Shown: positions 1 through 64,000, numbered from the stretch's first letter. The stretch is 64,000 nucleotides of DNA from Thermodesulfobacteriota bacterium (GCA_963422265.1 OY729416.1:576001-640000), one strand, 5' to 3'. Program-made: numbers and translations. The notes: a model not told the origin generated them from the letters alone.

Positions 1-207
1 CCCAAGCGTTACGATAACTGCCTCGCGTTCCCAAAACAATAAAAAACGTCTCCGCTCAATCGTTTGAAAAATTAGCTGCCATCCGTCCCTGGCGTATTCA
101 TTTAACTCGGCTTCTAGTTTCTTAATTGGCACTCTTGATGACCCTAAAAATAAAGTCCCTAAAAAACCTTCTGTTATGTGTATAACTTTGTATTCCTTAT
201 ATGCCAT
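1..207 (-). CDS. DUF4177-like small protein, partial (runs off window start)
   Basis: Manual translation from ATG at 207: MAYKEYKVIHITEGFLGTLFLGSSRVPIKKLEAELNEYARDGWQLIFQ...; EYKV...LNEY.RDGW pattern typical of DUF4177. Confidence 0.65.
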   Translation of the reverse strand, partial: MAYKEYKVIHITEGFLGTLFLGSSRVPIKKLEAELNEYARDGWQLIFQTIERRRFLLFWEREAVIVTLG

Positions 208-248
208 TTTTTATAGTAACCTCTTTGTGATTCCACTATACTCTTTCT

Positions 249-1448
249 TCAGCACAGATTCTTAAAATCAGTGCCCGTAGGATTCTGGAATACCCGGAGC
301 TCGAACCCGCGCATCGCCGCTAGCACATGATCAAATATATCAGCCTGTATTTGTTCATAATTCTCCCAAACCTGGTCTTTACTGAAAATATAAATCTCGA
401 TAGGGAGACCGTTGGGTCCTGGGTCAAGCTGTCTGATCAGGAAAGTTAAATCTTTACTAATTTTAGGATTATCCTTTAAGTAAGATATCAAGTAAGCTCT
501 GAACGTCCCTATATTCGTTAACCTACGGCCGTTAATAAGCTCCGAATCGTCTATTTGTTTCTGTTGATTATAATCAGCAAGTTCTTTCTTTTTCAATTTA
601 ATATAATCGCTTATATATCGGTACTTTCTAAATTTCTCGAGCATCTTTTCATCGCAGAACTTGACGCTGGTCATATCAATGTTGATAGCCCGTTTTATTC
701 TCCTTCCTCCTGACTCTGACATTCCGCGCCAGTTTTTAACCCCTTCGCTGACTAAAGCAAACGTGGGTATGGTTGTAATGGTCTTATCCCAGTTTTGAAC
801 TTTTACGGTCGTTAGGGAAATATCTGTTACGTCCCCATCAGCGCCGTATTTCGGCATTTCAATCCAGTCTCCTACTTTTACCATATTATTGACAGAGAGC
901 TGTATTCCAGCGGCAAAACCGAGTATCGGATCCTTGAATATAAGTATAAGAACTGCGGTCATAGCCCCAAGTCCACCTATGAGGAAAGCAGGTGATTTCC
1001 CTATTATTAGGGAAATTATTACAACCCCGATCAACGTGTAGATAACAATTTTAATTACTTGGCTAATGCTTCTGACGGGTATATTGTGAGACTCGTCATA
1101 CTTGCCATAAATATCTACTACCGAGCCAATAAAAGCATCAACTGTAAGTACCACCATAAATAGCATGTAAATCTCAATTACTCTGCGTATTATGAAAATA
1201 ATTGTCTCATTAGTGAACGCTAAGTCCACCATTAAATAAATAACGATAGCTGGTGCTATATGGGAAAGCCTTCTGAAAAATTTTCTTTTTACTAATATAT
1301 CATCCCACTCAGATGCGGTTTTAGAGGCGAACTGTTCGACGATTTTTAGAACAAATCTCTTTGCCGCGTGATTTACTATAAAAGCTAAAACCAGCAGCCC
1401 AAGAAACATCAGCAGGTCTATCCCTATAGGAATTAGCGTCTCGCTCAC
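249..1448 (-). CDS. Small-conductance mechanosensitive channel, MscS family (YbdG/MscM-like)
   Basis: TM helices then FKDPILGFAAGIQL, GDWIEMPKYGADGDV, VKVQNWDKTITTIPT, NWRGMSESGGRRIKR. Confidence 0.92.
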   Translation of the reverse strand: MSETLIPIGIDLLMFLGLLVLAFIVNHAAKRFVLKIVEQFASKTASEWDDILVKRKFFRRLSHIAPAIVIYLMVDLAFTNETIIFIIRRVIEIYMLFMVVLTVDAFIGSVVDIYGKYDESHNIPVRSISQVIKIVIYTLIGVVIISLIIGKSPAFLIGGLGAMTAVLILIFKDPILGFAAGIQLSVNNMVKVGDWIEMPKYGADGDVTDISLTTVKVQNWDKTITTIPTFALVSEGVKNWRGMSESGGRRIKRAINIDMTSVKFCDEKMLEKFRKYRYISDYIKLKKKELADYNQQKQIDDSELINGRRLTNIGTFRAYLISYLKDNPKISKDLTFLIRQLDPGPNGLPIEIYIFSKDQVWENYEQIQADIFDHVLAAMRGFELRVFQNPTGTDFKNLC

Positions 1449-1529
1449 AAATTAAAATCCTCTACTATTGTGACTAGAATGACTTCTCGAAGGTATGTCA
1501 AGGTAAACTGCGATCTATACCTATTCCAC

Positions 1530-1736
1530 TCAATGGTTGGTAATTACTTCAGTTTGATTATTCATAATAACTATATGGATTGATGCTAAGCGTCCGTCTT
1601 CAAACTTTACTTTGTAGGCTTTGCCGACCATCTTCTTAACCCCGCCTATAATTTCTCCTATAAGTCCCGGCTCAAAGATCTCATCGCCCAGATTTATCGT
1701 GAGAATAACCTTAAACTTTGTACCCGGTAAGTACAT
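1530..1736 (-). CDS. Hypothetical small protein (68 aa)
   Basis: ORF co-oriented with neighbours, fills the gap. Confidence 0.55.
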   Translation of the reverse strand: MYLPGTKFKVILTINLGDEIFEPGLIGEIIGGVKKMVGKAYKVKFEDGRLASIHIVIMNNQTEVITNH

Positions 1737-1833
1737 ATACGTCCTATACCTAATATATTAACTTCTCAAAATATTTAATGCCGTCAATGTTATCCATTAG
1801 AGAGTTAGGTAAAGGAAGATAGCCCCACACAAA

Positions 1834-4002
1834 CTATATTCTTTTAGCAGGAGCCGAAGCTAGGTGTTCCTGTAAGCGTTCACACTCAGCATATAGCTCC
1901 TTGGCTAAGTCCAACATCTCAACTGAAAGCTCCTCCGTGTAATCCTGGTCAAGCATATCGATCAGCACGCTTGATATATCCATCCATTTTTCATCAGCAT
2001 CTCCTGTTCTTACAAGAAGATTCTCAAATTCCCACATAGTCTGAGAAGGCGTGAACGGATCAATAAGTTTTGTGTATAAGGGCACGTGTGCACTTGCCGC
2101 GCATGAATGATAAGATTCCATCACGGAGGCGCTATATTCACCGTGTTTGAGCAGCGCCTCAGCTTGTTCTATGCGCTTTTGGGCATCAGCAAAAGTCGGC
2201 ACCTTTTCCTCAACCGTAGCCCCTGCACATTCACCTTTCACTCCTTTTTGGAGTTCAAACTTCTCTTCTTCATGTCCCCAGTCCTGATAGAACGCAGGGT
2301 CTTGCTCAAAGGTCGGTATCTTTGTAAATTCGGATATTTCTTCTTTGATACGATCCCTGCCTAGCCTTTTCATTACCCTGTCAAAGTGCTCGTTGCCGCT
2401 TCCCTCGTCCCTATATAGCTCAAGCAATCTCCTAACAACTTTTGGGGCGTTTCTAGTCGGAACTTTAATAATAGAGGTAGCGAGCCTTGTATTATCCCCA
2501 TATAGTCCACCACCTACGAAGACCTGTTCTGCTGGGACGTTTCTACCACCTTTGGCAAGCGAAGCCCCCTGGAAGCCTATACTTGCCGTAACGTGCTGTG
2601 CGCAGGAGTTTGGGCATCCAGATATTTTGATTTTTAAGTTTTTTGACAGCTCTTTAAATTCACCTAGTCCGTTCTTCATGCCCACGCTAAGAGTATCGGC
2701 TAATCCCTTTGCGGACGTTATGCCCAAGCGGCACGTATCAGCTCCGGGGCAGGCAGTTATATCATCAAACGTCTCTGGTGCTAAACTTACAAGGTCTATT
2801 TCTTTAAGGGAGGAGTACAAGGCGGGGAGTGCGTTTGTGGGAACCCATCGAAGTATAAAGTTTTGGCTTATACTTATTCTAATCTCTCCCGAAGAAAACA
2901 TCTCTGCAATATCTGCCAGCTTTCTGGCTTTATCAGAGTCAACGTCGCCGTTATGGACTCTGATATTTACCATCCTAAAACCCTCTTCGGCGTGAGATAA
3001 AACGCATGAGTCATACCATACTCGGTAGTCGTGATTATTCTCTATATCTTCAGAGAATTGTGGGATGTTAGAATTAGCCTCAGGTGGTTTTTCATCTATA
3101 TTACTCAAAAAATCGTTCCACGAAGGCTCGACTCTCAACAACTTCCTCTCAGCCTCTACGCGCTTGCAGAACTCATCAAATCCAAGCTTTCTTATTAAGA
3201 ACTTCATACGGGCTTTCATGCGCACTTTACGTTCTCCAAAGCGATCAAATACCCGAACTACGGCGGCTGAGAATGGTATCATCTCCTCTACGGGCATAAA
3301 ATCAGCCCATAGATGCCCTAACGAAGGTGATGCTCCTAAGCCTCCTCCCACGTAAACCTGAAATCCGCGTTTTAACCCCCCGTTAACTTCCCTAACGCGG
3401 GCGCGGAAACCTAAATCGTGGATCCTGATCCCGGCGTGATCTTGATCTGGGCAACCTTCAAAGCACACCTTGAACTTTCTACCCATATTTTGGCAAATCG
3501 GGTTTCTAAGCATAAAATTCTTAAAAGCCTCGGCGTAAGGCGTTACGTCAAACGTCTCGGTAGGAGAAGCCCCTGACTGGTGACACGCCGTAACGTTTCT
3601 TACTGTATTTCCACAAGCCTCACGCGTAGTTATACCAACGTCCGCAAGCTCTCGCATCATATCGGGCACGGTTTTCAACTGTAGATAGTAAATCTGAACG
3701 TCCTGTCTTGTGGTAAGGTGTATAAAACCGCTGGCGTATTTATCCGAAATGCTAGCTAAGCGTCTTAGTTGCTGTGAGTTAAGGCCACCGAAGGGAATCT
3801 TTATGCGCTGCATCTGCACCCCAGCCTGACGCTGAGCATAAGTGCCTAATTGAAGGCGTATCTTCTGGAATTTAATCTCACCTGTCATACCTGCGAGATA
3901 GTCCTCTATCTGACGCTCATAAAGGTCAAGCTCCTCTCGGACTTCATCAGGTAAACCAGTTTTGATCTCCTCAATTGTTTTTTGTTTGACTTGCTCTTCC
4001 AT
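1834..4002 (-). CDS. Siroheme/[4Fe-4S] nitrite/sulfite reductase with C-terminal helical extension
   Basis: HLTTRQD, ACGNTVRNV, CPGADTC and SGCPNSC siroheme/cluster ligands. Confidence 0.9.
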   Translation of the reverse strand: MEEQVKQKTIEEIKTGLPDEVREELDLYERQIEDYLAGMTGEIKFQKIRLQLGTYAQRQAGVQMQRIKIPFGGLNSQQLRRLASISDKYASGFIHLTTRQDVQIYYLQLKTVPDMMRELADVGITTREACGNTVRNVTACHQSGASPTETFDVTPYAEAFKNFMLRNPICQNMGRKFKVCFEGCPDQDHAGIRIHDLGFRARVREVNGGLKRGFQVYVGGGLGASPSLGHLWADFMPVEEMIPFSAAVVRVFDRFGERKVRMKARMKFLIRKLGFDEFCKRVEAERKLLRVEPSWNDFLSNIDEKPPEANSNIPQFSEDIENNHDYRVWYDSCVLSHAEEGFRMVNIRVHNGDVDSDKARKLADIAEMFSSGEIRISISQNFILRWVPTNALPALYSSLKEIDLVSLAPETFDDITACPGADTCRLGITSAKGLADTLSVGMKNGLGEFKELSKNLKIKISGCPNSCAQHVTASIGFQGASLAKGGRNVPAEQVFVGGGLYGDNTRLATSIIKVPTRNAPKVVRRLLELYRDEGSGNEHFDRVMKRLGRDRIKEEISEFTKIPTFEQDPAFYQDWGHEEEKFELQKGVKGECAGATVEEKVPTFADAQKRIEQAEALLKHGEYSASVMESYHSCAASAHVPLYTKLIDPFTPSQTMWEFENLLVRTGDADEKWMDISSVLIDMLDQDYTEELSVEMLDLAKELYAECERLQEHLASAPAKRI

Positions 4003-4136
4003 TGTTATCCCTTCTATAATTAAAAATTAGGAATTTATGTTGTTAGAATTATTAGTCTATATATAAAAAGACGTATTATCAAACAGAACTTATATGAAAA
4101 ATTTGTTGAATTCACGAGAACGCTCTTTATATTATT

Positions 4137-5432
4137 TTATATGTCAACGGGCGTAGCATAAGCTAGTCCCCCTTCTACTTTGTTAATACTAACTATTACT
4201 TCTTCTCCTATTTCAAAATCGCCGCCGCCTTCCAGCCTTACCGATAAGTAGTTTGTGGTTGTACCCTTTAGGTTAGATTCTACCAATATCGGGAAATTTC
4301 TCCCCACAAAGCTCTTGTAAAACCTATCTTTTTTCTCTATACCAAGCTCTCTTAATTTTTTGCTTCTATGTTTAACGGTATTCGGATGAACCTGATTAGG
4401 CATATTAGAGGCGGGGGTCATTTTTCTTTTTGAGTAGGGAAAAACATGAAAATAAGTAAGCGCCGATCTTTCTGCCACGTCATAAGTATTCTGGAATTGC
4501 TCCTCCGTCTCACCTGGGAACCCCACCATAATGTCAGAACCTATAGAGGCATCCGGCATAGTTTTTCTGATTGATCGCGTCAGCTTGAGAAATTTATCGT
4601 GTCTATACCTCCTTCTCATTTGTTTGAGCACCTTGTCATCACCGCTCTGGAGCGCTATGTGAAACTGTGGACAGATAGTTTTGCTACCCGCTATGAAATC
4701 TATTAAAGAGACATCCACGTCTGCCGGGTCCAGAGACGTAAGCCTCACGCGGTTAACTATTTTTTCTTTTTCTATTTCACGTATGAGCTCAAAAAAACTC
4801 GTTCCTATATCTCTACCATAGCTCGCTATATGTATGCCCGTTAATACGATTTCCTTATACCCAAAGGTAGCTAACTTCTCCATACGCTCTAGGACCTCCC
4901 GAATCGGAAGACTCCTTGAACGTCCTCTAGCCCTTGGAATGATACAGAAAGTACAGGCAAAGTTACATCCGTCCTGGACTTTTAAGTATGCCCTTGTCCT
5001 CCCAGGAAAGCTCTCTATATCAGGGGTTTCAAAATCCTTTCTCTTTTCCTTAAAAACGTCTGAGATAAAAACTTTTGGTTCCTGCTGACACTCTCCTTCC
5101 ATTATAACTTTGATTAAGGACGAGAATTTATGTGAATTGCCGATTATATAATCAACCCCTCGCACTTGCTTCAGTTCGTCTGGCGATACCTGACCATAAC
5201 AACCTGTTACAATTACAACCCCTTTGGGATTAGCCCTTTTTGCACGGTAAATATAGTTTCTGGCTTCAGCATCCGCCTTGTGGGTGACAGTGCAGGTATC
5301 TATAAGGTAAACGTCTGCTTTGTTTCCAAAACCCACCCTCTTATATTTGCTCTCAGGAAGCCTGTTGAGGATTGCGGCTGTATCATATTGATTCGCCTTG
5401 CATCCTAGCGTAACGACGGAAATACTCTTCAC
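4137..5432 (-). CDS. mtaB: tRNA t6A37 methylthiotransferase
   Basis: TLGCKANQ, DTCTVT, LKVQDGCNFACTFC radical SAM motif, HVFPYSKR. Confidence 0.92.
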   Translation of the reverse strand: MKSISVVTLGCKANQYDTAAILNRLPESKYKRVGFGNKADVYLIDTCTVTHKADAEARNYIYRAKRANPKGVVIVTGCYGQVSPDELKQVRGVDYIIGNSHKFSSLIKVIMEGECQQEPKVFISDVFKEKRKDFETPDIESFPGRTRAYLKVQDGCNFACTFCIIPRARGRSRSLPIREVLERMEKLATFGYKEIVLTGIHIASYGRDIGTSFFELIREIEKEKIVNRVRLTSLDPADVDVSLIDFIAGSKTICPQFHIALQSGDDKVLKQMRRRYRHDKFLKLTRSIRKTMPDASIGSDIMVGFPGETEEQFQNTYDVAERSALTYFHVFPYSKRKMTPASNMPNQVHPNTVKHRSKKLRELGIEKKDRFYKSFVGRNFPILVESNLKGTTTNYLSVRLEGGGDFEIGEEVIVSINKVEGGLAYATPVDI

Positions 5433-6517
5433 GATTGCAGCAGCACCCTATCTATCCAGCCGCCTCCTAGGACCTTATTTCCTTTATAGAATACTACTGC
5501 CTGTCCCGGAGTAATTGAACGCTGCGGCTTTTTGAACTCGACCAAGGCATCAGTTTCAGATGTCATTGATACTGAGGCGTCGCTTTCTTTATGCCTATAT
5601 CTAACTTTAGCCCTTACTTCAGCACTTCCACCATTGATTTTATCCAAGTGATTTATCCATGAAATGTTTTTGGCAATCAGCTTTGTGCTATAAATCTCGG
5701 ACTCCTCACCCACTATTACCCTATTTGTAGAAGGATCTATTTTAATTACGTACATTGGCTTGCCTGTTGTTATGCCGAGCCTCCTTCTCTGGCCCACCGT
5801 GAATGAATAAATCCCTTTATGTTTGCCGAGCAACTCTCCTTTCATATTGATAATTTCTCCCTCACAACTCTCGAATTCATGACGCTGTTCCAGATAATCC
5901 CTGTAGTTACCACCGGGCACAAAACATACCCCTGTGCTATCAGGCTTATCAGAAGATTTCAGGTTCATATCTTTCGCTATAGACCTAACCTCTTTCTTGC
6001 TCATTGATCCGAGGGGAAACGCTAGGTGTGAGAGTTCTTTTTGCTTTAGGCTATAAAGGAAATACGTCTGATCTTTTGTGCTGTCGAGAGCTTTGTTCAA
6101 AGTGAACGTGCCATTTTCACAATCCCTTTCAACCCTTGCATAGTGCCCCGTCGCTAAGCAGTCAGCACCTAGCTCTAACGCTCGCTTTAAGAGTAAGTTA
6201 AACTTTATATGCTGGTTACAGAGAATGCACGGTATTGGGGTTTTTCCAGACCTGTATTTATTTATATAGTCGCTCAGGACGTAGCTCTTAAAATCTTCAA
6301 TCAGGCTAACTACGTAATGAGGTATGTCTATCTTCTGAGCGGCGCGACGTGCGTCGATGACGTGATCAAAAGAACAGCACCCTCCTTCCGCGTCTTTATA
6401 GTCCAAGAGTTGCATAGTTACGCCTATAATTTCGTGACCTTGCCCTTTTAGAATTGCGGCTACGGTGGTACTATCTACGCCCCCGCTCATTGCGACTACT
6501 ATTTTCTTCTTATTCAT
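5429..6517 (-). CDS. mnmA: tRNA 2-thiouridine(34) synthase
   Basis: AMSGGVDS, ATGHYAR, KDQTYFL, ITPGQAVVFY. Confidence 0.96.
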   Translation of the reverse strand: MNKKKIVVAMSGGVDSTTVAAILKGQGHEIIGVTMQLLDYKDAEGGCCSFDHVIDARRAAQKIDIPHYVVSLIEDFKSYVLSDYINKYRSGKTPIPCILCNQHIKFNLLLKRALELGADCLATGHYARVERDCENGTFTLNKALDSTKDQTYFLYSLKQKELSHLAFPLGSMSKKEVRSIAKDMNLKSSDKPDSTGVCFVPGGNYRDYLEQRHEFESCEGEIINMKGELLGKHKGIYSFTVGQRRRLGITTGKPMYVIKIDPSTNRVIVGEESEIYSTKLIAKNISWINHLDKINGGSAEVRAKVRYRHKESDASVSMTSETDALVEFKKPQRSITPGQAVVFYKGNKVLGGGWIDRVLLQS

Positions 6518-6579
6518 AATCAGGTGGAAAGATTACCTAAGGTTCAAGATTCAAACAAACGCAAAGGAGTTCGGCAGGC

Positions 6580-7791
6580 TTAAACTATCCCTGATTCTAC
6601 TTTGGTAATTGAATAATAGAGTCCTTCCGCGAATTTAAGCTCTTTTGCTTCTACGTGCTGATGGACAGCGTTAAATACATCTTGTGAGACTATGATTTTC
6701 CAGACTGGGGCTACTTTACTAATACTTCTTGCGATTTCAGTAACCTTTTTGATTCCCTGAGGCATACCGGTATAACTACTTGCTTCGAGGCGCCTTAAAC
6801 ATATACCTACTTTTCCACCTATTACTCTTTTGCCTCCTATATTTTTCTCTCTGGTAACACTGGCCAGGTATTGAAGCATCTCTACGGCTGAGCATACCGC
6901 CCTTAATTCTAGTTTGTCTAACTCTTTGGATGCGTTAAAAAACGCGATAATTTCATTTTTCAAAAAAGTCTCAACGAAACCACCGTAATCGGATATGATT
7001 CTCGACACCTCTTTTCTGTAGCTGATTAAGAACGAATTGAATTCTAATGGGCTAAGGTCTGAAGAGAATTCGTTGAAATCGGTGATGCTAGCGACTAATA
7101 CTGTGAAGTTTTTTAAGTGATGAGGATGATCTTGAGGCTCTTCTTCTACCTCAAGTAACACAGATTCAGATATTCGTTCTCCAGTTTCTTGTTTTTTCTC
7201 TATTTCTTCACGACTTCTTGGTATTTCATTTGACGTGCCATTCTCGTCAAGCTCAATTAAAATGTTCTCCTTTGATACTTTATCTATATTTGGTATTCGA
7301 GCTTCAGAGGCATCATTTTCACTATCGAGTGAGGGGACGTGCTTGGTAAGAAAGGAAAAGACAAATAAGAGTATTGTGGAAGCAGCAATCCCTATTAAAA
7401 CACCATAAAACGCTGAATACAGAATCGGGCTTTTGTAGCTACTGGTAACGAGTCCTAGTAGGATAGTGTTACTCTCTGGCGTAGTTATAGGAAACGACTC
7501 GGTGTTGTTCCCTGCTTTACCTCCAAAGCTTTGTAGTAGAAACCCTTGCGGGTCTAAAAGCTGCACGTAAACAACGTCTTGTCTTGAGTTGAGTACTTCT
7601 ATAGCCGTTTCCGAGAAGTTCTTCTCCGAAGAGTTAAAAAGATGCGTATATTCAAGAATATTTTGGTTTTTGAACGCAGAAGAAAAGTAATAGGAATTAA
7701 ATACTGAAATCAGAACCGATATCAAAATAGATATAAAAATTAGTGCTGGCAAGCTTCTTGACATTTTACTTAATGCCGCTGCGCGTTTCAC
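6580..7791 (-). CDS. Membrane protein with degenerate class III nucleotidyl-cyclase-like domain
   Basis: Two TM segments; C-terminal TVLVASITDF...YGGFVETFLKNEIIAFF aligns by eye with cyclase TVLF-D-I..F...DKFIGD motifs. Confidence 0.55.
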   Translation of the reverse strand: MKRAAALSKMSRSLPALIFISILISVLISVFNSYYFSSAFKNQNILEYTHLFNSSEKNFSETAIEVLNSRQDVVYVQLLDPQGFLLQSFGGKAGNNTESFPITTPESNTILLGLVTSSYKSPILYSAFYGVLIGIAASTILLFVFSFLTKHVPSLDSENDASEARIPNIDKVSKENILIELDENGTSNEIPRSREEIEKKQETGERISESVLLEVEEEPQDHPHHLKNFTVLVASITDFNEFSSDLSPLEFNSFLISYRKEVSRIISDYGGFVETFLKNEIIAFFNASKELDKLELRAVCSAVEMLQYLASVTREKNIGGKRVIGGKVGICLRRLEASSYTGMPQGIKKVTEIARSISKVAPVWKIIVSQDVFNAVHQHVEAKELKFAEGLYYSITKVESGIV

Positions 7792-7965
7792 TTCTTGAGT
7801 CTTTAATTAAACTCTGTCCACTTAAACTAGATAGATTTTGAATTAACTCTTGTCCGCAATGCTGAATTAGTAAAATTGTGAGAACTATGGAGTGTAACAA
7901 GGCTATAATTCTCCTTATACAAGCATGTGTACACAAGGATAGCTAATAGTTAGTAATACTGCCAT

Positions 7966-8229
7966 TTACTGAGTAAGTACTGGTTGTATATTTACCTTAG
8001 TTTTATTCTTCTTAAACTTCTTAAACTCCACCACTCCATCTATTAAAGCGAATAAAGTGTGATCCCTCCCCATTCCCACGTTGTTGCCGGGATGAAATTT
8101 AGTTCCTCTCTGTCTGGCAATAATGTTGCCGGCTCTTACAGCTTCGCCACCAAAGTGTTTGATTCCCAGCCTTTTTCCTGCTGTATCCCTACCGTTTCTT
8201 GTGCTTCCCCCACCTTTTTTAGTTGACAA
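7966..8229 (-). CDS. rpmA: 50S ribosomal protein L27
   Basis: [25 protein letters not shown] start. Confidence 0.98.
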
Positions 8230-8241
8230 TGGTTTTACCTC

Positions 8242-8556
8242 CTAATTCAGAATATCAGTTATTTTAATGGAAGTGTAGGTTTGGCGGTGTCCGTTTTTAT
8301 TTCTATATTTTTTTCTTCTTTTAAACTTAAAAACGGTAATTTTTTTGCCCTTTTTTTCGCTCAGTATCTTAGCCTTTACAACTGCATTCTCCACAGTAGG
8401 AGAACCTAAGCTCATTTTTCCGTCGTTGCCAGATACCATCAGCACTTCCTTGAATTGTATTTCGTCACCTAGATTGCCTGTCAGTTTTTCAACGTCAATA
8501 ACGTCTCCAGCTCTTACGCTATATTGTTTCCCGCCAGTTCTGATTACAGCCTGCAT
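8242..8556 (-). CDS. rplU: 50S ribosomal protein L21
   Basis: AVIRTGGKQY, GHRQTYT; upstream of rpmA. Confidence 0.98.
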   Translation of the reverse strand: MQAVIRTGGKQYSVRAGDVIDVEKLTGNLGDEIQFKEVLMVSGNDGKMSLGSPTVENAVVKAKILSEKKGKKITVFKFKRRKKYRNKNGHRQTYTSIKITDILN

Positions 8557-8668
8557 TGTATAATGCCCCCCTTTTGTTCACTTAAGGATTAGTATTATTT
8601 CTTTACTTATATTGTCAAGCACCTCTCTAATCTTTATCTTCTGAGTGTTGGCTAGGTCTATTCTTAAG

Positions 8669-9157
8669 TCACAAAGAAATACTCAAATGCTCTGAGGAAA
8701 CTACAATTCCTGTGTGATCAGCGTATGCAAACTCGCCGGGTACAAACATAACTCCACCAAACTTGACGGGAACGTTTAGCTCTCCCAAGCCCTTTCGTTT
8801 TGTTTTAAGAGGTATTGATCCTAGTGCTTTTACTCCTATATTCATTTCATTTATCATCTCAATGTCCCTAATGGCACCGTAAATAATGATTCCTTCCCAA
8901 CCATTTTTTGACGCGTCTTCAGCAATCATATCTCCTAAAAGGGCACATCTCATTGAACCACCCCCATCTATAACCATTACCATGCCTTTTCCATCCTGTT
9001 TAGCAGTCTCTTTAACAAACGAATTGTCTTCAAAGCACTTTATTGTAATTATCTCACCACCAAAAAATCCCTTTTTGCCGTAATGTTTAAATAATGGATC
9101 TACAACCCTTACAAGCTCTGGATATGAGTCGCAAAGATCGGACGTTGAGTATGCCAT
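8669..9157 (-). CDS. rraA: RraA family (RNase E regulator / HMG aldolase)
   Basis: TSDLCD, KCFEDNS, VIDGGGSMRCALLGD, GAIRD. Confidence 0.9.
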   Translation of the reverse strand: MAYSTSDLCDSYPELVRVVDPLFKHYGKKGFFGGEIITIKCFEDNSFVKETAKQDGKGMVMVIDGGGSMRCALLGDMIAEDASKNGWEGIIIYGAIRDIEMINEMNIGVKALGSIPLKTKRKGLGELNVPVKFGGVMFVPGEFAYADHTGIVVSSEHLSISL

Positions 9158-9161
9158 AACG

Positions 9162-9662
9162 TTACAGGCTCTTTGGGGTGAAATAGTCTAATAATTTCCC
9201 TGTCTTGATTCCAATTTGAGACCAAGAGCCACTATTGAACTTTATAATTGCAACTCCACACGTAGGGATGTTTTCAAAGCCAGAGTTGCTCAGATTGTTT
9301 ACAAGTTGTGTTATCGATGGGTTGTGGCCTACGAGCATAGCGTTTTGGAATGAGTTGCCAATGCTTTTAATCAAGTTAAAGAGACTGATTGCACCTGACG
9401 TGTATATGTAGTCATCAACTAAAATGTCTGATTTTTTGTAGCTCAACTCCTTGGAGATTTTTTCAGCCGTTCTCAAGGCTCTAACTGCCGGGCTTGATAT
9501 GATAATTTCAGGCTTGACCTTGCATTTAGATAGGCACTTTCCAACTTTAGGTGCATCCCTTTTTCCACGCTCATTCAGTTGCCGTTCAAGATCGCTAACT
9601 CTGGGCTCTGACCAAGTAGATTTAGCGTGTCGGACTAGAAAAAGCGTTTTATTCTTATGCAT
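9162..9662 (-). CDS. SixA-like histidine phosphatase
   Basis: LVRHAKS, SSPAVRALRTA, VGHNP. Confidence 0.88.
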   Translation of the reverse strand: MHKNKTLFLVRHAKSTWSEPRVSDLERQLNERGKRDAPKVGKCLSKCKVKPEIIISSPAVRALRTAEKISKELSYKKSDILVDDYIYTSGAISLFNLIKSIGNSFQNAMLVGHNPSITQLVNNLSNSGFENIPTCGVAIIKFNSGSWSQIGIKTGKLLDYFTPKSL

Positions 9663-9742
9663 TTATCCACTTAGTTAATCTGCTTTCACATCCTGCCAAT
9701 CAATTGTCTAATTGGGAACGCAACATGTTAATAGTTTGAGCG

Positions 9743-10246
9743 TCACGACCAAGGCTCACTGTAATAATAAACAAAATTTGCAACCTTAGGTCTCTCAGTC
9801 CAGCCCATCTTTCTATAAAATCCTCTCTTATAAGAAGGCTTATCCTGTCCGTTCGTAAGCATCAGTCTCATGCAGCCCCTTTCCTCACCCTCCTTTATAA
9901 CGTATTTAATAAGTGAATTGCCTACTCCCCTGCCACTTGCGCTTGGGCTTACAAAAACATCCGACACGTAGCCTTCAAAGTTGCCTAACATTAAAAACGG
10001 CACCCAATGAACGTTGACAAAGCCAAGCACTGCGTCATCTTCATTAACTGCTACTATTATAGTGTGTCCTTTGCTGTTGTCTAAGCAATGCCTTATCAGT
10101 TTCTCTATTGGTGTTGATACCTCTTTGAGCGGTAAAGAGTTCCTTTTTTCTGACCAACCTATTTCCCTGAGTATTGACGCCATGTATTCAGCATCCCCAA
10201 GCGTAGCCCGCCTTATTCTAATATCTTTCAATATATTCTCCTTCAA
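9743..10246 (-). CDS. GNAT family N-acetyltransferase
   Basis: VFVSPSASGRGVGNSL acetyl-CoA motif, FYRKMGW. Confidence 0.85.
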   Translation of the reverse strand: MKENILKDIRIRRATLGDAEYMASILREIGWSEKRNSLPLKEVSTPIEKLIRHCLDNSKGHTIIVAVNEDDAVLGFVNVHWVPFLMLGNFEGYVSDVFVSPSASGRGVGNSLIKYVIKEGEERGCMRLMLTNGQDKPSYKRGFYRKMGWTERPKVANFVYYYSEPWS

Positions 10247-10264
10247 GGCATTACCATTCTTTGG

Positions 10265-10921
10265 TTAAAAGTCTATTATTTCAAGAGTGTCGATTTTATT
10301 GCTCACTTCTAAATAGGCATAGCGCCCGGTGCCAAGCGGTCCAGGGTTGACAATTTTTGTCTTTCCAATTTCATCTATGCCTGCCGCTTCATGTATATGC
10401 CCGGTGAAACAGACAAGTGGCTGCACCTTTTGAATAAATTCTCTCACGCTTTTGCTTCCGACATGTGATCCGTTCGTAAGCGTGTCATTTAACGTAAGAT
10501 AGGGGGGTTGATGGCAAACCATAACCTGTGGACAGTGTAAATTAGATGATTCAATCGAGAGCTTTAGAACATTTGCGTAGTCATCTTCTTCATAAACGTT
10601 GGGTGTAGGACTAGGGCATGGGAGAGAGCCGCCAGCCCCGAAAAATAATACCCCGCTTACTTTAACCGATCTTCCATGTAGATTGATATTTTCGCCGTCT
10701 AGGTAGTTATCCACTTCTTTGGTATCACAATTGCCGGTTACAGCTAACACGTTGACGTTATATTTCTTTATAGACTCAATTAATTCAAATGCTTCCTTTT
10801 GCCCTCCAAAGTTGGTCAGATCACCCGCAATGACCACAAGGTCAGAAGAAGATAAGGCGTCCCCTATCTTGTCAACTGGAGCAAAGTTCCCATGAGTATC
10901 CACTATGTTTACTATTTTCAC
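10265..10921 (-). CDS. Calcineurin-like metallophosphoesterase
   Basis: DTHG, AGDLT, GNCD, HQPP, GHIHE. Confidence 0.9.
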   Translation of the reverse strand: MKIVNIVDTHGNFAPVDKIGDALSSSDLVVIAGDLTNFGGQKEAFELIESIKKYNVNVLAVTGNCDTKEVDNYLDGENINLHGRSVKVSGVLFFGAGGSLPCPSPTPNVYEEDDYANVLKLSIESSNLHCPQVMVCHQPPYLTLNDTLTNGSHVGSKSVREFIQKVQPLVCFTGHIHEAAGIDEIGKTKIVNPGPLGTGRYAYLEVSNKIDTLEIIDF

Positions 10922-11007
10922 GTAAATCTATCCTCTATTACACTCGATAAACGCTATACCGAGCATTGCATTTAAATATAAATGGTTTCTGGTTATAATC
11001 AAACTCT

Positions 11008-12033
11008 ATGATGAATATAGATCTTCTTAAAATACTATGCGAAACTGCAGCTCTTCCCGGAGTTGAGTATCCTGTCAAAGAAATAATAAAGAACGAATTT
11101 GGCAAACTTACGAGTGAAATAACTGAAGATGCTTTAGGTAACGTCGTCGCTCATATATCGGGTGATGGCCCAAAACTAGTCCTTGACGCCCACATGGATG
11201 AAGTAGGCTTCATGGTAAACTATATAGATTCAAGGGGCTTCTTACGATTGACCCCACTAGGAGGTATGGACCCTAGGGTGTTTTACGGGCAGAGGGTAGT
11301 TATTTGGGGTAAAGAGCGTTTGGTAGGAATGGTGGCAGCTATGCCTCCTCATATAAGTAAGAATACAAATAATAAAGAAGTACCGGAAGTAGAAGATTGC
11401 ATAGTAGATATGGGACTTTCAGAGGATAAGGTTCATAGGCTAATTAGTGTAGGTGACGTGGCATCTTTTTATCCACCATTCGAGGAGACCGAGGATGCCA
11501 TTATATCTAAAGCTATAGATGACAGGGTAGGACTTTTCGTTATCTTAGAAGCACTTAAGAGGAAACCTAAGCTCAAATGCGATCTATACCTTACAGCGAC
11601 TGTGCAAGAAGAGATTGGACTGAGGGGCGCAAGGGTAATAGTTCCCGTTTATGAACCTGATTTTGTAATTGCCCTTGAGGGAACGGTAGCGATGGACTTA
11701 CCAGGCGTTGCCGAGAATAAAACTTTAGCAAACTTAGGCAAGGGACCTGAGATTAGGCTTTCGGACAGGTTTATTGTCGCCCATAGACCTTTTAGCTATT
11801 TTATAATGGATATTGCGGCAAAGAACGATATCCCCTATCAGGTAACTGTAAAAAAGGCAGGTAGTACAAACGCCACGGCAATGCAGGTTACAGGAAAAGG
11901 AAGCCGTGCGGCTATAGTGTCAGTTCCCGTGCGTTACCTACACAGCCCTAGTTGCCTTGCGTATAAAGCAGATATTGAAGAAACAATAAAACTAATTTAT
12001 TATATTCTAGAGGATATAAGGCTTCCCTTGTAA
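11008..12033 (+). CDS. M42 family aminopeptidase
   Basis: AHMDEVG, KAIDDRVG, TVQEEIGLRGA, RYLHSP. Confidence 0.92.
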   Translation: MMNIDLLKILCETAALPGVEYPVKEIIKNEFGKLTSEITEDALGNVVAHISGDGPKLVLDAHMDEVGFMVNYIDSRGFLRLTPLGGMDPRVFYGQRVVIWGKERLVGMVAAMPPHISKNTNNKEVPEVEDCIVDMGLSEDKVHRLISVGDVASFYPPFEETEDAIISKAIDDRVGLFVILEALKRKPKLKCDLYLTATVQEEIGLRGARVIVPVYEPDFVIALEGTVAMDLPGVAENKTLANLGKGPEIRLSDRFIVAHRPFSYFIMDIAAKNDIPYQVTVKKAGSTNATAMQVTGKGSRAAIVSVPVRYLHSPSCLAYKADIEETIKLIYYILEDIRLPL

Positions 12034-12089
12034 GATACGCGGTTGCCAAATATAAGAAGCAGTAGAGAGCCATTTACATTAAGAGAGCG

Positions 12090-12446
12090 ATGTATATAAA
12101 TGATTTATTAAAAGCATTTGAAAAGGCTTTAGCTAATTACGCCGAGCTCAGTACCGATGCAGCACTAAAGGATGAATTTAGACGTTCTATAGAGGGTAGG
12201 AAATACGATCTTCAAGACGAAGCACTAATAGAAGCTATTCTAAGGGATGATGAGAGTGAACTTACAGATTCTTTTACTAGTGCTTTCAATAATTTGCTTG
12301 ATAAGTTAGAAGCAACTAGCAGAGATGAATTCTTAAAAAGTAAAGGTGCTAGAAAGGAGGCGATACGTATTTATTTCGCCTCCTTAGAAAATCTGATTAC
12401 TTTGTATTATAACGGCCTCATTGGTAGACACTTTTCAGCCGCTTAA
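12090..12446 (+). CDS. Hypothetical protein (118 aa, helical)
   Basis: ORF downstream of and co-oriented with the M42 peptidase. Confidence 0.6.
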   Translation: MYINDLLKAFEKALANYAELSTDAALKDEFRRSIEGRKYDLQDEALIEAILRDDESELTDSFTSAFNNLLDKLEATSRDEFLKSKGARKEAIRIYFASLENLITLYYNGLIGRHFSAA

Positions 12447-12546
12447 ATAAAGATAAAGCATAAAAGTTAGGCGGTTCTAAGCAAATTAGGGCTTTTAGCA
12501 ACTAACTTCCATATGTCCCTTTTAGAGCGCATAATACCTGAGGTTG

Positions 12547-13848
12547 TTACTTTCTATCGTCTATCGTAACGTAATTTCTGTTCTTATATCCAAGGTAAAC
12601 CTGTCTTGGACGAGCTATCCTATTTTCGGGATCGTTCAGAAGCTCTTTCCACTGAGCAAGCCACCCCGATGTGCGGGCTATAGCGAAAAGTACCGTGAAC
12701 ATCTCGACTGGTATGCCCATGCTTTGATAGATGAGACCCGAGTAGAAATCAACGTTTGGGTAAAGTCTCCTCTTAACAAAATAGTCATCTTCAAGGGCAA
12801 TCCTCTCAAGTTCAAGGGCAAGCTCAAGGAGTGGGTTCGTCCCAGTCACTTCAAACACGTCGTGCGCAATCTCTTTGATTATCTTGGCTCTAGGGTCATA
12901 GGACTTATATACCCTATGGCCAAACCCCATGAGTCTAAATTCTCCTTCCTTGGCACGTTTGATGTACTCAGGGATTTTATCTTTTGAGCCAATGGTCTTT
13001 AGCATTTCTAAGACCCCCTCATTAGCACCTCCATGAAGTGGCCCATATAGGGCTGCTATTGCGGCGGCAGTAGCCGAGTAGGGGTCTGGATTAGAGCTCC
13101 CTACGTTACGCATTGCGCTCGCACTACAATTCTGTTCGTGATCCGCATGAAGTATAAGAAGCACGTCTATAGCTTTTTCAATCGCTTTGTTAGGCTTATA
13201 CTTTAGTTCAGTCATTTTGAACATCATATTAAGGAAGTTGCCTGCATAGCTGAGATCGTTATCCGGGTAAACGTAAGGCTGACCCATTGCGTGACGATAA
13301 GCAAAAGCAGCTATTGTAGGCATCTTGGCAATTAAACGATGAACTTGTATATCTCTTACCTCTTTGTTAAAAATATCCTTCGCTTCGGGATAAAAAGTTG
13401 ACAGGGCTCCTACAGTTCCAAGAAGCATGCCCATCGGATGTGCATTGTACCTGAACCCATCCATAAATTTCTTTATATTCTCATGTATTATGGTGTGGTG
13501 CGTTATGTTATATCCAAATCGTTCAAATTCCTCTTTTGTCGGAAGCTCACCATTAAGAAGTAGATAGGCAACCTCTAAATAGTTACTCTCTTCGGCAAGA
13601 ACCTCTATTGGATAGCCCCTGTACATGAGCTGTCCCTTATCGCCGTCAATAAAAGTTACCCTGCTAGTACACGAAGCCGTGTTGCTATAAGCAGGATCGT
13701 AACTCATCATACCAAAGTCGTCATTATTGACTTTTATTTGACGCAGGTCCATAGCCCTTATAGTGTCATTTTGTATAGGAATTTCATATTCTTTCCCCGT
13801 CCTATTATCTGTAATGGTTAAGTTATCTTTAACTTGTGATTTAGCCAC
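12547..13848 (-). CDS. gltA: Citrate synthase
   Basis: LHADHEQN, GPLHGGANE, LMGFGHRVYK, YPNVDFYSG. Confidence 0.97.
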   Translation of the reverse strand: MAKSQVKDNLTITDNRTGKEYEIPIQNDTIRAMDLRQIKVNNDDFGMMSYDPAYSNTASCTSRVTFIDGDKGQLMYRGYPIEVLAEESNYLEVAYLLLNGELPTKEEFERFGYNITHHTIIHENIKKFMDGFRYNAHPMGMLLGTVGALSTFYPEAKDIFNKEVRDIQVHRLIAKMPTIAAFAYRHAMGQPYVYPDNDLSYAGNFLNMMFKMTELKYKPNKAIEKAIDVLLILHADHEQNCSASAMRNVGSSNPDPYSATAAAIAALYGPLHGGANEGVLEMLKTIGSKDKIPEYIKRAKEGEFRLMGFGHRVYKSYDPRAKIIKEIAHDVFEVTGTNPLLELALELERIALEDDYFVKRRLYPNVDFYSGLIYQSMGIPVEMFTVLFAIARTSGWLAQWKELLNDPENRIARPRQVYLGYKNRNYVTIDDRK

Positions 13849-14002
13849 GATATTTCTCCTCCTTATATCCTTATACGCTATACGCTTTTATCTCTAACTT
13901 AATTTATATTTGCTATTTGGCCTTTAGATTATCAATTTTGTTTAATTACGCGCAGTAAAATATTAGGTTCACTTTTTTACTTTACCCGAACCTTCAATTT
14001 TT

Positions 14003-14908
14003 TCAAATGAGTTTTATCGGAACGGGTGAAAAGCACCCTATGAATATCAACAACGAGGAAAGCCCTATAATTTTTCTCTTGCTGTCAAGCCCGTTCTCTT
14101 CATGTATAGTTGGAGGGTGGCGCGTTCCCATTAGCGTGAGAAGAATTGCCCATACAAACCATCCTGGCCATCCTTCAAAGATCGGAATATACTTTGTGAA
14201 CCAAGGTATTCCACTTATCAAATAATTATTGTGGAACTCAATCAAACGCTCGGTGCCAAGACCTAATATGATTAACAGCCCAATCATTGACATGGAGGTA
14301 TATTTATGAAACTTGCGTGAAAAAAGCGAATAAATTAAATGTCCTCCGTCAAGCTGTCCCGAGGGTATAAGGTTGAGTGCCGTTATAAAAAGCCCTATCC
14401 ACCCTGCAAAAGCTATCGGGTGTAGAAACAGATCATAGCCATCTGGTATTTCACCAAAAAATGATTCAGTTATGAGCGAAAAAACGAGAGAAGCACCCAA
14501 GAAGAGTCCCCCTTCGCTTTGTTGTTCCGATAGATTAACTAATTTAGACATTTTAATGCCTAGAATGAGCACAGGTATAGTAGCCACTAATCCTGCGATG
14601 GGACCAGCTATTCCGATGTCGAATAAAGCCTTTTTTGTAGATATAGGGGATCTTATCTTTATGAAGGCGCCAAAAGTGCCTATTGGCGATATAAAAGGTG
14701 GTGCTGGTATGAAGTAAGGTGGGGTAATGGAAATCCCATATTTTCTTCCATAATAGTAATGCCCCATCTCATGTGAGCCGAGGATGAATAAAAGGGCTAA
14801 CGAAAAGGAAATGGCGTCTGACACGGAACCGCTAAAAGAATAGCCTGTTGTGAACGTTGTAGCAACAGTTAATAAAAAGAGGATTATATGGATTCTTTTA
14901 ACCTGCAT
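14003..14908 (-). CDS. Site-2 protease (M50) family membrane metalloprotease
   Basis: HEMGH zinc motif, IAGP, NLIPSGQLDGGH. Confidence 0.92.
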   Translation of the reverse strand: MQVKRIHIILFLLTVATTFTTGYSFSGSVSDAISFSLALLFILGSHEMGHYYYGRKYGISITPPYFIPAPPFISPIGTFGAFIKIRSPISTKKALFDIGIAGPIAGLVATIPVLILGIKMSKLVNLSEQQSEGGLFLGASLVFSLITESFFGEIPDGYDLFLHPIAFAGWIGLFITALNLIPSGQLDGGHLIYSLFSRKFHKYTSMSMIGLLIILGLGTERLIEFHNNYLISGIPWFTKYIPIFEGWPGWFVWAILLTLMGTRHPPTIHEENGLDSKRKIIGLSSLLIFIGCFSPVPIKLI

Positions 14909-14966
14909 GCACTACTTAAAATACCCAAATAGCTCATAATTCAAAGTAGGTTTTTAGTTATTCTGG

Positions 14967-17273
14967 TTATCCTATTTCGACAAGTGCAGTATCTATAGAT
15001 TCAAGAATATCTAATAAATATCTCTTGATTTCCGATTCCCTATTCATATTCAATATTGTATGCTTTATTTCGTTAAGCATAAATCTGTCCACGCGCCTGC
15101 ATAAAAATCGAATAACTGGCACGCTAGAAGGCGACACGCTGAGATGATCATAGCCAAGTGAGAGTAGTTCTAACGCCCCAGCCGGCGTGCCAGCCAGCTC
15201 TCCGCAAACCGAGACTTCGATATTAGTAAACTTTGTTTTTGAATATGCGTGATTAAGCACTCTAATTACCGCGGGATGGAACCCCGAATATAGATGCCCT
15301 ATTGTGGTTGAGTTTCTATCAACGGCTAGAATATACTGAATTAAATCGTTTGTTCCGATAGATATAAAGTCGATTACGTCTTTGTAATCATCTAGTTGGT
15401 ACAGAACGGCGGGAACCTCCATCATAATCCCGAGTGGAGGAAGGTCAACTCTTGACATCCCCACCTCATTCCCAAGCTGCTCTATGATCTCTTTTGCCGT
15501 TTCTACCTCCCAAAGATTAGTTATCATAGGAAGAAGTATTCTAAAACGGTATCCTTTCTTCATAGTAAGTAGTATTGCTTTTATCTGGTCCTTGAATAGA
15601 TCAAGGTTCTCCATTGAAAAACGTATAGACCTTAAGCCAAGAAGCGGGTTATCTTCTTTAGGAAAGTCAAAGTAAGGGAGGAGCTTATCGGCTCCTATAT
15701 CAAGAGTTCTTATAGTTATGTAGCCTTCGTTAAAATCCATTGCGATCTCTTTGTAAATTTTGACCTGTTCCCTGACTCTGGGCCACCTATCATAATGAGC
15801 AAAAGAAAACTCAGTGCGAAAGAGTCCAACGTCCTTTACTTTATACTGCTTAGCCATTTGGGAGTCTATAGGAAAGCCTATATTAGCGCTGAGCTTGGTT
15901 TCCAATCCTTTATTAATCCTTTTGTCTTTGTCTCCCTTTTCTATGGCTTCTCTTATGTTAATAGTCTTGTTGTAAGTGCTTTGATACTCTCTGATTAACG
16001 TCTCGTCCGGATTACTGAACACAAAACCCGTCTTGCCGTCAACGATCAGTCTATCGCCAGATTTAAGAGTATTACTAGCGTTTTCAATCCCCACAACGGC
16101 AGGTATGCCAAGAGACTTGGCTATAATTACAGCATGAGAGGTCTCTCCGCCCTTTTCTATGATCACGCCTGAGATCTTGTTCCTAAAGAGCATAGATATA
16201 AATGACGGACCTATATCGTAAGCGACGAGAATCGAGCCTTCCACGGGCTCGACCGTGGACTTGCGTCCTTTGTTAAGCTTGATGAGATGATGGAGAATCC
16301 TCTCTCCAATATCGCGGAAGTCTTGGGCTTTCTCTCTTAAATAATGGTCGTTTAACTGCTCAAATTGAGAGGCTATTGATTCTATCACCTCAACTACTAA
16401 AACTTCTGCCGGCACTTTCTTTTCGTTTAGTTTTTCAAGTATTGTATTTCTTAGGGTAGATCCCTGAATTATTAGTAGGTGCACCCTGAATATATCTATC
16501 TCGGCTTTCGTAAGGATCGCTCCTGTATCAAGGGTCTCAATTAAACCCTTTAGGTCATTTTCCACGCTTGATAGAGCCCTTTCTATTCTTTGCTTCTCAG
16601 CACCGGGTTTCACTACACGGTATTCATCTGCTGTTATTTGTTGGAAAAGCCCTTTGAATAGAAAGGCATTTCCGGTCGCAATACCGCTTGACACCCCTTT
16701 ACCCTGATACGTTTTGGTTTTATGTTTGGTAATAGATGGGGTTTTTAGTCGCTCGAGTCTATCAGCGACTTCTAAAAGACCTGCCAAGCGCGACGCTATA
16801 ATCTGAAATAGGGTTTCTTCAGCCGGGTTAATTAGTATTTTTTCTTTCGTTTGTCCTACAAGGACACCTATGCACCTATTTTGAAGGAGAATTGGAACTC
16901 CTATGTAACTTTCATATTCTTCTTCTCCTATCTCCGGGACATATTTGTACCGTTCGTGTTTTGATGCAGGCATTACCGTAATTGGCCTTGAGGTTTGATA
17001 GACGAGCCCTGTAAGTCCTTCACTGGGATCTAAGTTAATTGGAGTTCTTTGAGGATCTACGTTTAGTCCTTTTGTTGACCTTAACGCCAGCACGTTTCTT
17101 TTCCTATCCAGGATATACACCGAGACAACGTCTAAGCCGAGAGAATCTGCAATTTTACTCACGACCTTTTTGAGAATAGTGTTTAGCCCAGTAGAAGTAT
17201 TAACTAGGTCACTTATCTCCTGAACGATCTTCAGGTGAAAATCCGCTCTGTCGGCTAATTTATTTACCCTCAT
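14967..17273 (-). CDS. ptsP: GAF-domain PEP-protein phosphotransferase (EI-Ntr type)
   Basis: N-terminal GAF; GETSHAVI phospho-His; GLFRTEF, RTLDIGADK, SIGTNDLIQY, CGELAG. Confidence 0.92.
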   Translation of the reverse strand: MRVNKLADRADFHLKIVQEISDLVNTSTGLNTILKKVVSKIADSLGLDVVSVYILDRKRNVLALRSTKGLNVDPQRTPINLDPSEGLTGLVYQTSRPITVMPASKHERYKYVPEIGEEEYESYIGVPILLQNRCIGVLVGQTKEKILINPAEETLFQIIASRLAGLLEVADRLERLKTPSITKHKTKTYQGKGVSSGIATGNAFLFKGLFQQITADEYRVVKPGAEKQRIERALSSVENDLKGLIETLDTGAILTKAEIDIFRVHLLIIQGSTLRNTILEKLNEKKVPAEVLVVEVIESIASQFEQLNDHYLREKAQDFRDIGERILHHLIKLNKGRKSTVEPVEGSILVAYDIGPSFISMLFRNKISGVIIEKGGETSHAVIIAKSLGIPAVVGIENASNTLKSGDRLIVDGKTGFVFSNPDETLIREYQSTYNKTINIREAIEKGDKDKRINKGLETKLSANIGFPIDSQMAKQYKVKDVGLFRTEFSFAHYDRWPRVREQVKIYKEIAMDFNEGYITIRTLDIGADKLLPYFDFPKEDNPLLGLRSIRFSMENLDLFKDQIKAILLTMKKGYRFRILLPMITNLWEVETAKEIIEQLGNEVGMSRVDLPPLGIMMEVPAVLYQLDDYKDVIDFISIGTNDLIQYILAVDRNSTTIGHLYSGFHPAVIRVLNHAYSKTKFTNIEVSVCGELAGTPAGALELLSLGYDHLSVSPSSVPVIRFLCRRVDRFMLNEIKHTILNMNRESEIKRYLLDILESIDTALVEIG

Positions 17274-17324
17274 ATTGGAAAACCGAGACCAGGCTTATAC
17301 AATCTGGACTCATTCTGCCTATAC

Positions 17325-17453
17325 CTAGTTTAGATGACTAGCTCGTATCTTCTTAATACCATAGCGCGGGAAAGAGACCGAAACATTGACCTCGTCTCCC
17401 GTTCCTTCCACCTTCTGCACAGTCCCTTGACCAAATTGTTCATGACTCACCTT
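17325..17453 (-). pseudogene. Isolated UvrD/PcrA C-terminal Tudor-like domain, out of frame with the rmuC 3' end
   Basis: KVSHEQFGQGTVQKVEGTGDEVNVSVSFPRYGIKKI matches the V.H..FG.G.V..VEG.G......V.F...G.K pattern of the UvrD/PcrA CTD. Confidence 0.7.
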
Positions 17454-19110
17454 TATAATGCTGGACGTTCTTATCGGTGTTTGCACCTCTATGTGATTTC
17501 TTCGGTCTATTAATTTCTCCTTTATTAATGTCCCCAAGTCCCATCGGGGATTGGGAGCTGTCCTCTATGTCATCTTTCATATCGGTTACATCTACATCGA
17601 TATAATCAAGCTCTAGCAACTTTGCTGATTTATCCGTCGTTAGCTCCTCCACGGACTGCAGTTTCCTTTTCATTTGCCTTGTCCGCACACTAGTTTGCTC
17701 TATTGTGTTGGAAGCCGTTTCAAGCTGCTTTTTGAGCTTCGACAGAACGTCGCCAAATTTGTTAAACTCAGTCTTCACCGCTGAAAGAATATTCCATACC
17801 TCGCTGGAACGTTTTTCAATAGCCAACGTCCTAAAACCCATTCGTAGACTATTTAAGATAGCAGAAAGCGTGGTAGGACCAGCTACAACAACTCTGTATT
17901 GAATTTGCAGATCCTCTACCATGCCCGGTTGTCTCAGCACCTCTGAATACAGCCCTTCCGTGGGTAAAAACATTATAGCGAAATCAGTTGTATGCGGTGG
18001 GTCTATATACTTATTTGCAATATCTTTAGCAGAACTTTGTATATTGCGCACTAGTGATGCCGTTGACTTCTCAACGGCGTCGGAGTTCGCTGCTTCTGAC
18101 GCGTCTATTAACCTTTGGTAGTCCGCCTGAGGAAATTTGGAATCTATAGGTAGATAGACTCTTGATGAATTATCCTGACCTGGTAGTAGGATTGCATACT
18201 CCACTGTTTCGCTAGACCCCGATTTTGGTTGAATATTTTTCCTAAATTGATCTGGGGTTAACAGTTGTTCTAGGATATCTCCTAGTTGATACTCTCCCCA
18301 CGTGCCACGTGCTTTTACGTTAGTCAACATTCGTTTGAGATCACCAACTCCGGTAGCAAGACTTTGCATATCTCCCAAACCTTGTTGAACGGCTTCAAGC
18401 CTTTCACTAACCAGCTTGAAGGATTCTCCAAGACGTTTTTCCAGTGTGCTTTGTAGTTTTTCATCGACAGTTTGCCTCATTTGCTCCAGCTTCTTTTCAT
18501 TGTGCCCAAGTAACGACTTCATCTGGCTGTCAACAGTCTCTCGCAACTTGTCCAAACGAACCTCATTAGAATCAACCAGAGACCTAACCCTACCCTCTAC
18601 GGCATCTAATCGCTCTGCAGAGCTTTCCATCTGTGATTTACTCGCTTCACCTATTACTTTGACCACAGTATCAGTAGTTTCTTGTAGTTTTTCATCTACA
18701 GTTTGCCTCATTTGCTCTAGTTTCTTCTCGTTATACTCAAGTAACGACTTCATCTGGCTGTCAACAGTCCCTCGTAACTTGTCCAAACGAACCTCATTAG
18801 AATCAACCAGAGACCTAACCCTACCCTCTACGGCATCTAATCGCTCTGCAGAGCTTTCCATCTGTGATTTACTCGCTTCACCTATTACTTTGACCACAGT
18901 ATCAGTAGTTTCTTTCTGTCCCCTCGTTACTTCCTGCCTAAGCCTTTGTACATCTTCTGCAGCTTCTTTTCGGTTGATCTGGAACTCTCCCCTGACAATT
19001 TCACTTATGGTTTGCTTATCAAGTCCATCCCCTGCTCTTTTCTGAATAGCAATTAAAATTATAGTGAGCAAAATAATGTTGATGACTACTAATATGATTA
19101 TAAATATCAT
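17440..19110 (-). CDS. rmuC: DNA recombination protein RmuC with internal 77-aa duplication
   Basis: TVDEKLQSTLEKRLGESF, KARGTWGE, LPIDSKFP, FAIMFLPTEGLY, GFRTLAIEKRSSEVW. Confidence 0.93.
   Translation of the reverse strand: MIFIIILVVINIILLTIILIAIQKRAGDGLDKQTISEIVRGEFQINRKEAAEDVQRLRQEVTRGQKETTDTVVKVIGEASKSQMESSAERLDAVEGRVRSLVDSNEVRLDKLRGTVDSQMKSLLEYNEKKLEQMRQTVDEKLQETTDTVVKVIGEASKSQMESSAERLDAVEGRVRSLVDSNEVRLDKLRETVDSQMKSLLGHNEKKLEQMRQTVDEKLQSTLEKRLGESFKLVSERLEAVQQGLGDMQSLATGVGDLKRMLTNVKARGTWGEYQLGDILEQLLTPDQFRKNIQPKSGSSETVEYAILLPGQDNSSRVYLPIDSKFPQADYQRLIDASEAANSDAVEKSTASLVRNIQSSAKDIANKYIDPPHTTDFAIMFLPTEGLYSEVLRQPGMVEDLQIQYRVVVAGPTTLSAILNSLRMGFRTLAIEKRSSEVWNILSAVKTEFNKFGDVLSKLKKQLETASNTIEQTSVRTRQMKRKLQSVEELTTDKSAKLLELDYIDVDVTDMKDDIEDSSQSPMGLGDINKGEINRPKKSHRGANTDKNVQHYKGES
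18451..18912. repeat. Tandem 231-bp in-frame duplication within rmuC (18451-18681 / 18682-18912)
   Basis: Two nearly identical copies of ETTDTVVKVI...TVDEKLQ with a few substitutions. Confidence 0.95.
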
Positions 19111-19349
19111 CGCTTTATCCCTTTATCCTCTGTGAACCTGCAGTAAAGCCAATAAACGCAAGGTGGTCAGCCAACATGTATCATGCCTTTATTGGATCAT
19201 ATATATGAGGTTAATTCTGAAACGTGTATAATTCAACCCTTGAAACAATTCATCTTTTCTGATATCAGTTGTCTCTAGTTTTATAAAATATACAACCTTT
19301 TGGATATTAGAGTCCTATAAAGTAAGGAAAGTTGCCAAGAGAATAGAAT

Positions 19350-20792
19350 ATGGTAGAAAGCGCAATTCAGCAAAGACCAATTAGAGTTGCCGTAATAGGT
19401 TCTGGTCCCGCAGGTTTTTACGCGGCTGACCACCTGCTTAAACAGACTGAGTTTGACTGTGAAATAGATATGTTTGATAAGTTGCCGACGCCTCACGGAC
19501 TGGTGCGCTTGGGGGTCGCACCGGATCATCAAAAAATAAAATCTGTAGCTAGAGTCTATGATAAAATCGCTTCAAATCCCAGATTCAGGTTCTTCGGATA
19601 TGTTGAATTCGGCAAACATATAGATATAAGAGACCTGGAACGACACTACCATATAACTATTTTCGCTACGGGTGCGCAAACTGACAGAAAGCTTAATATC
19701 CCCGGTGAGAACTTTAAAGGTAGCCACACAGCTACTGAGTTCGTCGCTTGGTATAATGGCCATCCTGACTATGCGGACATTGAGTTTGACCTATCTCAGG
19801 AAAACGTAGCAATTGTCGGCGTCGGAAACGTAGCCGTTGACGTGGCTAGGATTTTGTGCCGCGGCGAAGAAGAGCTCAAGCAAACGGACATTGCCAATTA
19901 TGCACTTGAGCTTCTTAAGAGAAGTAAAGTTCGCAATGTCTATCTATTGGGTCGCAGGGGACCAGCTCAAGCGGCTTTTACCAATCCAGAAGTGAGGGAA
20001 CTTGGCAAATTAAGCGATGCGCAAGCAATAACCTACGCTGAGGAAATAAAACTTGATGAACATTCACGTAAAGAGATAGAAGAGAACAAACATAACGTGA
20101 CTAGAAAGAAGCTGGACATACTGAAATCTTATTCAGAGTTTCAGAATAAAGGAAGGTCTCGGAGGCTACATATCCGTTTTTTAGTCTCTCCGACGGAGAT
20201 AATTGGCGATGAAGACGGGAACGTAGCTACAATTAGGCTCGTTAAGAATGAACTTCATAAAATGAAGGACGGATCAATCAAACCTAGACCTACAGAAGAA
20301 TATGAGGAGATTAAGGTTGGGTTGGTTTTCAGATCAATTGGCTACCAAGGGGTTTCTCTTCCCGGCGTTCCCTTTGATGTAAAGCGGGGGGTTATTCATA
20401 ATGAAAAAGGGCGCATAGTTGATCCCGATTCAGGCAACGCCGTGCCCGGTTTATATGCGACGGGATGGATTAAGAGAGGTTCTACGGGGGTTATAGGAAC
20501 AAATAAGCAAGATTCACGTGAGACTGTAGATTATATAATCCTAGACGTAAAGAAGGGACTTACTCTAAATCCTGTCCAAGCGGAAAGAAGACGGGTGGAA
20601 GAACTCATTAGTGAAAGGCAGCCTGATTATTTAACTTACGAAGATTGGCTTCGTCTTGACGAAATGGAGAAAGAGAGAGGTAAAGAGCAAGGGCGTCCAC
20701 GCATTAAATACACTAGAATAGACGAAATGCTCGAAGCACTGAGGAATGAAAAGATGGACGTTGATGGCATTGCTGCTAACAATATCAAATAA
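19350..20792 (+). CDS. Ferredoxin-NADP+ reductase (FprA/adrenodoxin reductase type)
   Basis: VIGSGPAGFY, GVAPDH, FVAWYNGHP, GVGNVAVDVAR, GWIKRG.TGVIGTNK. Confidence 0.92.
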   Translation: MVESAIQQRPIRVAVIGSGPAGFYAADHLLKQTEFDCEIDMFDKLPTPHGLVRLGVAPDHQKIKSVARVYDKIASNPRFRFFGYVEFGKHIDIRDLERHYHITIFATGAQTDRKLNIPGENFKGSHTATEFVAWYNGHPDYADIEFDLSQENVAIVGVGNVAVDVARILCRGEEELKQTDIANYALELLKRSKVRNVYLLGRRGPAQAAFTNPEVRELGKLSDAQAITYAEEIKLDEHSRKEIEENKHNVTRKKLDILKSYSEFQNKGRSRRLHIRFLVSPTEIIGDEDGNVATIRLVKNELHKMKDGSIKPRPTEEYEEIKVGLVFRSIGYQGVSLPGVPFDVKRGVIHNEKGRIVDPDSGNAVPGLYATGWIKRGSTGVIGTNKQDSRETVDYIILDVKKGLTLNPVQAERRRVEELISERQPDYLTYEDWLRLDEMEKERGKEQGRPRIKYTRIDEMLEALRNEKMDVDGIAANNIK

Positions 20793-20822
20793 GAACTTCC
20801 ATGCCTTGAACCCTTACTAAGT

Positions 20823-22850
20823 CTATTTTGCGACTAGCACGATCTTATTACGAAGTGGATCAACTTTTTTTATAAGTAGTTTTACGCTATCTCCTTCTCT
20901 TAAATTCATTTCAGAACCTAAGGAAAACTGGGTCGCAAAGAGAAAGTCGGGTAGATAGGCGCTTGGTCTCGTATCTGAAGTAGAACTCACAATTCCTTCT
21001 ATCCGCTGTCCTTCTAAGGTTTGTAAGTATTTGTATAGCCAGTATTTTTGCCTACTCTTCTCGATCATCCTTTTGTTCCTTATGCTAATTTCAACGCTAG
21101 GATATAAATTTTCAAGTTCATCTTCAGTATAGCTAACTTCCTTTTCTTGAATTCTAGCTACAATTTGGCGCTGCATTACTAGGTCGGCATACCTTCTGAT
21201 AGGGGACGTTACCTGCGTATAGACGTCCGTCCCTAGAGACAAATGGGGTTCAGGGTTAAGTCCTACTTTGGTTGATCTAAGGTACTTTACAATCTGAAGG
21301 GCATAAAGTGGATCATTTTTATCGCACGACCTGGCATCTTCTGATATGGGCTCGGGCTGAGACCTGTAAACTGCTGGAATTTTATTATCTTTTAAATACC
21401 TTCCCGCCATTCTATTCATAAGAATCATCATCTCAGCAACTACAACATGGGCAATAGAATTCATAAAGTTTCTGTATATTTTTATTCTATTGTTTGACGC
21501 TCCCGAATCATACTCTTCCCCTAACTTAATTTTGAGTTGAGGAAGCTGAACTATAAAAGCTCCTGCTTCTATTCTTTTCTGTTTTAGATTATGTGTAATG
21601 CGTCTCAGTTTTTTGCCAAGTGAGTTGTTTTGGAAGTAATGAGACGCAGCTTCATAGTTTAGATTCTCTCTCACGTTCACTATTGCATTTGTGAATCTAT
21701 AGCTTTTTACTTTGTTATCTCCGTCAAACAAGATGAGTAGGGATAAGGATAACCTAGGAGAATCCTTTATAAGGCTTAGTCTTTCCTTTATTAAAATAGG
21801 AGGGAACATGTGTATATGTTTCTCAGGAATATATATAGTCTCGCCCCTTCTAGCCGCCTCGATGTCAAGCGCGCTCCATTTCTCGACATGGGCAGCTACG
21901 TTTGCGATATGAACACCTACCCGTGTGCCTTCGGCTAGCTCTTCAATTGATATAGCGTCATCTACGTCTTCGGTGCCCTCGTCATCAATTGAGAAAACGT
22001 CAAGGTGCGTGAGATCCTCTATACCTTCTTCGCATGATGATAGTTCTGAAATGAGTCGGCTCGCTTCTTCAATTACATCGTTGAGAAAATCCTCTGTGAC
22101 AGAGAATTTTTTAAGCATTGGATCCTCATCTTCTTCCCATGCCCCTGCCTTGATTAGAAATTCTACTGCGCCTTCAGCGTCTCTAATCCCAATTTCCGAC
22201 AGAAAAGATTTTGCTTCTCTAGCGCCGTTAAATTTATCAAGGTATATCGCATAGCCTTTTATCATCTCTATCCAGCCCGCAGGATCAAAGCCTTGAATCC
22301 TAACGTTGCTATTTTTTATTATTCCTTTTGCCCAGGAAAGCGCATTTTTCCTCTCTTCTTTTGTTCGATCTTCCGCTTCTCTTTGAGCGATAATGCCTTT
22401 TACCTCTTGAGCCGTTCTGGGCTCATAACCGTTTTCCATCCTCTTAAAATAGATTCTGTCCCTGTCTATAGCCCAGAACAGTGTCATCAAATCTTGATCG
22501 TCAACGTTATGTTCTCCAAAATATAACGATGAAACCTCTTCCAATTTAACCTCGTGCTGAACCTCTTCTAAACATTCCCAGATAGTTGTTAAATCTATGG
22601 TTTCTTTTTTTTCTTCCAAATATCTTCTTAAATTTCTTAGCCTTAGCTTCTTTTCTGACTGCGTGTTGCTATCTTCTAACGTCACACCAGTTGGTAAAAC
22701 AATTTTGTTTAGATCCACGTCTATTTCTTTTCCTTCTTCCGCAAATATCTTGGTGCTATTCCCGATCGATCTTAGGAATATACCAAAACAAGGCTCTTTA
22801 CGTTTTCTGAATAAAACCACTTCATTAGGACGTGGAATTCTAGTTGACAT
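20823..22850 (-). CDS. RNB-domain exoribonuclease (RNase II family)
   Basis: SIDDEGTEDVDDAIS, VAEMMILMN, YTQVTSPIRRYADL. Confidence 0.9.
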   Translation of the reverse strand: MSTRIPRPNEVVLFRKRKEPCFGIFLRSIGNSTKIFAEEGKEIDVDLNKIVLPTGVTLEDSNTQSEKKLRLRNLRRYLEEKKETIDLTTIWECLEEVQHEVKLEEVSSLYFGEHNVDDQDLMTLFWAIDRDRIYFKRMENGYEPRTAQEVKGIIAQREAEDRTKEERKNALSWAKGIIKNSNVRIQGFDPAGWIEMIKGYAIYLDKFNGAREAKSFLSEIGIRDAEGAVEFLIKAGAWEEDEDPMLKKFSVTEDFLNDVIEEASRLISELSSCEEGIEDLTHLDVFSIDDEGTEDVDDAISIEELAEGTRVGVHIANVAAHVEKWSALDIEAARRGETIYIPEKHIHMFPPILIKERLSLIKDSPRLSLSLLILFDGDNKVKSYRFTNAIVNVRENLNYEAASHYFQNNSLGKKLRRITHNLKQKRIEAGAFIVQLPQLKIKLGEEYDSGASNNRIKIYRNFMNSIAHVVVAEMMILMNRMAGRYLKDNKIPAVYRSQPEPISEDARSCDKNDPLYALQIVKYLRSTKVGLNPEPHLSLGTDVYTQVTSPIRRYADLVMQRQIVARIQEKEVSYTEDELENLYPSVEISIRNKRMIEKSRQKYWLYKYLQTLEGQRIEGIVSSTSDTRPSAYLPDFLFATQFSLGSEMNLREGDSVKLLIKKVDPLRNKIVLVAK

Positions 22851-22898
22851 TGCGCAGTTATTTTAAGATAAGCTACCCTTTTTTCAAAGTGTTTAAGT

Positions 22899-24542
<1,644 letters not shown>

Positions 24543-24663
24543 TCAAAGATGGAACTCTGAGCGGGTCTTTATAAAGATATTCAAGTGCTCTGAGTCTTGC
24601 AAGACCAAATAAGAGAAATTTTTAATGAAACTATCTTCTCGGATACAACGAAGGGCGTAGAGT

Positions 24664-25272
24664 TTAAAATTTTTTCCGCAGTTCGTCTATCAGTGAATAT
24701 ACCGCATGCGATCTATGGCTTATCTCGTTCTTTTGCCTATAGGACATCTCCGCCATTGTTTTGCCTATATGGGATAAATAAAAGACCGGATCGTAGCCAA
24801 ATCCCCCCTTTCCTCTTGGTTCATGTAGGATAACGCCGTCGCAAGCCCCGCTTACGACTATTTCCTCACCCGTGGGATATACAAGCGCAAGGTAGCAGAC
24901 AAATCTGGCGTTGCGATTAAGTTTGTCTTTTAACTCACCTAATAATTTTTCAATGTTGCTCTCATCAGTTGCATCTTCACCCGAATATCTTGACGAATAA
25001 ATACCAGGTCGTCCGTTAAGCACTTCTACTTGTAGCCCCGAATCATCTGCTAAAGACACTTCACCCGAATAAGCAGAAATGCCGCGGGCTTTTTTAAGCG
25101 CATTTTCTCTGAATGTATTACCATCCTCAATAACTTCTGGAGGATTGCCAAGATTTTTTAAGGAAATGAAGGTTTTGATTATCCTAGAATCCTGAAATAA
25201 ATCCTCAAACTCCCTTACTTTGCCTACGTTTGCCGTTGCGAGGACAACCCGTTCTATCATTTTGACAGACAT
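24664..25272 (-). CDS. rdgB: dITP/XTP pyrophosphatase (Ham1 family)
   Basis: LATANVGK, ADDSGL, PGIYSSR, GFGYDPVF, SHR. Confidence 0.95.
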   Translation of the reverse strand: MSVKMIERVVLATANVGKVREFEDLFQDSRIIKTFISLKNLGNPPEVIEDGNTFRENALKKARGISAYSGEVSLADDSGLQVEVLNGRPGIYSSRYSGEDATDESNIEKLLGELKDKLNRNARFVCYLALVYPTGEEIVVSGACDGVILHEPRGKGGFGYDPVFYLSHIGKTMAEMSYRQKNEISHRSHAVYSLIDELRKKF

Positions 25273-25301
25273 CCAATTTTTATAAGAGGACTAAAGATTT
25301 T

Positions 25302-25656
25302 TGGTGGAGGCGCCGGGAATTGAACCCGGGTCCGAGAAAAAGACTCACAAGGCTTCTACATGCTTAGTCTATTTTTAAGTCTTGCAGTGAAGTCACCAAC
25401 AGACAGGGTTTTCACTGCCAGCCCAAGGTGAAATCTCGTCTTCAGATGCCTTAGGCACCATCCTAAGACCAGCCCGCATAGTCGCCGGTTCATTTAAGCC
25501 CACGGGCGAGGATCAAGGAACCGTCGCCGCTCTATTTAGGCAGCGAGTGCATAATCATTTTCGGCACTTGTGTGTGCTCTACCAGTTTTACGAGTTAGCA
25601 GAAGCTCGGCATGCAGCGCAAGCTATCTCATTCCCCGTCGAAGCCAGATCGCCCCC
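25302..25656 (-). ncRNA. ssrA: tmRNA; tag peptide (A)AENDYALAA
   Basis: 5' GGGGGCG pairs with 3' CGCCTCC-ACCA with G3-U wobble; T-arm CCGGGTTCAATTCCCGG; internal ORF GCC GAA AAT GAT TAT GCA CTC GCT GCC TAA; next to smpB. Confidence 0.96.
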
Positions 25657-25706
25657 CCCACTACTAGAATAATACTATACACCAAAGCGCAAAATATTAA
25701 ACAGGT

Positions 25707-26156
25707 TTAATAACGCCTCTTCATAGCTTTTTCCATCTCCCTGTCCGCTTCGCGTTTTTTAATATCCTCGCGCCTGTCGTGAACCTTCTTGCCTTTTGCC
25801 AGCGCAAGCTCAATTTTAGCCTTGCCATTTTTGAAATAAACCTTCAAAGGGATTAAGGTATATCCCCTAATCTGAGTTTTTCCGATAAGGCGCTTAATCT
25901 CGTTCTTGTTAAGAAGAAGCTTTCTATCGCGTCTGCTCTCGTGGTTAAAGACGCTTGCCTGCTCGTATGGCGCAATATAGCTGTTTAGGAGAAATACTTC
26001 GTTGTTTCTTAGCATAGCGAAACTCTCCTTTATGCTTGCCTGGCTTATGCGAAGGGACTTAACCTCAGAGCCTTTAAGCTGAACGCCTGCCTCGTATTTC
26101 TCTTCTATATCATAATCCCTTCTTGCCCTTGGGTGAGTGCATATAACCTTCTCCAT
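25707..26156 (-). CDS. smpB: SsrA-binding protein
   Basis: YEAGVQLKGSEVKSLR, RDRKLLL, LAKGKKVHDRRE; probable ATG at 26156. Confidence 0.97.
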   Translation of the reverse strand: MEKVICTHPRARRDYDIEEKYEAGVQLKGSEVKSLRISQASIKESFAMLRNNEVFLLNSYIAPYEQASVFNHESRRDRKLLLNKNEIKRLIGKTQIRGYTLIPLKVYFKNGKAKIELALAKGKKVHDRREDIKKREADREMEKAMKRRY

Positions 26157-26209
26157 TATCCTAGTATAGTTATTAAAGGAATGGAAATCAAAATGCACAG
26201 CAAGCTCAA

Positions 26210-26671
26210 CTAAAAATCCCTCTTACTATCCAGCATTAAAGTAACGGGACCCCAATTTACGAGGTGAACATACATAGCCGCTCGGAACCTTCCGCTAGCT
26301 ACCTTAGCGCCCCGTGCTCTTAAGCTATTAATAAATAACTCATATAGGATTTCTGCACGCTCAGGTGGGGCGGCTTTATCAAAAGATGGCCTCCTACCCT
26401 TTCTACAATCGCCGTAAAGCGTAAACTGAGACACGACTAGAATTTCACCATCAATATCAGATATAGAGAGGTTTACTTTTTCAGCGTCGTCCTCGAAAAT
26501 TCTAATACCGAATGTCTTTTCAACTAGATATGCCACGTCTCGCTCGGTATCCTTTTTGCCTACCCCGAGCAATACAAGCATCCCCTTTCCTATCTGCCCA
26601 ATCACTTCGCCGCCAACCTTAACGCTAGCTTCATTAACCCGTTGTATAATTATTCGCATGTCCTTTTCCAA
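26210..26671 (-). CDS. dtd: D-aminoacyl-tRNA deacylase
   Basis: [29 protein letters not shown]. Confidence 0.95.
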
Positions 26672-26834
26672 ATGGCGCGATGCTTAACAGTAAAATACAT
26701 TATAGTACATCGTTAGATGTCAAATTTTAGTTGAGATACTAGGAGAATCTAGTATTTGCTCTTTTAAGGAGTTATAGAATATTGATAGACGCAGAGCAGT
26801 TAGATCATTGTTTTAAATAGATAAAATGGAGAGT

Positions 26835-26862
26835 TAGGAGAGCTGCTCATACAGCTCTCCTA
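26835..26862. terminator. Stem-loop downstream of the 26891-27301 gene
   Basis: TAGGAGAGCTG-ctcata-CAGCTCTCCTA perfect 11-bp stem; weak U tract. Confidence 0.5.
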
Positions 26863-26890
26863 GACGAACTAGACATATGATCTTAATAGT

Positions 26891-27301
26891 TTAGCTTTTA
26901 GCCAAGTCCAAAGCCCCATCAAATAGGGAAAATGCTTTCTCAACGTTCTTCTTCGCTACAACGTGCGCGTCGGCTACAACATTATCCGAAACGCCGTTTA
27001 CCGAATCAAGAACGCTTTTCTGAAAATTTACAACACGTTCTATACCCTGCTCAAAGGGCTCCGTAGCAACCTTTCCAAAGGGCAGTTCTACGTTATCATA
27101 GAACCCTTTAACATACTTAGAGTAGTCTTTCTCCACTCCATACAGGTATTCAACTTGTTCATTCAGCACTTTCTTGTTTTCTTCTGTAACTGACAAAGAG
27201 AAATCCAAAGCACTGAGATATGTATCCTTTAGGAGCTTTGAAAATTCCTTAACCGGCTCTGTAAAATCCTTAACATCTAAACTTTGCTTCTTGGTAGCCA
27301 T
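26891..27301 (-). CDS. Hypothetical amphipathic helical protein, possibly phasin-like
   Basis: Strong GGAGG RBS, MATKK start, amphipathic helices; function is inference. Confidence 0.55.
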   Translation of the reverse strand: MATKKQSLDVKDFTEPVKEFSKLLKDTYLSALDFSLSVTEENKKVLNEQVEYLYGVEKDYSKYVKGFYDNVELPFGKVATEPFEQGIERVVNFQKSVLDSVNGVSDNVVADAHVVAKKNVEKAFSLFDGALDLAKS

Positions 27302-27600
27302 GTTAATGACCTCCTTTATATTATATTTAGTTATAAAATAATCTGCACTGAATGTTTGTCAAGAGGTAAATTTCGCATTTGCGAAGATTGTTATGCAATA
27401 ATAAGCCTTATATTCAATACCTTTATCCATTTTCATTGGATGAATAATACGCATATGCACATTAAACAAAGGGAGCTTATATTCAGTGTTGGAGTGACAA
27501 GAAGTGAATAGAAGAAAGCCTAGATAAACAAAGGGAGCACCTAAGGCACTCCCCTTAATTTAAAACACTATTGTTATTGTTAGACCGTTCGGAAAGTGAA

Positions 27601-27807
27601 CTAGCCTTCAAGTATAAAAGTAATCTTAATGTGAGTTCTATACTCCGCTATGCTGCCATCCTCGGCAATAGATGCGTTCATCTTCGTCACTTCCAGCCCG
27701 GTAAGCCCGCGAAGAGTTTGTTTCGCTCTCGTAAGAGCGTTTTGCACTGCATCATCCCATGATTTATCTGATGAACCAATGACCTCAGTAATTCTGGCTA
27801 CAGCCAT
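27601..27807 (-). CDS. Dodecin family flavin-binding protein
   Basis: EVIGSSDKSWDDAVQNA..RA..TLRG, EYR...KITF. Confidence 0.9.
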   Translation of the reverse strand: MAVARITEVIGSSDKSWDDAVQNALTRAKQTLRGLTGLEVTKMNASIAEDGSIAEYRTHIKITFILEG

Positions 27808-28003
27808 AACTAATACCTCCTTATGTTTTATACATCATGTTTTATACATCACATCCATTATCACTATAATAAAAATGTCAGTAAGAAGTCAAGAGAATTT
27901 TAGCGTATCTTATGTCAATTTCTTACACAAACATAGAGAAACGTGATATAATTAATTGATGCGTTTTATTCAATAACACACGTAATAATTTTCAGGAGGA
28001 TAC

Positions 28004-29149
28004 TTGATGCCAATAGATTTTGAGTTTACGGACGAGCAACAAATGTTCAGAGATACTATACGCGATTTCGGTGAAAATGAGATAGCCCCACTAATTGAGG
28101 ACGCCGAGAAGAATGAGCAATTTCCAATTGAGTTATTCCCAAAGCTGGGAGAAATGGGCTTTTTAGGTATATCGTTTCCAGAAAAATATGGTGGGGTAGA
28201 GCTTGATAAGGTAACAGAATGTATCTTTGCCGAGGAAATGGGACGCATAAACGCGGGGATCGCCATGTGCGTCAACGCTCATACTAGCCTTTCAATGGTG
28301 CCAATAGAAAAGTTTGGGAATGAAGAACAGAAGCAAAGGTATTTAGCACCCGGCATAGAGGGGAAAATTATTGGGGCGCTTGGTCTTACCGAGCCAGACG
28401 CTGGATCAGACGCAAGAAGCATTAGGACGACTGCTGTAAAGAAAGATAGACACTACGTAATTAACGGGACAAAAACGTGGATAACAAATGGAACGATGTG
28501 TGATTACGTCATCATCGCCGCCTATACGGATAAATCTAAGAAAGGAACTGGGATTAGCCTGTTTATAATCGACGCGGACGCCCCAGGCTTTACGGAGAAG
28601 AACAAAATTCACAAATTAGGGCATCGCTCGGCAGACACGGCTGAGCTCGTATTTGAGAACTGTGAGGTACCAGAGGAAAGCCTGCTTGTCGGGGAAGGTG
28701 GGTTCAATGGCGCTATGGCGACCTTACTCGGAGCACGCATCACGCATGCGGCAAAGTCCGTAGGGCTTGCACAGGCGGCATTTGAATTCGCCCTAAACTA
28801 TTCGAAAGAGCGTGAGGCTTTTGGTCGCCAGATTTCAAAGTTTCAGGCAATAAGCTTCAAACTGGCGCAGATGGCTGTAAAGATTGAGACTGCGAGGTTG
28901 ATTGTATATAAAGCGGCATGGCTTTACAGCAATGATAAAAAAGCACTGAAGGAAGCTTCAATGGCTAAACTCTACGCTGCGGAAGTAGTGCAGGATGTTT
29001 GCGCCGAAGCTGTGCAAGTGTTGGGTGGTTATGGCTACGGGGTGGAATTCCCAGTAGAGAGGTATTACAGAGACGCTAAACTTGCCTCTATAACCGAAGG
29101 CACTTCAGAAATTCAGCAGGTAGTTATAGCACGTGAGCTCGGAATATAG
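28004..29149 (+). CDS. Acyl-CoA dehydrogenase
   Basis: LTEPDAGSD, NGTKTWITN, R.AFGRQI..FQ, QVLGGYG, ITEGTSEIQ. Confidence 0.95.
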   Translation: MMPIDFEFTDEQQMFRDTIRDFGENEIAPLIEDAEKNEQFPIELFPKLGEMGFLGISFPEKYGGVELDKVTECIFAEEMGRINAGIAMCVNAHTSLSMVPIEKFGNEEQKQRYLAPGIEGKIIGALGLTEPDAGSDARSIRTTAVKKDRHYVINGTKTWITNGTMCDYVIIAAYTDKSKKGTGISLFIIDADAPGFTEKNKIHKLGHRSADTAELVFENCEVPEESLLVGEGGFNGAMATLLGARITHAAKSVGLAQAAFEFALNYSKEREAFGRQISKFQAISFKLAQMAVKIETARLIVYKAAWLYSNDKKALKEASMAKLYAAEVVQDVCAEAVQVLGGYGYGVEFPVERYYRDAKLASITEGTSEIQQVVIARELGI

Positions 29150-29272
29150 CTTAGATAAAGGGAGGGAGATTGCTTGTTTTTTTTCCTGACCCTAGTAGAT
29201 ACTAAACAGGTCTATAGATGTAACCCAAATGTAGTTAATGGTAATTATTTAGATTTGGGTTCCTAAGCAGAT

Positions 29273-29314
29273 AAAAAAAGGGTTGCGTCGTTCAAAGAGA
29301 CGCAACCCTTTTTT
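29273..29314. terminator. Bidirectional rho-independent terminator
   Basis: A-tract, GGGTTGCGTC stem, loop, GACGCAACCC, T-tract, between convergent genes. Confidence 0.85.
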
Positions 29315-29336
29315 CTTAGCATCAACAACTCAAAAC

Positions 29337-29534
29337 CTATGACCAAGGGGCGGTCATGTCGGTCGACTCTGGATCTCTAAACTTGAGCCACTTAGACGAA
29401 TCGTAATGCGCTGATACGTAGCAAAGTATAGCGGTTGTAGCTATAAGCTGCTCAGGCGTGGATTTCGTCAGCTCCGCCCTCTTTTTAATTATCTCAAATA
29501 TCGGATCGGGAATTTGAACAGTTACTTCAGCCAT
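29337..29534 (-). CDS. Small hypothetical protein, ribbon-helix-helix-like N-terminus
   Basis: AGGAGG RBS; VTVQIPD..FE.IKKRA pattern. Confidence 0.65.
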   Translation of the reverse strand: MAEVTVQIPDPIFEIIKKRAELTKSTPEQLIATTAILCYVSAHYDSSKWLKFRDPESTDMTAPWS

Positions 29535-29562
29535 TTTTATAGCCTCCTATTGTTAAAATAAT

Positions 29563-30591
29563 TTAATCGGCGTCGCCTATACCCTTTTGTTTTCTATAAT
29601 TATCAAGAACTTCCCTCTTAACCGTAGGCACCAGCGTATAGTCGCTCTCAGGAGCCCCCTCCGCAGAAGCTGCAACCTCTTCTGGCGAAAGCAGTTCAGG
29701 CTTCGTATCAACGGCGTTTACAGGATCATTAAGCTGCGACTCGCCTAGCTTCCAGTCAGTAAGGGAGTCGTCGCCGAGACCGAATCTCTTTGTGAGCTTG
29801 TTGACTTCTTCAAACCTTCCAGGAGTCGGACCTGGCTCTTGGATTAGATTTAGCTCTTTAAGCAGCTCCACCGTCGCCGCGTCCCTCTCAAAGGGTTGTC
29901 CAACTTTACCCTTGAAGAACATCGTTTCAAATGGAGGCCTTCCTCTCGTCCCTCCACCGTCTAAATTCTCTGATGGATAACCAACCGTCATAAGCCAGCA
30001 GAATACGTAAGATGGCTTAAGATTAAACTTATCTTTAACGTTTCTTCTCGCTCCGCCGCTCGCGCCGTTTAAGCAGGTTCCGAGACCAAGCGAGGTAGCT
30101 GTAAGAATAGAGTTTTGAATGGCGTTACCCAAGTCAATGCAGGCAAGCCTGTGTAGTATGAAATCGGGAAGTATAGCAGGTAGAGGGAAAAGCCTGTTCA
30201 CGCGCTCATACTCCCAACCATGAGCTTTATCCAAAGCGCCCGTTCTCATAAGGTCGTGCAACTGCTGACCTTGAACGTCATAAGCTGATAGATCGTAACA
30301 CCAGAAGATAAGTATAGGAGCCATCTGCGTAGTGATCTGACTCCAGTCAGAAATGAATTCCCAAATCTCTGGGTCTTCATCTCTGTAAACAACTATACCC
30401 CTCTGCCCGTTAAAGTTGCCGGCGGAAGGAGCAACCCTCGCAGCCTCAAGCATAGCCTGAACCTTCCATTTCTCAACAGGCTTGTTTGGCTCGTACCATC
30501 TGATAGATCTTCTCAAACCAATCGAGTCAAATGTATCGCGCACATTCACTTCGCTAGCTTGAGGAAGACCATCTATAACTAATTCACTCAT
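29563..30591 (-). CDS. Nitroreductase family protein with extended termini
   Basis: RRSIRWY, LEAARVAPSAGN, LTATSLGLGTC, TVGYP. Confidence 0.85.
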   Translation of the reverse strand: MSELVIDGLPQASEVNVRDTFDSIGLRRSIRWYEPNKPVEKWKVQAMLEAARVAPSAGNFNGQRGIVVYRDEDPEIWEFISDWSQITTQMAPILIFWCYDLSAYDVQGQQLHDLMRTGALDKAHGWEYERVNRLFPLPAILPDFILHRLACIDLGNAIQNSILTATSLGLGTCLNGASGGARRNVKDKFNLKPSYVFCWLMTVGYPSENLDGGGTRGRPPFETMFFKGKVGQPFERDAATVELLKELNLIQEPGPTPGRFEEVNKLTKRFGLGDDSLTDWKLGESQLNDPVNAVDTKPELLSPEEVAASAEGAPESDYTLVPTVKREVLDNYRKQKGIGDAD

Positions 30592-30827
30592 TTTGTCCTC
30601 CTATAATAAAAATTTTTTCTTGCTAGATATTTGACCATATTATTATCTTAGCAAATAGAAGTCAAGTATTTCATATATTTTAAGGATGATTAGAAGAAGT
30701 TTATCGCCCCAGACCACGTTGGGAACGCCACCCATGTATCTTGAAAGGTTGACCTTGAAATCTAACATTTTGATTACTATTTTAACTTTGTAACAGATTA
30801 GCGGAATGATGATCTATGTAGGGAGAT

Positions 30828-33446
30828 ATGAAAATGAAATTTGATAAATTAACAATAAAAGCGCAAGAGTCTCTAGCAGAGGCGCAGTCATTGGCGCAAG
30901 ATGGGCAGAATCAGATAATAGACGTTCCTCATCTGCTCATAGCGCTCCTTGAAGAAAAAGGTATTCCAACGCAGATTATCGGAAAAATCGGGGCTAACTT
31001 AGAAACCATAAGAGAAGCAGCACGGAATCAAATAGATAAACTGCCAAAGGTACAGGCTGAGCGAGAGAATGCCTACATCAGTCAGGAGCTAAGCAAGGCG
31101 CTTAAAACCGCGGAGAAGGAGGCAGTGGCTTTCGGCGACGAATATATAAGCACAGAACACCTTCTACTGGGCATAGTCCAAGACTCGACGGGCGAACTCA
31201 AGAACGAGTTAAAAGAGCATAAAGTCACAAAGGATAGCGTATTAAAGGCCTTAAAAGACATTCGGGGCAATCAAAAAGTCAAAAGCCAGTCTCCTGAAGA
31301 GACCATGCGATCTTTAGAGCAATACGGTAAGGATTTCACCGAGCTTGCGCGACAAGGCAAAATAGACCCTGTTATTGGGCGCGACAACGAGGTGAGACGC
31401 TTAATTCAGGTTCTTTCTCGGCGCACTAAGAATAACCCTGTGTTAATAGGTGAGCCGGGGGTGGGGAAAACCGCAATAGTCGAGGGACTTGCGCAGAGAA
31501 TAGTTAACGGAGACGTTCCCGAAGGGTTAAAGAACAAACGGTTAATCGCCCTTGACCTTAGCGCTCTTGTCGCGGGAGCCAAATACAGGGGACAATTTGA
31601 GGAACGTCTTAAAGCCGTGCTCAAGGAAGTTACTGATTCAGAGGGAGAGGTAATTCTATTTATAGACGAGATGCACACCGTAGTAGGCGCTGGAGCTACT
31701 GAAGGCGCAATGGACGCTTCTAATATGTTAAAGCCTGCCCTCGCCCGCGGAGAGCTTCACTGCATCGGCGCTACGACTCTTGATGAATACAGAAAGTACA
31801 TAGAGAAAGACGCAGCGCTAGAAAGGCGCTTTCAGCAGGTTTTCGTAGAGGAGCCCTCTGTTGAGGAGACAATCTCAATACTACGCGGACTGAAAGAAAA
31901 ATACGAAGTATATCACGGGGTCAAGATAAGGGACGAAGCCCTAATCGCCGCAGGTGCTCTTTCAAACAGATACGTAACTAACCGCTTTCTACCAGACAAA
32001 GCCGTTGACCTTATTGACGAAGCCGCCGCTAGGCTTAAGATGGAGATCGATTCGCTTCCAACGGAGATTGACGAGATAGAAAGGCGTCTTGTGCAGCTTG
32101 AAATTGAACGTGAGGCGCTGAAGAAAGAGAAAAATGAAAGCTCCAAAGAAAAGCTTAGTAAGATGGAGAAGAACATAGCTAACCTTAAGGAAGAATCCAA
32201 TACTCTGAAGACGCACTGGAAAAGAGAGAAAGAATGCATTGATGAAATAAGAAGCAGCAAAGGCGAGATAGATAGGCTTCGCTCTGATGCCGAGAAGGCT
32301 CGAAGAGAGGGGGATTTGTCAAAAGCTTCGGAGCTTCTTTACGGCAAGATCCCTGAACTCAATGAAATAATAGAAAAGCTGAGCAAAGAGCTAAACAACA
32401 TACAAAGAGAGAAGCAGATGCTCAAGGAAGAGGTTGATGCCGAAGACATTGCCTCTATCGTTTCCAAATGGACGGGGATTCCCGTCTCGCGTTTACTTGA
32501 GGGTGAGATAGAGAAACTTATAAGTATGGAAGACAAGCTACACGTTCGAGTGGTAGGACAGGACGACGCGATTGAGGCGATATCAAATGCGCTTAGACGC
32601 TCACGCGCTGGGCTGTCGGACCCTAACCGCCCCATAGGTTCTTTCTTGTTTCTAGGACCTACTGGGGTTGGCAAGACCGAGCTTGCGAGAGCACTTGCGG
32701 AGTTTATGTTTGACGACGAGCGCGCTATGGTGCGTATTGACATGAGCGAATACATGGAAAAGCACGCCGTCTCAAGGCTTATAGGAGCACCCCCAGGATA
32801 CGTTGGATATGAAGAGGGAGGACAGTTATCTGAAGTAGTTAGAAGAAGACCCTATTCCGCCGTCCTATTTGATGAGATCGAAAAAGCTCATACGGACGCC
32901 TTTAACGTGCTTCTTCAAATTCTTGACGATGGACGACTTACCGATGGACAAGGACGAACGGTTGACTTTAAGAATACAATAATAATTATGACCTCTAACC
33001 TCGGAAGCGATTATATCCAAGAGCTTGTGAGCGACCCCGCAGCCATGACGGAGAAGGTTATGGAAACCGTAAGGGGATCATTCAAGCCCGAATTCCTAAA
33101 CAGAATTGACGAGACGATTATCTTTAGGCCCCTCGGAATTGACCAAATAAAAGAGATTGTAGATATACAGGTTGAACACTTGAGACAGAGACTCAAGGAG
33201 CATAATATGACGCTTGACCTGACCGACGACGCCAAAAACGTAATAGCGGAAAAGGGTTACGACCCAGTTTACGGCGCAAGGCCCCTAAAAAGAACAATCC
33301 AGAGGCTGATACAGAACCCCCTTGCGACTGAAGTGCTAAAAGGGAATTTTTTAAGGGGAGATCACGTCGTGATTGACGTCAACGATAATAAAGACCTAGT
33401 CTTGAGCAAAGAAGAAAATGTTGATAAAAAAGCTGTAAATGAATAA
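30828..33446 (+). CDS. clpB: ATP-dependent chaperone ClpB
   Basis: GEPGVGKT and GPTGVGKT Walker A motifs, coiled-coil middle domain, [17 protein letters not shown]. Confidence 0.97.
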
Positions 33447-33515
33447 CGGCAATTCAATCAATCATTATATCATTCAGCAGGTTCAAAACACCGCCTGCGC
33501 CGAGGCGGGGATGCG

Positions 33516-33544
33516 TTGACACGCTCTTGTGATTAAGTTATTTT
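33516..33544 (+). promoter_or_regulatory. Sigma70-like promoter of tRNA-Ser
   Basis: TTGACA-17 nt-TATTTT about 25 nt upstream of the tRNA. Confidence 0.55.
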
Positions 33545-33568
33545 CTTGGTCTTACTTTAGAAGAGCTA

Positions 33569-33658
33569 GGAGAGGTGGCCGAGTGGTCGAAGGCGCTCGC
33601 CTGCTAAGCGAGTAAGGGGCTAAACACCCCTTCGAGGGTTCGAATCCCTCCCTCTCCG
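33569..33658 (+). tRNA. tRNA-Ser(GCT)
   Basis: GGAGAGG/CCTCTCC acceptor, anticodon arm CTCGC-CT-GCT-AA-GCGAG, long variable arm, GGTTCGAATCC; CCA not encoded. Confidence 0.97.
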
Positions 33659-33742
33659 CGCCGTATTTTTGGAAATCATTAGACTGTTTGATTTTCTTCG
33701 TGTAACATACGAAATTATTTGCTTTACCCAAGGTGGTGAATA

Positions 33743-34358
33743 ATGACTCCTTCTTGGTATTTTAGGAAAGTTTCAGAAGCTGAGATAAATTCCGACCCCG
33801 TGCAAGGGGAGTTCTTTATCAAGTCTGATATTGCTAGATCGTCTTGTCCGCGAGACTTTGCAAAACTCGCTCGACACACAAAGTGGAAGTGGGCCGGTAA
33901 GAGTTCGCTTCGCACTATCATCAATTGAGAATTCTTCCGAAGACAAACTACAACGTTACTTTAATGGTCTTCTTCCTCATTTGAAGGCAGCAGGGGCTGA
34001 CTTTGATCCTTACAATCGACCTCTTTCTTACATTATTATCGAAGATTTTGGAACAAAAGGGTTGACCGGAGACCCAGATCAAACAACAGATAATGAGGAC
34101 AACAACTTTTACTGGTTTTTCAGGAACGTTGGGCGCTCTGGCAAAGGGGAAGATAAAGGAGGGAGCTATGGAAATACAAAACCTGGAGTGGTAGCCAAAG
34201 GATCAACGGAGAGGGAAAAACCAGGCACCTTGTATAGATTATTCGCAGTGTTTCAGCAATTGGAATTTACATACGATATTTTCAATATGCCTTGTGAACG
34301 GATGATAGAGCTTCTCCCACCTGAGTTTGATGAACTTCTCAATTCTGAAAAAGATTAA
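33743..34358 (+). pseudogene. Frameshifted, internally deleted GHKL-ATPase-like gene remnant fused to an unrelated C-terminus
   Basis: MTPSWYF...DPVQGEFF then frameshift to LVRETLQNSLD, IEDFGTKGL, GKGEDKGGSYG, then abrupt switch to KPGTLYRL...QLEFTYD...LLPPEF. Confidence 0.65.
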
Positions 34359-34990
34359 CTTCCCATATTCTCAAAGAGCTTGAGTAGGTAATCACCGCTC
34401 TTGTTGGTAAAGGAAGCGATGCGTTCTAAGTCCCTGTCACTAATTTCGGCTTCAACCTTACGAACCGTTCTCTTTATAGCGAGAGAATGCGCAGGGTCTT
34501 CCTTAGCGTGCACTTCAACAAACCTAGACGGGTAATCTAGTGGCTTGCATTTTGGAAATATAATCCCGGAGGCGTTCTCAAATAAATAGGAATGCCCTAA
34601 AATTCCCAACGGAAAACTGCCTGCTTCCCCTTGTAAAAAGTCGTCATAATCGGATGCAAAGGGTATATTGGCTAAATCCACGCCACCTACCCTTCCCTGC
34701 TCATTCATATCCTCAAGGTCTTTAAGTGCAATCTCGGCGTGTCCAAGCTCGCCCTTGGCACATAACTTAAATCTCTTGCTTAAATATGGATTTTGACTTT
34801 GGGTTTTCTTGCTTGCCCTTAGAACAGCCCTTTGGCTGATATGCTCTATTACGTAGAAAGTCTTGAGCAATCTGACGTAATCCTTCCTCGACACTTCTCC
34901 TGAAAGAAGCGTTTTAATCTCATTCATATCCTCTAGCTTCGCGACATAATCGCGCACCTGACAATCAAGCGTTTTCTCAAGGCTTTTCAT
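34355..34990 (-). CDS. Heme-oxygenase-like (HDO/PqqC/TenA fold) iron-containing redox protein
   Basis: ELGHAEIALKDL and FVEVHAKEDPAH metal-ligand-type motifs. Confidence 0.7.
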   Translation of the reverse strand: MKSLEKTLDCQVRDYVAKLEDMNEIKTLLSGEVSRKDYVRLLKTFYVIEHISQRAVLRASKKTQSQNPYLSKRFKLCAKGELGHAEIALKDLEDMNEQGRVGGVDLANIPFASDYDDFLQGEAGSFPLGILGHSYLFENASGIIFPKCKPLDYPSRFVEVHAKEDPAHSLAIKRTVRKVEAEISDRDLERIASFTNKSGDYLLKLFENMGS

Positions 34991-35038
34991 AGGGAGCTAA
35001 TTATGATATATGATCTTGAGGAATTCAAACCGACCCGA
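34989..35038. repeat. Diverged direct repeat, copy 1 (copy 2 at 37436-37485), upstream of tRNA-Arg
   Basis: ATAGGGAGCTAATTATGATATATGATCTTGAGGAATTCAAACCGACCCGA vs ATAGGAGGCTAATTATGATATATGACCTTGAGTAATTCAGACCGACCCGA. Confidence 0.9.
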
Positions 35039-35229
35039 CTGCTGAAGCGTGTGTTATCGTATGATTGGTTAGAATTCTCTCTAGTATCTAGGTATCAATT
35101 GTTTGTATATACGTGGGCAAGAAATATCACTGGAAAATGTAGACTCGTAGTTGAGTACACATACAATTTAGCTTCGCTCAGGGCAAGCTTGATGAAATGC
35201 CAATAATCAGTAAACTACTGTTGCATAGC

Positions 35230-35306
35230 GCGCCCGTAGCTCAACTGGACAGAGTGCATGACTACGGATCATGAGGTTGGGGGTTCGACTCCCTTCGGGC
35301 GCGCCA
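35230..35306 (+). tRNA. tRNA-Arg(ACG)
   Basis: GCGCCCG/CGGGCGC acceptor, CATGA-CT-ACG-GA-TCATG anticodon arm, GGTTCGACTCC, CCA end. Confidence 0.96.
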
Positions 35307-35496
35307 GCACTTTTAAGGACTGAACGTATTCCACAATATCCACAAGGGGATGCGCGCTTTTAGCTGATACGCCCCGCCTAGCTGATATCCAAATCCCTAA
35401 AAGAACTGCTAAACTTTCGATTCAATAATCTCAAAAATTGGGAAACATCCTGTTTGTCAGTTATTTTGACTGAGTTATGGAGGGTTTTGAAGTAAA

Positions 35497-35996
35497 ATGA
35501 ATAAAACCAAGAGATTTAATAGATGTGTGCTTTGGAGCAACATTAAGTCTCGTCTCGATATACAGTACCTCAAAGGGATGCTGGCGAGGGTTATTTTACA
35601 TCGCTTATGGACCGACATGATGGTGATCCAAAGCAGGTTTCATTGTCTCTTGGGCTACCACGGAACCGGTATAAGCTTCCGTCATTCGGGGTTGCATTAG
35701 CAGCGGAGGCGATGAAGAATCTAGGGTTTGACGTAGCAAAGCCTGACCGACACATTTTGCGAGCAGCGGGATTATTCGGATTGGTTGGTTTTAAGCATTG
35801 AAATAACCGAAGTGGCAACAAAAGCACCTAAGTATACCAAATCGGAACTCTACGACTCTATGATGGCCGTAGAGAATATAGCAAAGTGCGTGGGTGAACG
35901 GATTACATTTGTAGATAATGCACAATCTGGCTGCTATGTGCGAAAAGTGGTTTGCAGTTTAGCAATGAACAACTAACCGAGATTGCACATAGGTAG
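35497..35996 (+). pseudogene. Multiply frameshifted HhH DNA-glycosylase-like gene remnant
   Basis: Fragments KLPSFGVALAAEAMKNLGFDVAKPDRHILR and FVDNA/IWLLCAKSG lie in different frames. Confidence 0.5.
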
Positions 35997-36088
35997 GAAA
36001 CCAAACTCCGAGAAAAACCGCTGTGATTATTGCGAAGACCGGTGCGGCTATGTAAAGCATCCTACTTCAGGCTATGGCAACTATATCT

Positions 36089-37327
36089 TCATTTATTAAC
36101 GCTTCCAACTGTAGATAATGTTTTTCTACCTTTGGGTTCAGTTATAAAGAAAGTGGAAAACGCCGCGATAAAGCATATCACTGTTGCCACAACCACCGAC
36201 TGATAATGCGAATCAGTCACATCGTAAAGGTAACCTGCAATCAAGGGGCCCGTCACGGAGGCGACTGAAAACCCCGTGGCAGACACTCCGAAGATAGAAC
36301 CTATAAACTTTGTTCCAAAATAGTCACTTAGAAGCGTGGGAAATATGGGCATGTGTCCACTGTAGAAAAATCCGAATAAAAACCCAAACAGGCAAAAAGC
36401 CCACACTGTCTGGCTATAGATAATGATGATTATTGAAACCGCTTCCAGAAAGTAGCTTATAAACAGCACTCTCTTGTTATCAAAAAACTTTGTCAACACG
36501 CCCGAGAAAAACAGCCTTCCAAAGATACTTCCAAAAGCCAAAGCGGCTGGCGCCCATGATGCAACAATTGGATCAATACCAGATTCCTTTGCATAATCAA
36601 ATAGGTTGACGAGTATTATGAGAAAGGTGTTCATTCCCAGAAAGAAAATCACATAAAGTATCCAAAAAGATGAAGTGCTGATAGCTTGACGAACGTTCCA
36701 GTTAGAGAAATCAGGCATTGCAGGTTTGCCATCTGGCTCATCAGCTTTTTCCTCTTTGTCGCCGGGCGATTTACGCATCACAAATGCGGTTGATAAGAGA
36801 AAAGCCGTTATGATCGACAACGTTATAAGAGAATTTTCTAAGCCCATGCCCGCAATAAGCACCGCTACCATGGGGCTTATAACCACCCCAATAACCGGGA
36901 CGCCCAATGTTGCAATACCTATGGCAAGAGCCCTTTTTTTGTGAAACCACCGACTGATAATCGCTACAGTCGGAATGTAAAAGAAACCATTTCCTATACC
37001 CGGTAGAACAGCGTATGCCAAAATAAGCTGCCAGTTGCTTGTAGAAAAGGCGGTCAGAAAAATGCCGGCTACCGCCGTAAACCCCCCAATGAATATCACC
37101 CACTTTGGGCTAAATCTGTCTATTAGCTTTCCCGCAGCAATCATTGAAAATGCAAAAACAACATTCCTTATAGAAAAGAGAGACGAGCTTTCCAGATGAC
37201 TTAGAGCAAATGACTCTTTTAGGTAAGGCATATATATGCTGAATGAATACAGAAGTAGTCCGTCCAGAGAGATTATTATCAATCCTGCTGCAACAATAAA
37301 CCAACCATAATAGACATTCTTAAACAT
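36089..37327 (-). CDS. MFS transporter (OFA/monocarboxylate-like)
   Basis: About 12 TM segments, GKLIDRFSPK motif A, RWFHKKRALAIG; probable ATG at 37327. Confidence 0.9.
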   Translation of the reverse strand: MFKNVYYGWFIVAAGLIIISLDGLLLYSFSIYMPYLKESFALSHLESSSLFSIRNVVFAFSMIAAGKLIDRFSPKWVIFIGGFTAVAGIFLTAFSTSNWQLILAYAVLPGIGNGFFYIPTVAIISRWFHKKRALAIGIATLGVPVIGVVISPMVAVLIAGMGLENSLITLSIITAFLLSTAFVMRKSPGDKEEKADEPDGKPAMPDFSNWNVRQAISTSSFWILYVIFFLGMNTFLIILVNLFDYAKESGIDPIVASWAPAALAFGSIFGRLFFSGVLTKFFDNKRVLFISYFLEAVSIIIIIYSQTVWAFCLFGFLFGFFYSGHMPIFPTLLSDYFGTKFIGSIFGVSATGFSVASVTGPLIAGYLYDVTDSHYQSVVVATVICFIAAFSTFFITEPKGRKTLSTVGSVNK

Positions 37328-37435
37328 AGTGATTATTGGAAACACACCAACTAGGTTAAAACAACTTTGAATACAAGCTGGCAAATAATACCTGATATTG
37401 TTCTATAAAGGATGGGAAGGTTACAGAATGAGTAG

Positions 37436-37485
37436 ATAGGAGGCTAATTATGATATATGACCTTGAGTAATTCAGACCGACCCGA
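37436..37485. repeat. Diverged direct repeat, copy 2
   Basis: See 34989-35038; similarity resumes near 37501 and continues through the pseudo-tRNA. Confidence 0.9.
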
Positions 37486-37544
37486 ACGGGGCTGGACATG
37501 TTTGATGAAGTACTAAATAATTAGTAAACTAGAGTTTCTACTGC

Positions 37545-37620
37545 ATGTCCTTAGCTCAACGGGATAGAGCGATGACTAGGGATCATGAGGTCGGGGGTTC
37601 TACTCCTTCTGGGCGCGCCA
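37545..37620 (+). pseudogene. Degenerate copy of tRNA-Arg (anticodon position now AGG)
   Basis: Colinear with 35230-35306; acceptor mismatches (ATGTCCT/TGGGCGC), T-loop TTCTACT, 1-nt deletion. Confidence 0.85.
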
Positions 37621-37679
37621 GCGCTTTGAGGGAGCCGACCGTATCCAATCCCTGCTCAGATATGGGCATAAGCTTTTTT

Positions 37680-37745
37680 AGTTGACAGTTTTCAGTTAAT
37701 AGTTGTTAGCTGTTAATAGCTCAAAACTTGCAACTGAAAACTAAC
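37680..37745. repeat. 7-nt-periodic imperfect palindrome (AGTTNNN...NNNAACT), copy A
   Basis: AGTTTTCAGTT (37687) and AACTGAAAACT (37732) are perfect inverted repeats; related to 49069 and 50426. Confidence 0.8.
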
Positions 37746-37778
37746 ACAACGGATACCTGACACGCTCCGCATAAAAAA

Positions 37779-40700
37779 ATGACCACATATTCAGACCTAA
37801 CGTTTATAACAAATGAAGGTGAGCAAAGCCTGCTCAATAGGTTTCAGGTTTTAATTAAAGATACCGAATTTTTTGACGTCCTCGTCGGCTATTTTTATAC
37901 GAGTGGGTTCCACGCCCTTTATAAATCTTTAGAGAAAACTAAAAAGATCAGAATCCTAATCGGTATAAGAACCGATAGAGAAACCGTCAATCTTATAGAG
38001 AGAACGAATCAACCAGAATTGCAGTTTTCCCACGCTGAAGCAAAGCAACATTTTTCAGACGCGCTTGTTAACGAACTGAACAACGCCAAAGACGGCAGAG
38101 ACACAGAAGAAGGGGTGCAAAAATTTTTAGAATGGCTGCGAGAGGGAAAACTAGAAATAAGAGCCTATCCCTCTCAAAATCTTCACTCAAAGCTCTATAT
38201 TATGTCTTTTCCTGAAGGCGACCGCGATGTCGGGCGCGTCATCACAGGTTCAAGCAACTTCACGCAAGCGGGCTTGGCAGATAACCTTGAGTTTAACGTA
38301 GAACTGAAAACCCGCAGCGATTATGAATTCGCACGGCAGAAATTTGAAGACTTGTGGGAAAACGCCGTTGACGTAAAGGACATATACATTGAGACAATAC
38401 GTGAGAAAACGTGGCTTAACAACTCCATTACCCCCTACCAGCTCTATCTAAAGTTCCTATACGAGTATTTCAAGGAGGATCTCTCCCGGATGGAAGATAT
38501 CGATTCTAGATATACGCCAGAAGACTTTATGGACCTAGATTATCAAAAGCAAGCCGTGTGGCACTCAAAAAAGATTCTTGAACAATACGGCGGGGTGTTC
38601 ATCTCTGACGTGGTTGGCTTAGGCAAGACATACGTCTCCGCTATGCTGACAAGCCAGCTTGACGGTAGAACGCTCGTATTAGCTCCCCCCATACTTTTAG
38701 ACGAGGGGATCCCGGGTTCTTGGCGAAACGTTTTTTCAGACTTCCACGTGCCTGCTGATTTTAAGTCGCTGGGCAAGTTGGATAATCTCGTTCAGCAAGG
38801 CACACAAAAATACAAAAATATTATAATAGACGAAGCGCATCGCTTCAGAACGGAATCAAACGTCACCTATGAAAGGCTCGCTCAGGTTTGCCGTGGTAAA
38901 AGGGTGGTGCTAGTTACCGCAACCCCGTTCAACAACGCTCCAAGTGATATTTTGAGTCAAATTAAGCTTTTCCAAAACGCCAGGAAGAGCACTATTCCAA
39001 ACATCCCCGATCTTGAGTCATTTTTTGGACAGATAGAGAAAAATACAAAAAACCTAGATAGAAAAAAAGATAGTGAAAGGTATATGCGGACGGTCAAAGA
39101 AAACGCAAGAATAATTAGAGAATCCGTTTTGAAATATCTTATGGTCAGAAGAACAAGACAGGAAATTGAAAATTACTTTGCCAATGACTTGAAAAGCCAA
39201 AATCTCACCTTTCCAAAGGTAGTAAACCCAGAACCCATATTCTATCAGTTTAACAGTGAGGAAAACGCTATCTTCAATGAGACCGTCAGGTTGATCGCTC
39301 AAGAACTCAGTTATGCCCGATACACGCCCATGCTCTATTATGGGGGAGAAGAACGCATGGATCCACTAGAGATACAGTCTCAAAAAAACATGGGAAGTTT
39401 TATGAAAATCCTGCTCATAAAACGGTTAGAAAGCAGTTTTCACGCTTTTGAAAAAACTGTCTCTCGATTCATCTTAAATCACGACTTATTTCTAAAAGAA
39501 TTATTGAAAGGTAACGTTTACATAAGCAAAAAATACGCCAATAAAATTTTTGAGTTTCTGACTGACGATGACGACGAGGCTATTAAGGCGCTTCTTGAAA
39601 ATGACAGAGCGAAGAAATATTCGGCTAAGGATTTCAAGGATAACTTAAAAAAAGACCTAGAGAAGGATCTGCAAACCCTGAAGAAAATACAAGAAATGTG
39701 GCTCAAGGTAAAACGAGACCCAAAGCTTCTTGAGTTCAGAAAAAAACTCTCATCTGACGCTGTCTTGAAGGAAAACAAATTGATCGTGTTCACTGAGTCT
39801 AAGGAAACCGCTGATTATCTTGCGGAAAAACTGAATGATGACTTTCCAAAACAGGTGCTTACCTTTACCGGATCATCCGGGGCGATGATAAGGGAAAAGG
39901 TCATTGAAAATTTTGACGCACGCTTCTCTTCTCCAAAGGATGACTTCCGCATACTAATTGCAACGGAGGTGCTGTCGGAAGGCGTAAACCTCCACCGTTC
40001 CAATGTCGTCGTTAACTACGACATACCATGGAATCCAACCCGCATGATGCAGCGCGTGGGACGCATCAACCGTATAGATACTAAGTTCGATACAATTTAC
40101 ACGTTCAACTTTTTCCCGACCGAACAGTCTAATGATCAAATCAAGATCAAGGAAACGGCTGAGGCAAAGATACAAGCCTTTATAACCCTTTTGGGAACGG
40201 ACGCTCGCCTGCTGACCGAAGGCGAGGTCATAGAATCACACGAACTTTTCAACCGCCTTACCTCTAATAACACCCTTACTGGTGAGGATGAAGAGGATGA
40301 GAGCGAGCTGAAGTATCTGCAAGTCATTAGAGAAGTCCGCGATAATGACCCAGATTTATTCCAGGAAATAAAGCGAATACCCCGAAAGGCGCGAACGGCG
40401 AAGAAGCAAGGAGAAACCGAAAGCCAATTGCTCACGTATTTTAGAAAAGGAAGACTTCAAAAATTTTTCTCCGTCGGCGAGGGAGAACCAGTAGAGGTTG
40501 ATTTCATTCAGGCGGCGAAAGCTCTGGAAGCGGAGAAGGAAGCCAAACGAGAAAAGTTGCCCGCTGACTTCTATGACAAGCTCTCAAAGAACAAGCAGGC
40601 GTTTCAATTAGCCACCAGCGAACCGGAAGTAGAGCTAAGAAGCGCAAGAACTGGTAGGGATAGCTCTGTCCGACTATTCAAGATTCTTAAAGCGATAATG

Positions 40701-40979
40701 AGGGACGACGTCCAGCAACTTACCGAGGAACAGGAGGATTACATCAAAAGCGTAGCAAGACGGCTTGAGGAAGGGGCTTTGCCCAAGCAGACCGCAAAGA
40801 CAGCCTTAGGAGCAATAAACAAGGAACTTAAAAACGGGCGCTTGAACCCTTTGAAATGTCTTGCAATACTGCAAAATAGCATTCCTGACGAGCTTCTGGA
40901 AAGCCACGTTGCGGAAAGCACCGCTCTCACCTCTGGACCTAGAGAAGTGATCTTGTCGGAATACTTAATCAGCAATTAG
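37779..40979 (+). CDS. PLD-nuclease plus SNF2-like SF2 helicase, R-M associated
   Basis: LVGYFY, LHSKLYI and ITGSSNFT (PLD); DVVGLGKT, IDEAH, TATP, EGVNL, QRVGRINR (helicase). Confidence 0.88.
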   Translation: MTTYSDLTFITNEGEQSLLNRFQVLIKDTEFFDVLVGYFYTSGFHALYKSLEKTKKIRILIGIRTDRETVNLIERTNQPELQFSHAEAKQHFSDALVNELNNAKDGRDTEEGVQKFLEWLREGKLEIRAYPSQNLHSKLYIMSFPEGDRDVGRVITGSSNFTQAGLADNLEFNVELKTRSDYEFARQKFEDLWENAVDVKDIYIETIREKTWLNNSITPYQLYLKFLYEYFKEDLSRMEDIDSRYTPEDFMDLDYQKQAVWHSKKILEQYGGVFISDVVGLGKTYVSAMLTSQLDGRTLVLAPPILLDEGIPGSWRNVFSDFHVPADFKSLGKLDNLVQQGTQKYKNIIIDEAHRFRTESNVTYERLAQVCRGKRVVLVTATPFNNAPSDILSQIKLFQNARKSTIPNIPDLESFFGQIEKNTKNLDRKKDSERYMRTVKENARIIRESVLKYLMVRRTRQEIENYFANDLKSQNLTFPKVVNPEPIFYQFNSEENAIFNETVRLIAQELSYARYTPMLYYGGEERMDPLEIQSQKNMGSFMKILLIKRLESSFHAFEKTVSRFILNHDLFLKELLKGNVYISKKYANKIFEFLTDDDDEAIKALLENDRAKKYSAKDFKDNLKKDLEKDLQTLKKIQEMWLKVKRDPKLLEFRKKLSSDAVLKENKLIVFTESKETADYLAEKLNDDFPKQVLTFTGSSGAMIREKVIENFDARFSSPKDDFRILIATEVLSEGVNLHRSNVVVNYDIPWNPTRMMQRVGRINRIDTKFDTIYTFNFFPTEQSNDQIKIKETAEAKIQAFITLLGTDARLLTEGEVIESHELFNRLTSNNTLTGEDEEDESELKYLQVIREVRDNDPDLFQEIKRIPRKARTAKKQGETESQLLTYFRKGRLQKFFSVGEGEPVEVDFIQAAKALEAEKEAKREKLPADFYDKLSKNKQAFQLATSEPEVELRSARTGRDSSVRLFKILKAIMRDDVQQLTEEQEDYIKSVARRLEEGALPKQTAKTALGAINKELKNGRLNPLKCLAILQNSIPDELLESHVAESTALTSGPREVILSEYLISN

Positions 40980-40999
40980 TATCTACGCGTCGCCTCAAC

Positions 41000-41028
41000 T
41001 TGACGGAGACATCCATAAAATATATACT
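41000..41028 (+). promoter_or_regulatory. Sigma70 promoter of mazEF
   Basis: TTGACG-17 nt-TATACT followed by repeated TATAC boxes (possible autorepression operator). Confidence 0.7.
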
Positions 41029-41069
41029 TGATTGCTATACACTTATATACGTAAGGGAGACTTAAAAGC

Positions 41070-41318
41070 ATGGAAATTCAAGTCAAGAAATGGGGTAATA
41101 GTCTTGCCCTACGTATTCCTAAACCCATTGCCCGACGACGTATTGGCGTCGAAACTGGGTCCGTAGTTAGGCTGTCCCTTCTTCGCGGCGCAGACTTAAC
41201 TATATCGCCTGCGAAACGCTCCAATGCACGGCTGGATGACCTCTTAGCGGGCGTAACAGAGTATAACTTGCACGGCGAAACAGATACTGGACCTGCGATG
41301 GGTAAAGAAGTATGGTGA
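41070..41318 (+). CDS. mazE: AbrB/MazE antitoxin
   Basis: VKKWGNSLALRIPK, LDDLLAGVT..NLHGE.D.G...GKEVW. Confidence 0.93.
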   Translation: MEIQVKKWGNSLALRIPKPIARRRIGVETGSVVRLSLLRGADLTISPAKRSNARLDDLLAGVTEYNLHGETDTGPAMGKEVW

Positions 41319-41680
41319 GTTCGGTAGTGAATGTCCCGCAGCGTGGCGATGCCGTCTGGATTGATCTCAATCCTCAGATGGGAAGTGAACAGGCTGGTCT
41401 CCGGCTGGCCATTGTGCTCTCGCCTGGTGCTTACAACGGCAAGGTTGGATTGGTGCTAGTTTGTCCAATTACCAACCGGAAGAAAGGGTATCCCTTCGAG
41501 GTTAATATATCAGAGGACATAAAAGTGAGTGGGGTTATTCTAGCCGATCAGATGAAGAGTTTGGACTGGCGGGTGAGAAATGCCAAAGTGATAACCTCAT
41601 TACCAAAGGAAACAGTAGAGGAGACTTTGCATAAGGTAAGTTTGCTTCTAACAAAGGATAACGATTCTATTAATGACTGA
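41312..41680 (+). CDS. mazF: MazF/PemK endoribonuclease toxin
   Basis: PQRGDAVWIDLNPQ.GSEQAG.R, CPIT...KGYPFEV, DQ.KSLDWR.R. Confidence 0.93.
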   Translation: MVSSVVNVPQRGDAVWIDLNPQMGSEQAGLRLAIVLSPGAYNGKVGLVLVCPITNRKKGYPFEVNISEDIKVSGVILADQMKSLDWRVRNAKVITSLPKETVEETLHKVSLLLTKDNDSIND

Positions 41681-41761
41681 GAGTCACAAACTATATTTCA
41701 ACTATCTTTGAGGTGTCTAGCGGACTCGCAATACCTTCTTAGCTTACTGAAGGCTTGAGAT

Positions 41762-44700
41762 ATGAATAAAACTTCCGCCAAGCATTTAGTAAAGCAAACG
41801 CTAGAGCATTCTTTTGACAAAGGGCGCTTTGCTTATTTAGTTAAGAATATCCTTAACCATGTTGACGAAGACTCTTTCACCTACCAAGGCAATTTAATAT
41901 TTGATGACTTTGACGATTCAATAGCAAAAGTAGAACGCACAAGCAAATATACTGACCCGCAAGATAGACTCCTCGACATTCTGGTTGTCCACCTTAAAAA
42001 AGAAACCTCGCTTGAGCGGGCGCGGACGATGCAAAGAAACTTCGTCGCCAAATACCTTAATGGTAGTCGGGGCGGAGTATTAAAAGACGCCGCGCTTGTA
42101 GCATTTGTAGCGCCTAATGGTGAAGATTGGCGTTTCTCCTTTGTCAAGATGGAATACAGGTTCGATGAAAAGGGTAAAGTAAAAGAAGAGTTCACTCCCG
42201 CCCGCCGTTACTCATTTCTAGTAGGTAAAAACGAACATAGCCACACTGCCCAGAGCAACCTCTTGCCTCTGCTTCAGGACGATGAAGCGAAACCCACGCT
42301 CGCATACATAGAACAAGCCTTTAGCGTAGAGCGGGTTACGAAAGAATTCTTTGAAAAATACAGAGAGCTTTACCTACATCTTAAAGAGGCTTTGGACGAG
42401 ATTGTAGAGAAAGACCCAAAAATAGAAGCGGACTTTGAAGGCAAAAGCGTAGATACCGTTGATTTCGCTAAAAAGCTTATGGGTCAGATTGTATTTCTCT
42501 ATTTCCTACAAAAGAAGGGATGGTTTGGGGTGGCGAGAGGAAAAGAATGGGGTGAAGGCAATAAGCAGTTTTTGCGACACTTGTTTCCAAGGGAGCGGGA
42601 AGAAGGTAAGAACTACTTCAATAGATTTCTAGAGCCATTATTCTACGAGGCTCTGCGATTAGAGCGTCCCAAAGACTATTACGATCAGTTTGAATGTCGT
42701 ATTCCGTTCTTAAACGGTGGGCTTTTTGATCCTATAAACGATTACGATTGGCAAGATACGGATATAGAGATACCGAATGAGATTTTCAGTAATAATGAAT
42801 TAACGAAAGAAGGGGATACAGGAAGCGGGATTTTAGACGTTTTCGACCGTTACAACTTCACTGTCAAGGAAGATGAACCACTAGAGAAGGAAGTGGCGGT
42901 TGACCCTGAGATGCTCGGAAAGGTCTTTGAGAATCTCCTTGATATTAAAGACCGAAAGTCCAAAGGGACTTACTACACGCCGCGTGAGATTGTTCATTAC
43001 ATGTGTCAAGAGAGCCTGATCAATGCGTTACATACTAATCTTGATGGAATCATTCCTATAAATGACTTGGAAGCACTTATAAAACATGGTGATGCTTTTG
43101 TTGAGCATGAAGAGACCCGTATTGAAAAAATTGCTAACAGAAAGGCTAAGAATGCAGATTACAAAGGAAGTTACAAGAGGCGGCGGCTTCCAGCTAGTAT
43201 TGAAGAATATGCTGAACTTATAGATGATGAACTAGCTTCAATGCGTGTATGTGACCCGGCAGTGGGAAGCGGCGCATTCGTAGTGGGAATGATGAATGAG
43301 ATAATAAGAGCAAGAAGGACGCTCGCACCATATACTGATGGGAACAAAGAAGACGCATCTTATCACTTCAAACGTCACGCAATACAGCACTGCCTTTACG
43401 GCGTAGATATAGATCCCGGAGCGGTAGAAATCGCTAAGCTCAGGTTGTGGTTATCGCTGGTCGTAGATGAGGAGGATAGGGGGAAAATAAAACCTTTGCC
43501 CAATCTGGACTATAAAATTATTCAAGGTAATTCTCTCTTAAGCGTTGAGAAAGACCTTTTCAACCAAGAGCTGTTTAACCAGATTGAGAAATTGAAACCG
43601 CTTTATTTCAATGAAACGAATGCGGGGGAAAAACAAAAGTATAAAAACCAGATTGATGAACTCATTAGTCAGATTACCAAAGGACATAAGGAGTTTGATT
43701 TTGAAGTTTACTTTTCAGAAGTTTTCCATAATGAAAAGAAAGGCTTTGACGTTGTAATAGGCAACCCACCGTATGTCAATGTCGAAAACCTTTCTGCGGA
43801 GATGCGGAGCTACCTGTTCAGCAATTATCAAGCCTGCGAAAAGCGTACGGATATTTACATCGCATTTCTTGAAAAATCACTTTCCCTGCTCAACGGCAAC
43901 GGATCGATGTGCTTTATCATTCCTGCCGCTTTCACCAAGCAACAGTATGCAACGACAATGCGCAAAATCTTCGTTGCAAACCACACCCTTCAGGAATTGG
44001 TGGACGCCAGCAGTTACCGCATTTTTGAGAATGCGGTTGTGTACAATGTTGTTTTGAGGATTGCCAAGGGCAGAAAAAATGTGCCGACAAGGATACGACT
44101 GTATCACAACAATAGTGACTTTGACAGTCGCAGCGGTATGGAATTCCTGGTTGACCAGAGCTTCTTTGACTTACTCAAGGATTGTCGCTTTGACACAAAC
44201 CCGTCCATTTCGGATGCCGTCAAGATAAAGGAAAAGATATGGCGCAATGCCATACGCCTTGATCGGATTTGCCTCATTGCCTACGGTGCCAGACTCAACC
44301 ATCGTTCCGCAAAAATTGGTAAGTCGCACTACATAAGCTCGTCGCCGGTCGCTGGCAGCAAGAAGTTTTGCGAAGGGCGCAACATTGGACGCTATTCATT
44401 CTCTCAAGACGGCTGGCTGGATTACGCACCGGACGAGCACTACAACCCAATGTTTCCAGAACTGTTTGAGAGCGAGAAGCTGATGTTCATCAACATTGTG
44501 AAAGACCGGCTGCGGTTCGCCTACGATGATGAAGGCTTCTACAACAGCCACACTGTCATAAACTGCGTGCGGTTGGACTTGCTTTCCGGGACCCCGCATA
44601 CATCAGCTGTTCGCGCGATAAGAAATGCTGACATCTCAATCGCTAGACGGTTTGACTGCAAATTTCTGCTGGCAATTCTCAACTCGCAATTGACAAACTG

Positions 44701-44947
44701 GTACTTTCTCAATTTTTTGAGCGAAAGTCTTCATTTCTATCCCAACGACGCCAAAGAACTTCCCATCCCCAGAGTCCACGCCGCCGAGCAGCATCCGTTC
44801 ATCCGCCTCGTTGACAGCATCCTCCAAACCAAATATATCGATCAGTCTGCCGCCACCACTGAGCAGGAAGCAGAGATAAATCAATTGGTCTACGCGCTGT
44901 ATGGATTGACGGCAGGGGAAATTGAACTTGTGGAGGGGGAAAGGTGA
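41762..44947 (+). CDS. Eco57I/TaqI-like (type IIG-like) N6-adenine DNA methyltransferase with C-terminal TRD
   Basis: IPFLNGGLF, VDPEMLGKVFE, GTYYTPR, DPAVGSGAF (motif I), GNPPY (motif IV), LLAILNS TaqI_C-like tail. Confidence 0.92.
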   Translation: MNKTSAKHLVKQTLEHSFDKGRFAYLVKNILNHVDEDSFTYQGNLIFDDFDDSIAKVERTSKYTDPQDRLLDILVVHLKKETSLERARTMQRNFVAKYLNGSRGGVLKDAALVAFVAPNGEDWRFSFVKMEYRFDEKGKVKEEFTPARRYSFLVGKNEHSHTAQSNLLPLLQDDEAKPTLAYIEQAFSVERVTKEFFEKYRELYLHLKEALDEIVEKDPKIEADFEGKSVDTVDFAKKLMGQIVFLYFLQKKGWFGVARGKEWGEGNKQFLRHLFPREREEGKNYFNRFLEPLFYEALRLERPKDYYDQFECRIPFLNGGLFDPINDYDWQDTDIEIPNEIFSNNELTKEGDTGSGILDVFDRYNFTVKEDEPLEKEVAVDPEMLGKVFENLLDIKDRKSKGTYYTPREIVHYMCQESLINALHTNLDGIIPINDLEALIKHGDAFVEHEETRIEKIANRKAKNADYKGSYKRRRLPASIEEYAELIDDELASMRVCDPAVGSGAFVVGMMNEIIRARRTLAPYTDGNKEDASYHFKRHAIQHCLYGVDIDPGAVEIAKLRLWLSLVVDEEDRGKIKPLPNLDYKIIQGNSLLSVEKDLFNQELFNQIEKLKPLYFNETNAGEKQKYKNQIDELISQITKGHKEFDFEVYFSEVFHNEKKGFDVVIGNPPYVNVENLSAEMRSYLFSNYQACEKRTDIYIAFLEKSLSLLNGNGSMCFIIPAAFTKQQYATTMRKIFVANHTLQELVDASSYRIFENAVVYNVVLRIAKGRKNVPTRIRLYHNNSDFDSRSGMEFLVDQSFFDLLKDCRFDTNPSISDAVKIKEKIWRNAIRLDRICLIAYGARLNHRSAKIGKSHYISSSPVAGSKKFCEGRNIGRYSFSQDGWLDYAPDEHYNPMFPELFESEKLMFINIVKDRLRFAYDDEGFYNSHTVINCVRLDLLSGTPHTSAVRAIRNADISIARRFDCKFLLAILNSQLTNWYFLNFLSESLHFYPNDAKELPIPRVHAAEQHPFIRLVDSILQTKYIDQSAATTEQEAEINQLVYALYGLTAGEIELVEGER

Positions 44948-46920
44948 GCGCGTCTGAACGGCAAGACACAACCGTCAGAATCCTGGCATTGATTAAGGAA
45001 ATCACAGTAAAGTCCTCCGATGAAAACTACATCTACCGCGGTGAACCAGAACGCTACCCTAAAGTATCCTCGACGCTTCACCGCCAATTCGCAGACGTGG
45101 ATGCGGCGCACTTTAATCTGGAGGAAGTCCAGAAGGAGATACTGAAAAATGCCAAGAAATACACATCCACAACTGATGAGTTGGAAATCCTGACACAACT
45201 CCAGCACCATGGCGGCAACACCAATCTTATCGACTTTACAAACGACTGCCACATAGCCCTCTTTTTCGCCTGCGACGGTTCCTATGACAAAGATGGTAGG
45301 GTTGTCCTGCTGAAAAAAGCAACGGAACAAGGCCAGATCAGACAGCCCCGGAACCCTGCCAACCGCGTCATCGCTCAGAAGAGCATCTTTGTGCAGCCAC
45401 CTAAAGGCTTTATTAGCCCCGATGGTGATCCCATCATCATCCCGAAGGACCTCAAAAAACACATACTGGACCATCTGCAAAGATACAAAGGCATATCCAC
45501 CGAAACCATCTACAACGACCTGCACGGCTTTATCAAAAATCAGGGAATCCACCAAAGTGCCTACACGGAGTTTTACAGAGGTCTGACTTATTCAACAAAG
45601 AGAGGTGAATCGGCAGACAAGAAAAAACAACGGGAATTCTATAAAAAAGCCATTAAACATTACACTGAAGCCTTGAGATTGAACCCGAATCTCGCCTCAG
45701 CCTACTGTAACCGAGGAGTCGCCAAGGAAAAACTTGAACTACACGGAGAAGCCATTGAAGACTATAACCAAGCTATTAGAATCTATCCTGATTTTGCAGA
45801 GGCATATAATAATCGCGGGACTGCTAAAGACAAACTAGGCAAACACGAAGAAGCCATTGAAGACTTCGACAAAACCATTAGTATCAATCCTAACCTTGCA
45901 GAGGCATATAATAATCGCGGGACTGCTAAAGACAAACTAGGCAAACACGGAGAAGCCATTGAAGACTTCGACAAAACCATTAGTATCAATCCTAAATATG
46001 CAGAGGCATATAGTAATCGTGGGGCTGCCAAAGGAAAGCTAGGCAAATACGAAGAAGCCATTGAAGACTTCGACAAAACCATTAGTATCAATCCTAACCT
46101 TGCAGAGGCATATTTCAATCGTGGGACTGCCAAAGGAAAGCTAGGCAAATACGAAGGAGCCATTGAGGACTTCGACAAAGCCATTAGTATCAATCCTGAA
46201 TATGCAAACGCATATTTCAATTGCGGGGTTGCCAAATACGACCTAGGCAAATACGAGGAAGCTATCAAAGACTATAACGAAGCCATCAGCATCAATCCTA
46301 AATATGCGAAGGCATATTTCAATCGCGGGACTGCTAAAGACAACCTAGGCAAACACAAAGAAGCTATCAAAGACTACGACAAAGCCATCAGTATCAATCC
46401 TGAACATGCAGAGGCATATTGCAATCGTGGGGCTGCCAAAGGAAAGCTAGGCAAATACGAAGAAGCCATTGAAGACTTCGACAAAGCCATTAGCATAAAT
46501 CCTGAATATGCGGAGACATATTACAATCGCGGGAATGCTAAATACACACTAGGCAAATACGAAGAAGCCATTGAAGACTATAACCAAGCCATTAGTATCA
46601 ATCCTAAATATGCAGACGCATATTGCAATCGTGGGGCTGCCAAAGGAAAGCTAGGCAAATACGAAGAAGCCATTGAAGACTTCGACAAAGCCATCATCAT
46701 AAATCCTGAATATGCAGACGCATATTGCAATCGCGGAGAGGCTTGGCTGCACTTGCAAGTATGGGAAAAAGCCAAATCAGACCTGACCAATGCCAAGAAA
46801 AAGGGAGTAGATATAATCGCTGCGTTTCATAACGACTATAAGAGCATTGAAGACTTCGAGCGGAAGAATGACGTTGAGCTTCCGGAAGACATCAAAGCCC
46901 TGCTGATACGAAAGTCGTAA
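44944..46920 (+). CDS. FRG-domain protein with C-terminal TPR array
   Basis: YIYRGE, LQHHGGNTNLIDFT, IALFFAC, NRVIAQKSIF (FRG); about 11 34-aa TPRs; GTGA overlap with the MTase stop. Confidence 0.88.
   Translation: MSASERQDTTVRILALIKEITVKSSDENYIYRGEPERYPKVSSTLHRQFADVDAAHFNLEEVQKEILKNAKKYTSTTDELEILTQLQHHGGNTNLIDFTNDCHIALFFACDGSYDKDGRVVLLKKATEQGQIRQPRNPANRVIAQKSIFVQPPKGFISPDGDPIIIPKDLKKHILDHLQRYKGISTETIYNDLHGFIKNQGIHQSAYTEFYRGLTYSTKRGESADKKKQREFYKKAIKHYTEALRLNPNLASAYCNRGVAKEKLELHGEAIEDYNQAIRIYPDFAEAYNNRGTAKDKLGKHEEAIEDFDKTISINPNLAEAYNNRGTAKDKLGKHGEAIEDFDKTISINPKYAEAYSNRGAAKGKLGKYEEAIEDFDKTISINPNLAEAYFNRGTAKGKLGKYEGAIEDFDKAISINPEYANAYFNCGVAKYDLGKYEEAIKDYNEAISINPKYAKAYFNRGTAKDNLGKHKEAIKDYDKAISINPEHAEAYCNRGAAKGKLGKYEEAIEDFDKAISINPEYAETYYNRGNAKYTLGKYEEAIEDYNQAISINPKYADAYCNRGAAKGKLGKYEEAIEDFDKAIIINPEYADAYCNRGEAWLHLQVWEKAKSDLTNAKKKGVDIIAAFHNDYKSIEDFERKNDVELPEDIKALLIRKS
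45694..46713 (+). repeat. Ten tandem 102-bp TPR-coding repeats, high nucleotide identity
   Basis: Unit starts at 45694, 45796, 45898 ... with a terminal unit beginning at 46714; consensus AEAYxNRGxAKxxLGKYEEAIEDFDKAISINPxY. Confidence 0.95.
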
Positions 46921-47409
46921 TGAGTCTTTATAAACTGAGCTTTTACAATTAACATGCAAAACCTTCTTCCTCATCTCCCCTATTAACTGTATAACAAACC
47001 AACATCTGTGGATTATCGGTCTTAGTTTTTGGTATCCTGAACTGGTTGGTGAGTTCACCAAACCGTTCAGCTCTCCCGCCCTTTTGAAAACCTTACAAAC
47101 TTATACTTTTTAGCGATTTTCTGGCTATGGAAAAGATGGTTTGACACGGCTTTAAGTGCTTTTAAGAACAGAAACCCTAATGATTGCAGGGTTTTGCAAA
47201 AGATTTTTGCCCGTAAAGTTTTTAATAACTTTCACGGATAACTCTCAGATTAAACAACTTTTAAAACGCTATTTAAGCCTTTATTTATAGGGGTTTAATG
47301 GACGTTTAATGAGATGAATAAGTGTCATATTATACCAACTTGTGCGGTAAAGTTTTTTTAAGTTCGCTTCTTAAATTTGATTTCTTTAATCCTGTATCAA
47401 ATCCCCCTT

Positions 47410-47705
47410 AATCCCCCTTTTCTAAAGGGGGAAAAGAAAGAGTAACCACCGATAAATTGCTCGTGTCGTTTTTGGCAAGGCTGGATTCCCGCTTGGAGGC
47501 AGGAATGACAAAAGCGCTCTCACACCTTGTTCTCCCCGTCAAATCCCCCTTTTCTAAAGGGGGAAAAGAAAGGGTAATCACCGATAAATTGCTCGTGTCG
47601 TTTTTGGTAAGGCTGGATTCCCACTTGGAGGCAGGAATGACAAAAGCACCTTCACACCTTGCCGGCCGTCAAATCCCCCCCCCTATATCCCCTTTTCTAA
47701 AGAAG
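47410..47705. repeat. About 132-bp tandem non-coding repeat (2 full copies plus a partial third) made of REP-like palindromes
   Basis: Units start at 47410, 47542 and about 47672; contain TCCCCCTTTTCTAAAGGGGGA and CTGGATTCCC..TTGGAGGCAGGAATGACA. Confidence 0.9.
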
Positions 47706-47989
47706 AATAGCAAAAGGACTAGATTCCAATTCCCACCTATATGTCATTTTGACCCATGTCCCGAGGGAAGCCGAGTGGATAGGAGATATCTGTCTTTTAC
47801 TTGGTTGAGAGAAAAGATGAGATCCCTCTACTCAGCTACCCCATTCGACAAATTCAGGATACCGCTTCCTCGTTTTCATAAGAACTTGCTTTTAGGGAAC
47901 GCATGTATATTGCAAGCCCCAAAAAACTATGCGCTCTGCCCTTTATCAGATTCAAGATATGGTTGTGGCAGAGTAGAGGAGGAAGCAAA

Positions 47990-49057
47990 ATGAAGAACAC
48001 CAAAACACTAACTAGTGAGTTGTTAGATATCGAGGATGTCTTTTCCGCATCCTTAGCCCCGCGCACACGGAAAGTTTATGCTAAGTGCTGGCGCGAGTTT
48101 GAAAAATATTGCGAGCAGGAGGGAATAACTCCTCTTGAGGCGACTGCTGAGCAAGTGGCTAATTTCTTTATATGGATAGCCAATCAGCCACGCCCCAAAA
48201 GTATGATGGGAGAGTATCTGAAGATGGGGACTTTAGTTCAAATCAAGAGCGCTATCGCCAGACGGTTTAAGGATAACGATAAGGCATCCCCAACAAGTAG
48301 TGCAAAGGTAGAGTTGGCGTTGAAGGGACTGGCGCGGCTAAAAGGGAATAAACCCCGACAAGTAAAGGCTCTGACGGACAAACATATAAAGAAAATCCTA
48401 ACGAAGATAGATTATGAAATCCGAAGGTATTCAACAATGCCACCTTCTGAACGCTCCCTCGGAGATAGAATAATAACCAAGAAGAGGGGCAAATGGAGTT
48501 GGACTTACATTCAGCGAGCAGCCAAGCTATACAGGGATGCTTCTATTCTGTCGTTAGGTTTTGCAGCAGCCCTAAGGCGTTCTGAAATTATGGGAATTAA
48601 GGTAGAACACTTAGAGTTTATCAAAAATTCTAATAAGATGATCCTTCATATACCTAAATCCAAAACGGATCAGGAAGGGCTAGGACAGCAAATTCCGATT
48701 ATTGACGGTAAGAGTATTCAGCCAATAAGGCGTCTGAAAGAATGGCTGAACGTCTCAGGGCTTAAGAGAGGATACGTATATGTTACATTAAATAGAGCGG
48801 GCTCTTTTAATGATACTCCCCTGCACTTCTCCGACATCCCACGTATTATCAAACGATATGGAAAGTCAATCGGGCTTAATCCTAAGGAAATCTCTGGACA
48901 TTCACTGCGCGCGGGATTCGTTACTAGCGCCGCGGCTCATAAGGCAAGCCTTCATAAAATAATGGAAATCACACGGCATACAAGCCCTGTAACCGTAATG
49001 AAATATATTAGAGAAGCCAATTCTTTTAAGGATCATGCTGGAGGTAAATTTTTGTAA
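47990..49057 (+). CDS. Cre-like tyrosine recombinase/integrase
   Basis: GAGGAGG RBS before ATG 47990; ALRRSE (R), SKTDQEG (K), SGHSLRAG (HxxR), TRH, MKYI (Y). Confidence 0.92.
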   Translation: MKNTKTLTSELLDIEDVFSASLAPRTRKVYAKCWREFEKYCEQEGITPLEATAEQVANFFIWIANQPRPKSMMGEYLKMGTLVQIKSAIARRFKDNDKASPTSSAKVELALKGLARLKGNKPRQVKALTDKHIKKILTKIDYEIRRYSTMPPSERSLGDRIITKKRGKWSWTYIQRAAKLYRDASILSLGFAAALRRSEIMGIKVEHLEFIKNSNKMILHIPKSKTDQEGLGQQIPIIDGKSIQPIRRLKEWLNVSGLKRGYVYVTLNRAGSFNDTPLHFSDIPRIIKRYGKSIGLNPKEISGHSLRAGFVTSAAAHKASLHKIMEITRHTSPVTVMKYIREANSFKDHAGGKFL

Positions 49058-49068
49058 ATCTACAAACC

Positions 49069-49149
49069 AAAGACAGTTTTAAGTTAGCAGTTATGAGTTT
49101 TCAGCAACTAGAAACTAATAACTGACAACTGTTCTTGAAACTTAAAACT
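49069..49149. repeat. 81-bp 7-nt-periodic palindrome, copy B (identical to 50426-50506)
   Basis: AAAGACAGTTTTAAGTTAGCAGTTATGAGTTTTCAGCAACTAGAAACTAATAACTGACAACTGTTCTTGAAACTTAAAACT. Confidence 0.95.
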
Positions 49150-49343
49150 TAAAATTCATATAGGATAAACCTGAGCAGACTGAGGTTGAGAGTTAATTTG
49201 AACGAGGCGGGACTGGTGTTCCCCCCATTGACAAAACCATTGTCATCAACATAGACAATTTCAAGGCAGAAAACCAACTTAATTTTGCGTTTTGCGTGTT
49301 TATGCTACAGTACAAGTTTATCACGTCATATACGGCAGATGTA

Positions 49344-50366
49344 ATGATGTCATTGGAAGAGCATATACTGGATATTCAAGACAAGCTTAACAACAATAAA
49401 TATCCAAATGAGCAGGCAATCTCTCAAGGGGTTGTTTTGCGACTCTTAGAGACCATGGGGTGGCCAATTTATGAGCCAACATTGGTGATTCCGGAGTACA
49501 GGGTAAATGGCAGGAGAGTGGATTTTGCCCTGTGCACGCAAAGCGATAAGCCCATGATCTTTATTGAAGTAAAGCAACTTGGTAATACGCTTGGGGCAGA
49601 CAAACAAGTGTTTGAATATGCTTATCACAAGGGAGTTCCATTCGCTATCGTAACGGACGGGAGAGAGTGGCATTTCTATCTGCCTGCAGAAGTAGGAAAC
49701 TATGACGAACGGAAAGTATATGTGCTGGATCTAGTGGAACGTAATGTGCGTGAATCTTTAGAACATTTGCAGCGATATCTATCTTTTAATGAAGTAGAAA
49801 GCGGGAAGGCACTGGAAAATGCACGAGAAGATTATAAGAACGTATCAAGAGAGAGACGGGCCAGAGAGAATATTCCCGAAGCATGGAGAAAACTGATCAA
49901 AGAAGGGGATGAAATATTAATAGAATCTGTGTCTGAGAAAGTAGAAGCCCTTTGTGGATTTAAACCCGCGCAACAGCAAGTCCTCTCCTTTTTGAAATTA
50001 TTGGAACCAAACTCCGCAATAACTGAAACTAGAATAACACCGTCTGAAGGAAATCATCCTTCGCCAAAGCAGAGAAAGAAGATCAAAGTAACATTTCCTG
50101 ATGGAGATGAAATATATGAATCTGTAGTGGCAAAGATGTTTGTTAGAGTTATCAGGAAGATCGGTGCTGAAAAAGTACGTTCGTTAAATATACAGCAAGC
50201 TGGATATCCACTAATTTCGGAACAGGAATACAAAGACAAAGGACAGTGGGCTGCTGTTGATTCGGGGCTTTATGTGAATACGTGCTCAAATACGGATGTG
50301 AAATGTCAACACTTATGTGAAATAAATAGAAAACTGAACCTGGGATTAAAAATTGTTCCAAAGTAA
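49344..50366 (+). CDS. Stand-alone HsdR-N-like PD-(D/E)xK nuclease with small C-terminal domain
   Basis: PNEQAISQGVV, IPEY...RVDFAL, IFIEVK, QVFEYAY, IVTDGREWHFY; no helicase. Confidence 0.8.
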   Translation: MMSLEEHILDIQDKLNNNKYPNEQAISQGVVLRLLETMGWPIYEPTLVIPEYRVNGRRVDFALCTQSDKPMIFIEVKQLGNTLGADKQVFEYAYHKGVPFAIVTDGREWHFYLPAEVGNYDERKVYVLDLVERNVRESLEHLQRYLSFNEVESGKALENAREDYKNVSRERRARENIPEAWRKLIKEGDEILIESVSEKVEALCGFKPAQQQVLSFLKLLEPNSAITETRITPSEGNHPSPKQRKKIKVTFPDGDEIYESVVAKMFVRVIRKIGAEKVRSLNIQQAGYPLISEQEYKDKGQWAAVDSGLYVNTCSNTDVKCQHLCEINRKLNLGLKIVPK

Positions 50367-50425
50367 GGAAAATAATCTACATATGTATTAGTGATCTGTT
50401 TGACCTTTGCCTTTTGGATGGTAAA

Positions 50426-50506
50426 AAAGACAGTTTTAAGTTAGCAGTTATGAGTTTTCAGCAACTAGAAACTAATAACTGACAACTGTTCTTGAAACTT
50501 AAAACT
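50426..50506. repeat. 81-bp 7-nt-periodic palindrome, copy C
   Basis: Identical to 49069-49149; similarity extends to GATAAACC(A)TGAGCAG. Confidence 0.95.
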
Positions 50507-50522
50507 CATATTGAGATAAACC

Positions 50523-50908
50523 ATGAGCAGTTGGACAGATAGTTACGAAGACGCAGAAGTTTTTATCCGCTGCTGGTAAAAACATTGGTATAGGAGAAAA
50601 TCCTAAAATCTGGATTGCCCTTAACTTTAATAAGGAAGGCAGACACCCCAAACTGATTGTCAGAGAGCTTTCTATAAAAGCTTTAGTCGATTGCTTTTTC
50701 AAGCCAGAGATGTATCAGTCAGCAGTTGAAACGATGCTTGAGCCAGACGCTGTGATTTTCGTAGAAACAGATAGATTCTATTGACGTTACAGATTTTAGA
50801 CCCGCACCAGACTTTGACGAAGCATGGCTGGATTCCTTCATCGGAAGCCAGCCAGATTGCACCGGAGAATTGACAATGGAAGAGTTCATAAATGGTTCTT
50901 ATGCTTAG
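50523..50908 (+). pseudogene. Fragmented hypothetical gene following repeat C
   Basis: Open pieces GQIVTKTQKFLSAAGKNIG...KEGRHPKLIVRELS...AVIFVE and IDSIDVTDFRPAPDFDE...EEFI in shifted frames. Confidence 0.5.
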
Positions 50909-51035
50909 GAGGCAACTTTTTTCTTTCCTCAATCATTTGCATTACCACACTGAGCTTTTGTAAATCCTTGCCCTGCTTCTTAAGTTTTCTTACGTCCTTT
51001 CGGAACTGTCTTTGTACTACTACCTTTCGATTCAC
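50886..51035 (-). pseudogene. Truncated YafQ/RelE-family toxin
   Basis: QFRKDVRKLKKQGKDL.KL..V...I.....LPPKHKNHL then stop at about 49 aa; the usual family length is about 90 aa. Confidence 0.75.
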
Positions 51036-51297
51036 CAATTGCAATTTCTCCAAAGAAAGAACTAACAGACTCCACTTGTTCAAGGTCAATTCCCATCTCT
51101 GTATTCATTATCGATTCCATAGTTTTTTGTGGCAGCCTCACATCAAATGGTAATCCGCGATTAATAATTATGCTTGAATAAAACATATCTATTGCGGATG
51201 AGGGAGTTAACCCTAACTCCGCAAGTATGCGTTCTGCTACGTTCTTCTTCTCTAAATTTATTCTTGATGCGACTGTCCCTTTCTTGTGACCGTTCAC
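50980..51297 (-). CDS. DinJ/RelB antitoxin
   Basis: SRINLEKK..AE.IL.ELGLTPSSAI.MF...I....GLPFDV..P. Confidence 0.85.
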   Translation of the reverse strand: MNGHKKGTVASRINLEKKNVAERILAELGLTPSSAIDMFYSSIIINRGLPFDVRLPQKTMESIMNTEMGIDLEQVESVSSFFGEIAIGESKGSSTKTVPKGRKKT

Positions 51298-51331
51298 TAT
51301 TCCTCTCCCGTGTTCTTTATTTCCTCAGAAC

Positions 51332-51350
51332 TGTCAAACAATGTATGACA
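51332..51350. promoter_or_regulatory. Palindromic operator upstream of the dinJ-like gene
   Basis: TGTCAAACAATGTATGACA inverted repeat next to a minus-strand TTGACG box. Confidence 0.5.
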
Positions 51351-51402
51351 AAGTTATACTTTGTTTGAGTCTTCGTCAAGTTTATACAGAAAATCATTAT
51401 TT

Positions 51403-51468
51403 ATAGTAAAATGGGGGTTCTCTTTAGGGCGTTCTGGATGAGCTAAATCTCAGACGCCTTAAGCGCAA
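51403..51468. repeat. 66-bp diverged copy of an internal recF segment (52230-52295)
   Basis: Direct repeat with 5 mismatches by eye. Confidence 0.9.
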
Positions 51469-51469
51469 C

Positions 51470-51919
51470 CGCTGTTGGCGGAATTGGCGCAGTGGAACAG
51501 ATGATTCGCGTAGGTGCGATTAGTGAAATTCGTATTTTCTACCGGTTAAAGGCTCTTCACCTCTCTTGTCAGATTCAAAAGCTGAAGACCCTGTAACAAC
51601 CGTTTGCTGATTTGGTATAATTATCTACTAAGAGCTTTAAGGTAAGCCCTATGTTTTTTACGCGCTGCGCCTCGTCTATCAGGATGAGCTTTGTATCACC
51701 GATAACCTGCTTGAGCGAGGTTGAACTTGCATCGGTTAGCATATCCCTTACACCCGGCTCATCACAGTTTAACAATTTAGACTAGTAGGGATACTCCCTT
51801 TGTATATCTTTTATTAGTGTAGTTTTACCCACCTGGCGGACACCGGTAACAATAATTGCTTTGCCCTTGAACAACCTGCTTTTTATTTTATCCTGTAAAA
51901 TTCTTTTAATTTGAATCAT
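51470..51919 (-). pseudogene. AAA_14/DUF4143-type ATPase remnant
   Basis: GVRQVGKTT, internal TAG, LIDEAQR, frameshift before TGSSAF...EPLTGRKYEF, truncated. Confidence 0.8.
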
Positions 51920-52038
51920 TATTTATAAAGATTATAATCGAAAAATATTATAATATATTGTGATTATACTCACTTAAATACTGCAAACCGACGGAATACA
52001 TAGGTTCATTATCTGCGTAAATCTACTTTTCAGTAAGC

Positions 52039-53172
52039 TCAGGATAAACTCAATCTGTGAATTGTCTTTATAATATTCAAAACCTTTCCCCTGCCTCGGA
52101 GCTGGGGACAAACGTCAAGTATTTCTTTTAAGCTCGTCGTCGTGATAAAAACCTGACCTGCAAAGCCTTGTAAAAGGTCAAACAAAAACCCCTTTCTTTT
52201 ATCATCAAGCTCGCTCGTTATATCATCTAATAGTAAAACGGGGGTTCTCTTTAGGGTGTTCTGGATAAGCTCAATCTCAGATGCCTTAAGCGCAAAGGCG
52301 AGGTTTTTGGCTTCTCCCTGTGAAGCATAGATAGACGCGTCCATGCCGTCTATAGTAAAGCTGACTACGTCCCTGTGAGGACCAACTGACGTATGACCTA
52401 CCTGTCTATCCTTTTCAAAACTAGACCTAAGGTTGGCGTTCAGCCCCTCTTGCAAGTCGCTTTCTAAATCAAAAGAGCTTTTATAATACATTCCAATTTT
52501 CGTATCAATTCCCGAAGTCATTTTATATACGTTGTTTAGGCAAGGCTCTATTGCTCCAATAAACTTAATTCGCCGTGATATAAGGCGCGCGCCTATCTCC
52601 GCCAGCTTCTCATCCCAAATTTCTGTCTTCGTGGAGTTTAATCCCTTGGCTTTCTTATCAATGGAACCTGGAGACATAGATAATAAGGCATTTCTCTGAA
52701 TAAGACTTCTGTGATAAAGCCTCAAGTCTTTAAGGTGGACAGGCTCAAGAGCACATATAAGCGCGTCTAAATATTTTCTTCTGCTTTGAGGTCCCCCCTT
52801 TATAAGCTCTATATCCGAGGGAAGAAAGGAAACAATGCTATATCTGCCGATAGCCTTAGACGCCCGGTAAACTATCTTGCCATTGAGCTTTATGATTTTA
52901 CGCTCGCCACTTATAAGAATATGAACCTCGTCCAGACCGGAATCCGAATCGATCTCACCTTTTATACCACACTCTTCAGCCTCAAACTTAACAATCTCCT
53001 TCATTGTTACTTGTTTAAATGGCTTAAATGCAAGCAAAAAATGTATTGCCTCTAGCATATTGGTTTTGCCCTGAGCATTTTCGCCACATATCAAGTTTAT
53101 TTTATTATCAAAGGTGAAAGTCTCTGAAACATAAGACCTGAAATTCCTTAAGGTAAGCGATCTGACTATCAA
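52039..53172 (-). CDS. recF: DNA replication and repair protein RecF
   Basis: LRNFRSY, GENAQGKTN, GPHRD, ASQGE, LLLDDITSELD; probable TTG start at 53172. Confidence 0.93.
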   Translation of the reverse strand: MIVRSLTLRNFRSYVSETFTFDNKINLICGENAQGKTNMLEAIHFLLAFKPFKQVTMKEIVKFEAEECGIKGEIDSDSGLDEVHILISGERKIIKLNGKIVYRASKAIGRYSIVSFLPSDIELIKGGPQSRRKYLDALICALEPVHLKDLRLYHRSLIQRNALLSMSPGSIDKKAKGLNSTKTEIWDEKLAEIGARLISRRIKFIGAIEPCLNNVYKMTSGIDTKIGMYYKSSFDLESDLQEGLNANLRSSFEKDRQVGHTSVGPHRDVVSFTIDGMDASIYASQGEAKNLAFALKASEIELIQNTLKRTPVLLLDDITSELDDKRKGFLFDLLQGFAGQVFITTTSLKEILDVCPQLRGRGKVLNIIKTIHRLSLS

Positions 53173-53302
53173 GGAAGCACACTGTAAGGTAAGTTTGTCC
53201 AACCGCGCTGCTCCAGTATGGACAGAAAAAATTATAATAGAGACGGGAGCTTTATTCAATCTTGACCCGTAAATAGGTGGGCGTTATTATTACGGAATTA
53301 AA

Positions 53303-55459
53303 ATGATTGCTCTTAAGACATACAATATAGCGGAAAAGGACGTTGGTAAAGGTTTTGCCCGATTAAATACGGGCGACATGAGAGAAATAGGCGTTGGGGC
53401 GTCTGATCTTGTTGAAATAGGCGGAAAAAGAAAAACCGTTGTAAAGGTGATGCCGCTTGACAAGGCGCAAACAAGAAAATCAATAATAGAAATTGATGGA
53501 ATCACAAGAGAGAACGCGCGCGTTGGTATAGACGAGCGCGTGCTTGTTAAGAGAATTGACGCTACTCAGTTTGCTAACAAAGTAGTCTTAACATCTGGAA
53601 GCAATGATCTTTTGTATAACGGCAACCAGAATAAATATCTACTTAACCGATTAGATGGTTTCCCGATTACCGTAGGTGACAAAATAAGGTTAAGGGTCTC
53701 TGGCTCAGAACACGAAGAGCTGCAGGTAATTGGTATAATGCCTTCGCACTCCGTGTTGATAAACGGCTCGACAAAGCTAGACATTAGGAAACGTCCCAAA
53801 TTGAAATTAGATAGCTCAAAGGCAAGCTACGAAGACATTGGAGGACTTAAGGAGCAGATATCTAAGGTAAAGGAGATAGTAGAATTGCCCCTTAACTGCC
53901 CACAGTTGTTTGAAAAGCTTGGCATAGAACCACCGAGAGGGTTGCTTTTGGTAGGACCCCCCGGCTGTGGCAAAACGCTATTGGCAAAATCAGTTGCCAA
54001 CGAGACTAACGCTAACTTTCAGATAATTAACGGCCCTGAAATAATGCACAAGTTTTACGGGGAGAGTGAGGCAAGGCTGAGGGATATTTTTGAAGTAGCT
54101 ACTAGAAACCAACCTTCTATCATCCTTCTTGACGAGCTTGACGCCATAGCCCCCAAAAGGGATAAAGTGTCTGGCGAAGTAGAGAAAAGGGTTGTAGCGC
54201 AGTTGCTTTCGTTAATGGATGGTCTCAAGCACAGAGGCAATGTAGTTGTTATCGGGGCTAGCAACCGTCCGTCAGCAATTGATCCCGCTTTAAGGAGGCC
54301 TGGCAGGTTCGATAGAGAGATAAGACTAGAAGTCCCTGATAGAAATGGGAGAGTAGAGATACTGCGAGTGCACACTCGGGCTATGTCTATAGGCAACGAG
54401 CTTGACCTTGAGCGAATTGCCGATCTCACGCACGGCTTTGTGGGAGCTGATCTTGAAAATTTATGTAGGGAAGCTGGAATGGAAGCCCTTAGAAGATCGC
54501 TTCCAGAATACGACAAAAATGGTGAGAGTATCATCAGTAATGGACCCCCTACAAAGTTCACAGTTAATATGAACGACTTTATAGAAGCCCTAAAGAAGGT
54601 AGAACCCTCGGCTATAAGAGAAATAATCGTAGAAATCCCTGAAGTTACTTGGGAAGATATAGGTGGACTTAAGGATATTAAAGAAAAACTCATAGAGTCA
54701 GCAGTGTGGCCCCTGATTCACAAAGACTTGTTTGAAATTACCAGAGCAAGAGCCCCAAAAGGGATTCTCTTATGCGGTCCTCCTGGAACTGGAAAAACCC
54801 TTCTGGCTAAAGCTTTAGCTAACCGAAGCGGCACTAATTTCATCTCCGTAAAAGGCGCCGAGCTTTTATCAAGATACGTGGGTGAATCTGAGCAAGCGGT
54901 TAGAGAAGTATTCAAAAAGGCAAAGCAGGTAGCGCCATGCACGATCTTCTTTGATGAAATAGACGCCCTCGCCCCTTGTAGAAGAGAAACCGACAGCGCA
55001 CGCGTGCCTGAAAGGGTTGTGAGCCAGTTGCTCACTGAGATAGATGGCGTTGAAGATTTAAGAGAGGTGCTCATTCTGGCAGCTACCAATAGGATCGACA
55101 TAGTGGACCCCGCACTCTTAAGATCGGGAAGATTCGACCTTATATTGAATATTCCCTACCCAAGTCAAGATGAACTACTTGAAATATTCAAAATTCATTC
55201 AAGAGGCAAGCCTCTCTCAAAAGATGTTGATCCCAAGCGGATGGCAAGTGAGGCAAGGGGATTATCGGGCGCTGACGTTGAGTTTGTATGCCAGAGGGCA
55301 TCAATTATAGCAATTAGGGAACATTTGAAGGATAGGAGACGCAAATTGAAGATCGCTCAAGCTCATTTTAATCAAGCCCTTAAAGAAGCCAAGGATAAGA
55401 TAATTGCGAACCCCGCCCCCGACTGTCTCCGTGAAAATAGGGTCGGGAATCAAAACTAG
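53303..55459 (+). CDS. CDC48/VCP-family double-ring AAA+ ATPase
   Basis: CDC48-like N domain (DVGKGFARL...IDGITRENA), D1 GPPGCGKT, D2 GPPGTGKT, PSAIRE linker. Confidence 0.92.
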   Translation: MIALKTYNIAEKDVGKGFARLNTGDMREIGVGASDLVEIGGKRKTVVKVMPLDKAQTRKSIIEIDGITRENARVGIDERVLVKRIDATQFANKVVLTSGSNDLLYNGNQNKYLLNRLDGFPITVGDKIRLRVSGSEHEELQVIGIMPSHSVLINGSTKLDIRKRPKLKLDSSKASYEDIGGLKEQISKVKEIVELPLNCPQLFEKLGIEPPRGLLLVGPPGCGKTLLAKSVANETNANFQIINGPEIMHKFYGESEARLRDIFEVATRNQPSIILLDELDAIAPKRDKVSGEVEKRVVAQLLSLMDGLKHRGNVVVIGASNRPSAIDPALRRPGRFDREIRLEVPDRNGRVEILRVHTRAMSIGNELDLERIADLTHGFVGADLENLCREAGMEALRRSLPEYDKNGESIISNGPPTKFTVNMNDFIEALKKVEPSAIREIIVEIPEVTWEDIGGLKDIKEKLIESAVWPLIHKDLFEITRARAPKGILLCGPPGTGKTLLAKALANRSGTNFISVKGAELLSRYVGESEQAVREVFKKAKQVAPCTIFFDEIDALAPCRRETDSARVPERVVSQLLTEIDGVEDLREVLILAATNRIDIVDPALLRSGRFDLILNIPYPSQDELLEIFKIHSRGKPLSKDVDPKRMASEARGLSGADVEFVCQRASIIAIREHLKDRRRKLKIAQAHFNQALKEAKDKIIANPAPDCLRENRVGNQN

Positions 55460-55485
55460 ACCTGATCGGACCCCGGACTGGCACC

Positions 55486-56334
55486 GTGCCTAGCGTTCAA
55501 CTAATACCATATCTCTTCTCTTTTATATTAGGCTCCGTAGTAGGAAGCTTCCTAAACGTCTGCATCTACAGACTACCCAGAGAACAATCTATAGTTTCTC
55601 CCCCTTCTCACTGCAGTTCCTGCGGCGGAATTATCAGGTCTTACCATAACGTGCCGATACTTAGCTACGTTTTCTTAAGGGGTAAATGCGCAAACTGCAA
55701 CGCCAGCATATCGCTAACCTACCCATTTGTTGAAATACTCTCAGGACTCCTCCTGCTTGTTATAGTATGGAAATTTGGAATCAGTCTTAATACCATATTC
55801 TATGCAGTTTTCATCTTCAGTCTTATAGTAATCACTTTCATTGATATTGAGCATAAGATAATTCCGAATATAATAACGCTTCCCGGCGTCACTATAGGGT
55901 TAGCCTATAACCTTTTGATTACAATCTATCAAACTATGGGCATGCCCGAATCCTCCATAAATGCGTTCAGGTATGTTTTTAAGCCAGAATATTTGCTTTC
56001 TCTTGCAAATGAAATACCCATATTAGATTCCATGCTGGGAGTTATTCTTGGCGGAGGAGTGCTTTTATCCATCGCTTACGTATATAAGGCTATAAGAAAA
56101 AGGGACGGTATGGGAATGGGGGATGTCAAACTCCTCTCTATGATAGGGGCTTTCGTAGGTTGGAAAGGGGTAATGTTCACCGTATTCTTAAGCTCTATAC
56201 TAGGAGCGTTAGTGGGCATTTCGATTCTTATTCTTAGAAAGGGGGACCTAAGTTATGCCCTTCCCTTCGGCCCGTTTATGTCAGTAGCCGCAATAGCGTA
56301 TATATTCGCCAGTGAATTCAGTTTTAGATTCTAA
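55486..56334 (+). CDS. pilD: Prepilin peptidase (A24)
   Basis: GSFLNVCIYRLP, two CxxC, FIDIEH, GMGMGDVKL, LPFGPF. Confidence 0.94.
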   Translation: MPSVQLIPYLFSFILGSVVGSFLNVCIYRLPREQSIVSPPSHCSSCGGIIRSYHNVPILSYVFLRGKCANCNASISLTYPFVEILSGLLLLVIVWKFGISLNTIFYAVFIFSLIVITFIDIEHKIIPNIITLPGVTIGLAYNLLITIYQTMGMPESSINAFRYVFKPEYLLSLANEIPILDSMLGVILGGGVLLSIAYVYKAIRKRDGMGMGDVKLLSMIGAFVGWKGVMFTVFLSSILGALVGISILILRKGDLSYALPFGPFMSVAAIAYIFASEFSFRF

Positions 56335-56412
56335 GAGTAAGCAGTTTGTATTGGCCTACAGTATTATTTATCATAGGGCATTCGGTAGAATTCAAAATTG
56401 AGGGAGCTGACG

Positions 56413-57624
56413 ATGAGAGCATTGCCTCCAAAAATGCGCGACAGGCTTTACAAGAGCTACTTTATTCCTGACGAGACGAAAGAGCTAATTCCGAGATTTA
56501 GAGAGTTTGCGGAGGTTGAGCTTTTCCCAAGGGCATACGAGCTTGGGCAAAGAGAGGAGAAGAATGAAAACTTCCCGATAGATTTGTTCAAAATTATGGC
56601 CAAGGAAGGCTTCTTTAGGTTGCCACATAAGAAAAAGGACGGGGGTCTCGGTCTTAAGCACAGGGCATGCGCAGCAGCCTCTCTAGCCGAAGAGTTAGCC
56701 TACGTAAGCGCAAGCTTTTCAGGCTCGGTAAACGCTCATTTTCTGCTTGCCGGCATAAGCCTATCTTATGGCTCTGCATACGTTAAACAAAACTACCTGA
56801 AACCACTAATAGAATGTGACGCCATAGGCTCTTTCGCTATGACCGAGCCTCAATCAGGCTCTGACGTGAGAACCGATTCCCTGACAACTAAAGGGACTAA
56901 GAAAAGCAGTAAATACATAGTAAATGGGCACAAGCGCTACATAACCAATGCTGGCGTGGCGGACTTTGCCGTAACACTTCTAAGTATCGAGGGCAGATCC
57001 TGCGTGCTCGTTATAGACTTAAAATCGGACGGCGTTAGCGTTAGTGAGCCGGACAAAAAACTTGGTAACCGAGGTGAGCTTACCTATGACATATACTTAC
57101 ACAACGTCGAAGTCCCCGCTGAAAACCTAGTAGCAGAGGAGGGAGACGGACTCAAGGTATGTCTTGGCGCCCTTATGTATGGAAGAACCGGGATTGGGGC
57201 AAGCGGCGTAGGAATGGCGCAGTCTGCATTTGACGAGTGCGTAAGCTATATGAAAGAGAGAAAATCTTATGGACAAACCCTGAGCAGGTTTCAGCATTGG
57301 CAGTTTCTTATGGCGGAAAGGGCGATTGAAATTGAAAACGCTCGTAATCTATACGTAAAGAGCGGACTTAGAATAGATGACGGAGAAGAATTCCCTATAT
57401 TTGAGTCGTCGGGGGCCAAATTCTATGGCTCCAAAATATCAGCGGATATGGCGCGCGACGCCGTGCAGATATTTGGGGGATACGGACTCATGGTAGAGCT
57501 TGCCCATGATAAGTCAACCTACAAAGTAGAGGAGATTTATAGAGACTCTAAGGTTGGAGAAATTTACGAAGGCTCAAATGAGATTCATAAGATGGTAGTC
57601 GCAAGAGAGATATTCAAGAAATAA
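56413..57624 (+). CDS. Acyl-CoA dehydrogenase
   Basis: FAMTEPQSGSD, NGHKRYITN, QIFGGYG, IYEGSNEI. Confidence 0.93.
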   Translation: MRALPPKMRDRLYKSYFIPDETKELIPRFREFAEVELFPRAYELGQREEKNENFPIDLFKIMAKEGFFRLPHKKKDGGLGLKHRACAAASLAEELAYVSASFSGSVNAHFLLAGISLSYGSAYVKQNYLKPLIECDAIGSFAMTEPQSGSDVRTDSLTTKGTKKSSKYIVNGHKRYITNAGVADFAVTLLSIEGRSCVLVIDLKSDGVSVSEPDKKLGNRGELTYDIYLHNVEVPAENLVAEEGDGLKVCLGALMYGRTGIGASGVGMAQSAFDECVSYMKERKSYGQTLSRFQHWQFLMAERAIEIENARNLYVKSGLRIDDGEEFPIFESSGAKFYGSKISADMARDAVQIFGGYGLMVELAHDKSTYKVEEIYRDSKVGEIYEGSNEIHKMVVAREIFKK

Positions 57625-57680
57625 ACCAAAGAGCGCCATAAAGCTTTAAGTCCTCGGCCTAGGTGTTTAATACCCACAAA

Positions 57681-59075
57681 ATGAAAAGACTAATCGCCAT
57701 TATTGGTGGCGGAATAACGGGGCTTAGCGCCGCCCATCGGCTCATTGAGCTAAGAAGTGATTTAGATATTGTTATCTTGGAAAAAAGCGGCAGATTAGGC
57801 GGCACTATTTCCACTATAAGAAAAAAGGGCTTCTTAATAGAAGAGGGTCCCGATTCCTTCATTACTACTAAGCCTTGGGCTCTTGATCTATCTATGAGGC
57901 TCGGATTGAAACCGGAGCTAATAGAGACTAATGAGAAAATGCGCCGCACGATGATTGTTAAAGGTAATGAACTGCTTTATTTGCCAGAAGGTTTTGCGCT
58001 ACTCGCACCTACGCTTATAATGCCGTTTTTGAAAACATCTGTCTTATCCTGGAAAGGAAAGTTAAGAATGATGCTTGACCTTTTCTTACCCAAGAAAGAG
58101 GTAAATGACGAGAGCTTAGCGTCGTTTGTTAGGCGGAGATTTGGGAATGAAGCCCTAATCCGTATAGCAGAGCCTATGGTAAGTGGTATTTATACGGCAG
58201 ACCCCGAAGAGTTAAGCCTACTATCAACCATGCCCCAGTTCTTAGAAATGGAAAGAAAATACGGCAGTATCATCAAAGGAATGCGCCGCGCCGCCGCGCA
58301 GGGGAAAGAAGCGCGTGACGGTGGTGCACGCTATAGCTTATTCGCTTCGTTTAGAAACGGTATGGAAACGCTCGTAGAAGCGATTACCAAAAACCTGCCT
58401 AAGGAATCGGTAAAGCTCAACCAAAAGGTTAAGAAAATAGAAAATGCCAACAGAGGCTGGAGGATTATCACGGAGGATAGAGAAATAAGATGCTCCGGCG
58501 TTATCGTAACGACGCCCTCGCACATATCTGGAGGTTTATTAGAAGGGATTGATCCACTACTATCCTCAGAACTACAGGGTATTGAATACGCTTCATCCGC
58601 CGTGGTCACATTAGCCTATAAAAAGGAAAGTATCCGTCATGGACTAGATGCCTTTGGATTCGTAGTGCCAGCCATTGAAAAAAGAGACCTTATCGCTTGT
58701 TCCTTTAGCAGTATAAAATTTAAAAACCGCGCACCTAAAGAATACTTGTTAGCTCGCTGCTTCGTAGGTGGATCACGCAACCCTGCCATTTGTCAACTTG
58801 ATGAGCCTATAATTATCGGGAAGGTAAAAAAAGAATTAGAACGCTTACTTAGCATTGAGTCTAAACCAGAGTTCGCATTCTTAAAAAGATATTTCAAAGC
58901 TATGCCCCAGTATCGCGTGGGACACAATAGGCTGGTTAATAGAATTAGATCACGCGCAAAAAACCATAGAGGATTGGAACTAGCGGGGAATGCTTATGAC
59001 GGAATTGGCTTGCCAGACTGCATAAGCTCGGGTGAAAAAGCAGCTAAAAGGATTATAGAGACTTTTACTTCTTAG
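57681..59075 (+). CDS. hemG: Protoporphyrinogen/coproporphyrinogen oxidase (HemY type)
   Basis: IGGGITGLSAA, EEGPDSF, AMPQYRVGH, AGNAYDGIGLPDCI. Confidence 0.92.
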   Translation: MKRLIAIIGGGITGLSAAHRLIELRSDLDIVILEKSGRLGGTISTIRKKGFLIEEGPDSFITTKPWALDLSMRLGLKPELIETNEKMRRTMIVKGNELLYLPEGFALLAPTLIMPFLKTSVLSWKGKLRMMLDLFLPKKEVNDESLASFVRRRFGNEALIRIAEPMVSGIYTADPEELSLLSTMPQFLEMERKYGSIIKGMRRAAAQGKEARDGGARYSLFASFRNGMETLVEAITKNLPKESVKLNQKVKKIENANRGWRIITEDREIRCSGVIVTTPSHISGGLLEGIDPLLSSELQGIEYASSAVVTLAYKKESIRHGLDAFGFVVPAIEKRDLIACSFSSIKFKNRAPKEYLLARCFVGGSRNPAICQLDEPIIIGKVKKELERLLSIESKPEFAFLKRYFKAMPQYRVGHNRLVNRIRSRAKNHRGLELAGNAYDGIGLPDCISSGEKAAKRIIETFTS

Positions 59076-59481
59076 CAACCTCAAGGATTTTCACCTTGTA
59101 TATTAGCGTTTTACCGGCGAGGGGGTGATTATAGCTCAGTTCTACGGTTTCTTCAGAGACGTCGGTCACGTGACAATTACCGTGAGGCGTTTTCATTACA
59201 ATACCGACCTCGAGGTTTATATCAGTATTTTCAAATACAGATATGTCCGCTTTTTGAATTAACTCGGGATTCAGTATGCCATAACCTTCCTCTGGAGCTA
59301 AGGTAAGTTCCTTTTCTTCCCCTTTCTCCATTCCAATAACCGCCCTCTCAAGACCTTTTACTAAATTGTTAGAGCCTATGATTATGGTAAGGGGTTCCTC
59401 TTCAAAAGTATGAAAGGTCGAGCCATCTTCAAGCTCACCCTGATAATTGAACGTAACGGTATCACCCAATTCTATGCCCAT
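59065..59481 (-). CDS. FKBP-type peptidyl-prolyl isomerase (SlyD/SlpA-like)
   Basis: GLERAVIGM, LAPEEGYG, NHPLAGKTL. Confidence 0.9.
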   Translation of the reverse strand: MGIELGDTVTFNYQGELEDGSTFHTFEEEPLTIIIGSNNLVKGLERAVIGMEKGEEKELTLAPEEGYGILNPELIQKADISVFENTDINLEVGIVMKTPHGNCHVTDVSEETVELSYNHPLAGKTLIYKVKILEVAKK

Positions 59482-59637
59482 TAAAAACTCCTTTCATAAT
59501 AGTTGTTATAATCTATTGTAGTCAATATGATTACAGCTTACACAGTCGGCTAGAAAATTAAATAGTATCCTACTTGGTTGAATTCTCTGACAATTCGTTT
59601 ACCATAGATATTTCATGCTCACGTGAAAGACTAAATA

Positions 59638-59709
59638 GCCGACGTAGCTCAGCGGTAGAGCAGCTCACTCGTAATGAGCAGGTCAGGAGTTCAAATCTCC
59701 TCGTCGGCT
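59638..59709 (+). tRNA. tRNA-Thr(CGT)
   Basis: GCCGACG/CGTCGGC acceptor, GCTCA-CT-CGT-AA-TGAGC anticodon arm, GTTCAAATC. Confidence 0.95.
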
Positions 59710-59802
59710 CATATCCCTATTCACTAATCGAATTGGGGGCGTGCTTCACGGGGATATACTTAACAACAGGGGAGCATAAATTTTTTGGAGCGTAAATCTC
59801 TT

Positions 59803-60606
59803 ATGGCTAATGGACTAGAAAATAAGGGGGCGCTAATATTGGGCGCCTCAAGCGGTTTTGGAGAAGCCGCCGCTTTAGAGCTTGCAAAACAGGGAATGAA
59901 TATATTTGGGGTTCACTTAGATAGAAAGGGGGCGTTGCCCAAAGTAGAGGAGATAAAAAATAAAATCAAAGAAATTGGTAGAAAAGCTACCTTCTTTAAC
60001 GTTAATGCGGCTGACAGTGAAAAAAGGTCTGAAGTATTGGGGAAAATTGAGCAAATACTTAACGAGCACGGGAGACTAGGGGACATTAAGGTGTTGATTC
60101 ATTCTCTAGCGTTTGGAACGCTTAAGCCCTATGTATCAGATGATAGGAAAACAAGGGTTTCTAATAAAAATATGGATATGACCCTTGACGTTATGGCGCA
60201 TACTCTTGTTTACTGGACTCAGGAGATGGTAAGTAGAGGGCTAATGGGTGAAGGCGGCAGGGTTTTCGCCATGACTAGCGCAGGGGGACATAGAGTATGG
60301 CCTACTTATGGGCCAGTCTCAGCCTCAAAAGCTGCACTTGAATCTCACGTGCGTCAGTTAGCGGTGGAACTTGCCCCCTATAAAATCACGGCAAACGCGA
60401 TTCAGGCGGGGGTTACACTAACTCCAGCTCTTGACAAAATACCCGGCAAAGATGAAATCATAAGACACGCAACCGAAGTCAATCCATCCAATAGGCTCAC
60501 CACAACGGAGGACGTCGCGCAGGCAATCGCCACGCTTAGCCTACCCGGCACGCATTTTTTAACCGGAAACGTAATAAAAGTTGACGGTGGTGAAGACCTA
60601 ATCTGA
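59803..60606 (+). CDS. SDR oxidoreductase, FabL-like enoyl-ACP reductase
   Basis: LGASSGFG, YGPVSASKAALE, TGNVIKVDGG. Confidence 0.8.
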   Translation: MANGLENKGALILGASSGFGEAAALELAKQGMNIFGVHLDRKGALPKVEEIKNKIKEIGRKATFFNVNAADSEKRSEVLGKIEQILNEHGRLGDIKVLIHSLAFGTLKPYVSDDRKTRVSNKNMDMTLDVMAHTLVYWTQEMVSRGLMGEGGRVFAMTSAGGHRVWPTYGPVSASKAALESHVRQLAVELAPYKITANAIQAGVTLTPALDKIPGKDEIIRHATEVNPSNRLTTTEDVAQAIATLSLPGTHFLTGNVIKVDGGEDLI

Positions 60607-60617
60607 CCAGGATACTT

Positions 60618-62060
60618 ATGAATAAAAGAGTAACCCTTTATAATACCCTCTCCAAAAAGAAAGAAGAACTTGTGCCGTATGCGCAGAATAGTATAAGGAT
60701 GTACGTCTGCGGTCCCACTGTCTATGATTCGGCTCACCTCGGACACGCAAGGGCAGCGGTAACGTTTGACGTGATAGAGAGATTCCTTTCTCACATCGGT
60801 TATAAAGTGACTTACGTCAGAAATTTTACGGATGTTGATGATAAAATTATAAATAAATCTAAGGAAACAGGAGTAGCAGCTAACGAAATATCGGAAAAAT
60901 ATATAAAAGAGTATAAGGAAGATATGGCATCAATCGGCGTTAAGAGCCCTACCCTACAGCCCAAAGTTACCGAACACGTGCCTGAAATAATTGATATGAT
61001 AGAGAAGATAATAGATAATGGCTATGCCTATCAATCTGGCAATGACGTCTTTTTCTCGGTTAAAAAATTTGAGGGCTATGGAAAGCTGTCAAGAAGGGAT
61101 GCTGACGACATGTTGGCAGGTGCTAGAATAGACGTAAACGAAAAAAAGAAAGACCCGCTTGATTTTGCCCTATGGAAAGGGACGAAGACTACCGAAGAAC
61201 CATACTGGAAAAGCCCCTGGGGTGACGGCCGCCCCGGATGGCACATTGAGTGCTCTACAATGAGCACAAAGTATCTAGGACACAGCTTTGATATACACGG
61301 AGGTGGCAAAGATCTCATCTTCCCACATCACGAAAACGAAATCGCTCAGTCAGAAGCTGCAACGGGCGAGCCATTTGTTAAATATTGGATTCATAACGGA
61401 CTTATCCAGATAAACAGAGAAAAGATGTCAAAATCTATCGGCAACATATTAAACGTAAAAGAAGCGGCTTCTATATGGAGCAAGGAAGCGATAAGACTTT
61501 TTTTTCTTTCCCACCATTATCTCAACCCCGCTGATTTTTCAGATACGACGATGAATGAGTCAGAAACTGCTATTAAAAGGATTTACATAACCCTCAAACG
61601 AGCTAACGATCTTAAAAAAGTCAGTGTGGGCAAGGCGGATAAAAGTTTAGCAGCCTCTGTCGCAAACTTTAAAGAAAACTGGATAGAAACTATGTGCGAC
61701 GACTTTAATACTGCGGACGCAATTGGCAATCTATTTGAGTTATCCAGATCTATAAATCGCTCTATTGATTCCTTAGGCTGGACGCCCGAATTGAATGAAG
61801 CTCTCAACGAGATCAGCCAGTTCGGTGGCGTCCTAGGTATTTTTGAATATAACCCTAATGAATACTTGCAAGGGCTGAAGCTTGTGGGACGTTCTTCAGG
61901 AATTACGGAAGAAGAGATTCAGGAACTTATCAAAGAGAGGGTGCTTGCCCGTAAAGAAAAGAACTGGACACGCGCAGATAAAATTAGAGATGAGCTTAAT
62001 GAAAAAGGGATAGCGCTTGAAGATAAAGCCGAGGGCACCATCTGGCGAGTAAAGAGTTAA
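60618..62060 (+). CDS. cysS: Cysteine-tRNA ligase
   Basis: YVCGPTVY, HLGH, GRPGWHIEC, HGGGKDLIFPHHENE, KMSKS. Confidence 0.98.
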   Translation: MNKRVTLYNTLSKKKEELVPYAQNSIRMYVCGPTVYDSAHLGHARAAVTFDVIERFLSHIGYKVTYVRNFTDVDDKIINKSKETGVAANEISEKYIKEYKEDMASIGVKSPTLQPKVTEHVPEIIDMIEKIIDNGYAYQSGNDVFFSVKKFEGYGKLSRRDADDMLAGARIDVNEKKKDPLDFALWKGTKTTEEPYWKSPWGDGRPGWHIECSTMSTKYLGHSFDIHGGGKDLIFPHHENEIAQSEAATGEPFVKYWIHNGLIQINREKMSKSIGNILNVKEAASIWSKEAIRLFFLSHHYLNPADFSDTTMNESETAIKRIYITLKRANDLKKVSVGKADKSLAASVANFKENWIETMCDDFNTADAIGNLFELSRSINRSIDSLGWTPELNEALNEISQFGGVLGIFEYNPNEYLQGLKLVGRSSGITEEEIQELIKERVLARKEKNWTRADKIRDELNEKGIALEDKAEGTIWRVKS

Positions 62061-62077
62061 AGGAACGTGACATATTA

Positions 62078-63052
62078 TCACAACCAGATACCCATATACT
62101 CCAACGCGCGTTTTATGCTAGCCGGCGTTTGAGTTTCTCCGCGGCAGCTATACCAGCACGACGTGCACTCAGTTTTGTCATAAAGGTTGGGATGGTATTC
62201 TGAATAATGAGTGGTTACTGGCATCTCAGAGCAACGTTTGAGATGCCCGCTAGGAGTTACCTGTATGTGCGTGATACCTGCTGTGCAACCTGGCAAGCCA
62301 CCCGTCTTAAAGTATCTGGGTATCTCTCTTAAATAATACTCCGTTGAAAGAATTGTGCCTTTAAGCTCTTTTCTCAATCTCATAAGCTCGTCTATTACAC
62401 CTTGCACTCTCTCAATTTTCTCGCGTTGAACAAAGTGATCTTCGTTATTGGTTTTCATTACGGAATAAGCACTGAATGATATAGCAATACGCCATTCATG
62501 TGCTTTATGCACAAGCTCCGGAATATACTCCAGGTTGTCGTCCATAATAATCGTATTCATAATAATCTGTTTATGCCTGTATTTCTTTCCGAGTTCGGGG
62601 AGCATATTGGACAATTTATTCCAAAGCCCTGGCACCCCTCTGTAAACGTCGTGCCGCTCACTAGGAAAATCCACTGACACGGCTATCTGGTTTATCCCGG
62701 CGTCAAAAAGCTCATCGGCTTTTTGAACCGTCAGTAGATCGCCTTTCGTCACCATAGAAGTGAAAATAAAGTATGAACATTCTTTGATCTGTCGGACGAT
62801 GTCTGGGAGATCTTTTCTAAGCATAGGCTCGCCGCCCGTTATCACCGCAACGAGAGGATTGATCTTTCTTATAACAGGTCGGTAGTCATAGATACGCTCT
62901 TCATGACGCGTCTGCCAGTAATCACAAAAGTCACACTTGGCGTTACAAAGTTTTGTAACTTCCAAATTTATTAGCTTTGGTCTTCCAGCCAACCGGTTCT
63001 GAAAGTGCTTTATCGCGCCTTTTATGCCTTCTTGAGGTGTAAGCATCCGCAT
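62078..63052 (-). CDS. Radical SAM protein with C-terminal SPASM/twitch-like cysteines
   Basis: CNAKCDFC, TGGEP, CTAG...G.LKRC, CTSCWYSC; probable ATG at 63052. Confidence 0.85.
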   Translation of the reverse strand: MRMLTPQEGIKGAIKHFQNRLAGRPKLINLEVTKLCNAKCDFCDYWQTRHEERIYDYRPVIRKINPLVAVITGGEPMLRKDLPDIVRQIKECSYFIFTSMVTKGDLLTVQKADELFDAGINQIAVSVDFPSERHDVYRGVPGLWNKLSNMLPELGKKYRHKQIIMNTIIMDDNLEYIPELVHKAHEWRIAISFSAYSVMKTNNEDHFVQREKIERVQGVIDELMRLRKELKGTILSTEYYLREIPRYFKTGGLPGCTAGITHIQVTPSGHLKRCSEMPVTTHYSEYHPNLYDKTECTSCWYSCRGETQTPASIKRALEYMGIWL

Positions 63053-63174
63053 ATTTATACATGAAACCAAGAACCTTTTCAAGTAATCTGATAGAATGTA
63101 GGGTAGTATGATTTTATATCTACCCTCACAGCGTGTTGACTTAATCAATTAGATTTAGTTAAATAAACTACAAT

Positions 63175-63531
63175 ATGTCCAAAAGAGAGATATCGGTTGA
63201 ACTATTTCAATGCGATTACAAAGATGAGAATGGGCTACGCTGCGCCAATGATGGGAACAGGGAAGCCATTAGGATTTGCTGCGTATGCGGCAAGGACGTC
63301 TGTAAAATGCACTCTGATCTAAGCACGATAACAGTAAGGGGCTTAAAAGCCCCGCATTTTAACAATATGCCGGTGGTAGGTCAATATCGCTACGTGTATA
63401 GCTTCTGCGTAGATCACGTTGATGAATTGAAAAAGATTTTAACAGACAGATTTGGTGATAGCTATGAAGTTCCCTCAACTACGTTCGGGGGCGCCCCGAG
63501 CGCGACTGGCACCCCCAGTAGTCCATACTGA
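63175..63531 (+). CDS. Small Cys/His-rich putative zinc-finger protein (paralog 1)
   Basis: FQCDY...RC...CCVCGKDVCKMH...FCVDH. Confidence 0.75.
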   Translation: MSKREISVELFQCDYKDENGLRCANDGNREAIRICCVCGKDVCKMHSDLSTITVRGLKAPHFNNMPVVGQYRYVYSFCVDHVDELKKILTDRFGDSYEVPSTTFGGAPSATGTPSSPY

Positions 63532-63598
63532 TTGAAGACATAGAACTATTAAACACAATACCAAGCCGCGTCGCTTAATCCAATTTTATAATACGGTT

Positions 63599-63895
63599 AT
63601 GTCTAAGAAACAGATACAATTAGAGTTGTTTCAGTGTGATTATGAAAATGAGAGTGGCGAGCGCTGCTTAAGGGGCGGAGATAGAGAAGCAATCAAGGTC
63701 TGTGGCGTGTGCGGAAAGGATATTTGCATAGCGCATTACGAGCTAACCACCGTCACGTTTCACGCTACAAGGGATCATTTCACTTACTACTTTTGTCCAA
63801 ATCACACTGATGAGTTTAGACGGATACTGATAGATAAATACGGCGATACCAGTCCTATCCCACAAACCGGCTACGGTGTTACGCTCAACTGCTAA
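63599..63895 (+). CDS. Small Cys/His-rich putative zinc-finger protein (paralog 2)
   Basis: FQCDY...RC...CGVCGKDICIAH...FCPNH. Confidence 0.75.
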   Translation: MSKKQIQLELFQCDYENESGERCLRGGDREAIKVCGVCGKDICIAHYELTTVTFHATRDHFTYYFCPNHTDEFRRILIDKYGDTSPIPQTGYGVTLNC

Positions 63896-64000
63896 TCGTA
63901 TCCTAATAAGCATTGACTTATTCCTTCAATTTTAGTTTAATTTATACGTGAGGCCCCCGTATCATGAAGTGAGAATCAGCGCGTTAGGAGGAAATCAATG

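Follow-up and report, generated by a model that had tools for sequence, protein, structure and literature searches.

The locus and its genes

The window analysed is a 64-kb stretch of DNA from a Thermodesulfobacteriota bacterium whose whole genome is reduced (1.78 Mb). Three heptamer palindromes, R1, R2 and R3, lie in it within an island of defence genes (Table 1). Profile searches upheld the gene calls (PLD-SNF2 helicase, MazE/MazF, Eco57I-type methylase, FRG-TPR protein, Phage_integrase and HSDR_N proteins). The helicase matched the PADLOC model HKD+Snf2 (E 9.9e-46) and is also DrmD-like, and the methylase matched REase_MTase_IIG (E 2.3e-247) across aa 1-884. An FRG-TPR paralogue (79% identity) is found after a paralogous methylase elsewhere in the genome. 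The HsdR_N-like protein was without a PADLOC or NCBIfam match, and no heptamer arrays were found at 11 loci of the order with homologues (32-42% identity).

The tRNA-Pro scored 25.5 bits with the Rfam tRNA model, under the gathering score of 29. Its 3' 32 nt have no second occurrence in the window and thus show no att-type duplication there. The G/C hairpin core of the tandem repeat block is dispersed (27 BLAST matches genome-wide, only 2 of at least 100 nt), and summed contig depth over the block was very high in four runs.

Table 1. Features of the island, in window coordinates
Feature	Position	Strand	Basis and remarks
tRNA-Pro (anticodon AGG)	37545..37620	+	ARAGORN; 60 nt before R1
R1, diverged AGTTNNN/NNNAACT palindrome	37680..37745	.	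28-nt arms 37687-37714 and 37715-37742, 79% complementary
HKD(PLD)-SNF2 helicase, defence-type	37779..40979	+	Pfam PLDc_2, Helicase_C, ResIII
MazE antitoxin	41070-41318	+	Pfam MazE_antitoxin E 5.5e-9
MazF/PemK toxin	41312-41680	+	Pfam PemK_toxin E 2.4e-24
Type IIG / PglX-like methylase	41762..44947	+	Pfam Eco57I, N6_Mtase, MmeI_Mtase, TaqI_C
FRG-domain and TPR-repeat protein	44944..46920	+	Pfam FRG, TPR; PADLOC PDC-S15 E 1e-20
Tandem 132-nt units around ~28-nt G/C hairpin core	47403..47702	.	Direct repeats D4 and D6
Tyrosine recombinase	47990..49057	+	Pfam Phage_integrase E 1.6e-15; likely ATG start 47990, 355 aa; ORF opens 47903
R2, 81-nt heptamer palindrome	49069..49149	.	Repeat search and AGTT pattern
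HsdR_N-like (PD-(D/E)XK-type) protein	49296..50366	+	Pfam HSDR_N E 7.5e-8, HSDR_N_2; R2 and R3 on either side
R3, 81 nt, 100% identical to R2	50426..50506	.	Repeat search
18-codon stub ORF after R3	50524..50580	+	ATG at 50524; start region like the sequence after R2
RelB-type antitoxin	50980..51297	-	Pfam RelB E 1.1e-14; right edge of segment absent in strain X1

Heptamer palindromes

Three palindromes had been described from the letters in an earlier note on this DNA, and all three are real: R1 is diverged, R2 and R3 are identical with one HsdR_N-like gene between them, and R2 does start 11 nt past the recombinase stop at 49057. The spacing of R2 and R3 is 1357 nt, and weaker similarity extends to 49178 and 50530 (91% over 112 columns). 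The pattern AGTTN3AGTTN3AGTT (the AGTT triple) had 11 matches in the window, every one inside R1, R2 or R3, where 0.03 were expected and 0 of 100 shuffles reached 11. A more general score for period 7, with a threshold of 23 out of 35, was likewise reached in the window at R1, R2 and R3 only. Their polarity is GTT...AAC on both strands, opposite to that of attC as previously remarked, and the right arm of R2 contains one exact TAACTGA unit. The example of arm covariation given before is correct (C/G in R1, A/T in R2), as is the placing of each copy ahead of a + strand start, which lies at 37779 after R1, at the ORF 49296-50366 after R2 and at the ATG of the stub alone after R3.

As single-stranded DNA the R1 and R2 hairpins are only moderately stable (R2, -14.1 kcal/mol, z -2.94, 2 of 200 shuffles as stable; R1, -13.2 kcal/mol, z -2.91, 0 of 200). 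None of the 18 sites between 37000 and 52000 that resemble a Rho-independent terminator (G+C-rich stem, then a T run) overlaps R1, R2 or R3, and their number is not in excess of shuffles (14.8 +/- 4.0). An Rfam search of 36500-52500 at E <= 1 matched the tRNA alone, with no RNA family for R1-R3.

Tyrosine recombinase

The protein encoded at 47990..49057 is a member of the tyrosine recombinase superfamily. Its start was placed on the basis of homologues, which cover it from about aa 44, and of the 98%-identical protein P0001, which has 355 aa. Residues R225, K254, H333, R336, H359 and Y368 are invariant in an alignment of 28 sequences and correspond to the R-K-H-R-H/W-Y catalytic set. The PDB matches at E <= 0.01 were XerA-like (E 3.5e-5) and Cre (E 0.002-0.007), with no others. 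Five NCBIfam models matched, all of XerA/XerC/XerD/XerS type and far under cut-off (best 56.3 bits vs 220); the integron-integrase model was not among the five. The relatives searched held no close homologue.

Among 80 homologous recombinase loci, none had an AGTT triple (0/80), and none had an array of period 7 closer than 300 nt to the recombinase gene (0/80); at these loci the repeats do not accompany the recombinase. What recurs at these loci is a large Eco57I-type (type IIG/PglX-like) methylase just upstream on the same strand (27/80); 20 of the 80 also carry an inverted C-terminal specificity fragment, with inverted repeats, between methylase and recombinase, a layout confirmed by Pfam in two of them (L014 and L022). 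PglX and Eco57I-type methylases are enriched among programmed-inversion targets, according to the cited sections of PMC9881135. To judge by this gene context, members of the family probably serve as a rule to flip a silent piece of specificity-domain sequence into a type IIG/PglX-like methylase gene at its 3' end. In the window the same-strand methylase lies two genes upstream of the recombinase, with the FRG-TPR gene and the repeat block between. Genome-wide, tblastn with the methylase found no inverted copy; a sensitive search of 44900-52500 returned noise alone, and the repeat search showed no inverted pair of this kind. With the inverted fragment gone from this locus, the recombinase would be the orphan of a methylase switch.

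Strain differences

The island varies among strains at this end: in strain X1, a contig of 31.5 kb passes straight from 47607 to 50999 and is without recombinase, R2, HsdR_N-like gene and R3. The absence of R2 and R3 is thus part of a larger missing segment, 47608-50998; X1 retains R1 and the helicase-to-methylase part. The X1 run also contains a recombinase copy, ~95% identical (61 differences in 1131 letters; summed depth 191 vs ~40 for the flanks), which continues into the palindrome's left arm and then into unlike sequence. A loose end in X1 has, in place of the right arm, one heptamer repeated cleanly. No joint that skips the 1357 nt from R2 to R3, and no other recombination product of the two, was listed, although k-mer contigs are data in which such a product would not show. 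The methylase specificity part is itself strain-variable, contigs of X3, X4 and X6 skipping 43777-44895. The palindromes sit, as the earlier note had it, at defence-gene junctions; the segment is strain-variable.

Other copies and the IVP cassette

Genome-wide, the AGTT triple had 18 matches in 7 clusters, which make up 6 elements, all located in defence loci: R1, R2, R3, two copies in a type I RM operon and one pair of arms 400 nt apart. The type I RM copies precede a Fic gene and the duplicated 5' stub of that gene, stop 12 nt short of the Fic start, and fold no better than shuffles (z -0.41; 70 of 200 as stable). In the relative G024, gene-less AGTTTNN palindromes stand beside DapF, MacB-type permease, ACC, AKR, P450 and Trp/TyrRS genes, 2 of the 6 arrays inspected being between convergent genes; the only match to the recombinase in that genome is weak and Xer-like (E 2.4e-4). 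In G065, arrays stand at the 3' ends of cas genes, and one cas operon has an AbiEii gene between two AGTCGTT arrays. With arrays present in the absence of this recombinase at two other sites of the genome and beside housekeeping genes in G024, the repeat is not confined to the recombinase.

The two arms 400 nt apart flank the genome's only PF05635 (23S-rRNA-IVP, four-helix-bundle) gene (C1:995082-995396, E 9.7e-41), and the upstream arm has a 15-nt identity in common with R2. This unit lies in a methylase gene. The orthologous methylases of G046, G049 and G062 (61-68% identity) align to aa 1-595 and 747-854 of its product, leaving 36 nt between the two parts. Because these orthologues have the 36-nt gap only, the arms and the IVP gene are a single 453-nt insertion; it is absent from all three, its ends are sharp and the empty sites are without heptamers. 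R1-R3 share this design, in which a 7-nt unit is arrayed twice, one array inverted with respect to the other. No PF05635 gene lies between their arms (loops 0-11 nt), so they could be derivatives of such a cassette only in gene-less form.

Of 30 IVP loci taken from the order, 25 could be scored, the other 5 being without a tblastn match to the G000 protein. The period-7 score exceeded the locus background maximum on both flanks at 16 of the 25, and at 20 the flanks were inverted-complementary beyond all 100 shuffles. Out of 30 plasmid records, 10 were also retrieved (Cyanobacteria, Bacteroidota, Alphaproteobacteria); a periodic flank is present in 9 of these and inverted arms in 7. Among the 35 loci, from four phyla, most IVP genes thus have inverted heptamer arms, and at many of them the cores are quite different; the suggestion that pairing is kept rather than letters is borne out in this respect. 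In a comparison that retained 25 of 33 loci, the distance between IVP proteins was not significantly correlated with that between heptamers (r 0.115, reached by 185 of 2000 permutations), and units were common to the four closest protein pairs alone. The unit AAGTCAG occurs both in L131, on a Nostoc plasmid, and in L107, from the order of the host, whose IVP genes are closely related across different phyla.

Origin of the palindromes

R1-R3 are probably gene-less copies of an IVP-type, heptamer-armed hairpin cassette at junctions of acquired defence genes. A cassette of this kind has as its arms two arrays, mutually inverted, of a degenerate 7-nt unit (AGTTNNN in R1-R3), and in this genome as in many phyla it carries a 23S-rRNA-IVP gene between them. 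It would lodge as a discrete insertion between genes of acquired operons and at times within one; at the present locus these are restriction-modification and other defence genes. By analogy, the arms may pair on the transcript into a long imperfect stem. If handled as RNase III handles the IVP-bearing 23S rRNA IVS, the stem would undergo processing or insulate the cistrons on either side. The identity of R2 and R3 would reflect a recent ~110-nt duplication that arrived with the gain of the HsdR_N-like gene, not site-specific cassette capture, and the recombinase would come from the methylase-inversion family, orphaned since the inverted fragment was lost here. Several observations weigh against this reading. 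The kinship of R1-R3 to the IVP arms consists of the AGTT unit, the one 15-nt identity and co-residence among 6 elements, a likeness that convergence by slippage could also give. All 6 elements are in defence loci and R2 and R3 bracket exactly one gene, and the X1 recombinase copy continues into a left arm, as it also would with a recombinase-linked site. The folds are moderate at R1 and R2 (z about -2.9) and no better than shuffles in the type I RM copies, and protein and heptamer distances are not significantly correlated.

It is doubtful that heptamer-armed cassettes, with or without the IVP gene, form one cross-phylum mobile system that punctuates acquired, mainly defence, operons and whose IVP protein recognises its own arrays. 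If they did, they would insert not just between cistrons but also within methylase genes, in frame and with the reading frame kept open, recognition of the 7-nt arrays would be as DNA or RNA, and array pairs would carry foreign genes such as the HsdR_N-like gene (R2-R3) or AbiEii (AGTCGTT arrays of G065); the earlier idea of a cassette would then be right in kind and wrong as to the enzyme.

The arrays might instead be cis-regulatory, with putative protein (possibly IVP) or ribosome sites in 5' leaders tuning translation or transcription of the next gene, as proposed for TAACTGA repeats, which in the cited sections of PMC4679880 lie mostly a few nt upstream of start codons. This is unlikely as a full account, and it is compatible with the cassette explanation. 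R1-R3 each precede a + strand start, the type I RM copies stop just short of the Fic gene, and a single IVP gene and a single heptamer family are present in the genome; against it, at least ~150 nt separate R2 from the start that follows, and arrays elsewhere lie between convergent genes (G024) or at 3' ends of cas genes (G065).

That the AT-rich arrays are functionless, passive by-products of replication slippage and hairpin-templated repair in dispensable spacers within acquired DNA, with R2/R3 an ordinary segmental duplication, appears quite improbable. Degenerate units, modest fold z-scores, the clean heptamer run at the X1 loose end (which suggests slippage) and the restriction of arrays to variable defence loci in a reduced genome would agree with it. 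The sharp-ended insertion of arms plus IVP gene at sites otherwise free of heptamers speaks against it, as do the inverted pairing kept across many different cores and the AAGTCAG unit common to two related IVP loci.

The earlier note had proposed an integron-like system. In it, the recombinase would act on the palindromes in their folded form, with capture, excision or shuffling of defence-gene cassettes downstream of itself as the outcome. The position of R2 directly behind the recombinase, the identical copies around one gene, the X1 contig that lacks the whole recombinase-to-R3 segment and the X1 recombinase copy reaching into a left arm all speak for this proposal. It did not hold up and we consider it very unlikely: the 80 homologous recombinase loci are without arrays and arrays occur without this recombinase (both named in the note as grounds for refutation), the family's conserved neighbour is a methylase accompanied by a specificity fragment in inverted orientation, no integron-integrase model was among the 5 NCBIfam matches, the polarity is the reverse of attC, and the recombinase is co-directional with a 'cassette' of a single bracketed gene. 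Scarcely credible is a series of tandem islands at the tRNA-Pro, with R1-R3 as attL/attR-type junctions of successive recombinase-catalysed integrations: the succession fits, in that tRNA-Pro and R1 are followed by 11 kb of defence island with the recombinase at its end, and then by R2, a small module and R3, but the tRNA 3' end is not repeated, R1 has diverged strongly from R2/R3, X1 is without the recombinase segment yet has R1 and the helicase-to-methylase part, the relatives searched hold no close recombinase homologue and the family context is methylase inversion.

Comparison with known systems

Integrons comprise IntI, attI and attC-bounded cassettes, the promoterless cassette array lying beside a divergently transcribed integrase; the attC motif has RYYYAAC at its 5' end and GTTRRRY at its 3' end. 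The present locus resembles them in having a tyrosine recombinase beside a gene with imperfect palindromes whose pairing outweighs sequence. It differs in lacking an IntI signature, in its reversed polarity, in a recombinase co-directional with the one bracketed gene, in homologues without sites and in the position of R1, 11 kb upstream before a five-gene block. REP/BIME and MITE-type elements are short imperfect intergenic hairpin repeats, multicopy and strain-variable. R1-R3 are likewise short imperfect palindromes in operon spacers, in several strain-variable copies; the elements here differ in being built of a 7-nt unit, in their low copy number (6) and in the existence of a gene-bearing form.

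Heptamer repeats known from other bacteria include the STRR repeats of cyanobacteria. MacGregor 2015 (PMC4679880) describes TAACTGA direct repeats in Beggiatoaceae, Cyanobacteria and Bacteroidetes, with one indirect repeat vs 169 direct sets, and its cited sections do not use 'intervening', 'four helix' or 'S23'. The two kinds share intergenic 7-nt units with an AACT/AGTT core, frequent placement right before start codons and a patchy distribution across phyla. The units here are degenerate and in palindromes, whereas the TAACTGA sets in those sections are nearly all direct.

The programmed inversion of PglX/Eco57I-type methylase genes by a recombinase encoded next to them (Milman et al. 2023, PMC9881135), as far as the cited sections go, corresponds to the recurrent methylase and inverted fragment of the recombinase family. 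The window and genome differ in having no inverted specificity fragment and an FRG-TPR gene in its place.

IVS of 23S rRNA with an S23p/IVP ORF occur in Leptospira and others. In Coxiella burnetii, RNase III excises the IVP-bearing IVS of 23S rRNA (PMC4990558), and the 7-nt periodicity of the arms is without mention in the cited sections of that IVS literature. R1-R3 differ from these IVS in having no ORF, and every copy here stands in an mRNA operon or a spacer, none in rRNA. Such IVS are units of ~430-450 nt with a four-helix-bundle ORF and inverted, pairing flanks, and the methylase cassette of the present genome is of like size and layout.

Palindromes and surrounding genes

The three palindromes of AGTTNNN heptamers mirrored by NNNAACT (R1, R2 and R3, Table) were confirmed as described in the earlier note, including the identity of R2 and R3, whose likeness continues more weakly for a further ~30 nt (91% over 112 columns). 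The triple pattern AGTTN3AGTTN3AGTT was matched 11 times in the window, always within R1, R2 or R3, against an expectation of 0.03, and none of 100 shuffles reached 11; a unit-free period-7 score across the window identified the same three sites and no others. Folded as single-stranded DNA, the hairpins moderately outperformed shuffles (z about -2.9). No site on R1-R3 fitted the terminator consensus, an Rfam search matched no family to the palindromes and returned the tRNA as its sole match, and an exact 37-nt piece of R2 gave no match in metagenome contigs. An att core derived from the 3' end of tRNA-Pro was rejected, as no repeat of that end was found. Homologues of the HsdR_N-like gene were not surrounded by heptamer arrays in 11 loci.

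Features of the window and related sites on the single contig C1 (1,783,595 bases); positions without a contig name are window positions
Feature	Position	Remarks
tRNA-Pro		before R1
R1	37680-37745	arms 28 nt each, 79% complementary
HKD-SNF2 helicase		
MazE/MazF		
Type IIG/PglX-like methylase		PADLOC E 2.3e-247; 3' specificity part at 43777-44895
FRG-TPR protein	44944-46920	ten 102-nt (34-aa TPR) repeats at 45598-46815
Hairpin-core repeats	47403-47702	tandem 132-nt units; core ~28 nt, 27 genome matches
Tyrosine recombinase	47990-49057	R-K-H-R-H-Y set
R2	49069-49149	
HsdR_N-like gene	49296-50366	
R3	50426-50506	same as R2 over 81 nt; spacing 1357 nt
18-codon stub		
RelB-type gene		after the stub, opposite strand
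RecF-like gene		after the stub, opposite strand; 66-nt fragment duplicated, 51403-51468 and 52230-52295, 92%
IVP cassette	C1:995011-995463	arms C1:995016-995060 and 995437-995462; L001 7012-7464
Second methylase module	C1:1108008-1113673	within L097 (C1:1098000-1117000)

Other repeats of the region were recorded in the same comparisons. With its 27 genome matches and a summed depth that reaches 8565 in the contigs of one run, the hairpin core is widely shared in the sequenced samples. Within the FRG-TPR gene, contigs from several runs leave out one or more whole 102-nt units (102, 204+3), so the number of TPR repeats varies. In the second methylase module the recombinase is present as a remnant (aa 86-128, 53%) and MazE as a stub, alongside a type IIG methylase and an FRG-TPR gene that are 68% and 79% identical to those of the window; a CfrBI-type RM pair precedes the module and a 69-nt copy of the hairpin-core repeat follows.

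Heptamer arrays outside the window

Genome-wide, the AGTT triple was matched 18 times in 7 clusters, R1-R3 included. Two further copies immediately precede a Fic gene and a duplicated Fic 5' stub in a type I restriction operon whose other members include AAA_21, DUF6338, DUF1828/1829 and reverse-transcriptase genes; two further arms, 400 nt apart, lie inside a methylase ORF (P0121). No intact copy of the recombinase was present at the Fic operon or at the split-arm methylase site. In the restriction operon (L002 7425-7880, 8690-9086 and 10424-10597), the Fic, DUF6338, DUF1828/1829 and reverse-transcriptase genes are set apart by repeated spacer modules of mosaic make-up (217 nt at 97%, 62 nt at 100% and 103-106 nt at 71-91%), one of which contains the duplicated 5' stub of Fic together with the array that precedes it.

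The triple occurred in 7 of 31 related genomes, and only this genome (18 matches) and G024 (9) exceeded a reversed-pattern control, which gave 0-2 matches per genome. The six arrays inspected in G024 were AGTTTNN arrays or palindromes of the same kind, neighbouring genes for DapF, a MacB-type permease, acetyl-CoA carboxylase, an aldo-keto reductase, a P450 and a Trp/Tyr-tRNA synthetase; the best match to the recombinase in that genome was weak and Xer-like (E 2.4e-4).

IVP cassettes

The split arms in P0121 enclose a complete PF05635 (23S_rRNA_IVP, S23p; four-helix-bundle) gene, the sole one in the genome, and the upstream arm shares a 15-nt identity with R2. Orthologues of P0121 in G046, G049 and G062 align to residues 1-595 and 747-854, leaving 36 nt between, and no heptamers were found at those gaps; arms and gene thus went in as a single unit with sharp ends. 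The cassette stands in frame inside the 854-aa N6_N4 methylase ORF. The host frame contains 0 stops where it overlaps the IVP coding part; in 30 other IVP genes the alternative forward frames contain 2-19. This looks like dual coding maintained by selection. In a second case (L099 981-3314, G054:C67), a DUF1156/N6_N4 methylase ORF at least 778 aa long has an IVP gene (1483-1845) nested within it, and the host frame again has 0 stops.

Of the 61 genomes of the order, 18 carry IVP genes; 30 loci were fetched, of which 25 were scorable. Both flanks exceeded the background maximum of their locus in period-7 score at 16 of these 25, the two flanks were inverted complements beyond all 100 shuffles at 20, and inverted pairing exceeded direct similarity at 19. 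In a plasmid collection, 30 records, mostly cyanobacterial, held an IVP homologue; among ten fetched, 9 had a periodic flank and 7 inverted arms, with the gene lying between RNR subunit genes, between cas6 and cas4 (twice), between cmr2 and cmr3, or after integrases. The integrase beside the IVP gene on a Calothrix plasmid was rejected as a relative of the recombinase (best E 0.98).

The heptamer units vary from one IVP copy to the next. Unit distance showed no significant correlation with IVP protein distance (r 0.115, reached by 185 of 2000 permutations; 25 of 33 loci kept), and only the four closest protein pairs, one of which joins a Nostoc plasmid and a genome of this order, share units (distances 0, 0, 1 and 2 vs a mean of 3.4).

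Five AGTCGTT-type arrays sharing one unit occupy every junction of a cas3-cas6-AbiEii-cas4-IVP-cas1 block in G065 (L157 4570-8714, G065:C22), in which cas3 lies upstream of cas6. Two of them enclose an inserted AbiEii gene, and from this placement the arrays do mark boundaries of inserted genes; they may thus have a cassette-like role in which this recombinase takes no part. The apparent gene order of a type I RM operon in G024 (L126/L112, G024:C5:466100-468260) is hsdS, IVP, third gene, IVP, hsdR, where the hsdS, hsdR and RhuM-like names are putative, read from end sequences; both IVP copies have AAGTGAA/AAGTTAT-type arms.

Strain comparison

Sequencing runs, among them X1, X3, X4 and X6, were compared as k-mer contigs, which break inside the 81-nt repeats; adjacency of R2 and R3 and a 1357-nt deletion lie outside their reach. 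X3, X4 and X6 have the reference structure, with breaks within R2 and R3. X1 represents a diverged strain that retains 37572-43776, R1 included. On a 31.5-kb X1 contig, 47607 is joined directly to 50999, so the recombinase, R2, the HsdR_N-like gene and R3 are all missing from it; the exact left end of the joint is uncertain, as a dispersed repeat forms its left side. Neither the zero-depth bins of X1 beyond the joined contig nor an X1 joint from 49108 to 50425 with a 32-nt side was counted as evidence. Another X1 contig, which carries a recombinase (61 differences in 1131 letters, higher summed depth), reaches the left arm of the palindrome, and two loose ends run into unlike sequence past 49142 and into a clean heptamer run past 50487. 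The segment from recombinase to R3 is variable; the mode of variation is not indicated.

Other differences were also seen. Contigs of X3, X4 and X6 skip the 3' specificity part of the methylase gene (1119 nt, content between not known), where depth falls below that of the flanks; depth is raised over 41974-43875. Other specificity domains seem to be present in strains or paralogues, and part of the extra depth may come from the paralogue at C1:1108459. A minor joint between 51470-51521 and 48957 (going back 2565 nt, content between not known; depth 4 vs ~21 in X3 and 42.5 vs ~250 in X4) may represent a form that is tandem or circular, or a different arrangement involving a recombinase 3' end. 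The X1 contig omits 606 nt, 51443-52048.

Recombinase family

The catalytic set of the recombinase is invariant, its similarity to PDB entries is weak (XerA and Cre), and no integron-integrase signature was found in it. Homologues numbered 2158 among 7149 candidates in the protein collection, and 572 of 600 candidate stretches of genome contigs encoded a relative; a single-protein search for close relatives returned none from genome or metagenome contigs. Neighbourhoods were surveyed in the best 80 of the 572 loci (L013-L092), which come from MAGs labelled Dehalococcoidia, Gammaproteobacteria, Thermodesulfobacteriota, Latescibacterota, Binatia, Acidobacteriota and others, several bearing sponge-associated taxon names.

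In self-comparison, many of these loci had inverted repeats ending just upstream of the recombinase. A large homologue of the window's methylase was directly upstream in 27 of the 80 (tblastn), and in 20 of the 80 an inverted C-terminal (TaqI_C) fragment also lay between methylase and recombinase; Pfam bore out this layout in L014, which also has a MazF gene, and L022. Programmed inversion of PglX/Eco57I-type methylases has the same layout (PMC9881135), and the phylum range suggests that the methylase-switch module is horizontally widespread. No inverted specificity fragment was found anywhere in the present genome, though the window holds the methylase, and a candidate remnant between the methylase and recombinase was rejected as noise. 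Judged by its relatives, the recombinase is of a known kind, a putative methylase-switch recombinase orphaned here.

The earlier note had proposed that the palindromes may be recombination sites of this enzyme in an integron-like cassette system, and named co-occurrence with its clade as a test. The AGTT triple occurred in none of the 80 homologous loci (957,158 bases), and within 300 nt of the gene no locus carried a period-7 array of whatever unit; 6 of 80 had one at some other point of the locus. By eye, no palindrome after the stop codon was common to the 20 best homologues. The integron-like mechanism is not supported.

Interpretation

On the best reading, the palindromes belong, as gene-less forms, to a class of heptamer-armed IVP cassettes. 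The arm-gene-arm unit is a discrete insertion, its arms are inverted and periodic, and it is located at cistron junctions. Cutting against this reading are the location of all heptamer elements of this genome in defence loci, the overall lack of correlation between IVP protein and unit distances, and the arrays that enclose the AbiEii gene in G065. R1-R3 would descend from IVP units through gene loss, and the R2/R3 pair may stem from a duplication at the time the HsdR_N-like gene was gained. The arms would pair in transcripts and then be processed, by analogy with the IVP-bearing IVS of Coxiella, on which RNase III acts (PMC4990558).

Intergenic heptamer repeats of bacteria and the IVP/S23p family are both long-standing unknowns. 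No literature linking the two was found in the main full texts searched; only 8 papers there mention the family, which has been called uncharacterised or noted in cas loci. The present locus adds gene-less and gene-bearing forms with the same unit in one small genome, a dated insertion with empty orthologous sites, and two cases of a cassette within a DNA-methylase ORF whose frame is cleared of stop codons. The recombinase family is common to uncultured bacteria of many phyla, usually in the methylase specificity-switch layout, which warns against taking every pair of recombinase and palindrome for an integron.
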